This document shows, piece after piece, positions 1-64,000 of a stretch of 64,000 bases of DNA. The notes below the pieces were generated by a model, which saw only the letters and a program-made list of their open reading frames with translations, was not told where the DNA came from and did not search any database. Source of the DNA: a virus; IMG/VR virus record IMGVR_UViG_3300005663_000045, positions 4,632 to 68,631 of that record. One strand, written 5' to 3'. Both the position numbers and the translations under genes were made by a program. How positions within the stretch are numbered: position 1 is the first letter of the stretch; each line of letters begins with the position of its first letter.

Positions 1-9599: not shown

Positions 9600-9692
9600 T
9601 TAGGAAAGTAGCTCTAGGACCAGAGCTACAAGTTGCGCGGCTTCTTTGAGAAGCAGCACAATCTTCCTAATGGGTTCAAGAAGCGAACCCAT
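9600..9692 (-). CDS. 30-aa hydrophobic peptide MGSLLEPIRKIVLLLKEAAQLVALVLELLS, type I toxin-like
   Basis: AAGGAG RBS, ATG inside a 10-bp hairpin, long structured 5' UTR, downstream GC hairpin plus T-run; not in the ORF track. Confidence 0.6.
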   Translation of the reverse strand: MGSLLEPIRKIVLLLKEAAQLVALVLELLS

Positions 9693-9830
9693 TATTTCTC
9701 CTTGTCTCCCGGGCGTGTTTTGAGGCCTGGGCCCGGGGGCCAGGCGTTGTCCCGGTGGGGCCGCTAGCAAAAAACACTGGCGGCCTCAATATCGGGGTGT
9801 CTGACCAAAGGAGCGTTGGGGGCAAAGGTT

Positions 9831-9858
9831 ATTGTCGTAATTCTTCGGCGCTTGTCAA
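9831..9858 (-). promoter_or_regulatory. Sigma70-type promoter, moron 3
   Basis: TTGACA-16-GACAAT with the same CGCCGA spacer motif and upstream T-tract. Confidence 0.65.
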
Positions 9859-9870
9859 GAAAAAAACACC

Positions 9871-10009
9871 GGGGCAACTTATTGGGGCGTGGCGCAAAGC
9901 AGCAACCAAGAAGCGACTTTGACGACTGATTCTGACGAGCTCTCGATAAGCCCGCTTGGTTCCGTGCGGTCCTTACGGATACCACCGCCGCGCCCCAGTA
10001 TATTGCTCT
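9871..10009 (+). ncRNA. Putative structured RNA (three-way junction) upstream of 10074; strand uncertain
   Basis: TGGGGCGTGGCG/CGCCGCGCCCCA closing stem, AACCAAG/CTTGGTT and TCCGT/ACGGA arms. Confidence 0.4.
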
Positions 10010-10073
10010 AATCCACAGAAGACACCAAACAGCCGGGGAAATCAACCCAATTGCTTTTACGTGAGGAATTATC

Positions 10074-10913
10074 ATGGCTGCAGACGATGTGACCGTCTGG
10101 AATGGCGACGGTAACGACAATGCTTTCGCTACCGCCGCGAACTGGGAAGGCGATGCAATCCCGCAGAGTACAGGCGGGTCGATCTTCCCCGCGCTGGCGC
10201 AGGCTACGGCTGTCGATGTTGCGGGTTCGGATCAGAGTGCAATCGAACTCGTTGACACGATGATTGAGCCCGGTTGCGCGCTGAACTTCGGCTCACGACC
10301 AACCCCCTTATGGCTTGACACCGACAACTTCATAGACAGCGGAACTGGCAAGAAGTTCCTCAAGTTTGACGCCTGCGCTTCGATGCGACTACTCAGCGGC
10401 GCTGCGTCGGCTGCAGGGTACAGTTACGGCACCAATATCACAAGCGTTGCCGCCATTACCCTATTGACCTGCAACGTCGGCAAGAGTCACACGGTTGGGA
10501 TAGCCGCACACGAAGACGAAGTGGCGACGGTTACGACCATGAGCTTGCTCCAGGGGATAGTGACTATCGGCAACGCGGTTGCTTCAGTGGGAACCATGTA
10601 CGTTGACGGGGCTACCGTGAGTAACAACAGCGCGTGTACCACCTTGAATGTTAGTAGCGGGGCGATTTACCAAAGGCAAGGCACGGCCGCCACGGTGAAT
10701 CTCAAGGGCGGGAGACTGTACCTGAACATGCCTGCCGCGAACATGCCCACCACGGTAAATCTCTACGGTGGGATTCTTGACATGAGTCAGGACGGTATCG
10801 CCAAGACAGTCGGGACACTCAATTACTATGGCGGCCAGATATACGACCCGGCCAACATCCTCACTATCACCACACTGAACCGCTTCAAGGGCGGCACGAT
10901 AAGCGTGGCGTAA
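10074..10913 (+). CDS. Virion protein with beta-helix/adhesin-like repeats
   Basis: WNGDGNDNAFATAANW start and repeated TVNL.GG.L beta strands; GAGG RBS. Confidence 0.6.
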   Translation: MAADDVTVWNGDGNDNAFATAANWEGDAIPQSTGGSIFPALAQATAVDVAGSDQSAIELVDTMIEPGCALNFGSRPTPLWLDTDNFIDSGTGKKFLKFDACASMRLLSGAASAAGYSYGTNITSVAAITLLTCNVGKSHTVGIAAHEDEVATVTTMSLLQGIVTIGNAVASVGTMYVDGATVSNNSACTTLNVSSGAIYQRQGTAATVNLKGGRLYLNMPAANMPTTVNLYGGILDMSQDGIAKTVGTLNYYGGQIYDPANILTITTLNRFKGGTISVA

Positions 10914-10924
10914 AGGGGTCTTAG

Positions 10925-13537
10925 ATGCCTTTTGGAATAACTTACAGAACCCCCAAGGGACGCCGCTGGGATCAGAGGCTAGGGCGGATGGTTGGTCCTG
11001 CGCCGGAAGAGGAGTTTGTAACCGGACCGTTTAAGGGGACATTCGGGATCGTACCGCGAAAGCGCAAGGCGGCTGCCTTGATGGGGCAGAACGTCGAGGA
11101 AGTCGTTACACCCCCGGGCATGGGTCCGAGCGGGGAGACGCCCGTATCGCCTGCGCCGCCTCCGGTATCCGCACCCTCTGAGACAGGAAGAGGTGGGGTT
11201 GGGTTGCCGGTTGCGCCTGCGAGTTCACCTGTGGTTGCCCCCTTGGGCGCGCCGGGGTCAACCTACCCTGTCCCGCCCGACGATGGTGTGCGCCCGGGAG
11301 AGAGCTATCCGAATATGCCCCCTACCGAAAGGCCGGAGCTATATTCAGGAGTCAACCCACCCGGGATTCCCGAGCCTTACTCGGGAATCCGTCCACCCGG
11401 GACATCCCCGGCGTTAGCGGCTGCTGCCGCGCCCACTACCCCAGCAGGGCAAACAGACTACGCCCCCGAGGACATTGCAGGCTTGAACGAAGCTGCGCTT
11501 GCCACGAAGAACCCAGAGGAACAGCAAGCCGTCACAGAGTTCATGGAGGATAAAGGGCTTCCTGTTCCGCTCAGGCTTCAGCTTGAGAAGTTCAAATACG
11601 AACGTGCTCAGAAACGAGCCGAATGGGAAAAGGGCGGATGGTCTCCGCTGCCCGAAACCAAGGCGGGTAAAAAGGCCGACAGCGCCCTGCGGTTCCACAG
11701 GGGTGAGGAAATCCAAGGCCCCCCAAAACTTTATCCCGCTGACGAACTAGCGCAGTTGGAGTTCCTGAACGACGAATCCGACGCGATGCTGAAGTGGAAC
11801 TACGATGCGGATCAGGCATACGACTACGCATTCAAGCGCTACCAAGTTCGCTACCCTGACCGGCCCGGGCCGAGGGAGTTCATGGGCGGAGCACCAGAAT
11901 TCAGGGAAGACCGAGATCTTCCTGTTATTGGTGGCGGGCCGGGATTATCCAACGAAGAGGGTTCACGGAGACGCCGCGAGCAGATTTCAAGGCAAACGGG
12001 AATTCCTGTCAAAGAGTTGGAGAAGCGTCAGCGAACAAACGATATTGCTACCCAAGAACGCCGTCGGGACAACCTGAACAACATAGACCAAATCGGCAGA
12101 GGGCGGTCGTGGGAACCTAATTTCTATACAAGTCCCGGCCCAACTGTACCCGGAGCCATAAGAAAAGGCCCAAGCGGTGAGGACATCCCCGCAGAGGCAT
12201 TCCCGAAACTCCAAAAGGAGGTCGCGCCGCTACTGAAGAAGAGAAGCGACCTCATGGGCAAGCTGAAGGATGAGACGCTAACTCCGGGCGAGAAGAAGCT
12301 GGTTGAATACGAAATCGACATTCTTAGCAGGGAGATTACGAAGACTGGGCAGAAGTACGCCGACCGTCCCGGGGAAGATCCGGTAGTTTCTGCTGTTCGC
12401 CAGGTCGCCCCCGGCACGAAGACGGGGGATTTGATGGGCGGGCAGAAGACGTTGCGGGACAAGGCTCAGGCGAGAAAGGGAGCTGGACTGACGAAGGTTC
12501 GCAGTCGCAAGCCGCTTGATGTGCGCGGACTGAAAGAAACTAAGTCCGCGATCGAGGCCGTGAAGGGCGCTGCCAGTGTTCCAGGACAAGGGCAGGCTGC
12601 TCTTGATATGGCCGAACAGATTTACTACAACGCGCGCGGGGCGAACAACTACCACCAGATTCCCGAACTGGCGGAGATGGCCGCGCTCGTAAAGATGCAG
12701 CGCAACTCAGGTGTATCCACGCAAGACGCTGTTCGTGCTGCCGCCTACATGGTCTTCGGCAAGGACATGGCGGAGATGGCTGTGAAGCGACAAGCACGGC
12801 TTGCTGGCGAGAAGAAAAAGGCTGTTGCAGCAGAGGCCAAGACTAACAACGAGATTATGGAAGGCCTCATTAAGAGCACGGCAAAACTCCCGGAAGAAGA
12901 GGCCGGAAAGTTTATTGACAAGTTGCTCGACACATACGGGAATGATCCGCGGTTCGCAAACACCCCGGCGATGCGGAAGTTGAAGATCATGCAAGAGGTC
13001 GGTGCGCCCCTTGGAAAGCAACCCAAGGAAGAAAAGAAGGGCAAACCTGTACGCACAACAGGGCAGATGAACAACCGTGCCGAAGCTTTCGTTTATGGCG
13101 GGGATCCCAGAGAAGACAAATCAAAAAAGGACGAAATCGCCCGCGACGAGCAGGGTAACACCCTTTATCAGGGTGAAGCAACGCCCTACGACTACAAGAC
13201 GACCACGCCTGCCCAACGACGTAATGAGCTTCGTCGCCGTTACAAGAAATTCGTTCGTCAGCATCTCAAGGTGGGGTTCTCTCAGGACCAGATAGATCGC
13301 ACTTGGTCCTTCTGGATTCACCACGACGACAACCCACAGATTATCAAGGATTGGGATGTTGCCAGGCCGAGGGGGTTCCCTGAGTTTGGGGAAGCCGTGT
13401 CTACGGGATCGCCTGTTGCAACTACGTCCTCTCGGCAGCTTGATCCGCAACGGACTACCGCCGATGCGCCCACGGCGACTGGGCCAAATGGCGAGAAAGT
13501 TGTTTTGGTTAATGGTCAGTGGGTGCCGTTGCAATGA
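10925..13537 (+). CDS. Internal virion/DNA-ejection-type protein, Pro-rich N-terminus
   Basis: 870 aa, low complexity/helical, C-terminal TATGPNGEKVVLVNGQWVP motif, position before giant virion protein. Confidence 0.55.
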   Translation: MPFGITYRTPKGRRWDQRLGRMVGPAPEEEFVTGPFKGTFGIVPRKRKAAALMGQNVEEVVTPPGMGPSGETPVSPAPPPVSAPSETGRGGVGLPVAPASSPVVAPLGAPGSTYPVPPDDGVRPGESYPNMPPTERPELYSGVNPPGIPEPYSGIRPPGTSPALAAAAAPTTPAGQTDYAPEDIAGLNEAALATKNPEEQQAVTEFMEDKGLPVPLRLQLEKFKYERAQKRAEWEKGGWSPLPETKAGKKADSALRFHRGEEIQGPPKLYPADELAQLEFLNDESDAMLKWNYDADQAYDYAFKRYQVRYPDRPGPREFMGGAPEFREDRDLPVIGGGPGLSNEEGSRRRREQISRQTGIPVKELEKRQRTNDIATQERRRDNLNNIDQIGRGRSWEPNFYTSPGPTVPGAIRKGPSGEDIPAEAFPKLQKEVAPLLKKRSDLMGKLKDETLTPGEKKLVEYEIDILSREITKTGQKYADRPGEDPVVSAVRQVAPGTKTGDLMGGQKTLRDKAQARKGAGLTKVRSRKPLDVRGLKETKSAIEAVKGAASVPGQGQAALDMAEQIYYNARGANNYHQIPELAEMAALVKMQRNSGVSTQDAVRAAAYMVFGKDMAEMAVKRQARLAGEKKKAVAAEAKTNNEIMEGLIKSTAKLPEEEAGKFIDKLLDTYGNDPRFANTPAMRKLKIMQEVGAPLGKQPKEEKKGKPVRTTGQMNNRAEAFVYGGDPREDKSKKDEIARDEQGNTLYQGEATPYDYKTTTPAQRRNELRRRYKKFVRQHLKVGFSQDQIDRTWSFWIHHDDNPQIIKDWDVARPRGFPEFGEAVSTGSPVATTSSRQLDPQRTTADAPTATGPNGEKVVLVNGQWVPLQ

Positions 13538-16500
13538 CTAGGGCGATCACAAAGCTAGATGAACTGCCTGAGCTTCCACCGGGGTTCACTTTAGATGAGC
13601 CCATGCCGCCATTGCCGGAAGGCTTCACGCTGGATACGCAGCCCGCCTTGGCACAACGCATGGCGCAGAACCTTGGGATTACTCCGGGGGAGAAGCCCAC
13701 TTTCCCACAACCTACAACGCCGCAGACTTTGGGGCAGGCAACTGGCGGGGCTTTGGTGCATGGGGCGGCTGGAACGGCTGCGGGACTACTGAGAACGGGC
13801 GAGCGGGAAGAAAGGGCGCAAATCAAAGTTCGTCTCGCTCGCGGTATACGAGTTGCCAACTGGCTCCATGGCAAATCGCCAGAAGAAACCGAACAGCAAA
13901 TCCAAGAAGCGCACGCTCAGTTAGATCGTCCGACAATCTTGAGTCAAACAGCCGGGCAAATTGAACAATGGAGGGACGAGCATCCTGAATGGGCACCAGA
14001 GCAAGTTGACAATGCCCTGCAATTGATTACTAATCCAAAAGCCCTAGCTGGGAATCTTTCTGCGATGATTCCTTATATGGCTGCGACGACGGCCGCTTTT
14101 CTTACCGCTGGCCCCGCTGCTGCTGGCCTTGTTGCTTATGGGGTGGAAAGCGACAGTGCTTACCAAGAGGCTATCGCTGGCGGCGCGACAGAAGAACAGG
14201 CACAAACTGCTGCAAGAATTACAGGAACCATCAACGCCGTCATAGAACTCGCACAAGTGGGGCGATGGTTGAAATTCGGCAAACGTGGTGGCAGGGCGCT
14301 CTTCGCGCGCGAAATAACCCGTAGGGCAAAAGCGAAGATGTTGACTGGTATGGCAGCCAAGCTTGCAATTGAAGAGGGACTGGAAGAGGTCGCGCAAGGT
14401 ACAACTGAAGATTTGGTTGCCTTGGGTGTATACGACCGACCTGTACAGGATTTCTGGAAGAACCGCTCCGTGGAACTTGTTTTGGGTTCGGTTGGCGGTT
14501 TGTTTATGGGCGGCGCTTCTTTGGCGGCACAGGCTGCAATAGCGCAAACTCGCGAGGTTGTCCCGACTGTTGAACCTACGCCTATTGCCCCAACTCCCGA
14601 ACCCATCCCTGTAGAGCCGCCCCCTGCACAACCTGCTGCACCCGCTCCCCCTGTACAGCCTGCCCCAAGTGAAGCGGTAGCACCAACTAAGCCCGCCCCC
14701 GCTGCGCCAAGCGTACAAAGCGTACGTTCTGTACAGAAAGCAAAGCCTACTGGTGATATATCCGCCGAAAGAGCGCAAAAGCCCGAAGCTGCGGTGACTC
14801 CTACGCCGGAAGTGCCCCCAGCGGTCCCTGAGAAGCCTGTTGCGCCCAAAAAGGCACCAGTTAAGGAAGCCGCCAAACCCCCCACAGAAGCCCCTGTAGT
14901 AGAGGGGAAGCAACCGTGGGAGATGACGGATTCTGAAATCAAGGCTCGGCGTGATGAAGGATATGCTTCGTTCCTCGATTTTGCCAAAGACGGAAAGGAT
15001 ATCCTACGAGACCATAAGAAATACGGACGTATTGGGGTCGAAAGAAAGTGGGCAGTTGAGTCGGCCGTTCGCAAAGGCAAGCCCGTCCCCGCCAAAGTCC
15101 TCAAGGAATACGCAGGCGAGAAGTGGGCGGACGAAGCGCTGGCAAACCTAGGGGGTAAACCTACGGGGTTAAGCCCCATAGGTAAGGCGCAACGTAGGGG
15201 GTTGCCGCAAGAAGCCCCTGTAGTAGAGGGGAAAGTGTTGGCTATACCATCTGTCTTACAAAAGGTCAGCAAGGGCCGTGTAGCCAAAGCATTTATTAAA
15301 GCTGTTGATGATATGAGTGCTGCTGCTCGTGCTAGTGGGACTAGTAAGGGTGTCGCAAAAGCTGACCTCGATTTCATGCAAGAGGCTATAGAGAAGATGC
15401 GGGCAGTAGCATTAGGTCGCTTGAATCTTCCTCCGGGTGAGAAAACAGCAGACGTTAATCGGTTTTTCAACACTCTACACGCGAGATTACTTGAGAGGAT
15501 GCCCTCACGTAAGACCAAGGCCGGGCCTGTGTTGATTATTGATGAGGATCGGGGTAGCTTAATCTCCGAGAGGGTATCTGATGTTTTAGATACCTTCGAT
15601 CAGGCCATACGTGAATCTGCTCCTTTAACATTTCCTAATGTGAGGGCGGTCACAGAAGATATAGCAACCGAAGAAGAGGACATCAGCAGGATTGTTGTTC
15701 AGTTCGAGGGCAAATTGGCGTTTAGCGATTTTGTCGCCCTTGTAGAACAGCATTTTCCGAATGCGAGAGGTCTTTCGACGGGGAATCTTGTCGGCAATAG
15801 AAGACCGATTAAGTTCAAATCTGAGACTGCCAAGCCTGGTGGCGCTACCTTTCAACTTAGCGGAGTGTCACCTGACGAGTTCCTAGCCATCGCAAGGAAG
15901 CCTATTCCCAGCCTCCCAGAAGCCCCTGTAGTAGAGGGGAAGGTTGATACCGCACTCACTAGGAAGCGCGAACAACTCGCCGCAGCTATCGAGAAAATAG
16001 AGAAACTACAGGAGGGATATCGCAAGACTGACGATCCAGGTACCGCCGTAACCGGACGTAGCGGAATATCACGGGTGCGAACAAAGCGTATTGCCCAACA
16101 GCGAGACAGGACGATTGACCTTGCCGTTAGGTCGGTAAAGCTAAGAGAGGATTTAGAACGGGTCGAGGCCCAGATTAAAGCACAACGAGGTGCGCCAAAG
16201 AGGGAGGCCGCAGAACGCGGAGCAACCGACCGACTCACTGAGCAATTCGACACGATAGAAGTTGGGGACCTTATAGATGTAGGCGGCAATACGCCTCTCC
16301 GTGTTATCAAGAAGAACCGTAAGACAGTGATCACAGATGGCGGAAGCAAGTGGGGACCCCGCGAGATTGTCGGGGTTACCAAAAAGGAAGTGCCTGTAGC
16401 AGAGCCGAAGCCTGTACCCCCAAAGCGCACGATTGTACCCAAAAAGCGCACACTCAAGGAAGCCGTTGCCGAGAAGAAGGCTGCCAAGAAACCCAACATC

Positions 16501-19500
16501 CTCCAACTCCGCAAGCAGGCGAAGGAACGTGGGGTAGACGTATCTGACATTAAGGGCCCAGGTGCGGCGGTGAGGATACAGGAGAGGGTAGCAAAGCCCC
16601 CTGTGGAGCGTATTACGGACGCCGACCACAAGAAGGCACTCAAGACACTAGAGGACACAAGGCTTCTCGGTGGGACCCCGCTAAGCGCAGAACAAAAGAA
16701 GGCTGCTGGCGTTGTTGGCTTATACCACTACGAGCAAGGCTTGCGCAAATTCGGCGAATGGAAGGCGGCAATCAAAAAGGATGTTGGCGAGGAAGTCACC
16801 TTGCATCTGCCGACGATCTGGAAGCATATCAAGCCTGGGCGCGTTCGTCTCGCCGCAATCGAGAAGGCCGCAAAACAGGCCGCTAGGATCCCCCCGAGCA
16901 AAATCAAGCGCGGTGTCCGCGAGATAATTAAGCCTGCCGAGGAAGAGGTTCGCATGACCCCACGGCAACTGTTGGTCTTCGCCCTGAAGCACGAGGCCAA
17001 GGCTGCCCGAAAAGGATTCCGTGCCGGGCAACTTGACATGGCTGCACAGGGGGCAGATGTCGCCAAGTTTGCGACCGAGCATCTTCCTGTTTCCGAAAGA
17101 GGCAAAGTCCTCAAGACGATTGCCAAAGCGCGAACCCCTGCGGAATGGCGGGCGGTGGTTCGGGCGGTTAATCGGATTATCGAAAATTACGACCGGGCGG
17201 AGGCTTTCCGGGAATTCAAGGAAGCACAAAGCAAAATCGACCGTCGACACATGGAGCCAGTAACCAAAGCAAAGGTTGACGCTCTGCTCGATAGTTTCGC
17301 CGTATCTCAGCCCGCAGAAAGAACTCTCCGTCGTGCGCGTTCGCTTATAGACGCATACGGCCGAGACGAGTTGGGCGAAATTCCCCAACAGCTTGTTGGG
17401 CGCGCGGAATCTGCCTTAGAACGCGCCGGGAAGGTCCCGCTAAGAAAACTTACGCCGGACGCTATTCGTGAAGTGGCGACAGCGATCAACACCCTTGTCC
17501 ATCTTAACGCGACAAAGAATCGAATGCGATTCTCTAAGAAATACAAAGATGCGAACAAGGCTGTTGCCGAGGCTTCGCAAAATGTTCTTGATCGGCATCA
17601 TCCCAAACACCAAACAGAAATCGGGAAGTTTGAAGAAAAGCGTCTCCAGCGATGGGTTGTCCAGGCCGCAACATGGCACCAACTGAGCCCAGACACCAAG
17701 TCTTTCATTCTTGGCGGGGAAGACAGTGCCGTCTATGACTTGCTGTTTGAGGGCCCCCGCGAAGGCCAGGAAATTGCCTTGGGCCTTACGCAACAAATGA
17801 AGGACTATAGCGATGAGGCATATAGCAAAGCGGGGATAACCTCTGGCGACATTGACAAGATGAGTGCGGAAGTCGGGGGCAAGGACTTTGATATTGTCAA
17901 GGTCACCCTTCCAACAGCCACCAGCGAAACAGGTGCTCGTGTTGAATCTATCGAGATGACTAAGGGGGAACGCGCAAGATTTCTTTGGACTGTCAAAGAT
18001 CCGCAAAACCGGGCTGAACTACTGCGAGACAAACAGAAAGGCATAACATTCAGGCGCACGCCTGGGCAAAACCCCGTGAAGCTTCGCGCCAAAGATATAG
18101 TGGCAATTGAAAACTCCGCAACGAAGGAAGAGCGAGCAGTTGTTGACATTGCTCACGATATTGTCAACAAGGACGAACTTCTCCGCGGGCCATTGAATGA
18201 GGCATGGCGTTCCGAGTTTGGTTTCGATATCGCCCAAAGAGACAACTATTCCCCCCGCCGCCGCGACCCCGAATTTCGCAAAGCCAAGGCCGACCCGAAC
18301 AAGATCATGCAGGAATGGTTTAATCGGCAACTTGAGCAACAAGGGATTTTCAAGACCCGTGCCGTTTCCAACGACCCCTTTATCATCGGCGATATCTTTG
18401 TTGACCTGCCTGCTCATATCGCTCGCGTAGCTTCATTTGTTGGCAAGGGTGGGCCGACTCATGATGCCGCGCGGCTACTTCAAGACCAGGGATTCCGCAA
18501 GGCCGTCCGTTCGACGTTCAAGCATGGCGACGCATTGTTGCTTGATATCGAGAAAACCCTGAAGGATTATCGTGGGCTTAATGCGTCAGAAGTAGGAATC
18601 GTAGCGCGTATAGTCAAGGGAGCTATCCGCCGGTCGCATATCGGAGCGCTAGGACTGAAGCTGCAGATTGTCTTGTACCAGACGGTCAGTTACCTGAACG
18701 CGACTAACGAAATTGACGCACGGATTCTGTTCTCTCCCAAGACAACAAAGCTGGCGTTCAGTAAGGGGTTCATGCCGAAGATGCGGGAGGTTTCACCGAC
18801 ACTCCGTGCACGCCATGAAGCATCGGCGCATGAGATCCTTACCCCCGGCGCTTCTGGCAGTATGGCCAGTCAGTTTTGGGGAATTACAGAAGAGGGCGTC
18901 TTGGGTCGCGCAGGAATGAAGCCTATTCATGCTGCGGATTCCCTTGTGATGCGCGTCATCAGTGCGGGAGCCTACCGCGAAGGTGAAGCCAAGGGTCTTT
19001 CCGGGGATGCGTTGTGGGAACATGCTGCAAAGCGAGCAAGGCAAATCATCGACCGCACCCAACCTACATGGGGGCTTCTAACCACTTCCAGCATTCACCG
19101 CGAGGCTCGGCATAATGTGTTCGTGAAGCTGGCGGCCACGATGTTTTCGTCACAGCGGAACAAGAACCTCAACATGGCGGCTCGGGCAACAAGCGAATAT
19201 CGACATAGCAAGAAAACCGCCGTGGATCAGGCGAAAGCCGCAAGGAAAATCCTCGTTCCAACCTTGGTTAACGCAGTGATGATCGCTGCAATAGCGAAGG
19301 GTTATTCGTGGCTGACGGGCAAGTTGTTCGCTAAATTATTCGGCACGGAAGAAGACGAAAAAGGCTGGGGCAATTACGCGCTTCTGGTTTCACAGCGGTT
19401 GTTCGGTAGCTGGCTTGCCTTTGGTGATATTGCCTCAGAGATTGTACGGGCGGCGGTGGCCGGGCTACTTGACATTCCAGAAATATTTATTGAGCACCGA

Positions 19501-19815
19501 CCTAACATTTTAGCCCAAGCCGCTTCAGATACGGTTTCGTCAATTGCCTCGCTTTCTATCGCAACCGAAAAATACATCAAAGCGGATACGCGCAAAGGTC
19601 AAGACGCGGCCTTTCGGGGTTTTATCAGGGCAGCCGAAAAGGGAACTAGGGCGGCAACGGTTTTGGGTGGGATTCCGGCAGGTGGGGTCCTTCAACTCGA
19701 ACGCATGGCCCGGCGAGCGAAAGCGAGAAAACCCAAAGGTGGCGTTGCTCCCCCAACACGCGCTACACGGCGAACTCGCCCGAGCCGGGGAAGACCACGA
19801 AGGACCAGAAGATGA
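13534..19815 (+). CDS. Giant internal virion/ejection (polyvalent-type) protein, ~2093 aa
   Basis: LPPGFTLD N-terminal motif, Ala/Gly-rich EEGLEEVAQ region, Pro/Ala linker, modular middle, helical C-terminus; precedes lysis genes as in podoviruses. Confidence 0.7.
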   Translation: MTRAITKLDELPELPPGFTLDEPMPPLPEGFTLDTQPALAQRMAQNLGITPGEKPTFPQPTTPQTLGQATGGALVHGAAGTAAGLLRTGEREERAQIKVRLARGIRVANWLHGKSPEETEQQIQEAHAQLDRPTILSQTAGQIEQWRDEHPEWAPEQVDNALQLITNPKALAGNLSAMIPYMAATTAAFLTAGPAAAGLVAYGVESDSAYQEAIAGGATEEQAQTAARITGTINAVIELAQVGRWLKFGKRGGRALFAREITRRAKAKMLTGMAAKLAIEEGLEEVAQGTTEDLVALGVYDRPVQDFWKNRSVELVLGSVGGLFMGGASLAAQAAIAQTREVVPTVEPTPIAPTPEPIPVEPPPAQPAAPAPPVQPAPSEAVAPTKPAPAAPSVQSVRSVQKAKPTGDISAERAQKPEAAVTPTPEVPPAVPEKPVAPKKAPVKEAAKPPTEAPVVEGKQPWEMTDSEIKARRDEGYASFLDFAKDGKDILRDHKKYGRIGVERKWAVESAVRKGKPVPAKVLKEYAGEKWADEALANLGGKPTGLSPIGKAQRRGLPQEAPVVEGKVLAIPSVLQKVSKGRVAKAFIKAVDDMSAAARASGTSKGVAKADLDFMQEAIEKMRAVALGRLNLPPGEKTADVNRFFNTLHARLLERMPSRKTKAGPVLIIDEDRGSLISERVSDVLDTFDQAIRESAPLTFPNVRAVTEDIATEEEDISRIVVQFEGKLAFSDFVALVEQHFPNARGLSTGNLVGNRRPIKFKSETAKPGGATFQLSGVSPDEFLAIARKPIPSLPEAPVVEGKVDTALTRKREQLAAAIEKIEKLQEGYRKTDDPGTAVTGRSGISRVRTKRIAQQRDRTIDLAVRSVKLREDLERVEAQIKAQRGAPKREAAERGATDRLTEQFDTIEVGDLIDVGGNTPLRVIKKNRKTVITDGGSKWGPREIVGVTKKEVPVAEPKPVPPKRTIVPKKRTLKEAVAEKKAAKKPNILQLRKQAKERGVDVSDIKGPGAAVRIQERVAKPPVERITDADHKKALKTLEDTRLLGGTPLSAEQKKAAGVVGLYHYEQGLRKFGEWKAAIKKDVGEEVTLHLPTIWKHIKPGRVRLAAIEKAAKQAARIPPSKIKRGVREIIKPAEEEVRMTPRQLLVFALKHEAKAARKGFRAGQLDMAAQGADVAKFATEHLPVSERGKVLKTIAKARTPAEWRAVVRAVNRIIENYDRAEAFREFKEAQSKIDRRHMEPVTKAKVDALLDSFAVSQPAERTLRRARSLIDAYGRDELGEIPQQLVGRAESALERAGKVPLRKLTPDAIREVATAINTLVHLNATKNRMRFSKKYKDANKAVAEASQNVLDRHHPKHQTEIGKFEEKRLQRWVVQAATWHQLSPDTKSFILGGEDSAVYDLLFEGPREGQEIALGLTQQMKDYSDEAYSKAGITSGDIDKMSAEVGGKDFDIVKVTLPTATSETGARVESIEMTKGERARFLWTVKDPQNRAELLRDKQKGITFRRTPGQNPVKLRAKDIVAIENSATKEERAVVDIAHDIVNKDELLRGPLNEAWRSEFGFDIAQRDNYSPRRRDPEFRKAKADPNKIMQEWFNRQLEQQGIFKTRAVSNDPFIIGDIFVDLPAHIARVASFVGKGGPTHDAARLLQDQGFRKAVRSTFKHGDALLLDIEKTLKDYRGLNASEVGIVARIVKGAIRRSHIGALGLKLQIVLYQTVSYLNATNEIDARILFSPKTTKLAFSKGFMPKMREVSPTLRARHEASAHEILTPGASGSMASQFWGITEEGVLGRAGMKPIHAADSLVMRVISAGAYREGEAKGLSGDALWEHAAKRARQIIDRTQPTWGLLTTSSIHREARHNVFVKLAATMFSSQRNKNLNMAARATSEYRHSKKTAVDQAKAARKILVPTLVNAVMIAAIAKGYSWLTGKLFAKLFGTEEDEKGWGNYALLVSQRLFGSWLAFGDIASEIVRAAVAGLLDIPEIFIEHRPNILAQAASDTVSSIASLSIATEKYIKADTRKGQDAAFRGFIRAAEKGTRAATVLGGIPAGGVLQLERMARRAKARKPKGGVAPPTRATRRTRPSRGRPRRTRR
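14886..15941 (+). repeat. Three identical 24-bp in-frame repeats AGAAGCCCCTGTAGTAGAGGGGAA (EAPVVEGK)
   Basis: Copies at 14886-14909, 15210-15233, 15918-15941; internal CCCCT/AGGGG palindrome. Confidence 0.9.
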
Positions 19816-20102
19816 CGAACCGTAACGGAATCATAATGAAAGTCATTGGAAGTATCGTTGGGACCGTAGCTGTAACGATTCTGATAGGGCTCTTCATAGC
19901 TTACGGGGACGCCCGGGCGGAGGCCAAAACGGTAGAGCAGCACGAAAGCCGACTAACGAAGGTAGAGTCGGGCATCGAGAAAATCAAAGAGGATATTGGC
20001 AAGATCAAGGTAAGTATCAAGGGGATCGAAAAAGACTCAGAGAAGAACACTGAGCGGTTTGTCGAGATACAGCGGCGTTTAACGAGCATGGAAAACAAAT
20101 AG
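19812..20102 (+). CDS. Holin-like membrane protein (one TM plus coiled coil)
   Basis: IIMKVIGSIVGTVAVTILIGLFIAY TM, charged coiled coil, position after virion genes. Confidence 0.5.
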   Translation: MTNRNGIIMKVIGSIVGTVAVTILIGLFIAYGDARAEAKTVEQHESRLTKVESGIEKIKEDIGKIKVSIKGIEKDSEKNTERFVEIQRRLTSMENK

Positions 20103-20112
20103 GAGACGTCAC

Positions 20113-20661
20113 ATGTGTAAGACCTTGGGTTGTTTGATTCTTTTGTTACTGGTTGGCTGTGCGAACTTCGGCGACATCACGAAGGATTTCAAGGCCGCCA
20201 ACCCCGAACTGTCTACCATCATGGTCGACGAGGACAACGATGGGCTGGCGGATACGGCCATAGTTACGAAAAACGGGCAGATGCTCATCGACCCTGAGAC
20301 GGGCGCGCCGATGGAAATTCCCGAAGTGAGAGCAGCTCTTGATGCGGCGAAGGCTACGGATAATATCGTTGGCCTTGAAATCGAATCATGGGCGTCGCTC
20401 TTGGTGTTGCTCGGCGTACCAGGCGCAGGGATCGGTACCCTTATCGGTAGGAAGTGGGGCAAGATAAAGCCGACACAGCGGGCGACCCTCTTGTGGAGTA
20501 GTCTGAAGGAATTCATCGGCTCGATCGAGATAGCGCGCAACGGAGGTACCGTTGAACAGAAAGCCGAGATGACAGAGAAATTTGGCGCAATCTCCAAACA
20601 GGCCCGGGATCTCTTGGTTGATCTGAAGGGCGAATTGAAGAAAGAAGAGCAGGCTGGATGA
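20113..20661 (+). CDS. Lipoprotein with internal hydrophobic segment, possible spanin-like lysis protein
   Basis: Lipobox LLLLVGC; WASLLVLLGVPGAGIGTLIG; AGGAG RBS. Confidence 0.5.
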   Translation: MCKTLGCLILLLLVGCANFGDITKDFKAANPELSTIMVDEDNDGLADTAIVTKNGQMLIDPETGAPMEIPEVRAALDAAKATDNIVGLEIESWASLLVLLGVPGAGIGTLIGRKWGKIKPTQRATLLWSSLKEFIGSIEIARNGGTVEQKAEMTEKFGAISKQARDLLVDLKGELKKEEQAG

Positions 20662-20930
20662 GGTGGTTCCTCTTAATCCTGATTCTCCTGACCGGCTGCG
20701 CCAATGGCAAGACGACCTTTCTAGGTGATGGGCCCTTGCGCCTGGAACTAGGGTCGTATCTACCCGACGAGCACAAGGACATTCTCTTAATCGAGGACAC
20801 CGAGAAACGCCTTGAGATGTACAATCTGCACGCGGTCCATTTGGGGTATCCCGTATTCGTCCTGAGCCCGCTCACTATGGAATTCCTCCTGAAGCAAGCG
20901 GAGAAGGCGAGACGGAACAGCGACTTCTAG
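20658..20930 (+). CDS. Small lipoprotein, possible o-spanin
   Basis: Lipobox LILLTGC, coupled to upstream gene. Confidence 0.5.
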   Translation: MRWFLLILILLTGCANGKTTFLGDGPLRLELGSYLPDEHKDILLIEDTEKRLEMYNLHAVHLGYPVFVLSPLTMEFLLKQAEKARRNSDF

Positions 20931-20983
20931 CCCACCCTGAAATTTCATGTTAATCGTTACGAACGGTTAACAACGAAAGAAGC

Positions 20984-21072
20984 GGTAGGTAAAAGGAAGG
21001 GCGCGACGTGCCGTTAGCATCGCGTCCCTTCCGCGTTCTGTGTTCAGGGGATTTACTCCCCTCGTACCTACC
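20984..21072 (-). ncRNA. ~90-nt structured sRNA with its own promoter
   Basis: Starts GGTAGGTA about 6 nt after the -10; ends pair (GGTAGGTA/TACCTACC); two internal hairpins; CCCTTCC followed by a T-run. Confidence 0.6.
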
Positions 21073-21078
21073 ATGATA

Positions 21079-21107
21079 ATTATCGGCGATAGTATTCGAT
21101 TAGGCAA
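21079..21107 (-). promoter_or_regulatory. Promoter for the sRNA
   Basis: TTGCCT-17-GATAAT with upstream T-tract. Confidence 0.6.
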
Positions 21108-21118
21108 GGGAAAAAAGG

Positions 21119-21191
21119 TGCCCCGGCGAGGACTCGAACCCCGAACACGAACTTAGTAGGTACGCGTGATTTCCAATTTCACTACCGGGGC
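21119..21191 (-). tRNA. tRNA with anticodon ACT on a short-variable-loop, Arg(ACG)-like body; no encoded CCA
   Basis: GCCCCGG/CCGGGGC acceptor, GTGA/TCAC D-stem, CGTAC-CTACTAA-GTTCG anticodon arm with one mismatch, CGGGG-TTCGAGT-CCTCG T-arm. Confidence 0.75.
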
Positions 21192-21223
21192 ATATCATCC
21201 AAACTAGGGCCACAGTCTACCAC

Positions 21224-21249
21224 AGCCCCCGCTCAGGCGGGGGTTTTTT
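21224..21249 (+). terminator. Rho-independent terminator ending the late operon
   Basis: CCCCCGC-TCAG-GCGGGGG followed by TTTTTT. Confidence 0.8.
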
Positions 21250-21360
21250 ATGCGCTTTTTGTCACAGGCGTTGTCATAAACGATGCGCGGGCTAAGCCAA
21301 GTCGCTTTCGGGTGTTGCTTTGTTTTGAGGCCCCAAAATCCGATCACTTTTGACCGAATT

Positions 21361-22380
21361 TTAGATCGTTGCCAGGGCTTGCCTGCCCCCATGCTCTACT
21401 GTGAACTGGGCGTAGAACCGCTCTGTCGTCTGAATAGATGAGTGGCGGAGAATCCGCGAGACATCCTCTATCCTTCCCCCCTCCTGGAGAATGAGAGACG
21501 CGATCGTATGCCTGAATATGTGCGTGAGGATCCCCTTGCGGGCGAACTTCGGGAACTGCGGGGCGAGCTGCCTGAAATACTTGTTCCAGTTTCCGCGGGC
21601 GCGCGGGCGGAACACGAACTCATCATCTTCTTTGGGTAGCCCTTTGAGTACTCCAACGAGTTCTGGGTGCATGGGGATAGATTTGTAGCCTCCCTTCACC
21701 TTGGTGGCGCGGACACGAATGGTCGGCTGGTTGCCAAAGCGAAGGTCGCTCCAGCGAAGCCGTTCTAGTTCTCCGAGGCGCAATCCTGTATAGCTGAGGA
21801 CAAGTACCGGGCACAAGTTTCCTTTTCTCGCAAAATTTCTTACCTCCTCCAACTCTTTGCGTGTCAGGTGGATGATCTCCTTGTCCTCGATTTTGGGCCG
21901 CTCGGTTTCCAGAATCGGGTTACTGGACACTTGGTGTGATCGTACAAGCCAGGAGAAAAATCTTCCCAGGTGAGCGTGTTCGGTAACGGCGGCCGCTGGT
22001 GAGAGGCCGGAATCCAAGCGGTGATTCAGGTAAACTTCTATCTTCGCGGCGGTTATTTCGTCAGGCGTCTTGATGTCGTGCATCTTCACAAACGCACGAA
22101 TCGTGGTTAATTTGAAGGCGAGATAGTTCGGTTGGTTTCGGTGTTTCTCATGGGCCCCAAACTGCTCTAACAAGCGATCTATTGGCTCGTTCGAGCCGTT
22201 GCCGTAGACTGCCTCAAGGATTTGTTGCGCCCGATATCCCGCCTCTGTTTTGGTGCCGCAGTGGAGGCTGATCCGCTGCTGTCTTTTGCTCGGGGTCGGG
22301 TGGGAATACCAAAAGATGTCACCCCTTTTGTAGATGGTTCCCTTCTTGACCCACCGCCTGTACCACGCCGTCTTATTCAT
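21361..22380 (-). CDS. int: Tyrosine recombinase/integrase
   Basis: TGLRLGEL (R), K, HIFRH, LRHS...TTERFY catalytic residues; N-terminal arm-binding-like segment; GGAGG RBS. Confidence 0.92.
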   Translation of the reverse strand: MNKTAWYRRWVKKGTIYKRGDIFWYSHPTPSKRQQRISLHCGTKTEAGYRAQQILEAVYGNGSNEPIDRLLEQFGAHEKHRNQPNYLAFKLTTIRAFVKMHDIKTPDEITAAKIEVYLNHRLDSGLSPAAAVTEHAHLGRFFSWLVRSHQVSSNPILETERPKIEDKEIIHLTRKELEEVRNFARKGNLCPVLVLSYTGLRLGELERLRWSDLRFGNQPTIRVRATKVKGGYKSIPMHPELVGVLKGLPKEDDEFVFRPRARGNWNKYFRQLAPQFPKFARKGILTHIFRHTIASLILQEGGRIEDVSRILRHSSIQTTERFYAQFTVEHGGRQALATI

Positions 22381-22399
22381 GGCGACCTCCGAAAACTAT

Positions 22400-22650
22400 A
22401 AGACCGTTGGCACAACGTTTTGCACATTTTAGCATAAACTCCAGCAAAATCAACAAAAGACAGTTTCTCGAACAATGAAAGGCTAGCTAAGTCGTTATGT
22501 CCCGTGAGTGGTGAACTTGCGGGATTTTGTTTGCGCAAGTGGCTGTTAAGGCAAAGAATTAGAACCGCCCATCGGTTCGTGTTGGTTCGTGTTGCGCCGG
22601 ATATCCTGCGCGCAGACTGTCGCTTTGTTACAGTGATTTGGCACAATTAT
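22400..22650. other. Candidate attP region
   Basis: Noncoding gap next to the integrase with repeated TTGGCACAA/TTGCACAT arm-like motifs at ~22408-22430 and ~22638-22646. Confidence 0.35.
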
Positions 22651-22970
22651 GGGGTCTCGCCCTTGTTCGCTTGGCAGATTTTCTTGGTGCAGGCAAGCCC
22701 TCCCGCCAAGAGAAAAACAACCGCCCATTGAAGCAACAGCCGTGTTGTGTCAATTCTCAACGACGTCCTATTCCGCAATCTGTATTGGTATGAATGTCCC
22801 CCGCCTCGGTGATCCCAGCCCCATCCCAGCGGCCCAATCCACAACCAGCCGTACCCGACAGAGTGTCCTGTTTGCCGCTTCCACGGTGGGTAGATAAGCG
22901 TCCCGAGTAACACGCCGATCACGACCCAAACAAAGGCAATCTTCCAGAAACTAGAACTTCTTTGGCCCAT
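22647..22970 (-). CDS. Small two-TM membrane protein in the immunity region (possible superinfection exclusion)
   Basis: Two hydrophobic segments flanking YPPW...GYGWLW; GGGAG RBS. Confidence 0.6.
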   Translation of the reverse strand: MGQRSSSFWKIAFVWVVIGVLLGTLIYPPWKRQTGHSVGYGWLWIGPLGWGWDHRGGGHSYQYRLRNRTSLRIDTTRLLLQWAVVFLLAGGLACTKKICQANKGETP

Positions 22971-23041
22971 AACCCTGCTCCCGTCTTAGATGAACACCTG
23001 ATATAAGAACTGATTATCTCGGGGATTATCGTAGATAATGC

Positions 23042-23069
23042 TTGACTTGGGCATCTGCCCCGGTACAAT
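23042..23069 (+). promoter_or_regulatory. Plus-strand promoter facing the repressor gene
   Basis: TTGACT-16-TACAAT; a second TTGACA at ~23143. Confidence 0.5.
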
Positions 23070-23315
23070 AAAGATACAGCAGCCGCACTGAGAGGTGCTG
23101 ATTCTTTCGACAGCGATCTGAGAATTCTTTTTTTGCATAGCCCTTGACAGTATACCTAACAGCAGCCTAATATACAGCTAGGGAGGATCGACCGATGCGA
23201 GCTGGTGTGAGTGCGCGAGCAAGCGGGCCAGGAACTCGGTACCTGGTAAAAGCATTTCGCAAGCAAATCAACCTCCTGTCCCCAGGGGGCCGAGAGAGGT
23301 ATCTGGCCTTTCTTC

Positions 23316-23684
23316 TTACTCAATTCGATGACGCTGCCGTTCCTGTTCAACAAGTTCAGCCAACTTTGCGATCTCCCGAAGCCGTAGATGGTCAGGGAGC
23401 TGCCGCAGATACTCAGTTCCCTTTGCGGTAATAGCCTCTTCCGCAGGCAGGAATATTTCTGTGGTCATTAATTCGGTGTCTGGGATTTCCAGTACCTCCG
23501 CCAATCTGAAAATGCGTGAACCTCGGGGGATTCGTTCCCCACGCTCGTAGCGCGATATTTGAGTGTGCTGATCAGTCCTGAGACCGATAGCAACAGCGAT
23601 TTCTTGCTGCGTCATGCCACGGCGGTTTCGCCATTCTTTCAGTTTCGCTGGATCAAATACGCTCATGCCTTGCATTGTATCCAA
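23316..23684 (-). CDS. XRE/Cro-CI family HTH repressor
   Basis: LKEWRNRRGMTQQEIA...QISRYERGERIP...RLAEVLEI; divergent from the early operon. Confidence 0.88.
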   Translation of the reverse strand: MDTMQGMSVFDPAKLKEWRNRRGMTQQEIAVAIGLRTDQHTQISRYERGERIPRGSRIFRLAEVLEIPDTELMTTEIFLPAEEAITAKGTEYLRQLPDHLRLREIAKLAELVEQERQRHRIE

Positions 23685-23785
23685 TTTAGCCTCGCGTAAA
23701 CTTTTTTTATCCCCCTAAGTCCAATTTCTTGCTCGGATTAGGCCAGTAAAGTCCACGGTGCGGCCTAGAAACGATACAAAAAGAC

Positions 23786-23814
23786 TTGATATCTGGTCTA
23801 GTCCTGCCGATAAT
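23786..23814 (+). promoter_or_regulatory. Early lytic promoter (PR-like)
   Basis: TTGATA-17-GATAAT, divergent from the repressor, followed by AAGGAG and ATG 23840. Confidence 0.7.
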
Positions 23815-23920
23815 GTCTCATGTAAGGAGCTAACAAGCAATGACTGGCACGCTAGCCAAATCAGTTCTCTGTAGAAGCGAAAGCCGGGACGAACCTGCGG
23901 GCCGGGCCGGTTTCTACTAT

Positions 23921-23977
23921 GGAGGGTCCGAAGGCGAGGCTAGCGTGCCGATAGCTGACGGGCCCTCCTTCTTTTTT
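23921..23977 (+). terminator. Leader terminator/attenuator of the early operon
   Basis: GGAGGGTCCG/CGGGCCCTCC stem followed by TTCTTTTTT; loop region complementary to 23846-23857. Confidence 0.7.
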
Positions 23978-24113
23978 GATGGGTCGAGCATGGACGGGAC
24001 GAGAACGCAAGGATGCGTGGGGGCGGTCAATAATCACTCCTATCCTCTCTTTGGCCGCCTTGCCGGAACAACCCCTCCTCCATTAACGACAAGATATTCT
24101 AGCAGGGGAGCGA

Positions 24114-24314
24114 ATGATGTCCAAGGAAAAACCAAAGGAAAAGATGCTGATGAACCAGAAGGAGGCCGTCGCCTTCTTGGGCATAGGGCGGACGGAGTTT
24201 TGGGAGGGCATCTATCCAATATTCAGGGACAAGAAACTGTGGCCGCCCATGTTCAAGCGGAAATACTATCCTCGCGATGTTCTCTTGGAGGTCATTCGCG
24301 GGGAGTGGAACTGA
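24114..24314 (+). CDS. Excisionase/AlpA-like HTH protein
   Basis: LMNQKEAVAFLGIGRTEFW motif; GGGGAG RBS. Confidence 0.7.
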   Translation: MMSKEKPKEKMLMNQKEAVAFLGIGRTEFWEGIYPIFRDKKLWPPMFKRKYYPRDVLLEVIRGEWN

Positions 24315-24389
24315 CGAGACTCCTATCTGTAGATGCAACGGTGAAGGGTGCGCCCCTGCTTTGTGGCGGGGGCGCATTGTTTTTCTCTG

Positions 24390-24722
24390 ATGGGCGAAAC
24401 GATGGAACGAAACGCACGGACGCGGAAGTCCATTCGGGAATACTTGAAGATCGAGACTGCTCCTTTTTGTTCGGCTTGCGGGCGAGAAGTGGAAGCCTGT
24501 TCCCGGAGCAGCAAGGCCGTCGTCTGCTTTCGGTGCACGGCGATTGCAGTCTCCACCCCGAGGAAGCCGGTCACCAATACCCGGAAGTGTCCCGACTGCG
24601 AAGGCCCCCTCGGTCCTCGATGCCGGTTTTGCCCGGAATGCGCTACAAAACGCCGCCGAACTGCCCAAAGAAGGGCGACACAAAGAAATCGAACTACGCT
24701 TTCTGGTGCTGTCAACAGTTAA
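24390..24722 (+). CDS. Zn-finger protein (four CxxC)
   Basis: CSAC, CFRC, CPDC, CPEC; start codon uncertain. Confidence 0.55.
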   Translation: MGETMERNARTRKSIREYLKIETAPFCSACGREVEACSRSSKAVVCFRCTAIAVSTPRKPVTNTRKCPDCEGPLGPRCRFCPECATKRRRTAQRRATQRNRTTLSGAVNS

Positions 24723-24820
24723 GCGGTTTTGACATGCAGCAAACCCCTATAAACAGGCTTGCCTATCTTAACACAAACACAAGGCCGACCCGTAGGGCCT
24801 CGGCGCAGTTAACTGTTGAC
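24711..24820. repeat. 110-bp element with 12-bp terminal inverted repeats, copy 1
   Basis: GTCAACAGTTAA...TTAACTGTTGAC; homologous to 52744-52851. Confidence 0.85.
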
Positions 24821-24876
24821 AAGGCGATCCTGGGGCATCCTGGCGCGTTTGTCAACCAACGAGAGGCGAGGATCTG

Positions 24877-25083
24877 ATGCTAACTAGACAAGAGTACAAA
24901 ATTCTCCGGCTCGTCCTTTTTGGGTACGAACAACAGGAAGTCGCTAAGCGCCTAAGTCTCAACACGGCCACTGTAAGCCGGAGTCTTGATTCGGTGGAGA
25001 GGAAGAATCCGCTCTTGGGGTGTGCTTTAGGGGTAATCAAGAAAGTACACCATCAACAACAATTAGCGGAGGCCGTCGCATGA
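24877..25083 (+). CDS. LuxR/sigma70-region-4-type HTH protein
   Basis: LTRQEYKILRL...GYEQQEVAKRLSLNTATVSR. Confidence 0.7.
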   Translation: MLTRQEYKILRLVLFGYEQQEVAKRLSLNTATVSRSLDSVERKNPLLGCALGVIKKVHHQQQLAEAVA

Positions 25084-27546
25084 TCTACCGACCAAGAAAG
25101 ACCGCCCCACGACCTGTTGCCCAGTGCGAGCCCGACCCTGATGGATTCGTCAAGCCTTGGTGGTTGGCTGAATGGGTGACTTGTGAGTTTTTCAGGGACA
25201 AGGCGGGACGGCTGTACGCCCACGCCCACGGGCGGCGGGAGCAAACCAAGAAGCCGAAACACGAGGATCGCGCCCGCGAACGGGACGAAGACATCATCTC
25301 CACGTGGTACGAGGTAAGTGCGGCGTGAAAGTTTACCCAATAACCAGCGTAAGGGGCAAGCCGTGGACACGAAGCGATGCAGCGCGTGCGGGAAGCGATT
25401 TCCAGAAGAACAGATGGTACCCATCAGATGGACGCGGGGCGGAAACGCAGCGCACCTTTGTGCCGGGTGCAAGCGGCTGTGGCGAACCTACGGACGTGCG
25501 CCGCGGAAGCAAGGAAGGAAGCTGACATGTGCATGATAGTTGACGAAGCAGTCACCAAGAAAGTCCAAGCCCGGCTGAAGCGTGGAGGGGGAGTGGCTAG
25601 GTTTTGGAAGGTGTTTAGAGTAGAGCCTTGGGATAAGAGAACGCTTCGGGCAGTAGCTTTTCCGAACCGGAAGAATGGTAAAATAAACAGGCCGGGGCGC
25701 TATCGGTCTAGCCGTCAGAAGAAATCCTATCGGGCAACAACAATATATAGTGGCTACCACGTTTTTTACACTGAGGAGGCGGCTAACTCCTGGGCGGACA
25801 CTGGCTGGTTCAGAGAGACAATGAAAACTGTTCCTGTTTGGTGTCGCAAGGCAGATTTTGTAGTCGGCGGCCACTGGAAAGATCATCAAGCTTTTCAAGC
25901 CGTCTTCACCCATATCAAGATCAAGCCTAAAGACTTCGCCAAGGCTACGGGAGGTAAGGCATGACTGATACTCCAGAGATACTTTCGGTCAAGGCCGTTC
26001 TCGTTAGGCTTCATGGACGTGGCAGGGGCTTCAAGTACACCTGTCAGTTTACTGACGGGGAAGAGTGGATCGTAGGCCGGTTTCGCTTTCGATATTACTC
26101 CGATTCATATGAAACAACATGGAACGCTTGGGCAAGACATCCCGACGGAGAGGAACTGCTAATAGTCCATGGCTTTATCGGGCATGGCCAACCCTGGCTT
26201 CTTCATGGCGAGTGGAACGCAGAACTACAGGAAGTACTCCGTGAAATCAACGACGCTTGTTTTCTTGGTGAACAGAGAGAGAAACAGGAGCAAGACGAGA
26301 GAGATGTGAAGAAAGCTGTGGCTGCCGCCAAGAGCAAGGCCAAGTTCAATGCGTTCTTCAAGGCTACGGGAGGTAAGGTATGACTGACAAACTCACATTC
26401 GGCCCTGTGCGAATCGAAGAGGATATCCATGTTGAGGTCGAAGTTGCGCCTGGCTGGCTAGATGACAAAGACGACTGGGAAGCTTTGCGTCGTCGGGCCG
26501 AGATCGTTGCTAAAGAGATCAAACGGCATGTGGATGGATGGGCGTCTGTCGGCGTGCGGTCTAAATCCAAAGAAGTATGCCCATTTTGCTGCAACGACTG
26601 GGAGGTCGTGGAAGAAGGGGACGGATTCAACATGCCCCCAGGAACACCACTTTGTTGCGAGAAGGCACAAGAGGCTTTCAAGGCTACTGCTGAGGGAGCG
26701 AGCGGATGAAAGGCTTAACAGTAAAGAATGAATGTCCTCTATGTGGTGCAGCCCGATGTCCTGCATCAAATGAATGTGAGTGCGGGTCGGTGTTCCCAGA
26801 CTACGGGTTTGGCTTACTTGATGTGCCAATCTACGAGAGCAAGCAGTGTCTTCGTAATCAGCTTGAGCAGGCTACGGGAGCGAGCGGATGAACAATGATG
26901 ATTGGGAAGTAATAATGGCTGACCTCCGCCGCCAACTCTCACAGGCGACCAAGCGTGTAGAGGAACTGGAGGCTGTTGTAGATGGCTATCCCAAGATGGC
27001 AGATGGCCCAGTGATTACAAAGGGCGCTCAAGTGTTTCCAAGCATTTGTGCTGAGGATGAGAGAGGCGGAGAAGTTGTTGGGTTCGTGGTTCTTGTCCGC
27101 GACAACACCCCGCAGGATACCAAGGACGTTAAACTTCTAGAGCTAGACGAAGATGACGTAGTAGAAGCATGTTTCTCCACCCAAGCCGCAGCCGAGCAAG
27201 CCCGGAAGGAAGAATAATGAGCGAGCCAACAGGAACGAAACTCTTTGCCCCGGTGAGTGATGAGGGCGTACTCGAATACGTTGCCAGGGAGTGCCTGTGG
27301 GTAAGGGAGATCATGGATTCCGAGGGCGACCCCGACGTACCCGGCGGTACCCATCTCGTTAAGCGGGTCGAGCTTCATTTCGTGGACGGTAACATCGTCG
27401 ATTTAGCCATGTCTGAATACTGGGGTGAGGGACTTGCGTTGCCAACTGTAATGACCGGAATGAAGTGCGGGAGAGAGTTTCGCATGACACTACTGAGCGT
27501 CGATCGCGGGAGTAAGCGCGCGACGTACGAGATTGAGGTGCTTTGA
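25080..27546 (+). other. Cluster of small translationally coupled early hypothetical genes (25080-25328, 25527-25964, 25961-26383, 26380-26709, 26706-26891, 26888-27217, 27217-27546)
   Basis: ATGA overlaps, GGAGG/GGAG RBS, repeated junction sequences. Confidence 0.65.
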
Positions 27547-27696
27547 TAGCCGAACAGGGCGATGAAGACTACCACCGCAGAGCGGAAGAAGGACTGAGGA
27601 CATGAATGAGCCACTGACAAAAGAAGAAATACACGCGAGAGTATGGGCCAACCTTAATGTGCTTCTTGCTGCGATGAGGAAGTTAGGGGAGAAACC

Positions 27697-28173
27697 ATGA
27701 CTGACACCAAAGACGACGGCGGACCTGTAGACGGAACGCTGCTTCTGCTAGCGACGGGCGAAATTGCAACTGTCTCTGAAGCGGATATTGAAGTGGTGAA
27801 TCTTTATGCATGGCGACTTGGCTTGAATGGGTATGTCTACCGTGTTGGTGGGAGAAAGCGTGGGGAAGTCTGCCTATTGCATCGCTTTGTTATGAATGTT
27901 TGCAACGGCGAAGAGATCCATCACATCAATGGCAACAGATTGGATAACCGTCGGGAAAATCTAGAGATCACCACGCGGAGCGAGCATCAGCGACAGCATC
28001 ATTCTCATATTACATCTGCTCGCAACCGCTCAAACCGTATATATCCGCTTTCCAGACATTGCCTTGGGTGTGGGAAGTTGTTCCGTGTGCATCCAGACCA
28101 TCGGGGCCGCAACCGCTATTGTTCTCGGGATTGCGGGAACCGCAACAGAAGGAAGGTGTGCAATGTCAGCTAA
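27697..28173 (+). CDS. HNH homing endonuclease fused to the first ~10 codons of a host gene
   Basis: LHRFVM...EIHHINGNRLDNRRENL HNH_3 motif; C-terminal CLGC...YCSRDC Zn finger. Confidence 0.85.
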   Translation: MTDTKDDGGPVDGTLLLLATGEIATVSEADIEVVNLYAWRLGLNGYVYRVGGRKRGEVCLLHRFVMNVCNGEEIHHINGNRLDNRRENLEITTRSEHQRQHHSHITSARNRSNRIYPLSRHCLGCGKLFRVHPDHRGRNRYCSRDCGNRNRRKVCNVS

Positions 28174-28420
28174 TCCTGCGACAAGTGGCATGTCAGTACG
28201 CCAGCACTACAAGGCTATGGCGATGAATGCTTGGGTTGGTTTCTGTACAGACATGGCAATGTCGCATTCTGGTTCAATGTCTGAAGTACCTTACGACGAT
28301 ATAGTTGGCAAATCTTCTGCACTTGCCGACGCCATGCTGAAAGAAGACCAAGAGTTTGCGGCGATATGTGTTACGGCAAAGATATTACGGAAAAACCAGG
28401 AGAAGAACAATGGCGATTGA
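28163..28420 (+). CDS. C-terminal part of a small phage protein of the DGGPAFP...GMSLRDY...ADAML type
   Basis: GMSVRQHYKAMAM...ALADAMLKE; own ATG after GGAAGG. Confidence 0.6.
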   Translation: MSANPATSGMSVRQHYKAMAMNAWVGFCTDMAMSHSGSMSEVPYDDIVGKSSALADAMLKEDQEFAAICVTAKILRKNQEKNNGD

Positions 28421-29162
28421 ACCGCTGGATGGTTATGGGATGGATGTTGAACGGGGGTATCCCGACAACACCAAGATCGACCGCGTGCTTATAACCGAGC
28501 GGAACATGCTTGTGTTCATGGACAAGCTCAACGAACTCGTAAAAGTTGTGAATAAGATGCAGGCGATGATGAATAGCAAGTTGCCTTCTGGTGTCGAGCA
28601 TAACCTTCAGGAGCAACCCAATGACCCCAAATGACATACCAGATGTTGCAATGCCGTCTTGCGACAGCATTCCTGAATGGGCAATGGAAGCAGCGAGACT
28701 TATTGTAGAAGACTTGCTCGCCGGCAACCCTGACAAAGATTACGTACTTACGGTCCTCATTCGTAGATATGCCCGCATCATCGCCTCGCACGCACCCCAA
28801 ATAAACGAGCGGCTGCTGGAAGGATGCAAGCTTGGGCTAGGGCTGACTGAAAGTCTGGTATGGAATTTTAACGAAACAATACGGGTCATAAACAACTTGT
28901 TCCCTTTCGATAAGGAACCTGTTGGGCTAATATCAGAACCCCCGCTCGATTCTTTGAGAGCTGCTATCGCCGAAGCCGACTCCCACATTCCCCACTACGA
29001 CAAGCTCGTCAAGATCGCCCGGCTGGTGGTGGAGGGATGCGAAGAGGGAACGATTATTAGTGCACTTGATGCCGTAGATGCAGCTTACCAACTCGCCGTC
29101 CCCATCCTCGAAGACATAGACAAGTCCGCCGAAGCGGGAACCGCGAAGGAGGAAGAGAAGAA

Positions 29163-29696
29163 ATGAAACTCAAGCACAGAATCTTCCTTGGTATTCTAGC
29201 CGTAGTTATCTTAATAATCAGCCTGTCTGTATTCCTCAACAGTGTTTTTGAACTTATAGATTATTTGAATACACCAGAAGCGGCGCGCGGGTCATCCGTC
29301 CCAAATACTAATTTGATACTAACTGATACCAATTTAGTATCTGTTAATCACCAGAACATTAGAGCACAATCAGACGTTCCCACCTTGGCAACAATTGAGA
29401 CCGCGATTCCCTATTACTGGTGGAGAGAATCACGCTGCGGGCAGGACCCTAATTCCAAGCCGGGAATCGTAGGGCCTGCTGGTGAACAGGGAGGATATCA
29501 GGTTACCCCCGGATTTATCCAATTTGTTTGGGACACATGGGGTTATGCAATCAATCCTCTCGACAATCGGTCCTGCATCATCGGGATAACACTGTGGCTG
29601 TCTCGCTACGCACAGAAGGCGGGCGTGAGAACGCTTGAGGAATACTATGACCTCTACCGCCTGGGCTACAAGGGCTACATGAGGACATTGAGATAA
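29163..29696 (+). CDS. Membrane-anchored lysozyme-superfamily protein
   Basis: N-terminal TM; RES.CG...G..GE.G.YQ.T..F catalytic-type motif. Confidence 0.55.
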   Translation: MKLKHRIFLGILAVVILIISLSVFLNSVFELIDYLNTPEAARGSSVPNTNLILTDTNLVSVNHQNIRAQSDVPTLATIETAIPYYWWRESRCGQDPNSKPGIVGPAGEQGGYQVTPGFIQFVWDTWGYAINPLDNRSCIIGITLWLSRYAQKAGVRTLEEYYDLYRLGYKGYMRTLR

Positions 29697-30266
29697 CCCC
29701 GCAGATCATGGTAGCTGCACTTGAGGACTGAACCAATGGCGAAAGCAAAGACAGTACCAACGAAACCGGAGTGGGCAGAGGCAGCAGCAGCATTAAAGGA
29801 AGCTGTCAAAGAAAAGGAAATAGACGCAGAAGCGGAATGGGTACTTTGTGGAAGTACAACCATTCGTGTTACTGATGGGTATCTTGAAATTTGCGATACG
29901 CTAACTGGTGAAGAATGCCGCGAACTCCGCGACATACTCAACTCCATGTATCCCAAGGATAAGGACTGAAACGATGAAAAAAATTACAGTAGTAAAAGCC
30001 AATGTTGCAAAACCAGTTCTTAAGATTAAGGCACTTACTGTCTATGAGATCTACGAGGAAAGTACTGGAGATTGGTTCTGCTATGGGCAGGAATACTCTT
30101 TGGCAAAGGCAAGGAGCGTAGCTAAGAGACTTGATGGCCCTACTGTTATTGTCAGTGCACATCTTCCAGCAGTAGAGATGTAACCAACACCCCAGCCCCC
30201 GCTGATGGTGGGCCTGTCTGCCTGTTCGGTAGGCTGAAGCTATTGAGTATAACTGAATATGGATAC

Positions 30267-31023
30267 ATGCTGGCGGGCGGCTCTAACTGGCATAGCTACC
30301 AGGTATCCGGGTTGGCGCGAACCGGCAGGCAGTGTCCGCTGGCCGTCAGTGCCCAGCACTGCTGCTGACCCCGCCGGCATTGATACAAGGACTCGTCTGC
30401 GGCGTGGTGTGAACACGCTCGAAGTGGGACAGGCCCAATACAGTGTTCGGTTCCCGCTCCGACGCTTGGGCATAGCAGGCAGCGGGTAATGGCCAATCCT
30501 GCCGGGCGAGTCCTTTTGAATGAATGGCCTCCTTATCCCGCGAAGTTCCAGCAATGCGGGCTCTGGTGGAAATAGGGAATGGCTGAAGGCAGCACAACCA
30601 ACCCGCATGGGATGTTGTTCTGATTGTGGCGATAGCCATAACCAACTTCAGCATTCGGAGGCCCCGGTACTACTGGCGGTGCTTTGTTGGGAATGCCCGG
30701 CGAGGAAGTAGCTACCACGCCAGTATAGGGTACGGGTGAGTAGGAATCTGACGCCGTGCGCAACGGTTGAACGAAAGCCCGTACCCGAACGATTATTTCT
30801 CCCCGTGCTGCATAGCCGTCATCGAATGGGCGGAACCTCGGGCCATTGGCGGTAACGCGCGATTTAGTACCTGGTCCGTCGCGCCGGGTGGGTGAAGCCC
30901 GGCCACGGGGAGCATATGCGGCGGTGGGCGACGAGCGAAAAGCCCTCTAGCTAGTTAGGCCGACTACTGGTTGGAGTCAGGAGTAACGTGCCTGAATGTA
31001 AGGTGCAAATCCTTCCCGTCGCA
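30267..31023 (+). ncRNA. Array of six closed-stem structured RNAs, at least two tRNA-like
   Basis: Closing stems at 30267/30380, 30387/30515, 30526/30663, 30728/30786, 30799/30912, 30918/31023; no credible CDS in ~850 bp. Confidence 0.6.
30918..31023 (+). ncRNA. tRNA-like RNA with 11-bp extended anticodon stem and long variable arm
   Basis: GCGGCGG/CCGTCGC acceptor plus A; GGC/GCC D-arm; CTCTAGCTAGT/ACTGGTTGGAG; TCAGG/CCTGA; AAGG-TGCAAAT-CCTT T-arm. Confidence 0.6.
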
Positions 31024-31058
31024 ATGAGTTTGGAACACTAACTTTAAGGAGATGTGAA

Positions 31059-31691
31059 ATGAACAAGGATTTGACAGACATTACATTGGTTGTGGACCGA
31101 AGTGGGTCTATGCAGTCCTGTTTAACTGAAGCACAAGGCGGGATCAATGCTTTCATTTCAGAGCAGAAAGAGGTTCCAGGCGAAGCGTTGCTGACCATTC
31201 TGGAATTCGATACCGCCTACGATTTCGTTTGTAGTGGGACGCCCATCAAGGATACTCCCGAATACAAGCTCGTTCCTCGTGGTATGACTGCGCTTCTAGA
31301 TGCGGTGGGTCGGGCAATCAATGAGACTGGAGAACGGCTTGGCAGAATGGACGACGAATCCCGTCCCGGGCTGGTCGTCATAGCAATCATCACAGACGGT
31401 CACGAGAATGCCAGCCATGAATTCACAAAGCAGCAAGTCAAGGTAATGGTGGATCGGCAAACCAACGATTACCAGTGGAAGTTTGTATTCCTTGGCGCAG
31501 ATGCGGGAGCGTTTGATGAAGCTGCTTCAATCGGAATCCATGCTGGAAGCACTGTAATGTATGCTCCAGACAAGAGCGATAAAGTATACGCTGCAACCTC
31601 TGCGAATGTCTCTATGGCCCGATGCGATATGGCGGCTGGAAGAACGGTGTGTATGGATTGGAGCGACGAGCAACGAGCAGAAGTTAAGTAA
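31059..31691 (+). CDS. vWA-domain protein
   Basis: VVDRSGSM MIDAS, PRGMTALLDA, IITDGHENAS, W.FVFLGA. Confidence 0.88.
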   Translation: MNKDLTDITLVVDRSGSMQSCLTEAQGGINAFISEQKEVPGEALLTILEFDTAYDFVCSGTPIKDTPEYKLVPRGMTALLDAVGRAINETGERLGRMDDESRPGLVVIAIITDGHENASHEFTKQQVKVMVDRQTNDYQWKFVFLGADAGAFDEAASIGIHAGSTVMYAPDKSDKVYAATSANVSMARCDMAAGRTVCMDWSDEQRAEVK

Positions 31692-32679
31692 ACCCCCACT
31701 CGTCGCGTGCGGACACGGGCGTGACGGGCTTAGAAAAACATCCATTCTTAGCGAATGGGTAAGGAAAAGATAGGATGCGAAATTTACTTAAGAGGAGCAT
31801 GAGATGAGCAAGACAGGAAAGGTGACAGTTGTTAAGAGTGCTGGAAGACCAGCTGAAACTATTTTTCAGCGATGGATACATGACGGATATTCTTGGAGTT
31901 TCGATAACGACTATACTTCTCTAAAAGGTGCACAACAACGCGCAACGCGCGAGCCGTATTGTGACTGCATCGTCAAAGTCGAACTTCCTGAAGTATTGCC
32001 CAAGAAATAACAGAGGCGTGGACGGTCCCGCCTCACTGCATCAGTATTGGTACGAAAGGAGCGCGTTGCTAAATGGGTTAAACCTTTATTAGTGAACTCA
32101 CGAAGTACCCCCGCTCATCCCAAGCTGGGCGGGGGAATTGAAACCAATCCTCCTTCGCTAAAGCTATGGCGGACGAGGCTGGAAACGGAAAGGATAAACG
32201 ATGCAAGAACTGGCTAAGGAAGTGCGAAGGGCGGTAGCTAATTGGCCCACAAGTCATGCGGAAGCTATTCTCTGCGCCGCTGACATCATAGCCAACCTGC
32301 CCGAAGAGCCTGGAGGGTATAGGTTGACAGGAGAGTATGGACCGTCAGAAGGAAGGCCCATACTTGATGGTAACGGCAAGTTAGTCCCTGAAGGATTACC
32401 CTACACAAGCTCGCATTACCTCATCCTCGAACCTGTAACCCCCAAGTTCAAGGCTGGGGATATTGTGTGTACTCAGAACATTCGACTTCGCATTGTTGAT
32501 AAAGAGGGAAATTTGTGCTGGGTGGACAATGGAGATGTCGCGCTGCGCAAGGACTCTATTAAGGGCGATTGGCACAAAGCCTCATGTAGTGAAAAAGAAT
32601 ATTACTTTTCTAAGTTCCCAGAATATGCAGCAAGAATGACGGCTCGGCTTGCCCGCGAGGTCTACTCTAAGGACAAACC

Positions 32680-33576
32680 ATGACTGAACAACGGGAAATC
32701 ATCGAATGCCCCGAACCGGGAATCTACTACGGGATCCCCGAGGAAACCTACCACGCCTGGGACGCATTCAGTAAGAGCAAGGTGGGCGAGCTAATCAAGA
32801 GCCCCGCGCACATGCAGGCGCGTCTACGAGAAGGGCTCGATACCGCCGCGGTCCGCTTGGGGAGTCTCACGGATACCGTTGTATTCGATCCTGACAAGTT
32901 ACTCGAACGATTCTCTATCCAGCCTTCAACCTACGTCGACGATAAGAAAGAGACAAAGCCTTGGAACATCAACGCCAAGAAGTGCAAGGAAATCCTCGCC
33001 CAACTGGAGGCCACGGGTAAGGGTAAGCCCATTTCCAACGCGATGTATCAGGCGGCAATGGCGCTCCGTGAGGCCGTCAAGCATCAACCGGCGGCGATGG
33101 GACTGCTCCAACACGGGCAATCGCAGGTGAGTATCGTCTGGGACGATCCTGATACCGGCGTTCGATGCAAGGCCCGCCTGGACTGGTACTGGCCCGCACA
33201 CAGTATCACCGACCTCAAGACGACGAAGGATGGCAGCCTTGAGGGATTCCCCCGTGAGATGAACAAGTACGGCTACCACATTCAGGCGGCGGTTTATACC
33301 GAGGCCGTCGCGGTCCACACGGGCAAGGATCTGCCGTTCTTCATCATCGCAGCTGAGAAGCCCGCGAGAAACCACGCTGTCGGTGTCTACCAGGTCGGTG
33401 AGGACTCGATCTTGGCCGGGCGGAACGTCTGGAAACGCGCCCTCTACAAGTACCGCGAATGCAAAGAGAACAATCACTGGCCGGGCTACAGCCCGTTTAT
33501 CGAGCCGATTGATATTCCAGACTGGGCAATACGCGCAGAACTGGGAGAGGAGATATCTAATGTCAGGGAATTCTAA
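32680..33576 (+). CDS. RecE/exonuclease VIII-like PD-(D/E)XK nuclease
   Basis: PGIYYGIP..TYH, FSKS, SPAH, CKARLD...ITDLKT, YHIQAAVY, WPGY. Confidence 0.88.
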   Translation: MTEQREIIECPEPGIYYGIPEETYHAWDAFSKSKVGELIKSPAHMQARLREGLDTAAVRLGSLTDTVVFDPDKLLERFSIQPSTYVDDKKETKPWNINAKKCKEILAQLEATGKGKPISNAMYQAAMALREAVKHQPAAMGLLQHGQSQVSIVWDDPDTGVRCKARLDWYWPAHSITDLKTTKDGSLEGFPREMNKYGYHIQAAVYTEAVAVHTGKDLPFFIIAAEKPARNHAVGVYQVGEDSILAGRNVWKRALYKYRECKENNHWPGYSPFIEPIDIPDWAIRAELGEEISNVREF

Positions 33577-34345
33577 TAATCCTGAAAACACCGAGATTGT
33601 GGTTGCTGAAGTAGCTACCGGCCTTGCCGTGGTAGGGACGCCTGAACAGATGGAAGCGAAGCTGGAAGATTTCGGCAAGCAGCGCGAGATCATCACAAAG
33701 TACGTCGAGGACAATCTGGTTGAGGGCAAAGACTACGGCCCCGCCTACGAAGGCAGCAAGAGGACGCTGCTCAAGCCCGGCGCGGAGAAGGTCTGCCGTC
33801 TGTTTAACACCCGCCCGACGTGGAAGCGTGATGATGAGACGTGGGAGATGCTTGGTTCGCCCGCTGGGGTGGTTTGTTACCTCTGTCACATCATCGACAA
33901 CGTGACCGGGAAGATCGTGGGTGAAGGTCGCGGTGCGGAGAGGGTGGGCAACAAGAAGCGTGACGCCAATAAGACCATCAAGATCGCTGAGAAATGCGCC
34001 TTGGTGGACGCAGCGCTCTACACCTTCTGCCTCTCGGAGATGTTCACGCAGGACGATGGGGGGCTAGGCAACGGTAATGGTGCGGCGTCCTTGGAGGATG
34101 AGAAGGTCACGCTAAAGGCCGAGGTCGCACATAAACGGGTGGGCTGCGAGTCCAGCCTGACCGATGCCGGGTTTATCCGTGTCGCGGCCAAGGTCGAACT
34201 GCACAAGGACCACATCGACACGCTAGGCGAATTGGCGCATATGCGGAAGGTCCTGATCGAAGATGCCGCCTACGACTGGGCGACTGGTGAACGAATCCCC
34301 GCGAACATCAACGGGTCTGATAGCGACAAATGGGAGCACGAGTGA
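33560..34345 (+). CDS. Probable single-strand annealing/recombination protein
   Basis: LVEGKDYG...LLKPGAEK...GEGRG...NKTIKIAEKCALVDA...FTQD; located between exonuclease and SSB. Confidence 0.6.
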   Translation: MSGNSNNPENTEIVVAEVATGLAVVGTPEQMEAKLEDFGKQREIITKYVEDNLVEGKDYGPAYEGSKRTLLKPGAEKVCRLFNTRPTWKRDDETWEMLGSPAGVVCYLCHIIDNVTGKIVGEGRGAERVGNKKRDANKTIKIAEKCALVDAALYTFCLSEMFTQDDGGLGNGNGAASLEDEKVTLKAEVAHKRVGCESSLTDAGFIRVAAKVELHKDHIDTLGELAHMRKVLIEDAAYDWATGERIPANINGSDSDKWEHE

Positions 34346-34346
34346 A

Positions 34347-34676
34347 ATGCCAGAATATGACAACGAGATGAAAGGCGTGTTGTTCAGGAACACGCAGAAG
34401 ACAACCGACAAACACCCAGATTATAAAGGCCAGTGCACTATCGGCGGGCGGAAGCTTTGGGTTGCGGGTTGGATCAATACTTCGCAACAAGATGGCAAGA
34501 AGTACATGGCGCTGAAATTCAGCGTACCCCAGGAGCAGGCCCAGCAGCCCGCGCCGCAACAACAATATCCGTCGCAGGGAATCGCACCGCCGCCTCAACA
34601 GGCAGCGCCACCGCCCGCCCCTCCGCAACAGCCATCAGTAGGTAAGAACTACCCGGATGATGACATTGGGTTCTGA
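34347..34676 (+). CDS. ssDNA-binding protein (DUF736-like)
   Basis: GVLFRN...HPDYKG...VAGW...KYMAL, Pro/Gln linker and acidic DDDIGF tail. Confidence 0.75.
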   Translation: MPEYDNEMKGVLFRNTQKTTDKHPDYKGQCTIGGRKLWVAGWINTSQQDGKKYMALKFSVPQEQAQQPAPQQQYPSQGIAPPPQQAAPPPAPPQQPSVGKNYPDDDIGF

Positions 34677-36373
34677 TCTGAGCAATCCGTGGACTGAAGG
34701 AGCTTCTAGGTGAGCGAACTATCTGACCTAGCAGAAACCGCCCTTGAGCGAATGACGCCTGAGCAGCGACAGCTTTATGAGGACATTGTTACTATTCGTG
34801 ATAGCTTTGGCTCAGTAGTAGACGTGAACGCTTTAGTGAGGGCGGTAAGGAAGGAGCTTCTAGGTGAGTGACGAACTAACGGATGCAACGCGAAGCGGAG
34901 CAGACGATAAAACCATCGCCCAGGCAATAGATGAGGACCTACCAAACGGGCAGGCAGGCTGGTGCTGGAAAAATAAACATTGCGGTGATCATACCATGTG
35001 GCATAGTCGCCGTGATTGCCTAGAATGCAAACGCATCCCCGACATCGGCGAGCACAACGTACTGAAGGTTATCGAGTGGTGGCGCAAGAAACATCAATGC
35101 GACCATAATGTTATTGATGACGTGAACCAGTGTTTTCAGGAACTTATGGGTGGGCATACTTCGTCAGTAGGCACCACGAACAACATCCTCTACACCATCG
35201 CCTCAGCGATAAGGGCAAGCAAATGAGCGCTATGGAATTAGCAGAACGACTTTGTGCTGCGATTGGCCTTGCTTTCATTATTATGGCCATCATTTGCGAT
35301 ACCCCATTACTAGAGGCACCAGAGATGAAACTTCCCCTCCTTTGGATTGGTTGCTCAATATTCATCTTAAACCCAATCATTCGCGTAATTCGAGCATGGA
35401 AAGAGGGAAGCAAATGAACGAAGACATACAAGCAGAAATAGATCGCCGGGACAAGCGGGATGAAGAATGGCATGAGAAACAGATGAAGGAGATGGGTAAA
35501 GGTTTGACATCAATACCGTGTGATCAACTGCAAGAGTTAATTGAAGATGTACAAAGACTCCAAGCCGAGAACGCGGAACTCAAAGCCAAGCTCGCAATAG
35601 AGAAGAACTGCCTCACTTGGATGACCAATGACGAACGTGTCGCAATGCAGCATGACCTAATGTACCGAGACACGCTTGTTGCGGACCTCAAAGAAGTTCT
35701 AGCGGACAAGCGAAGGCTTACTAAAGAGATTGCATCACTCGTACTTGGTGACGATTGCCCGGAATCCCCCTCCCTGTGTGATGTGGTTCATTACGTCCGG
35801 GATGCTCTCTCCACCGCCCGGCATGATGTAGGAATAAGCATGTGGCGAGGTATTGCAACGTGGATTGCTAGCCGGGGTACTCAAACGGGCCAATCTACTA
35901 CTGTCCAAGAAATTCTCGATGAACTCCGCCGCATGGCAGAGGAGAAACCATGAGCAAGAAGGGAATTCAGATAGCAGCAGACATCTTTGCAGGTATGCAA
36001 CAAGCGAGATATGAGCTTTTTGAGTTAGGTACCCAGGAACATGACAACCGAGATATCCTTCTCGCCCAAATGCTAGAGAAGGGGAAAGACGCCATGAAAT
36101 GGGACTTTTGCAAAATCACTACGAAGGAAACACCATGAGCAAGCGACTCAAACTAGGCCGAGATTACGATGGGTGGGCAATGAGATATCCAGAGGGTTAC
36201 TTAAAAATAAATTCTACGCAACCTAGTCAAGTCGAGTGCAGGTGGCATTGGTGCGGAAGCCGTCCTATGAGTAAGAAAGAATGGCGTCGTTGGCGCAGGC
36301 TAGGCTACCGCTGCGTCAGGGTCAAGCTGGTGGAGGTTGGCCCTCCGAAGCAGCAGCGAAGGATGGTGAAGTG

Positions 36374-36580
36374 ATGTGTAAGAAATGGGACGAAGCCGGT
36401 TATCCTCCACGCTGTTTAGGCGATGTTCGTACTCGCAATGCAAATATTGATAGACGGTGGCAATTGTGTGAAAGATGTGAGGGAACTGGGAATGAACTGT
36501 TCCTTTCCTATCGTATGTGTGCACAATGCCGCGGGACTGGACGAGCGCACCGCAAAGTTACCATTGAGGAACAACCATGA
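36374..36580 (+). CDS. DnaJ-type Zn-finger mini-protein
   Basis: CERCEGTG and CAQCRGTG. Confidence 0.55.
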   Translation: MCKKWDEAGYPPRCLGDVRTRNANIDRRWQLCERCEGTGNELFLSYRMCAQCRGTGRAHRKVTIEEQP

Positions 36581-36788
36581 GCTTCAAAGACATGACAGAC
36601 GATGAGGTGCGGAATGGATGAAGTGATTACATGCAAATGCGGCAATCAGGCTTGGGTAATTGGCGAAATGGGGGCAAGGTGTTCTCGCTGTAATTACTGG
36701 ATACCCTGCACCGACGGATTTTACCAAGAATGCCGTGAGCAGATGGAGCAAGACCCCCGGCTTACAAGGAAAAGACAAGGAAGTCACA

Positions 36789-37328
36789 ATGAAAAAGCCA
36801 AGGACGGCGCTGAAGAGAACGCCATTCAAAAATAAGGCCCGACCCAGCGGGATAGCCCATCAAAGCAAACCCCGCGAAGGCCGAGCCCGGAAGAAACCAG
36901 ACCCCAACTCTCCGTATCAGTTGAAAAAGGCTGATAATCGCTGGAGTAAGGTAGTCCGGGAAAAGGCTGATTACAAGTGCCTTTTCTGCGGCCGCAGCGG
37001 GCGTGACTACAACCCCGATACCGGGATTCCCTACGTCACCAACGCCCACCACATGATACCCAAGGGGGTAAGTAAGTTCTACCGCCACAACATCAATAAC
37101 GGAATCTGTTTGTGCTTCTATTGCCACAAGCACCACGAGGAATGGTCACCCCACGCGAACAAGACGGGTTTCTGGAAGAAATTGAAGAAGGTCGCGCCCG
37201 TGGAGTATCGCTGGTACATGAAGCGCAAGGATGAAGTCCACCCCAGCGTAAAGGTGAACTACAAGCAGGTGGCAAGTGTGATGCAGGACATCCTCGACGG
37301 GAAACTGTTGGGAGAGGAAGAGGAATGA
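36789..37328 (+). CDS. NinG/HNH-type nuclease
   Basis: ADNRWSKVVRE...CLFCG...AHH...NGICLCFYCH. Confidence 0.75.
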   Translation: MKKPRTALKRTPFKNKARPSGIAHQSKPREGRARKKPDPNSPYQLKKADNRWSKVVREKADYKCLFCGRSGRDYNPDTGIPYVTNAHHMIPKGVSKFYRHNINNGICLCFYCHKHHEEWSPHANKTGFWKKLKKVAPVEYRWYMKRKDEVHPSVKVNYKQVASVMQDILDGKLLGEEEE

Positions 37329-38110
37329 ACGAGACAATCAAAGAACGCGGGATACCATTCTCAGGCGAGATGGTCCGGGCGATTCCCGACGGGCGAAAGA
37401 CGCAGACGCGCAGGATTATCAAGCCGCAACCGGATTATTCAAGACTGAAACCCTACGTTATATTAAAAGCCCATCGCTGCCCCGAACTTGGACCTGTTCA
37501 TCTTGGGCGGCGACAGTGGGGGCTGTATGTTGAACCGTACAACGCACGCGATGTTCCTTACGTTGCATACAACTGCCCCTACGGTGTCCCCGGCGACCGC
37601 CTGTGGGTGAGGGAGGCATTCGCTTACGTTCGAGAGAATAAACTGGGACCACATCGGCAGCCATGCCCATCACATTTATATCGGCGCACAGCCCTACCTC
37701 AATGGCCAGAACCACATGATCGGCGAATTATTTGGAAGGCAGATGGGGCGTTTTTGTTTCGTGATGGAACTGACGTTAAATGGAAGCCCTCCATCCACAT
37801 GCCACGCTGGGGGTCTCGGATACTCCTGGAGATAACAGACATCCGCGTCGAGAGGGTGCAGGAGATCGGTATATACGATGTCGCCGCCGAGGGGGTGGAT
37901 TGCACGGGGCTGATAGAGGGATTTGAGATCGAGGCGGATGGGCGCGCTGACGGAAACGAATATGACGCCCCGGATGATTTCGTGCAGATAGCAAAGGAGA
38001 AGTTCGCGACTCTTTGGGACTCACTCAACGCCAAGCGGGGATACGGCTGGGATGCAAACCCCTGGGTGTGGGTGATCGCGTTCAAGCAAATCGTAAATGT
38101 AAATGACTGA
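37325..38110 (+). CDS. ASCH/PUA-like phage protein
   Basis: FSGEMVRAI.DGRKTQTRR, CPYG.PGDRLWVRE, WKPSIHMPR, VERVQ, WDANPWVWVI. Confidence 0.8.
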   Translation: MNETIKERGIPFSGEMVRAIPDGRKTQTRRIIKPQPDYSRLKPYVILKAHRCPELGPVHLGRRQWGLYVEPYNARDVPYVAYNCPYGVPGDRLWVREAFAYVRENKLGPHRQPCPSHLYRRTALPQWPEPHDRRIIWKADGAFLFRDGTDVKWKPSIHMPRWGSRILLEITDIRVERVQEIGIYDVAAEGVDCTGLIEGFEIEADGRADGNEYDAPDDFVQIAKEKFATLWDSLNAKRGYGWDANPWVWVIAFKQIVNVND

Positions 38111-39328
38111 CTTCGCGGAAATCCTGGTTGAAGAGCTTTTCAAGCGCGGCATGACGGAATACGACAACCCGAAGAAGTACGGAGAGGCGAAATGGGCGCA
38201 CGAAGCCGCCGAGAAGCGGTGGAAGGAGATAACAGATGCCTTGGAACCCATCACCGGAAGTAGCAGTCGCGCAAGACGCGGCGAAGAAACTGAACGCTGA
38301 GGTCGGCGTGGTGGTGATCTACGTGAACCGCGACACCTTGGGTATGGCGAGCTACGGCCACAATAAGGCTCTCTGCGCTGAGATGGGCAAGCTTGGCGAC
38401 CATCTCTATGAAGCAGCAATGGAATATATTGATGAGCATTAAAGGCTACAGGCCGGACAAGATTGGCGGAATAACAGAGCCGTCATCCTCTCGCTGGGGT
38501 CCGCTGAGACCAGAGGCGAAGGATAAGCGCACTACTGCTTTGGAGGCCCAGAGGCAACGGATACAGGGTGATCTGGCTGTACTCGGGGAGGCCGCTCCCG
38601 AACGGATCAGACAGCGACAGGAACCAAGGTCCACTGAGGACCGCGCAGAGGTCTACGACCGCATCAAGGTTTACCGCGCCGGGGATCCAGGGGCAACGTG
38701 GCTGGAGATATGGTTAGGCACGCCGAACCACTACAGCAATGCGCAGTCGCTTCGGGGAAGCATGGTAGATGAGGCCCGTAGTCGCGGCGAACAGTTCCCG
38801 TCGAGATACAAGTCGAAGCCGCTGTTCAAGGAGAAGGAAGATGGCTAGATGTATTAGATGCGGTGTGTATATGGGTAGGATGGGTAGGCGTATTTGTGGT
38901 GAGTGTATGCAAGAGTGGAAGCAACGGCGTACAGATACATTTGCTCAGGCGGTAGAAGAACTAGGCCCGCTGACAGCCAAAACACACAAGGTAATCCTCA
39001 AGCGAGTGAAACATCTTGAACGTGCCGCCAAGAAGGAAAAATCTAATGAATAGTCGCACGGAGTCGATGTATGCCAAGATTGTGTTTCATGGCAAACACA
39101 TTGCAATTCACCATCAGCCTATCGCTGCGGGACACACTGATTATTACGCGATAACCAAAAACCTTGGTGGTATGTTAGGTTGGATTCGATGGTATGCGAA
39201 CTGGCGACAGTATTGCTGTTTCCCCTGCGAGGGCACGATCTGGTCAGTTGATTGCCTAGCCGACGTATCCACATTTACAGAGAAGTTAAATACTGATGCT
39301 GCCAAAGCTGCCAAGGAAAGATAGGTAA

Positions 39329-40327
39329 ATGGCGAAGTCCCCGGCATTCCAGATGTATCCGAAAGACTGGCTGAGCGACCACCGGGTCAAGCGCCTCTCC
39401 TGGGCCGCCAAGGGCTATTACGCCGAACTCCTGATGTTGATGTGGGCCGAAGGGACCGATTCCCTCCCGGATGACGATGCACAAATTGCGAAAATTTTGG
39501 GTGTTAGACTCTCTCAATGGGGTGCAATTAAATCCCAAATAATGTACCCTACCGACCCTATGTTCTTGGCAGAAAACGGGCGCTTGGTATCCGAGCGGTT
39601 GCGCGCCGAACGCCTGAAGCAGCAAGAGTCTAGGACGAAACGACAGAACGCCGCAGCCAAGCGATGGGGTAAGCAAAGCATATGCAATGCAGATGCAAAG
39701 CAATGCACTGCTTCTTCTACTGCTTCTGCTACTGCATTAACACCCTCTATATCTCCCTCTTTGAATGAAGCCAGCGACCCAGACGATGCTCGGTACGGCG
39801 GCCCCGTGCTGCCTCAGTTCAACGACGGGCGAGACCTCACCCCCCAGGGACGGAGAGCCTGGGAACTCCTGGAGCCCCTCAGAGAGAAGGCAGAGGCGTT
39901 CCCACCACCGGGTGATAAGCATTTGAACCGGCTTGGTGCGGAGACCGAGCCTGCCGCCCTCGAAAAGATGACTGTTGGGGATCTGAACGAAGCCGCACGC
40001 GACTACCAGAAGCGTTACGGGAAGGACACGACCGCCAAGTGGGGGATTGGTTATCTCATATCAATCTTGAACCGGAATTGGACCATCAGCCGCGAGCAAG
40101 ACAAAAAACAGGAAGCTCGCGATGCGGCCAAGAACAAGCTGGCCGTCGACTTGGCCTCGAAGCAAAAAAGCGAGGACGAGTATAAGCGCATGAAGCGGGA
40201 GTGGAAGAAGCTCTCAGTCTCTGAGCAGCTTGGCGTGATGGAAAACTATAAACGTGAATACAACTTCAAGACTGCCCCCGAATCCGTGGTGATTCAGTGG
40301 TGGTGGAACAAGCAACAGGGAGAGTGA
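39329..40327 (+). CDS. DUF1376/YdaU-like replication initiator protein
   Basis: KSPAFQMYPKDWLSD...GYY..LL..W...LPDDD..IA; AKRW. Confidence 0.75.
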   Translation: MAKSPAFQMYPKDWLSDHRVKRLSWAAKGYYAELLMLMWAEGTDSLPDDDAQIAKILGVRLSQWGAIKSQIMYPTDPMFLAENGRLVSERLRAERLKQQESRTKRQNAAAKRWGKQSICNADAKQCTASSTASATALTPSISPSLNEASDPDDARYGGPVLPQFNDGRDLTPQGRRAWELLEPLREKAEAFPPPGDKHLNRLGAETEPAALEKMTVGDLNEAARDYQKRYGKDTTAKWGIGYLISILNRNWTISREQDKKQEARDAAKNKLAVDLASKQKSEDEYKRMKREWKKLSVSEQLGVMENYKREYNFKTAPESVVIQWWWNKQQGE

Positions 40328-40328
40328 G

Positions 40329-41327
40329 ATGAAAGCAATAGGCACGAACATTGTCAAGAAAATCTCGGTTCCCACTGGCGATATTCTCATCATTAAAGGG
40401 TCTGTCGGATTGTTGGAAATGGTGTCACTTGGGGACTACGGCAAAGAGGTAAACCTAAAATGCGACGCGATGGACCTCAAGCGAGAACCCGCCCCGGTGA
40501 AGCATACAAAGTTGCTCCCATTGACGGAGAAATGGGTTTTAACAATATCGACACAATACGGCTGTTCGATGAATTGTACGTTCTGTGATGTACCACAGGT
40601 GGGGCCGGGTAGAAATGCGTCGCGTAACGACATGACCAAACAGCTCCTTGCTGGCCTATCAATCCATCCCGAAATTGAGTTTACACGAAGGCTTAATGTG
40701 CATTTTGCCAGGATGGGTGAACCGACGTGGAATCCCGAAGTGTTGGAAACGGCTCGATGGCTCAAGACACACATTGACCCCGAGTACGCAGTGCATCCGG
40801 TGGTATCCACGATGATGCCGCGTCATAACGAATGGCTGAGGACGTTCATTCACACTTGGATGCGGATTAAAAATCGCCTGTATCGTGGCAATGCGGGATT
40901 GCAGATAACCGTGAACTCCACAAGTCCGGCAGAACGGGAAGCAATATTCAATGGTAACGCCCTCGACTTGTGGGGTATCGCAAAGGTTTTAGATGGGGTA
41001 ATTCCAAGCGGCAGGAAGATCACACTGAACTTTGCTGTAGCAGGCTTCGTTGTAGAACCGGATGAGATCAAGCGATATTTCGATCCCGACTATTATATTA
41101 TCAAACTGACGCCAATGCACAAGACCCAAGCGGCAGAAAGTGGCGGGCTGAAGACCAGCGGAGACTATACAACCTACCAGCCGTACCAAGAACTAGAACA
41201 GGAATTCATAGGCGCAGGGTATGATGTGCTAGTGTTCATCGCAAGTGCCGCAGAAGATGATAGCCGGATTACTTGTGGGAATGCAATCCTATCGCACAAG
41301 GGGGCAAGCCAAGGAGAACCCCAATGA
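40329..41327 (+). CDS. RlmN/Cfr-like radical SAM enzyme
   Basis: ISTQYGCSMNCTFC, ARMGEP, C-terminal ITCGNA. Confidence 0.8.
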   Translation: MKAIGTNIVKKISVPTGDILIIKGSVGLLEMVSLGDYGKEVNLKCDAMDLKREPAPVKHTKLLPLTEKWVLTISTQYGCSMNCTFCDVPQVGPGRNASRNDMTKQLLAGLSIHPEIEFTRRLNVHFARMGEPTWNPEVLETARWLKTHIDPEYAVHPVVSTMMPRHNEWLRTFIHTWMRIKNRLYRGNAGLQITVNSTSPAEREAIFNGNALDLWGIAKVLDGVIPSGRKITLNFAVAGFVVEPDEIKRYFDPDYYIIKLTPMHKTQAAESGGLKTSGDYTTYQPYQELEQEFIGAGYDVLVFIASAAEDDSRITCGNAILSHKGASQGEPQ

Positions 41328-42169
41328 CTGACACATGCCCGAAGTGTGATGTTTGTGGAAAGCCAATGACTTTATCATCCAATGAGAATTATTGGTTTTG
41401 CCATTCGTGCGAGGAACAGCCAAGCAAGGAGCAGCCTTTCACAGGCAAATGCCCAGGGTGTGGCAGCGGCGAACTATTCCACATACCCAATAGTGACTCG
41501 TGCAAGAAGAGTCAGATGTCACTGCTCCGCCGCCAGCTTGAGCAGGCCAAGGAAGATGCAGCCGGATGGAAGGAATTGGCCGAACAGGAATCACGGATGC
41601 GAGCGGAGATGGTCAGCACTGCAAGAGACATTGCTGTTCTTGAAACTAAACTTGTTTGCAAGGCAGAGCTTGAGCAGGCCCGGAAGCGTATCGAGGAATT
41701 GGAAGACAAGAACCTCCGCCTCGTAATACACGTCGGAGAATTAGAGATAAGCTTGAAGCGTTTCGGCAACGCCCACAGCATGTCGCAGGTGCGGAGACTA
41801 ACGGCCCAATTGTTAGTGTTAGATGTGAAGGAGACGGATTGACATGGAAGATCACGTAGGCCAAAAGCTGCAAATAGCAAACTCGCTGTTGCGAGAGGCG
41901 ATTAAAGAGCTTGAAGTCCAAAACGCCCGTCTCCAAGCTGTTTTAGACAAGCTGCCCTCTTTGGAAGCCATTTTGGATAGTATGGCTCGTATCCAGAAGT
42001 CAATCGAAAGACACATCTCTTGGAAGAAGTACCGACAACCAGGCGGGACGGAAGGCCTTGTTCATGGGAACCTAGCCCACCACAAAGAAGCCCTCTTGGA
42101 TTATTCACAAGTCATGCAGACACTAATATTCACCCGCGAAGCAGCAGAGAAGGCGAAGGGAGACTCCCA

Positions 42170-42697
42170 ATGAAAACATACGCAGTCTTAGGCTACACAC
42201 AGAGCGGGAAATCGACTGTCGGCAACATGATCGCCAAGGCCACGGGAGGGGATTCCGCGAGTATCAGCGATTACCTGAGCGTCCATCTCGGGGACGTATG
42301 GGGCCGACATGGGTATGAGATACAGAATCTCAAATCGCATCCAGTAGCTGGGCCTTACATCCGCCAGCAACTCTACGAACTCGGCCGCCTTGCAGAAGAC
42401 CAAGACCCCCTCTCCATCATCAACCAGATGCTCGCAGATGACGTCAGCATCATCTGTGGGATGCGGACGATAGTAGAATTACAGGCCACAATCGAGGCCA
42501 AGCTGTTCGATCAATACTGGTGGGTGTCGAGGTCTGGGAACGTGGCCAGGGTAACAGACAAAGTTCATTATCTCAGCTTGGACGTTCGTCTCTTCAACAC
42601 ACCTTCAGAAATAATGTTTATGTTCATCGACAACAGCGGAACGCTTGAGGACTTGGAATACAAGGTCCTCGACGCACTTGGAAAGGAATCCAAATGA
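42170..42697 (+). CDS. dNMP kinase-like P-loop protein
   Basis: GYTQSGKST Walker A, RQQL, IDNSGTLEDL. Confidence 0.7.
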   Translation: MKTYAVLGYTQSGKSTVGNMIAKATGGDSASISDYLSVHLGDVWGRHGYEIQNLKSHPVAGPYIRQQLYELGRLAEDQDPLSIINQMLADDVSIICGMRTIVELQATIEAKLFDQYWWVSRSGNVARVTDKVHYLSLDVRLFNTPSEIMFMFIDNSGTLEDLEYKVLDALGKESK

Positions 42698-43134
42698 GCA
42701 AGCTAATTAAGGTCTACATTGCCGGGCCGTACAGCAAGCCCGACCCCGTGGAGAACACGCGGTTCGCAATCCTGTTCGCAGATAGGTTGCTGAGGGCGGG
42801 GTACGTGCCATTCGTTCCGCACCTGACGCACTTCTGGCATTTTCTGGAGCCCCATCCATATCGAGACTGGCTCGATTACGACAGCGAATGGCTTGAGGTC
42901 TGTGATTGCCTCCTGCGGATGGCTGGGGATTCGCCCGGCGCGGATGCCGAGGTCGAGCAGATGCGCGAGTTGGGCAAGCCGGTATTTCATACGGTTCTTG
43001 AGCTTGCAGCCGCGTTCGCGCCACCAAAACCAGAGGCCCTACCAGAACTGGCAAGAAGTAGAACCACAGAGGATACAGAGAACACGGATTCGCCCGCCAT
43101 AGCCTCGGCGACGGCGGGAAAGGAGTGTGTGTGA
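42694..43134 (+). CDS. Nucleoside 2-deoxyribosyltransferase-like (DUF4406/DUF1937-type) protein
   Basis: VYIAGPYS, PFVPH, CDCLLR, SPGADAE, GKPVF. Confidence 0.75.
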   Translation: MSKLIKVYIAGPYSKPDPVENTRFAILFADRLLRAGYVPFVPHLTHFWHFLEPHPYRDWLDYDSEWLEVCDCLLRMAGDSPGADAEVEQMRELGKPVFHTVLELAAAFAPPKPEALPELARSRTTEDTENTDSPAIASATAGKECV

Positions 43135-44107
43135 TGGCAAAGAAGGCAATAGATAAACGGCTAGGCCAACTTGAGAAGAAACAAAAGAGAACACAAATAA
43201 CAAAGAAGACGACAGAGGAACGCCTAGAAGAACTTGAAGAAGGCATGAGATGTATGGACGAAGGCCATAGCTGGGACATAACGGCGGACTCCCCCGTGTT
43301 TCGGGTGGATACGCCCTCTATGGAATACCATACATACTATACGCTTTCGCTTATAAGGGAGTGCCGTATGTGTGGGAGAAAAGAAGGGGCATACTTTCAT
43401 CTTGAAGACCCAGCCCACTACAAGCAGTTAAGGGAATTTTTTGGTTATGGGCCGCAGCGCGGCCAATTTCGCTGCATTAAGGAGAACAGAAATGCCAAAG
43501 AAAAAAGCTGAGAAAACAGACCCCGTGCTAGAAATGGTTCGGGAAATTCGGGATGACACACGCAAGTTGCGGCGCTCGCAATGCAAGAAAGACGGCGGGC
43601 ATTCGTGGGTTTGGGCGCAGGATAAACAAGTATTTGGCGGTTTTGCTTGGTCGGTCATGCTTGGAGAAGCGGATGATGCTTACTTGGAACTTCAGCGGAA
43701 ATGTCGCTTCTGCGGGGCAACAGAACTGAGGACGTTCAATCTCCTGAACGGCGGCGGGCGTCGTCGAATGTACAAATTCATCCGCGGCGAGTAAAGGAAC
43801 CCAAACAGAAAGGACAGAACTATGCCTAATGGCGGTGGAACAGGTTACTTCGATCATTCAGATCAGCAGGATCATCATCACCAAGAAATTGAATCCTTGA
43901 AAGCAGAGAACGCGCGGCTGCGGGCTAACCAGATTGCCGCCCGAGTATGGTGTGACGAGCAGATGGAGAAGTACAAAATGGATGCTGACGCCTGCCAGGC
44001 CATTGCAAAGATTCTCACCGAGGTCATGGTTCGGCAAGAATCCTGAATCATGCAGGGAAGCGATGAATCCGCCATAGCTTCAGCGAAGGCGGAAAGGAGT
44101 ATCAGGG

Positions 44108-44950
44108 ATGACGAAGAAACTACGAGTACCAAATCTGGTTATTGTCTCCGACCTTCACTGTGGCTGCAGGGTTGGCCTATGCCCGCCGGAGCCCGTCTCC
44201 CTCGACGGAGAGGGTACGTATCACGCCTCCAAGCTCCAATTGAAGATGTGGGCGATGTGGCGGGAATTCTGGGATGTATGGGTGCCGGAAGCATGCCGGA
44301 ATGAACCATATGCGGTGGTTGTAAATGGCGATTCGTTAGATGGTGTACACCACAACTCCACGACACAGATTTCTCACAATCTCAAAGACCAAGCCGATGT
44401 TGCGGAGGCCATATTGAAACCCATCGTGGAGGCGTGTGACGGTCGGTTCTACATCATTCGCGGCACCGAAGCCCATGTGGGCAAGTCGGGAGTAGAAGAA
44501 GAGCGCTTGGCAAAGTCCTTGGGCGCTGTCCCGGACGAGGCTGGCCGATTCGCTCGATACGAATTATGGGCTCGTGTGGGTACGGCCCTGGTCCACCTCA
44601 TGCACCACATCGGGACGACTTCGAGTAGCGCCCATGAAGCAAGCGCCGTGAATGCCGAACTGACCGCTTCGTATGTAGAGGCGGCGAGATGGTCCGAAGA
44701 GCCTCCTGATTACGTGGTCCGCTCACACAGGCACAGGGCGATCGTAGTGGATCTCGATTGTGCCAAGGGCTACGCCGCAGGGATAGTTACCCCAGGCTGG
44801 CAGGCGAAGACGCCGTTTGCTTACAAGATTGCAGGAGCGAGGCTCGCCCCTCCGCAGTTTGGTGGTTTCTTGATACGCCAGGGGAATGAGGAGCATTTCT
44901 ACCGCCGCAAGGTCTTCTCGATAGGGCGACCGAAAGAGGTGCGGGTATGA
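44108..44950 (+). CDS. Calcineurin-like metallophosphoesterase
   Basis: SDLH, NGD..DG, RGT..H, MHH, SHRH metal motifs. Confidence 0.8.
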   Translation: MTKKLRVPNLVIVSDLHCGCRVGLCPPEPVSLDGEGTYHASKLQLKMWAMWREFWDVWVPEACRNEPYAVVVNGDSLDGVHHNSTTQISHNLKDQADVAEAILKPIVEACDGRFYIIRGTEAHVGKSGVEEERLAKSLGAVPDEAGRFARYELWARVGTALVHLMHHIGTTSSSAHEASAVNAELTASYVEAARWSEEPPDYVVRSHRHRAIVVDLDCAKGYAAGIVTPGWQAKTPFAYKIAGARLAPPQFGGFLIRQGNEEHFYRRKVFSIGRPKEVRV

Positions 44951-45606
44951 CCGAGCAGATAACGATGGACGAGTGGCTGGCGGAGATGGACAAGATACAC
45001 GCTGACGACGAGGGATTAACGGGGCCAGAGATAGCGAAGATATCAGGCCGGTCAGAGAGTACGACATTCCGCATGCTCTTTAAGGGCCTTACTGCTGGTC
45101 GGTATACCAAAGGATATGCGACTCGGACAAACAGCAGGGGTGCTTTGAGGCGGGTGTCCGTCTATCGAGTGGTGAGCGGGGATGAATGGCAGCAGGAGCT
45201 GGAGAAGTGGTCTGGCGGGGATGACGGGCTGACCACTAGAGAAATAGCGAAGATGTTGGGGTGCTCTATTAGGCCAGCCTATCACATGATTCACAAGGGA
45301 ATCGCCGCTGGGAGATACACCGAGGGTTACGCCCTACGGGCAGACAGGATTAACCGACAACTGCGTGTGCCCGTCTATCGGCTGGTGAGCGGGGATGAAT
45401 GGCAAGTGGAAGTAGATAAATGGTTCAAGGAGGACCAGGGATTGACGGCGGTAGAGATAGCGAAGGCGTCAGGTCACGCCAAGAACACGATGCGCCGGTT
45501 GATAAACAGGGGCGTTGCTGCTGGCAAATACATTAAGGGCTTTGCTTATCGGAGGGACAAGAGAGGCACAAAGATTCATGTACCTGTTTACCGGGTGGTG
45601 AAGTGA
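44947..45606 (+). CDS. Protein of three tandem winged-HTH-like repeats
   Basis: DEW...GLT..EIAK..G....G..AGRY..GYA.R.....VPVYR three times. Confidence 0.7.
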   Translation: MTEQITMDEWLAEMDKIHADDEGLTGPEIAKISGRSESTTFRMLFKGLTAGRYTKGYATRTNSRGALRRVSVYRVVSGDEWQQELEKWSGGDDGLTTREIAKMLGCSIRPAYHMIHKGIAAGRYTEGYALRADRINRQLRVPVYRLVSGDEWQVEVDKWFKEDQGLTAVEIAKASGHAKNTMRRLINRGVAAGKYIKGFAYRRDKRGTKIHVPVYRVVK

Positions 45607-46072
45607 AAAAGATCCTCCTCGAAGACGCCGAAGGCGATCCGTGCTTCATCGGGCATACCGACCCGTGCGGTTTTGCCCGCGAGCAATATGTGTTCGTGCA
45701 GGTTGGCGGCAAGGTGGGATGGTTCACAGCTAAGGGTGCGCGCGAATTCGCCAAGACGATAGAAGAGGCCGCCAAAGAACTAGAGGTGGGCAAATGATGC
45801 GTCTATCCACAATCATCTTCAATTTGGCTGTCGCACTGGCCGCCCTGGTGTGGGTGCTGCAACAACTGGGGCTGATTCCATGAAGAAGCTCTTGGATATC
45901 CTGCTGGCTATCGGAGAGCGGGTGTATGAGTTTTTCTTCGGGACAGGAGACACGAAATGTTAGCTGGAACACCAACAGGAATAGCGTTAGGGATGATGGC
46001 GCTTGTGCTGGTCGGCGCGTGGTCGCTAGCGTATCTGTTTAGATTCAAGGGGTTCGGACGAAAGGAAAACAC

Positions 46073-46558
46073 ATGACTCGCGAACTGAAATTCAGGGCAT
46101 GGGATCAAGCCGAAAAGAAATGGATTCCTGGCGGTTATGGTTTCCACATCACTGGCGAGGCCATGATGTTGGGCGGGCTGTTTCAAGATCGCTGTCTTGG
46201 GGAACTCGACGATGTTGAAATAACACAATGGACCGGCTTGCTCGACAAGAATGGGAAGGAAATTTTTGAGGGGGACATCGTGGCCACTGGCACATCGGAG
46301 GATCACGTTCTTGCGGTTGTGCGCTTCGGTAAGGGCGAGAGAATCTGTTGGCATTACGACGACCATAAGGAGCTAGAGTTTCACGGCTGGTATCTGGAAG
46401 GGCTGATTGATTGTGAAGATGAGTTGTACAACCGCGAGATGATAATCGTTGGGAACGTCTATGAAAACCCATCTTTGGTGGAAGATCGCCAACGAGCGCA
46501 AGAAGAAAAGCGCGACAAGGAATGGGAAGAATTGAAAAATAGCAAGGGGTGGGTGTAA
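46073..46558 (+). CDS. YopX-family protein
   Basis: RELKFRAWD, QWTGLLDKNGKEIFEGDIV, IVGNVYENP. Confidence 0.88.
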   Translation: MTRELKFRAWDQAEKKWIPGGYGFHITGEAMMLGGLFQDRCLGELDDVEITQWTGLLDKNGKEIFEGDIVATGTSEDHVLAVVRFGKGERICWHYDDHKELEFHGWYLEGLIDCEDELYNREMIIVGNVYENPSLVEDRQRAQEEKRDKEWEELKNSKGWV

Positions 46559-46658
46559 CTATGACGCGCGAAGAACCTACAGGCCGGAGTTTCAAGGACG
46601 CTCTCATTCGCCTTGTGATAGACGAATGCCCAACTGCTGGCCGTGATGGGAGAATGAG

Positions 46659-47435
46659 ATGATACCCAAGCCGATATATGACAAGCACCAATCCCTCTCC
46701 GACTGGTCGATACTCCTGGGCTATCGCGGGTCCATCGCGCATGGGATGTACGTTCCCAACACCGACCCGAACTCCATCGACGACAAGGACGTGATGGGGA
46801 TCGTCGTCCCACCAAGGGACTATTACTACGGGCTCAAGACCTTCGGATCCAAAGGGACGAAGGAGATCACGGACGGTGAATGGGATATCGTCCTGTTCGA
46901 GTTGACCAAAGCTGTTCGATTGCTCGCCAAGGGCAACCCCAATATACTACAGATCCTCTGGCTGAAGGAAAACTACTACATCAAGATCACCCCTGCGGGT
47001 CAGTTGCTGATAGACAACCGCGAACTGTTCGTCGGCAAGCACGTGTACCACAGCTTTGTCGGCTACGCCCACGGCCAGCTTCACAAGATGACGCACTGCC
47101 CGGGCAGGGGGTATATGGGTGCCAAGAGAAAAAGACTCGTCGAGAAGTTCGGCTACGACACCAAGAACGCCTCCCACTTAGTGCGCCTACTCCGTTTGGG
47201 GATTGAGTTTCTCTGTGATGGGGAGTTGCAGGTGGAGCGCCCTGATGCACAGGAACTTCTTGCGATCAAGCGAGGGGAATGGCCTTTGGAGAAGATCGAG
47301 GCGGAGGCTGCGAGGCTGTTTGAGGTCGCACAAGAGGCGCTTACCCATTCCCCGCTCCCGCCGAAACCGGAAACAGAGAAGATAAACGCGCTGTGCGTGG
47401 ACATTGCTGAGTGCTGGCTGTCAGATAAGGAGTAG
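46659..47435 (+). CDS. DNA polymerase beta-superfamily nucleotidyltransferase (YcgL/RlaP-like)
   Basis: GSIAHG...DDKD..G, GNPN.L..L, GYA..Q, GYDTKNA.H.VRLL, LLAIKRGE, LPPKP. Confidence 0.82.
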   Translation: MIPKPIYDKHQSLSDWSILLGYRGSIAHGMYVPNTDPNSIDDKDVMGIVVPPRDYYYGLKTFGSKGTKEITDGEWDIVLFELTKAVRLLAKGNPNILQILWLKENYYIKITPAGQLLIDNRELFVGKHVYHSFVGYAHGQLHKMTHCPGRGYMGAKRKRLVEKFGYDTKNASHLVRLLRLGIEFLCDGELQVERPDAQELLAIKRGEWPLEKIEAEAARLFEVAQEALTHSPLPPKPETEKINALCVDIAECWLSDKE

Positions 47436-47715
47436 CAAGATGGAACAGGTTAAAGATGTAGATTTGGCGGAGTTGGTGGATTCCTCGGAAGGCGAGATCT
47501 TTGCCGAGAAGCAGCGGTCTGTAGCTGGCTTGGTCAAGAAGCTGCTGCAAAGGCAGGAGATCCTGGCCAAGGAAGTCATGGCCGCCGAGAAGTCCTTGGC
47601 GAAGAAAAAAGAAGGGCTTTTCAAGGTCGAAGTCAAGATCACGAAGCTGCGAGACGGCGACTGGTCCGTGCTTCAAGAGGACAAGCCCCAGGGCCAGCAA
47701 GAGAACTGACAACAT

Positions 47716-47876
47716 CGCGGCGTGGCGTAAACGGACAACGCCTGCCGAACTTTCCTGGTTGAGTAGGCCCCAAGCTGAACGACGCTGCGTAGTAACCCCT
47801 CTTCCGGGCGAAGCCAGCAGGATACGCGGGAAATGTGTTTCGGCAAGGATTGCGGGTTCGAGTCCCGCCGCCGCGA
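47716..47876 (+). ncRNA. tRNA-bodied RNA with a 93-nt insert replacing the anticodon loop
   Basis: CGCGGCG/CGCCGCG acceptor, U8, GCGT/ACGC D-stem with GG, TGCCG/CGGCA stem, GCGGG-TTCGAGT-CCCGC T-arm. Confidence 0.75.
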
Positions 47877-48284
47877 GTGAAAGGAGCATGAGATGAAGCA
47901 TGATTTCGAGATAACACATACGATGGCAACAAGGACGCTAGAGGGCTCTGCACCACATAGTTATTGGGGGCTTATGCACCGCGAAGCGGAGGGGGTCTGT
48001 AGGCGGTGCGGCGTGCGTGTGTGTGTCTCTAGCGACGGGATGACTGATGGTTTGGCTGAGGAAGAACTTCGGAAGGTATTTAGGCAGACAAATTGTAAGC
48101 CAAGAGGTTTTTGGCGGCGGTTGTGCTTTTGGGCAGGAGAATGAGATGAAAGAATCTAATGGGATTGACCTATTTGACGAAAAATACCGTATTCGTTTCC
48201 AATTGACTTGGGGGGCAATGATCTACTTCATGACGCCCCGGATTGACGGCCCGTACACGCTCATCAAGATGTAGGAGAATAAGT

Positions 48285-48497
48285 TTGCCGGTCAAGGACG
48301 ACCAAGACAATCCGTGGAACTTGCTGACAGAGCCGCAAAAGCGATGCGTCAAGCTATTGATTACTGAAGGATTATCGGTATCAGAAGCCGCGAAACAAGA
48401 GGGGGTGACGGCTCGCGCGATATACTACCGGATGCAGGGTATCGTCCAACGGTTCCCTGGTGCCAATCGCACACTCTATAGGAACCGCAAGTCATGA
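48285..48497 (+). CDS. Sigma70-region-4-like HTH protein, possible late activator
   Basis: LTEPQKRCVKL...EGLSVSEAAKQEGVTARAIYYR; AGGAG RBS, TTG start. Confidence 0.6.
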   Translation: MPVKDDQDNPWNLLTEPQKRCVKLLITEGLSVSEAAKQEGVTARAIYYRMQGIVQRFPGANRTLYRNRKS

Positions 48498-48768
48498 GAC
48501 CTTCACTTTCTGCCTAATTATAGAGGGGACTATGTATGTTGAAAGCGCGAGAAAATGGTTTTACGAGCAAAGATCCCGGGCTTCAAGCCCGTTAGACGAA
48601 CAACAAGCGTCGATCCGTTTGAGCTGAGCAAATGCGAAGATACTCGGCAAGCTAGGCCGGATGAAATTGTCACAGCGAAGATGGATGGGTGTTGTCCGAG
48701 GTGTGACGCTCCGGGAGATTTCTACTCCGACGGTGGTTTGTGCGTGAAATGCGGATTCAGCTACTAAT

Positions 48769-48948
48769 ATGTCACACGCCGAGAAATGCCCATTGTGCGA
48801 AGGAAGCGGAAGGGTAGATACCAACTACGCGGATCCTCGATGCCACGGCTGTGACGGTAAAGGCTGGATAGCAGTTGAGGACAACACACCAATGCCCTTC
48901 CCGGACATCAAGCCGCTTCGACAAGGTTTCCCAGCGCGCCTTGAATAA
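48769..48948 (+). CDS. 59-aa DnaJ-type Zn-finger mini-protein
   Basis: MSHAEKCPLCEGSG...CHGCDGKGW; below the ORF-track size cutoff. Confidence 0.65.
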   Translation: MSHAEKCPLCEGSGRVDTNYADPRCHGCDGKGWIAVEDNTPMPFPDIKPLRQGFPARLE

Positions 48949-49040
48949 TTTGAACTTTACGTCTTGGAGAGGGCGCAATGCTCCATATGCGACCCCCAGA
49001 GATGGGGCGCTGAGCCGCCAGCATTAACCACACCCCTGAG

Positions 49041-49301
49041 TTAAGTGGAAACCCGTATGACTTGGTTCCCGTCTGAATCGGTGTCCCATTCCCACGTGAG
49101 ATTATCAGTCCAAGTATGTGTGGACTGGTTGTAAGCGTGGAATTCTACAGACCCAGCAAAGCATGCACAGTCAGCACTCCTACATAACTTCTCTCTGAGC
49201 CATTGGAGTTGAGGGGCTGTAATCAGTCCTCCATCTTCCAGGCCTACTGTGACCTCAGTGTTGTGATGCGAGATGTAAGCTCTAACTGGAATGGTCAGCA
49301 T
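49041..49301 (-). CDS. Hypothetical protein inserted against the direction of its neighbours
   Basis: 86-aa minus-strand ORF lying between tRNA fragments. Confidence 0.5.
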   Translation of the reverse strand: MLTIPVRAYISHHNTEVTVGLEDGGLITAPQLQWLREKLCRSADCACFAGSVEFHAYNQSTHTWTDNLTWEWDTDSDGNQVIRVST

Positions 49302-49324
49302 ATTTCACACTGGGCACCATTATA

Positions 49325-49381
49325 TGGCAGAGCGCCGCTCCTGTAAAGCGGTGGTTGGGGGTTCGAATCCTCTCGCTGGCC
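49325..49381 (+). pseudogene. 5'-truncated tRNA-Thr(TGT)
   Basis: TGGCAGAGC, CCGCT-CCTGTAA-AGCGG, GGGGG-TTCGAAT-CCTCT, CGCTGGC; 5' acceptor and D strands missing locally. Confidence 0.65.
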
Positions 49382-49442
49382 TTGAAATAGAAACCAACAG
49401 TGCCAACCTAATCAGCTTGGTCATAAACAACACTACAGAGCC

Positions 49443-49517
49443 GGTGGCTGTGGCTCAATTGGCTAGAGCACTTGGTTGTGATCCAAGGGATTGAGGGCTC
49501 GAGCCCCTCCGGCCACC
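49443..49517 (+). tRNA. tRNA-His(GTG)
   Basis: G-1, GTGGCTG/CGGCCAC, C73, CTTGG-TTGTGAT-CCAAG; T-loop variant CTCGAGC; no CCA. Confidence 0.85.
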
Positions 49518-49519
49518 CG

Positions 49520-49925
49520 TTGTGTTGCAGAAGTGACGAAATATGAGTCACAACAGCCTTTGTGACTCATACGTGCAACTCAAGGCGTACGGATTTCCGG
49601 GAAAGCGGGCCGAAGTAAGCGTTTTACAGGGCTCGTAAGTGTTTTACACGCAGTAGAGACATAATTGAGCGCCGCCAGGTGGTCACCGAAAGACACCCTG
49701 ACTAATCAAGTGAAGCCGCGGTTAAAGTCAAAGCGGGCAGCAATCAGTAACTCAGGCAGCCGTTAGCAACCTAGTCCTGATAAACAAACAAAATCTAGGC
49801 TCTGCGCCACCCCGTGCGGTTGAATCAGTTGCCCGTCGCGACTTAATGCTCAAGAAGAGGGAAGATCAGGTTAGAACGGGGTCTACGAATAGCTATAAGG
49901 AATGCTTATAGTGTCGTAAGAGATT
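49520..49925 (+). ncRNA. Candidate ~400-nt structured ncRNA downstream of the tRNAs
   Basis: No ORF; hairpins TATGAGTCACAA/TTGTGACTCATA, CCTAG/CTAGG, CTATAAG/CTTATAG, TTGAGC/GCTCAA. Confidence 0.4.
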
Positions 49926-52743
49926 CTTATATGGCTCCTAAGATGCCGAGTTGTAAGGAAGTAGTTGCGAATCCCGGGCTCTGGGTGAAGATTCAAAGAG
50001 AACTGAGAAGCCTTCGGCTCCAGATCACCAACAAAGACATGATAATCGAGGATCTTCAAGATAGGATGTATGGCCTTAAGGACGAATGAGGCTGGAGGCC
50101 TTGTTTGGATACTGAGAATAATCTGTTATCCTACCCAAGCCCCCAATTGGTGAAATAAGGGGCGGGGATACGCGGATGGACTCTTTAGCCACCATTGGGA
50201 TAGTGCTTTTCGGCGTATGGGAGGCCCGCTGGTGGTTCCCGATCGCGTACTTGGCAGGCATGTACGGGTTGGTCTGATTGCTGCGTTGTGGGTGTGGATT
50301 AAGGGGCATCACGGATGAGCGATGGTTACTCGATACTAAAGCTGCTCAAAGAAAAACAGTTTGGGGCGTTCCGGGACATCACAGACGAAATGATCGAGGA
50401 TAGTGGCTTGGGGGTGGACGGGAAGAAGATACTCTATTCTGTCCGGGGGAACCTTTGGACAATCCAGGATGATCTTTATGGCACAGGGATGAAGTTTTTA
50501 GCGTGGTATGCGGTGAAGGACGTTTTGGCATCACTAGAGGCGATAGAATCCCAGGAGTCTCACGGATGAGCACAGGGATGTTCCAGCCTTGCATTCACTG
50601 CGGGAAACGGACGTTTGAGATCACTACTCTTAATGGCGAAGGCCCCCTTTGCCGGGCATGCCAAGAGGATTATCACGAGGCCTACATGCAACGCATGCGG
50701 AATCACCGGGAGGGACGAATGAGCAAACGCCCTATTTGTATCTGCTGTGGGCAGGAAACCGACAAGCACCATTCAGGCCTAGGCTTTTCATATAAGACCC
50801 ACTGGGTAAACGGCAAAGGCCCGTATTGCGAGTCATGTTCGGAGCATATTGCGTGTGTTCGAGCACCGAAGCGCACGGTTGAGGACGAATTGCAGCATTT
50901 CCTTACCTACGTTAGGGAATATTTCAGAAACGACTACGCCAAGGACAGCGACGGATGAGCGGCGAAGACTGGGCCACGGCGACCGAGACGCCTAAAGTTG
51001 GGGATGCTGTGGTGTTCGACGGCGGGCGTAGACGTTCTCTGAGCGATCTTAGCCCCGGTGACCTTGTAACTGATTGGCGGTTTGTCTACGTTGTTTGTGA
51101 GGATGGTAAGTTACGGATACCGAAGGAATGGCCTGTCTTTGAGGCAAACCAATTAGGTGAGGCTAGGATCATATACCCATTTACCCATTACGATATAAAG
51201 AGGGCGAATAATGGCTAACCGCATAAGTGACATTCCGCTCCTGGGCTGGGATCCGCCGCCCGAGTGCGTGCAGGCCCCCGCGCCGAAGCCTTACGAGTGG
51301 AAGGAGCCCTTACCCCCTGCGAGGCTGGTTGTGGAGCGAGCCCGAAGGACCGTTCATTTGGACAATACCGCCCAAATCACCCCGAAATCGGAATAATCAG
51401 CCTGCGAGGATTGCCTGTGAGCGACGAACGCGGGGTAAAAGGTAGTACGGGCCCGGATTTGGCCTTGCCCGCCTATAACGAACTGCGCTTGCAAGCAAAG
51501 CATTTGGTGACTTGCTACGGGCTTGACGTAGTCATGCGGATGCTGGCCATTCATGCAGGCGAGACCGCGAGTACCTACCAAGACCAAACAGCGATTGAGG
51601 CTTTTCGCCGCATACACCGCTGTGTAAAAGAGCTAGAGGCGCTGTACCACCGGAGATGAGTATGGATAAGTTTGACGAGAAGGCTTTTATGGCTCTCGCT
51701 GACACGCTATCTAGGCTACGCAAGGCCGAAGTTGCGGTCTGTGGGGAGCTTAAGGCGGCCTTGCCATCGCCACCTAGTGATTCTAAGTATGCCAAACCAG
51801 TAAGGTGTACAGATGCGGACGGCAAGGGTCTTACTTGCCGCCGCGTGCCGGATTCTGATGCTGGGAGAAGGGTTTGCCCTTTAGGGCTCCAGCTTGGCTT
51901 GCCGCCCTGGAATTTCCCTGGCAGCCGAAAGGCGAGTAAGCGAGAGGCCCGGTTAGTGATAAAATGGCGTGATTTATGGGACGGGATCTCCGAACTTAAG
52001 TGCACAATCGCGGGTTCTTTGCCACAAGATACTTGCGTTGTATACAAGGGTGAAGGTTACTGCGCAACAGGCGGCAGGGCATTAAATATCCGTGATGTGA
52101 TAGACGTCCCTCGCCTTCCCACCGGAGACGAAGATGATAATTGAACTCGAACAACCCAAAAACCTCCTATGCAATGATGCCCCACCGATCAGGGTTGGCT
52201 ATTCTATCAGGCTAAAGCCCGAATCGAATGACGACCATAGGCGCTGCGGGGCTGTGATAAACCAGCTAAGACAGCTGGGCGTCAATGTGCGAAAAAGCCT
52301 TCGCCAGGCAGATGTTTCAGGCCTTCCCCCCGACCATCGTTGGCGGCGGTACGAGGGCGACTATGCGTCGTTTGCTATCGACCTCGGGGAGTTGCCCGCC
52401 GATTCTCCCACCGGAGACGATAATGGCTAAGTACAAAAGGTCGCATACACAGGCTGCCGGGCAGACAATTCCCGATTGTCGCGTCTTAACTGCTGGAAGT
52501 AGCTGGGACGACGGTTCGACCATTGATGTCTGGCTTTTCCCTTCCGACCAGCGTACCCGCATACCTATCGCGGCTTTCCGCAAGTTTTGCGAAGAGGGCC
52601 TTGAGATCTGTGACGCGGCTGAGGCCCCCAAGCTTCGCGTCGCACCCACCGGAGACGAAGATCACCCCCTGGGCTTCCGCGAGGGGGATAAGATCTGGGT
52701 AAAATGGGCTTCGGAAGACGATCAACCTTCCGATTCTCCTGCC

Positions 52744-52851
52744 GTCAACAGTTAACCGATTCTAGGGCCACAAAACCCCTGCAAACAGGCTTACCTATTT
52801 TAACATTCAGGTGAGGGCGGGTCTTACCCCTTATTCAAAGTTAACTGTTAG
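52744..52851. repeat. 110-bp inverted-repeat element, copy 2
   Basis: GTCAACAGTTAAC...AAACCCCT..AAACAGGCTT.CCTAT.TTAACA...GTTAACTGTTA, colinear with 24711-24820. Confidence 0.85.
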
Positions 52852-52931
52852 TTAGGCCCTTAGAACGCATCCTCAGCGTTTTCTCGATTGTCACCTTTTG
52901 CCCTCAATATTGTCACCTTTTGAGACCATGA

Positions 52932-53213
52932 GTGAAACATTCCTTCCGCGGCAAATCCTACCGAGTACGCTTCCGCCAGTTTGCGCCCCACGAGCGGGAC
53001 GCCACTGGGCTGTGCCATTGGGATGAGAAGCTCATTGAAGTCGATAAGAACCGCTCGGGGAAAGTGTTGTTGGGGATATTGCTGCATGAGGGACTTCACG
53101 CTTGCCTCCCGGATCTTAACGAGGACGCCGTGGCCGAGACGGAGGAGAGTCTGGCGGGTCTTTTGTGGAAGTTGGGTTGGCGGAATGATAAACCACCGGA
53201 ACGAAAGGGATAG
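52932..53213 (+). CDS. Small HExxH metallopeptidase-like protein
   Basis: GLCHWDEKLIEVD...LLHEGLHA...EDAV. Confidence 0.65.
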   Translation: MKHSFRGKSYRVRFRQFAPHERDATGLCHWDEKLIEVDKNRSGKVLLGILLHEGLHACLPDLNEDAVAETEESLAGLLWKLGWRNDKPPERKG

Positions 53214-53434
53214 TCATGGACGAAAAGGTATTAGCGTGGATGAACTCTTTGCCGGACTACAGCAACTGGGCTTGGGAGTGCCCAAGCCGCTACGGCAAGC
53301 ATCACGAACTTCGTACCGAAGATGGTGTGTATACCGTATCAGGCTATTGCTGCACGACTCCCGCGGGAGCTATATCTTTTATCAGCAACGAACCGGGCAG
53401 TACACCCGAAAGGATAGCGTAACGAGGAACAACT

Positions 53435-54409
53435 ATGGGCGATTACGGTGGTGATATAGGCGTACCGAGGTACATAAGGGGCTCCCGGTCTCGGTGGCAA
53501 AGGATCCTCAGCGGAGCGACCTCTACAACGGCCTTGGCCGCGAGGGCGTGTACGGCCACTCTGGGGGCTGCGTCAACAGCCTCTTCGGGGATGATCTCGA
53601 CTGATGGCTTTACGGGTGTGCGCTTCATGTTCGGAGGCACTGATGCGGCCGACGAGAACACCACTTACCAAGTTACCTTGTGGTACGTCCACGAGCGCAC
53701 GACCACAGAGAACATATTTGTCCCCATAATCGTTGCGGCTGGGAATGCCCAGTTGGGTGCCTTGACCTATGCCGTGGCTGGTGCCATGGGTCCCGCGGCC
53801 AATCTGATCGCGGATACCATTACCGAGACCTTGGGATATGGCGGGACGAAATTGCGGGCCCACGCCGCCGATGCGATCGCCTTCCTTGAAGTGGCCACAC
53901 AGAACGCCGCGTTTATCGAGGTGGAGATCGACAAGAACGCAGGCGGCAACGAGGCCGCGACCATCGACGTGCACATGCAGCGAGGCGAATGGGGGAGTGG
54001 TGGTTTCGGCGATGATGCTGTTGACCTTCTCACCACGATTGACGCTGACACGAGCAATCTTGCGACCTATTCGGGTGCTGTCACGGGCGCGGGTATTACT
54101 TTTTCCCGTATATCACTGATAACCGCGGGTGCCGCGACGACTCAGCTTCTGGCGAAGACGGGATCTCAGACACAGCGTTTGCACGGATTAGCGGTTACCG
54201 TAAGCGCCGGAGCTTTGGTTGAGATTGAGGACAAAGATGCAGGCGTATTGGCTACGTGGAATTTGGGGGCCAATGGCGGCATAGTGATTCCTTTCAACAG
54301 GGATCCCGAGGCCGCCATTCAGCAAACTGTCGTCAATAAGGGTTTACAGATCGTCAACAGTGCCGGAAACCTGGGCGGCTACGCCTGGGTGTCTACATCG
54401 GCTGTTTAA
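53435..54409 (+). CDS. Virion structural protein (two beta domains)
   Basis: 324 aa, Ala/Gly/Thr-rich, GAGG RBS. Confidence 0.5.
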   Translation: MGDYGGDIGVPRYIRGSRSRWQRILSGATSTTALAARACTATLGAASTASSGMISTDGFTGVRFMFGGTDAADENTTYQVTLWYVHERTTTENIFVPIIVAAGNAQLGALTYAVAGAMGPAANLIADTITETLGYGGTKLRAHAADAIAFLEVATQNAAFIEVEIDKNAGGNEAATIDVHMQRGEWGSGGFGDDAVDLLTTIDADTSNLATYSGAVTGAGITFSRISLITAGAATTQLLAKTGSQTQRLHGLAVTVSAGALVEIEDKDAGVLATWNLGANGGIVIPFNRDPEAAIQQTVVNKGLQIVNSAGNLGGYAWVSTSAV

Positions 54410-54427
54410 GGAGTCTGAGGATAACAA

Positions 54428-55789
54428 ATGGCCGTTCAACGCAAAACCTACTATGCCAACCAAGCCAACTGGTCAGCCGCTAACGCCTGGGAATCCGTCG
54501 AAGGCGGAGAGGATGATACGGGACCCCCGGGCATAGGTGATACCGTCGTTCTCGCTTCCGGCGCTGGCCCTTGTACGTTGGATGAGAACTCCGCTGCTCT
54601 CGGCATTCTTGTAATGAATGGGTACAACAACACCCTAGCGATGGGGGTGAACTCCATCAGCGTTAATGGGGATGCGTCTCTCGACGGGACAATTACAGCG
54701 AGCGCTGGTGCTAATATGTATTTCTCCCAGAATTTCACCAAGGTAATAGGGATGACAGCGCTTCCGGCTGCGCTGAATATCGAGCTTGACGGCACTGGGA
54801 ACGTGGCGTGCAACGGGGTTGCGGGCGGGGCGCTGATAATCAATACCGCTGGCACACACACGGCGGTGGACGCAGGATTGTGGGATTCGTTTACGCTCAC
54901 GGCGGGGACGTACGTTGACGGAGGTTTCGCCCATACTATCACTGGGGCAGTTGACATGGGTGCGGGAGTCCTCACAGGTACGAGCATTTGGGCAATGACG
55001 GGGACCACAACCTTCAAGTCCTCTTTTGCCAACGCCATTCCGAAGGATTTGCGTGTCGACGGGACGGTGACAACGGTAAACCCTGCGTGCACCCGGAGAC
55101 TTTCGGGCACAGGGGAGGTTATCAGCGGAGGCGGTACTATAGCTCTAAGTATACCTAACCCGACGGTAGCGTGGTGGGGATTCACGGGTACGATGACCGC
55201 CCTGCTCACTGTGTTTATTACGAACGACGTAGGCCCCGGCTCAGATTTGACTTTAGCGAACAAGCTCCTCATTCGTGCCGAATCTGGGGGTAGTAGAACC
55301 CTCACGATGGATGGGAATACCTATGTTCCTCCGGGCCACAAGACAACTTTCGATGCTACGAGCGCAGGCACGAAGATGTCGGTCGTGTTCGGGGAATATA
55401 GCATCAATACTCCCGATCTTTGGCTTGGCGCTGCGGCTGGGGGGGCGGATAAAAGTGCTGGTGTTGACTTTGGGACAGCCGCCCACAAAATCACCAACCT
55501 CAAGAATCAACACGCGGATAATGTTAATTGTACTGTAGATTTCGGTTCTTCCTACATCGAAATCGGTACGGGCGGAACACTTGACGGCTCCGAAGGCGGT
55601 ACGGCTGACATTACTCCGACTTGCACAACTGGGGCATGTCATATCGTGGGCGGCGAAATAGCGAGGTGGGCGGACCCTACAGGCTTGGTTCACACCCACG
55701 ACACCACCGTAACAAACTGTCACGCTAACTACACCGACAGCACACACGCGCATCCCGGGACGTTGATGGGCATGGGCGTTGGAATCTAA
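54428..55789 (+). CDS. Beta-helix adhesin/tail-spike-like protein
   Basis: NWSAANAW...PG.GDTVV start, Gly/Thr-rich beta repeats. Confidence 0.55.
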   Translation: MAVQRKTYYANQANWSAANAWESVEGGEDDTGPPGIGDTVVLASGAGPCTLDENSAALGILVMNGYNNTLAMGVNSISVNGDASLDGTITASAGANMYFSQNFTKVIGMTALPAALNIELDGTGNVACNGVAGGALIINTAGTHTAVDAGLWDSFTLTAGTYVDGGFAHTITGAVDMGAGVLTGTSIWAMTGTTTFKSSFANAIPKDLRVDGTVTTVNPACTRRLSGTGEVISGGGTIALSIPNPTVAWWGFTGTMTALLTVFITNDVGPGSDLTLANKLLIRAESGGSRTLTMDGNTYVPPGHKTTFDATSAGTKMSVVFGEYSINTPDLWLGAAAGGADKSAGVDFGTAAHKITNLKNQHADNVNCTVDFGSSYIEIGTGGTLDGSEGGTADITPTCTTGACHIVGGEIARWADPTGLVHTHDTTVTNCHANYTDSTHAHPGTLMGMGVGI

Positions 55790-55868
55790 TCCCCCCGGGG
55801 CGCATCGTCGCTCCCCTGCGTAAAACCTGTGGTGACTAGGCCCAGGTGTCGCTGCGCCCCTTTGAATT

Positions 55869-56282
55869 ATGAATGTGGATACAAGAATACGCGATTTACA
55901 GGACTCCGTACCGCGAGAGGATGCTGAGGCGGTTCTTGAACCGGTAGTCGGGCCGCATGGCAGCGAATGGTTCGGCGACCGGCAGCATTACAGGGCGGAT
56001 TGCCAACAACTCCAGAAGGCCATCAAGGACCGCTGGCCAATGGAGACCGATTTTCGCCATCGGTTGCTCGATAGGTTGATGCTGATGGTTGAGAACTCCG
56101 ATAAGGAACGGCACATCTTGAGCGCTGCCCGGGCCTTGGCCAGTTTGGACAGAGACAATGTGGCGGCTAAGACTGGTGGCGGGAATGCTTCAGCAACTGC
56201 GGCCGTCCAGGTGAACGTAAACACGGGCAATGTAATTGACGACCTGCACGAGCGGATTGATGCGAGCAAGACACCGGGATGA
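55869..56282 (+). CDS. Probable terminase small subunit
   Basis: 137-aa helical ORF coupled directly to TerL. Confidence 0.5.
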   Translation: MNVDTRIRDLQDSVPREDAEAVLEPVVGPHGSEWFGDRQHYRADCQQLQKAIKDRWPMETDFRHRLLDRLMLMVENSDKERHILSAARALASLDRDNVAAKTGGGNASATAAVQVNVNTGNVIDDLHERIDASKTPG

Positions 56283-58102
56283 GTGAGACCCTCACAGTTA
56301 CCCCCGCCCTCAAAGAATACGAACCCCAGGCATGGCAGTTCGTGCACGATACCGCTGATTGGTTCGCCCAGAATCTAAAAATTGTTGATCGGGACAATCA
56401 ACTCATACCCCTCGTAGTCAATCAGCAGCAGATTCAAGTCCTGTTCTGGGTGGGTATGCAGTTCGCCGCGGGTGTTCCTGTAAGAATCATCATCCTCAAG
56501 GCTCGACGCATGGGGATGAGCACACTTATCACCGCACTTCTTTTCATGTTTGCGACCTTGTGGCCGAACTACCCTGTCTTTGCCTGTGCTCACGATCAGG
56601 ATGGAACGAACACTTTGCGCAGCATGGCGCAAAAGTTCCAAGAGGAACTTCCCGAACACCTGAAACGCGAGACGGCCTTTGACAGCAGGCAGGATATTGT
56701 CTTCAAGCCACCGCACAGGTCCAGCTACAACTTCCACACCGCAGGGGGCAAAAAAGGTGTCGGGCGCACCAAAGAAATCACCGGCCTTCACGCCTCTGAA
56801 AAGGCCCACATAGACAGCGGCGACAAGTTTAACGCCTCGGTAATGGCTGCCGTCCCCCGACAGAACCCCCGGTCGTGCATCTTCCAGGAATCCACAGCCA
56901 ATGGTGAGGCTGATCCGGGCAAGTTTCATGCGGCGTGGGTTGGCGCTGTTCAGCAGCGAAAAGATTCCTCTGATAACGTGCAGGGCTACTTGCCCTTGTT
57001 CTTCTCATGGTTGGACTTTCCCGACTACAGACAGGCACCATTGCCTAATTACACTTGGGGGGAGTTGACCGAGAAGGAACTGTGGCTCAAGGGTCTTGGT
57101 GCCGACGAAGAGCAATTGTACTTCCGGCGATGCGTGATAGCCGAGGACTACAGCGGGGACGCCGACATATTTTCTCAGGAATTCCCGGCGACTGCCAAAG
57201 AAGCCTTCCTCGCATCTGGCCGACCTGCAATACCAGCGTCTGTCATATCTTACCACGAAAGTCTCGCCCGACCTCCGGCAAGGAAGGTGCACCTGCACTG
57301 GGATGGCAAGGGTGAAGTGCTTGCCGTAGATGCTCCCGAAGGCGCGATGGAGTATTGGGAAGTATGGTACGAGCCTATGGGGGTTGGCGAGGCGGACTAC
57401 ATTGTCGCCGGCGACGTAGCCGAGGGGAAACTGTCCGATCCGGCTAACGACAAGAGCAAGCCCGACCGACATGGGGGTGCAGTTCTCAACCGGAGATACT
57501 TCCGCATTGATGCAATCTGGTCCGGTTTTCGGATGGGGGCGGACGTATTCGGACAGGAACTTCGCAAGTGTGCGGAGTGGTACAACCAGGCATGGGCGTC
57601 CCCCGAAGCAAACGCTGCGGGGCAGGCCGCCTTGGTCCCGTTCAAAGACTATGCCCGGATATTCCAGCGGAGACCTTCTGAGCCTGTTGGTGTAGAGGAA
57701 AAGGAACTTCCCTCGATAGGCTGGAAGACCACCACGGCCAACCGGGACTACATGATAGATATGTACAACGCCGCATGTTCTGTGTCTGAGGAAGTTCGGC
57801 GGAAAGCGGGCTTCGGCGATCGCCTCCAAATCTTCTCCGACAAGGTAGTGGTGCAGGAGAAGGCGTTCGTTTGGAAGAAGAGCGGCAAGAGAGAACATCA
57901 AGCGGGGGAGTTTGACGACCTGTTATTCGCTTTGTTTGTCGCCTTGCAACTGCACATGACTTGCCCTCGGACATTGGAATCGCAGGAATGGAAGACGCAA
58001 CGGAAGCGTTTGGGCTCGCAATGGTCTGGCGGTTTTGCAGGACCGGAGGATGACGATGAGGACGACGAGCCAGTCACTTGGGATAACGTAACTACATCGT
58101 AA
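56279..58102 (+). CDS. terL: Terminase large subunit
   Basis: LKARRMGMST, LHASE, ESTANG, QEFP..AF..SG, GDVAEG, DDLLFA. Confidence 0.92.
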   Translation: MSETLTVTPALKEYEPQAWQFVHDTADWFAQNLKIVDRDNQLIPLVVNQQQIQVLFWVGMQFAAGVPVRIIILKARRMGMSTLITALLFMFATLWPNYPVFACAHDQDGTNTLRSMAQKFQEELPEHLKRETAFDSRQDIVFKPPHRSSYNFHTAGGKKGVGRTKEITGLHASEKAHIDSGDKFNASVMAAVPRQNPRSCIFQESTANGEADPGKFHAAWVGAVQQRKDSSDNVQGYLPLFFSWLDFPDYRQAPLPNYTWGELTEKELWLKGLGADEEQLYFRRCVIAEDYSGDADIFSQEFPATAKEAFLASGRPAIPASVISYHESLARPPARKVHLHWDGKGEVLAVDAPEGAMEYWEVWYEPMGVGEADYIVAGDVAEGKLSDPANDKSKPDRHGGAVLNRRYFRIDAIWSGFRMGADVFGQELRKCAEWYNQAWASPEANAAGQAALVPFKDYARIFQRRPSEPVGVEEKELPSIGWKTTTANRDYMIDMYNAACSVSEEVRRKAGFGDRLQIFSDKVVVQEKAFVWKKSGKREHQAGEFDDLLFALFVALQLHMTCPRTLESQEWKTQRKRLGSQWSGGFAGPEDDDEDDEPVTWDNVTTS

Positions 58103-58282
58103 GGAGTAACTGGGATGAGATACAAGCTAAGCTGTGACGGGGTTGGCCTATTAAAGAGGATTGGCCCGGACTGGTCGAAGGATTTTTATCACATTCACTC
58201 CGACGAAATGACTTTACTGGAGCGTTTGTGGCATTGCGCATTGCGAGTCATGTCCGCGAAGAACTAAGAAGGAGTAACCGGG

Positions 58283-58618
58283 ATGCCACTTGTACTTACA
58301 GAATCTGAGCAAATTCTACCGATGGGCCCGCATGTATTGATTCGCAGGGTTGACGTTGAGGAAACCACGGAAGGCGGGATTGTCCTCCCCGACATTGCCA
58401 AGCAGAGGCCGTTTCGTGGAACGGTTGTCAAAGTAGGCCAGGGTAGGTTGCCTGAGAAGTGGACTTGGGATGGCGAGAACATGCCGGACATGGTTCCTCT
58501 TAGCGTGGCGATTGGCGACGACGTTATTTTCAAGGCGTACGTCGGTACGGAAATACGAATTGACGACGAGGATTACCTTCTCGTTGACGAAGCGGACATT
58601 TACGCGGTTATTGAATAA
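58283..58618 (+). CDS. groES: Co-chaperonin GroES (Cpn10)
   Basis: P.G..VLIR...EETTEGGIVLPD.AK..P..G.VV.VG.G...V..GD.V.F..Y.GTE...D...YLL..E.DI.AV. Confidence 0.92.
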   Translation: MPLVLTESEQILPMGPHVLIRRVDVEETTEGGIVLPDIAKQRPFRGTVVKVGQGRLPEKWTWDGENMPDMVPLSVAIGDDVIFKAYVGTEIRIDDEDYLLVDEADIYAVIE

Positions 58619-59272
58619 AGGAAACCGGGATGGCAGATCCAAAAACAGTGAATTTCCAAAAGACAACGCGGAGACTTTGCGGGACGTGCAAGTACCTTAT
58701 TGCCAAAGGTGGCGCGAAGTGTGCATGTCAGCATCCGGCGAACTTCCCAATGACGCACGAGATCCCCCCAGTGTCCATCTTTGATTCCTGCGAGGATCAC
58801 CGATTCCGGGGTGAGGAATGAGTGGAAAATGGGGAATCGGGAGTTACGACACAACGATAGACCGCATTCACACATCTTGGGACGAAGCGACAAAGGTTTT
58901 CACGTTCGAGTGGGACCTCTCGCAAGACCAAGAGAAGCCCCACACTCATTACGAGAAGGAGATGTTGGGCCTCCAACGCTTCATGTGGGGTCATATGTGT
59001 AGTGTCGCGTGCAGTACGATCAAAGAGGCTAGTTGGTGGTCTAATGCACCGTACAGAATGGCGGGTGGAGCATGATTACTGAAGGGATGTTGATTGGTGC
59101 CGCTCTTATCGCAATGGCGATGGTCGGCGCTGGGGTCATTATAGGCTTCTTGATTGGCGTGCGTGTTACTGCGCGCCTTGCTGGACGTGACGAACCAATA
59201 CTTTTCGACAAGCCGGGAATGGACATTGAAGACGAGGACGTGGACGATCTTGAAACTACGTGAGGATAAAAC

Positions 59273-61231
59273 GTGGCTGTAGTAACAGGGGAGAAGCTCA
59301 AATCTCTGAATTCCCAGCTTGACGATTGGCGCACAGCGTGTCTCGACGAGACTGACGGCTGGTTGCAAATCTATCGTGACGGCCTGAATTACGCATTCAA
59401 CAACCAACTCGCCAATAAGAAACTCAAGGACGGATGGGACCCGATAACCGCCAACTACATCTTCCCCGCGATGATGCAGGAATTGGCGATTCTTTCCCAG
59501 CGATACACTACCGTTCTCGCCCGCCCCACAGAAGATTCCGACAGCCAATACGCCGATATGTGGCAGTCGCACTTGCAGTGGCTTTACGAAGAAGACCTCA
59601 ATATGGAGGAGTTCCTTCTTCGGGCAGCCCTGGACGCGAAGATAGCCGGGTACTCTGTCGCAAAGACCCTGTGGGAACCCGAGCCCCGTAACGGATGGGA
59701 TATCCAGAACAAGCGATGGATTGGCAGATTGCGGTGCGCTCTTATAAGGCCGGAGTATTTCGGGTCCGATCCGGAGGCGGAGACACTCGACGAAGCGTCG
59801 TATATCTTCACCGCGCGCAGGGCGCACAAGGAATGGGTGAAGCGGAGGTGGCCGGGGCATGATGAGGAAATAGACGCCGCGGCTAACGAAGATGATGCCT
59901 GGAACGATAGAACCCAGCGTATTTACGACACGATAGTCATTACGGACAAACCGGACATTGGACCGAACGAAGGGGATCAGGCACGGCTGGTTAGTTTGCT
60001 GACTGGGGTGAAAACTGCCCGGCTCAACGACGATGCTAGAGAAGGTCAGTATGTAACCATCGAGGAGTTCCACTACCAGGATTACGAGACACGCAATGGA
60101 GAAACGCGCGGGGATGATATTCCCGAAGAGGAGTTGATTCAGAAGGGTTTGGCGTTTCGGGAGGGAACCATTCTCCGAAGCAATGAGACTGGCGTGGCAC
60201 TAGGGCCAAATAACTGGCCCACAAAAGACGGATTGACGTACAAGGAACCCATGTACCCAAGGGGGAGAATGATACTTCGGATTGGGGAAACGCTTCTTAA
60301 TCCCGACACCAAGGACCAGATTTACCCTTATGAAAGACAACCGTTTGTTATCGGGGTAAATCATCTGTTGCCCCATACGTGGAGGGGGCTCAACAACGTC
60401 GAGATGGCGCGTGGTCTTCAGGATTGGGTGAACATATCGATTCAGCATCTTGGGGCTGCCGTTAAGCATTTCGGGGATCCCCAATGGGTTGTGGAGGAAG
60501 GCGCTGTCGAGGGGGCGAAGACGCCCCGGAAGTTGGCACAGCGAATCAAATCCGCTGCCGGGAAGATTATCTTTGTCAGTAAGGGAAAGATAGACAAAAT
60601 ACGCCGCGAACCTGCACCCGCACTAAGCACGGGCGTAATAAGCACCTTCACTTTGATGGCGCAGGAACTCCGTGACCAGACGGGCATACAAGAAGTCGGA
60701 CTGGGTCGCGCCCAAGAAGGCCAACAGACCAAGCATGAGATAGTTCGTCTGGAAACGAACACCCGGTTACGAACAGCGCTATCGCATAAACTCCTGGACC
60801 AGTTCCTCGTCAGGTTGTGGCGGAACATTGCAGAGTTGGCCCAGCGGAATTATGAACCCGAACGGGTCTTGAGAGTCATAGGCAAGCGGCATGCCCCGAC
60901 GATTACGGAATACAATCAGGGGATGGCGGACGTTCGCTTTGACATACAGATAGAGGCGGGGACGAAACTGCCCTTTGACGTCGAGAAGAAGCGGATGAAT
61001 CTCACGGAAGCGATGGGAATCCTCGGCCCCCTGCCAACCTTGGTCGAGCGATACCTGGAGGCATCTGAGATTATGAATCCCGAAGAGGTTATCGCCGAAT
61101 GGCAACAAATGCAGCTTCAACTCCAGCAACAAGCACAACAACAGGAAGCAGAAGGGACGCCAAATGCCGGAACAAAAACGAACACTCCAAGCGGCGGCAA
61201 TACAAACACCAACACAACCGAGGGTGCTTAG
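59273..61231 (+). CDS. Portal protein (P22-like)
   Basis: 652 aa between TerL and scaffold; NYIFP, P.EDSD, LQD.VN, TGI...LG, Gln-rich C-terminus. Confidence 0.8.
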   Translation: MAVVTGEKLKSLNSQLDDWRTACLDETDGWLQIYRDGLNYAFNNQLANKKLKDGWDPITANYIFPAMMQELAILSQRYTTVLARPTEDSDSQYADMWQSHLQWLYEEDLNMEEFLLRAALDAKIAGYSVAKTLWEPEPRNGWDIQNKRWIGRLRCALIRPEYFGSDPEAETLDEASYIFTARRAHKEWVKRRWPGHDEEIDAAANEDDAWNDRTQRIYDTIVITDKPDIGPNEGDQARLVSLLTGVKTARLNDDAREGQYVTIEEFHYQDYETRNGETRGDDIPEEELIQKGLAFREGTILRSNETGVALGPNNWPTKDGLTYKEPMYPRGRMILRIGETLLNPDTKDQIYPYERQPFVIGVNHLLPHTWRGLNNVEMARGLQDWVNISIQHLGAAVKHFGDPQWVVEEGAVEGAKTPRKLAQRIKSAAGKIIFVSKGKIDKIRREPAPALSTGVISTFTLMAQELRDQTGIQEVGLGRAQEGQQTKHEIVRLETNTRLRTALSHKLLDQFLVRLWRNIAELAQRNYEPERVLRVIGKRHAPTITEYNQGMADVRFDIQIEAGTKLPFDVEKKRMNLTEAMGILGPLPTLVERYLEASEIMNPEEVIAEWQQMQLQLQQQAQQQEAEGTPNAGTKTNTPSGGNTNTNTTEGA

Positions 61232-61932
61232 GCCGGGCGACAAACAGTTCTTCAACGCGGACACGAACGAGACGGCCACAATCAAGGAACTGTACTCTAC
61301 TAGGTCCAGCACGCTCCACGTAGTCCTTGAGGATGGCGCGGAGGTCATATTCGTCGGGCACCCAATGACACTTTATCCCGAACCACCCCCGATTAAGATA
61401 GCGGAGGAAGACGATGCCACAGTCATTCCTGACGTGCAAAAAAAACGGCGGAAGAATACGAACCAAAACCCTTAAAGGTGGCAAGTTCATGCACATTTGC
61501 TTCCTTGATGGGAAATCCTACGCCGGGGAAGTCAAAACGAAGAAACACACTAAAGGTTCTGTGTTGATGAGCAAGTAAGGAGAGCGGCATGTCACCAAGG
61601 GTTTCTCAAACTGCGGAAGATTGGAAGTACAAGGTCAAGGATGCCGCTCGGACATTGCGCGAAGCGCAAGAACTAAAGGCGGACACGAAACTCTACAAGG
61701 CCGCGATCGCCGAACTGAAGAAAGAACAAAAGGCCATTGGCGTTGCTTTGAAAGCGAACCGTCAAGGTCGAGCGTTGATGTCGAAATAAGAACTCCCGGT
61801 CATCGTGACCGGATTCCTGCTGAAAGCAGCCAATAGGACGATGTGCCGAAAGGCCAGCCTAAGCGGATAGTAGTGACCCTCCCAAATTCCACAGATCGGA
61901 CAAAAGCGCCCTCTGTGCGCAAAGGAGACGAA

Positions 61933-62790
61933 ATGAGTGAAGCGGAAGCTGGAAACCTCCAGGCTGGTGTAACGGATGAAGATGATACGGAAGATGTTCC
62001 TGTGGAGCCCCTAGAGGGCGAGCAGGGGCCGGAACTCATCACCGATAAGCCTGAAGAGGAAACGAAGGAAGAGCCGGAAAAGAAAGAGCCCGACACGTCG
62101 CAATGGGACCAAGAGCGACAGGAGCGGGACCAGCGGTATGCCACGGAGCGAAAAGAACTGACCTCGCAAATCGAAGCATTGCAGGAACAAGCGGCTTCGT
62201 CAGGCGAGGCGCTTCAGGAACTCCGGGCAACCAAAGAGGCTGCCGAGAAGCCCAAGGATGAAGGCTCCGCACTGGATGCGGATGCCGACATCGACGACAT
62301 CGTGAAGGCCCTCAATGAGACGAAGGCTTTTGGCCAAGAAGCAAGCCAGGAGATTGCGTCTCTCAGAAAGGAACTCGCGGATCGTGACGCCAAGCAGGCT
62401 GAACGCGACGAAAAGAGCGCGGCGGTCAACGCTAAGGCGGCTTACGAATCTACGGTTCGTTCGCTTGAGGAACAGTTTTCCGACGAGCCTCTGGGTATCG
62501 ACGGCGCGAAGTACAGCGCCGAGGCTCAGAAGCGGGCGCAGCAGTTCTTCACCGACAAGGGGTACACGAAAGAGGACCCCCCTTCCGACGTGGCTTCAGA
62601 CTTGGCGCTAAAGGACTTCTTCCGAGAAGTAAGGGATGAAGACCCGACTTACCAACCCAAGCCACGAGCCAAACTCACCGTAACACTCGACACCGGGACA
62701 GGTGGTGGCAAAACATCGACATCACGACGGCCTATGAACCATGAGGATTTCAAGGCCCACAGGCGCAAACAGGGTAGGCCTGTAGATTAG
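61933..62790 (+). CDS. Capsid scaffolding protein
   Basis: Acidic N-terminus, coiled coil, directly upstream of MCP; AAGGAG RBS. Confidence 0.7.
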   Translation: MSEAEAGNLQAGVTDEDDTEDVPVEPLEGEQGPELITDKPEEETKEEPEKKEPDTSQWDQERQERDQRYATERKELTSQIEALQEQAASSGEALQELRATKEAAEKPKDEGSALDADADIDDIVKALNETKAFGQEASQEIASLRKELADRDAKQAERDEKSAAVNAKAAYESTVRSLEEQFSDEPLGIDGAKYSAEAQKRAQQFFTDKGYTKEDPPSDVASDLALKDFFREVRDEDPTYQPKPRAKLTVTLDTGTGGGKTSTSRRPMNHEDFKAHRRKQGRPVD

Positions 62791-62891
62791 GCCCTAAAGC
62801 GCAGAAACCATGTTCCGGGGGCGATTGTTGCCCACGCTTATCGAGTCATTGATAAGTCTGCGCACAATCCCCGGGAAACGGAGAGTTAATT

Positions 62892-63896
62892 ATGGCTTCT
62901 ACAGCAAACATCATTTCTACCACAAAAGACTGGTGGAATAGCACAGTTCAAGAGGAGGGCTGGATGACTATCCTCCTCACGAACATGCTGATTTCACGAA
63001 ATCAGGTCAAGTTCAAGGCTGGCAAGGCGTATAAGCTGGTTGTTCAGACCGGCTCGCTTGAGGATCTCGCCCAGTCATACGGCGACAACACCCCCCTGAG
63101 TTCTGGCGTGAACCAGCTTGCGATCAATCCGCAGTGGACCCGTAAGCGAGTCCAGATCCCCGTCAAGATTCTCGAATCTGAACGGGAGGAACAGTCTGGC
63201 GGAGGTGACGCGGTTGTCGTCTCTTACCCTGAAATGCTGGTTAAGAACGGCCAGGATTCCATGCGGCAGAAGCTCAACAGCATGATTTACGGTGCTGGCT
63301 CTGATACCGCCGTGACCTTCCAGGGTCTTCTTTCCGCACTGAACCACGATGCGACGTACGGTACGTATGCGCGGGCTACCACGGCCACGAATGAGAAGTG
63401 GCAGGGCGCATCCCTGGGCAAGAGTTTCACGGACCAGGACACCGCGGTAGCTGCGAATCTGTATTACGTCCGCCAGTCTGTTGATGCTATTGGGCGGTAC
63501 AACAGCCCGAAGCCAGGCGATCTCGCGGGCATTACGTCCAACGAGGTCTTCCGTTCACTCCAGAGTCAGGTTGACCCCAACCAGCCGACACCTTCGGGCA
63601 ACATAGCGAGATACGGTTTCCGGTCGTTGTTTATCGACGGCGTGGAGATCATCGCTGACCCGTACCTGTCGCACAACTCTGACAACTCGACCACGAAGAC
63701 GTATTTCTTCATGCTGCACATGCCGGACTGGAAGTTGATTCTTTCTTCAAGACTGCGCTTGGGCTACATGACGGACTTCTTCGACCAGTCGAGGATCAAC
63801 AACGGTCTGCCTGAAGACTTGGCGCGGATCAAACTCGCCGGGAATCTCGTCTGCCAGGCTCCGAACCGGAGCATCTGGCTTTCCGCCATGAGCTAA
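62892..63896 (+). CDS. Major capsid protein
   Basis: 334 aa after scaffold; FQGL, GFRSLFIDGVEIIADP, GNLVC..PNR pattern of HK97-fold phage capsids. Confidence 0.8.
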   Translation: MASTANIISTTKDWWNSTVQEEGWMTILLTNMLISRNQVKFKAGKAYKLVVQTGSLEDLAQSYGDNTPLSSGVNQLAINPQWTRKRVQIPVKILESEREEQSGGGDAVVVSYPEMLVKNGQDSMRQKLNSMIYGAGSDTAVTFQGLLSALNHDATYGTYARATTATNEKWQGASLGKSFTDQDTAVAANLYYVRQSVDAIGRYNSPKPGDLAGITSNEVFRSLQSQVDPNQPTPSGNIARYGFRSLFIDGVEIIADPYLSHNSDNSTTKTYFFMLHMPDWKLILSSRLRLGYMTDFFDQSRINNGLPEDLARIKLAGNLVCQAPNRSIWLSAMS

Positions 63897-63942
63897 GCCG
63901 GGGACTCATGTTGTTTCTCTCTAAATGTGAAGGAGCCAACTC

Positions 63943-64000
63943 ATGGCTGACGGAACACTCGATAGTGCCCTTTTCTGGTTACTTGACAGATGGCCGGGCA
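63943..64000 (+). CDS. Start of the next structural gene (truncated by the window)
   Basis: AAGGAG RBS then ATG, open to the window end. Confidence 0.5.
   Translation, partial: MADGTLDSALFWLLDRWPG

Follow-up and report, generated by a model that had tools for sequence, protein, structure and literature searches.

The window analysed here, a stretch of 64,000 nucleotides, makes up most of the 68,631-base (68.6 kb) genome of a temperate phage, whose gene set, found with Pfam and PHROG, includes an integrase, an HTH_3 repressor, a terminase, a portal and a major head protein. The phage is uncultivated and its source is marine sediment; no close relatives were found in the collections searched. 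The features discussed below are collected in Table 1. The candidate early promoter is divergent from the repressor gene, and it was recovered by a consensus scan, as was the minus-strand promoter-like site at 21107-21079, both of which had been predicted originally. The palindrome overlapping its -35 element, AGACTTGATATCTGGTCT, occurs as a single exact copy in the window, with 5 matches against 1.9 expected at up to three mismatches, and it may be a repressor site. A further promoter-like site faces the early promoter; a transcript starting from it would be antisense to the entire leader and would enter the repressor gene. No match in Pfam or PHROG was found for the 66-aa product of the first credible early gene.

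Table 1. Features of the early region and of the tRNA cassette (positions in the window).
Feature	Position	Strand	Remarks
Variable cassette (tRNA + structured element)	20943..21221	.	39 other letters instead in one X4 contig
89-nt three-way structured element (proposed 'sRNA')	20984..21072	-	directly 3' of tRNA
Promoter-like site TTGCCT-17-GATAAT	21079..21107	-	in tRNA-element spacer; 9/12, consensus match only
tRNA, anticodon ACU	21117..21191	-	ARAGORN anticodon ACT; Rfam tRNA 52.9 bits (gathering score 29)
Intrinsic terminator between cassette and int	21224..21245	+	9-bp stem, 7 G-C pairs, T-run
Tyrosine integrase (int)	21361..22380	-	PF00589, 2.3e-14; phrog_1, 2.9e-50
cI-like HTH_3 repressor	23316..23684	-	PF01381, 1.7e-12; repressor PHROGs
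Operator-like palindrome AGACTTGATATCTGGTCT	23782..23799	.	overlaps -35 of early promoter
Early (PR-like) promoter candidate, TTGATA-17-GATAAT	23786..23814	+	10/12, consensus match only
AAGGAG 23825-23830 + ATG 23840	23825..23842	+	possible ribosome-binding site
Antiterminator 5' strand	23845..23857	+	12-nt perfect inverted repeat, 13-bp helix in minimum-energy fold
Central hairpin	23866..23925	+	extended form: 23866-70 pairs with 23921-25, taking first bases of terminator 5' strand
Intrinsic terminator T1	23921..23977	+	10-bp stem at the base, 23921-30 : 23959-68, including one G-U pair; TTCTTTTTT follows
Antiterminator 3' strand	23938..23950	+	apical part of terminator hairpin
Promoter-like site TGGACA-16-TAGAAT, with TG	24096..24123	-	10/12, consensus match only
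First credible early gene, 66 aa	24114..24314	+	0.31 bits/codon
Second strong terminator, 3' of 66-aa early gene	24347-24378		P 0.987 in native context

About 110 nt past the -10 element of the early promoter lies a G+C-rich hairpin (23921-23968, -32.2 kcal/mol alone) followed by the U-run TTCTTTTTT, the arrangement of an attenuator. The original prediction had recognised this terminator and had also proposed that its apical segment is complementary to a stretch near the start of the leader. This complementarity is exact, GGCACGCTAGCC at 23846-23857 being the reverse complement of 23938-23949, and it is beyond chance: the genome holds five perfect inverted repeats of at least 12 nt within 200 nt, the leader pair among them, whereas 100 Markov-2 simulated genomes gave 0.7 +/- 0.9, so that the observed number is ~7-fold higher. 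Besides its possible role in ribosome binding, AAGGAG takes part in the antiterminator fold, whose outermost helix (23825-31 : 23961-66) has it as its 5' strand.

When the leader was folded stepwise, the 12-bp helix became the minimum-energy structure once position 23950 had been transcribed. The two folds are near-isoenergetic, with -62.2 kcal/mol for the terminator fold at 23977 and -61.5 at 23968 and -64.6 at 23985 for the antiterminator fold. As a control, the 100 nt upstream of the terminator were subjected to 300 dinucleotide shuffles and the equilibrium probability of the terminator stem was calculated; this was 0.034 for the native leader and 0.969 on average for the shuffles, only 2 of which were equally low, and at least 8 of the 10 terminator pairs were kept in 97% of them. 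Elsewhere in the genome four further hairpins are terminator-like by strict criteria, and each of them stays at P>0.9 when folded in its native context. The terminator came back in silico when the competing helix was masked on either strand: P(terminator) rose to 0.998 when 23846-57 was masked, to 0.997 with a ribosome footprint over 23825-58, and to 0.95 when 23944-23955 was masked. The terminator thus has a mutually exclusive alternative of comparable stability that is specific to the native upstream sequence. Bistability of the leader is shown by these computations, which also support the segment in codons 3-6 of the frame from ATG 23840 as a specific competitor of the terminator; since the antiterminator helix takes the apical part of the hairpin and not its basal stem, the kinetics could deviate from the equilibrium calculation. 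No Rfam match was found in the leader at E<=10.

The frame from ATG 23840 had been proposed as a leader ORF with a strong ribosome-binding site. The AAGGAG and the start codon are indeed present, but the frame is not short, remaining open for 345 codons with no stop ahead of the terminator, and its coding signal is ambiguous, with none that is clear (0.07 bits/codon, compared with 0.27 +/- 0.12 for true and -0.37 +/- 0.19 for off frames). No regulatory codon run was found in its first 46 codons. A short leader ORF ending before or within the terminator and containing regulatory codons, as expected for leader-peptide attenuation of the trp type, was thus not found. Because the frame, unlike classical leader peptides, has no stop before the terminator, a ribosome is uncertain as the trigger.

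We believe, with reasonable though far from complete confidence, that the leader contains an ordinary cis attenuator, that the tRNA cassette is a separate accessory element, and that the complementarities linking the two are coincidental. In this model, the ~150-nt leader at the start of the early operon would act in cis as a conditional terminator. During transcription 23845-23857 would pair with 23938-23950, and this helix, together with the extended central hairpin and the AAGGAG:CUCCUU pairing, would block the terminator, making read-through the default. Occupancy of the 5' strand by anything would allow the terminator to form, the likeliest occupant being a ribosome on the AAGGAG/ATG 23840 start region. 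The accessory cassette ~2.8 kb away, beside the integrase gene, would consist of the tRNA(ACU) gene and then a structured trailer, the P3 hairpin and UUUU of which would most simply be the cassette terminator, while the 11/12 and 9/9 complementarities considered below would be coincidences of short G+C-rich hairpin sequences. What sets off the switch, which way the control runs and what the trailer does are our inferences.

Terminator/antiterminator switches of bacterial operons include the trp and pyrBI leader-peptide attenuators and the expression platforms of riboswitches. Like these, the phage leader has an intrinsic terminator close to the promoter and, upstream, a helix that cannot coexist with it; as one strand of this helix coincides with the beginning of a translatable frame, the position of a ribosome could decide the outcome. 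In contrast to these systems, the leader frame is stop-free before the terminator and lacks a regulatory codon run, and the helix occupies the terminator apex and a few basal pairs instead of a whole stem strand.

A different and, in our opinion, unlikely reading is that T1 is a plain terminator overcome by processive antitermination, in the style of lambda tR1/N or HK022 put, and that the 12-nt repeat has no regulatory role. The second strong terminator, after the first gene, keeps its stem in context (P 0.987), and therefore the operon needs some way through terminators; the fold of the whole leader also has a z-score of only -1.95, 5 of 200 shuffles folding equally well. A plain terminator is nevertheless difficult to reconcile with the 7-fold excess of such long perfect repeats and with the finding that so few shuffled upstream sequences (2/300) match the native one in suppressing the terminator. 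Early terminators and promoter arrangements of this kind are familiar from lambda PR-cro-tR1 with N, from HK022 put and from phages 186 and P2, which have face-to-face promoters. The present phage resembles them in its divergent repressor and early promoter, its early terminators and possibly its facing promoter (24123-24096), but differs in that the terminator stands ahead of the first gene and that no homologue of N, Q or put was identified.

The second part of our model concerns the cassette. The predicted tRNA is real, being found by both ARAGORN and Rfam, with a cloverleaf, a conserved T-loop, the D-loop GG and a 7-nt anticodon loop; its variable loop is short, its anticodon stem contains a U-U mismatch, and a six-T run comes after the gene. 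ARAGORN labels it Ser (ACT), yet the long variable arm is absent, and its identity may be Arg-like (C35, U36, A20). The element that follows consists of P1 (GGUAGGUA/UACCUACC), the 6-bp hairpin P2 and the bulged 12-bp hairpin P3, after which comes UUUU; the stem that closes it, GGTAGGTA/TACCTACC, is 8-9 bp long and had gone unmentioned in the original prediction. It folds with -46.2 kcal/mol on the minus strand (z -6.2) and with z -4.9 on the plus strand; all of its ~26 stem pairs are Watson-Crick on both strands, making it strand-symmetric, and its functional strand is not settled. No Rfam family was found for it at E<=10, and known antisense RNA families were unmatched. The stretch was found in no RNA run. 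The -10 of the site at 21079-21107 lies within a palindrome, GATAATTATC, which also yields a plus-strand site at 21052-21080 (9/12). In a 221-nt co-transcript of tRNA and element, the minimum-energy fold (-80.5 kcal/mol) replaces the cloverleaf by pairing a tRNA arm with the element, and for this reason their complementarity may not be pure chance. One X4 contig, from a different study and another metagenome, joins 20942 to 21222 and keeps both flanks; the tRNA and 'sRNA' pair therefore looks accessory, although this variant is a single contig (depth 2.8, side 30). A second X4 contig is identical to the phage across 20909-21251, with the cassette unchanged.

The position of the cassette beside int admits another explanation, which we regard as slightly less probable still than antitermination: the tRNA would be the attachment site and the element a device like lambda tI/sib downstream of int, in which P3 and UUUU end ordinary int/tRNA transcripts, while read-through adds the 3' strand of P1, closing a structure by which the RNA is marked for processing, the GTAGGTA repeats perhaps being integrase sites. 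The order int, tRNA, hairpin with UUUU and P1 3' strand fits this model, the integrase is a tyrosine recombinase, the element is strand-symmetric, and three of the six GTAGGTA copies in the window lie inside the 180 bp at 20985-21162. In tRNA-site integration, however, int does not usually lie 5' of a complete tRNA. The 25-nt 3' end of the tRNA had 0 exact matches in 185,579 species genomes; its 17-nt D-arm was found in 111 stretches, and the 80 that were compared gave only short matches (<=23 nt), but the host may be unsampled. Furthermore, the variant contig lacks the entire cassette and keeps both flanks, and an alternative candidate site is present upstream of int, where a tandem GGTTCGTGTT x2 adjoins a hairpin at 22562-22578. 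In lambda, tI/sib is a device for the retroregulation of int. The likeness to it is that a hairpin and U-run lie downstream of int and can be extended in read-through transcripts only; the difference is that a whole tRNA intervenes here.

The original prediction joined cassette and leader into one cascade, in which the element is an sRNA that competes with the cis pairing and the tRNA gates the sRNA. Every sequence it quoted is present where it was placed, including the two matches on which the cascade depends, minus-strand 21018-21007 (GCTAACGGCACG) with 23944-23955 at 11/12 positions and tRNA segment 21164-21156 (CGTACCTAC) with 21071-21063 at 9/9. Matches of 11/12 amount to ~23 loci in the 68.6-kb genome, a ~3% chance per given 165-nt window, and the chance of a 9/9 match between RNAs of 75 and 89 nt is ~2% by an arithmetic estimate. 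Both pairings were chosen after the fact among many possible pairs. The sRNA-leader duplex has -17.3 kcal/mol against -24.9 for the cis helix, and its net energy after opening costs is +2.9 kcal/mol (+2.5 for the 7-nt loop core), values limited by the poor handling of loop-loop kissing in nearest-neighbour models, the sRNA segment lying in an apical loop that faces the apical loop of the terminator. The tRNA-sRNA duplex nets +1.1 kcal/mol. Cofolding with RNAcofold gave zero intermolecular pairs for either pair of RNAs (ddG 0.0). Decoy windows from the genome did as well or better than the leader in 65%, 45% and 100% of 150 trials (L = 8, 10, 12) and equalled the tRNA-sRNA pairing in 53% and 48%, while the plain sRNA-leader duplex energy was equalled by 41% of 1712 genome windows. 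What would be expected of an antisense immunity RNA, a complementarity beyond chance that is energetically favourable, was not found for these pairs; the computations show the trans pairings to be without energetic or statistical support, and neither the competition nor the gating is upheld. The claimed resemblance of the flanking stems did hold, GGA(A)GGG...CCCT(T)CC occurring at just two loci genome-wide, the element hairpin and the leader hairpin.

Two RNA systems provide parallels. According to PMC4825925, the CI RNA of satellite phage P4 brings about premature termination by pairing with seqA and seqC, and is processed from the same untranslated leader, its targets flanking it. The present phage likewise has an early leader where an antisense RNA could promote premature termination, as in the original prediction, but its candidate RNA lies on the other strand at a distance of 2.8 kb, offers one 11/12 match with no energy gain, and coexists with a protein repressor. 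In PMC6191717, the E. coli glyW-cysT-leuZ 3' external transcribed spacer pairs with RyhB, a trailer that sponges sRNAs. In both loci a tRNA gene is followed directly 3' by a structured RNA that includes a terminator, with small RNAs as pairing partners; here, by contrast, the tRNA body is claimed to pair with the trailer-encoded RNA, at a level not above decoys.

A two-tier version without tRNA gating, in which the element, from its own promoter or as the 3' trailer of the tRNA precursor, would kiss the early leader loop to loop in the manner of P4 CI, seems to us improbable. The 11/12 match, with its 7-nt G+C-rich core, does sit in two apical loops of hairpins that have a common stem architecture, at a location-specific chance of ~3%, and the flip to the terminator on masking 23944-23955 makes the sRNA idea mechanically coherent in silico but leaves it unsupported. 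The energetics and decoys are as unfavourable as for the full cascade, one variant contig does without the element, and the match reads equally well as a plus-strand similarity of the hairpins, since in local alignment the same orientation was reached by 43 of 2000 shuffles and the opposite by 271 of 2000. More improbable again is a movable regulatory module made up of the tRNA(ACU) and its trailer, the precursor of which would fold either as tRNA and closed three-way RNA or as a hybrid with the anticodon arm holding the trailer 5' end, and the freed trailer of which would kiss the terminator loop and cause termination, adding a layer of RNA immunity in cassette-bearing variants alone. The full three-tier cascade, in which the sRNA (21072-20984) would pair with 23944-23955, displace the cis helix and force termination of lytic transcription, with the tRNA(ACU) anticodon arm gating it through its 5' end, is scarcely credible despite the presence of all three complementarities, the masking result, the apical loop and promoter-like site of the sRNA and the co-transcript fold, given that the net energies are zero or above with no cofolding and equal decoys, that the stronger cis helix is already formed when the target emerges, that most of the tRNA segment lies hidden within the anticodon stem, that control of the promoter is already provided by a protein repressor and an operator-like site, and that one contig lacks both RNAs.

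There is a general lesson here, in that a cascade pieced together from short G+C-rich hairpin complementarities can look attractive when neither statistics nor energetics support it. In a small way, the variable tRNA cassette points to the gain and loss of tRNA genes by phages. If the leader works as computed, it would give the lysis-lysogeny control point a clean terminator/antiterminator switch that is self-contained.

The cis attenuator predicted in the early leader is, within the limits of folding models, real by every intrinsic test that we ran. The segments cited in the original prediction all lie where it placed them and their complementarities are exact. The genome holds five perfect inverted repeats of at least 12 nt within 200 nt, against 0.7 +/- 0.9 in 100 simulated genomes, and these five include the leader pair. 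When the growing transcript was folded stepwise, 23846-23857 lay in a 4-bp hairpin only, until 23938 had been transcribed; from 23950 onward, a 12-13 bp helix of 23845-23857 with 23938-23950 was the minimum-energy structure. This helix, which occupies the apical and not the basal part of the terminator T1 (23921-23977), is later reinforced by pairing of 23866-23877 with 23914-23925, which takes up the first five bases of the terminator 5' strand, and by pairing of AAGGAGC (23825-23831) with 23961-23966 in its 3' strand. The conformers are nearly equal in energy: -62.2 kcal/mol for the terminator (at 23977), and -61.5 (23968) and -64.6 kcal/mol (23985) for the competing fold.

As a control, the terminator was kept fixed while the upstream 100 nt were shuffled 300 times with dinucleotides preserved. 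In these equilibrium calculations the ten basal terminator pairs had a mean probability of 0.969 in the shuffles versus 0.034 in the native sequence; at least eight of the ten were kept in the minimum-energy fold by 97% of shuffles, and a probability as low as the native one was reached by two of the 300. All four other strict terminator-like hairpins in the genome exceed a probability of 0.9 in their own context. Masking either 23846-23857 or a ribosome footprint (23825-23858) restored the terminator (0.998 and 0.997, respectively), and masking AAGGAG alone gave 0.20. Given the shuffle, other-hairpin and masking results, we accept the leader as what these models describe, a specific bistable element. 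The z-score of the whole leader is modest (-1.95; 5 of 200 shuffles fold as well), and two further inverted-repeat elements folded for a leader-like design, 24710-24821 and 52744-52851, were not notably structured (z -0.45 and -0.73).

The window covers bases 4632-68631 of one virus record of 68,631 bases. Its gene content is that of a temperate tailed phage, and the metagenome runs containing it are from marine sediment, three of the four entries possibly being its own source; no RNA run is listed among them. The original prediction had placed the upstream pairing segment in a leader ORF. A classical short leader peptide it is not, as the frame from ATG 23840 stays open for 345 codons (23840-24877), overlapping two credible genes out of frame. 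This frame had no family match in Pfam and PHROG searches, and its codon score is 0.07 bits/codon, compared with 0.27 +/- 0.12 for true frames and -0.37 +/- 0.19 for off frames. Several other long shadow frames occur in the genome.

Layout of the genes and signals discussed in the text
Feature	Position	Strand	Evidence or context
Large terminase, portal, major head protein	56279-63896		family matches
Late genes	end at 20930	plus	
Structured element	20984-21072		between late-gene end and tRNA
tRNA	21117-21191	minus	
Strong terminator	21224-21245	plus	between tRNA and int
Tyrosine integrase (int)	21361-22380	minus	PF00589 2.3e-14; phrog_1 2.9e-50
ORF without assignment			between int and repressor
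HTH_3 repressor	23316-23684	minus	PF01381 1.7e-12
Promoter-like site	23786-23814		divergent from repressor
Leader and terminator	terminator 23921-23977		downstream of promoter-like site 23786-23814
66-aa gene	24114-24314		after leader
Second strong intrinsic terminator	24347-24378		14-bp stem, T-run; directly 3' of first early gene
More small early genes			beyond terminator 24347-24378

The simplest reading of the tRNA and its neighbour is an accessory tRNA cassette, with the P3 hairpin and UUUU of the structured element as its terminator; tRNA trailers are the subject of PMC6191717. The 89-nt sequence proposed as a minus-strand sRNA is in place, but that description had missed that its ends close into an 8-9 bp stem, so that the whole folds as a three-way junction (-46.2 kcal/mol; z -6.2 for the minus strand and -4.9 for the plus). 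Since the stem pairs are all Watson-Crick, the fold does not reveal the relevant strand. Alternatively, the element could be a device like lambda sib/tI, or could hold integrase binding sites. Rfam at E<=10 returned the tRNA and sub-threshold chance matches only, 9-mers common to the cassette (20943-21221) and the rest of the genome are at expectation (160 versus 142), and on reading through the non-coding stretches 30240-31060 and 47690-47900 we saw no long motif in common with the element, the exception being a common TTCGAGTCC T-loop at 47854-47865. Upstream of int, at 22562-22593, the hairpin GAACCG-CCCAT-CGGTTC is followed by two tandem copies of GGTTCGTGTT, and the 9-mer GTTCGTGTT has only four copies in the genome, one of them in the tRNA and none outside 21144-22593. 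Judged from sequence, 22562-22593 may be an attachment site or a region of integrase binding.

The tRNA itself scores 52.9 bits. Its anticodon is ACU, its variable loop is short, and its anticodon stem contains a U-U mismatch. With C35, U36 and an A following GG in the D-loop, it has what we take to be arginine identity elements, so that it might deliver arginine to the serine codon AGU. Its 25-nt 3' end had no exact match among 185,579 species genomes, and a 17-nt D-arm pattern found 111 stretches, with only chance-length matches in the 80 of these compared. The palindrome GATAATTATC provides a plus-strand promoter-like site at 21052-21080, pointing through the tRNA antisense to the terminator 21224-21245, and an anti-tRNA RNA of about 165 nt is thus possible from the plus strand of 21052-21252. 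The tRNA antisense would be covered by late-operon transcripts too.

In a metagenome run from a different study (X4), one contig is identical over 20909-21251, and in another (depth 2.8, side 30) 39 other letters are all that separates 20942 from 21222; by eye, about 18 of them resemble 20947-20966. The contig-end pattern in this run is compatible with an assembly-graph bubble. From these joins and contig ends, a variant of the same phage seems to be without the tRNA and the element together, as read from one low-depth contig. The two (20943-21221) seem to behave as a single insertion/deletion unit. Cover in X4 is almost nil over the bins 23212-23913, a plain gap from which we draw nothing.

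Relatives were sought in several ways. By blastn, 20900-24200 had no match among 50,697 phage records. The integrase search of IMG/VR returned none, and alignment gave two loci there (23-27% identity) and 46 among metagenome contigs (best 29%); the repressor search gave 17 loci (28-44%, HTH only). Identity at these integrase and repressor loci is too low for non-coding comparison. One further integrase relative, on a 22.6-kb contig, is 41% identical, and an identical copy lies on a 69.5-kb contig. A portal pattern search had no match, and a 17-nt piece of the leader and another of the hairpin had two matches each, all chance, with at most 22 nt in common.

The original prediction went further, proposing that the tRNA gates the element as an sRNA, which in turn sets termination in the leader. 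This cascade is unsupported and its matches are probably coincidence. The 9/9 match of tRNA to sRNA is exact, but for RNAs 75 and 89 nt long it has by arithmetic a chance of about 2%, the duplex is at net +1.1 kcal/mol, about half of 150 decoys equal it, and most of the tRNA segment falls in the anticodon stem, as its 5' strand. Two observations may keep the complementarity from being pure noise. GTAGGTA has six copies in the window, three of them within 20985-21162, one in the tRNA and two forming both strands of stem P1 of the element. In addition, the minimum-energy fold of a 221-nt co-transcript (-80.5 kcal/mol, z -3.8) pairs the tRNA arm with the element and the tRNA 5' region with the element 3' end, replacing the cloverleaf; this fold is weak evidence because structure prediction for tRNAs frequently fails to recover the cloverleaf.

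The 11/12 match of sRNA to leader is likewise present, but about 23 genome loci besides its own are complementary at at least 11 of 12 positions to some 12-mer of the 89-nt RNA, and therefore any given 165-nt window would be matched about 3% of the time. The proposed duplex yields -17.3 kcal/mol, and opening costs 5.2 at the sRNA site and 15.0 at the leader site (net +2.9); with the isolated terminator hairpin as target the net falls to +0.8, and the 7-nt loop core of the sRNA pairing gives +2.5 and +0.4 kcal/mol. RNAcofold formed no intermolecular sRNA:leader pairs (ddG 0.0). The plain duplex energy was equalled by 41% of 1712 genome windows. With accessibility counted, windows drawn at random from the genome did as well in 65%, 45% and 100% of 150 cases for segments of 8, 10 and 12; the best predicted site then differs from the proposed one. 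The match can also be read as similarity, both hairpins having on the plus strand GGA(A)GGG ... CGTGCCG(T/A)TAGC ... CCCT(T)CC, with the GGA(A)GGG/CCCT(T)CC stem at only these two loci in the genome; as good a local alignment arose in 43 of 2000 shuffles when read this way round, against 271 of 2000 for the opposite orientation. A copy of GGTAGGTAC within a coding frame, at 51571, was discounted as chance. That the sRNA site sits in an apical loop, that masking 23944-23955 flips the leader to the terminator (0.95) and that models handle loop-loop kissing poorly all speak for an sRNA acting on the leader; however, the cis partner is stronger (-24.9 kcal/mol) and already there as the target emerges. 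In phage P4, as described in PMC4825925, premature termination results when the CI RNA, a processing product of the untranslated leader, base-pairs with seqA on its upstream side and seqC on its downstream side.

On the plus strand, strong promoter-like sites at 23042-23069 and 23144-23173 (10/12 each) lie upstream of AGGGAGGA and a 78-codon frame (23195-23431; 0.01 bits/codon) that converges on the repressor gene and overlaps it at the 3' end. In the early region, the terminator 24347-24378 has a probability of 0.987 in its own context, and its strength and position after the first early gene suggest that the early operon needs antitermination of some kind. A minus-strand promoter-like site at 24096-24123 (TGGACA-16-TAGAAT with TG, 10/12 consensus match) points towards the early promoter from a distance of about 280 bp, and its predicted transcript would be antisense to the entire leader and then run into the repressor gene. 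Lambda PRE and the face-to-face promoters of 186 and P2 are parallels for a promoter facing the early one. As a trans trigger for the leader switch, a cis-encoded antisense RNA from this site would be more natural than the structured element, which lies far off.
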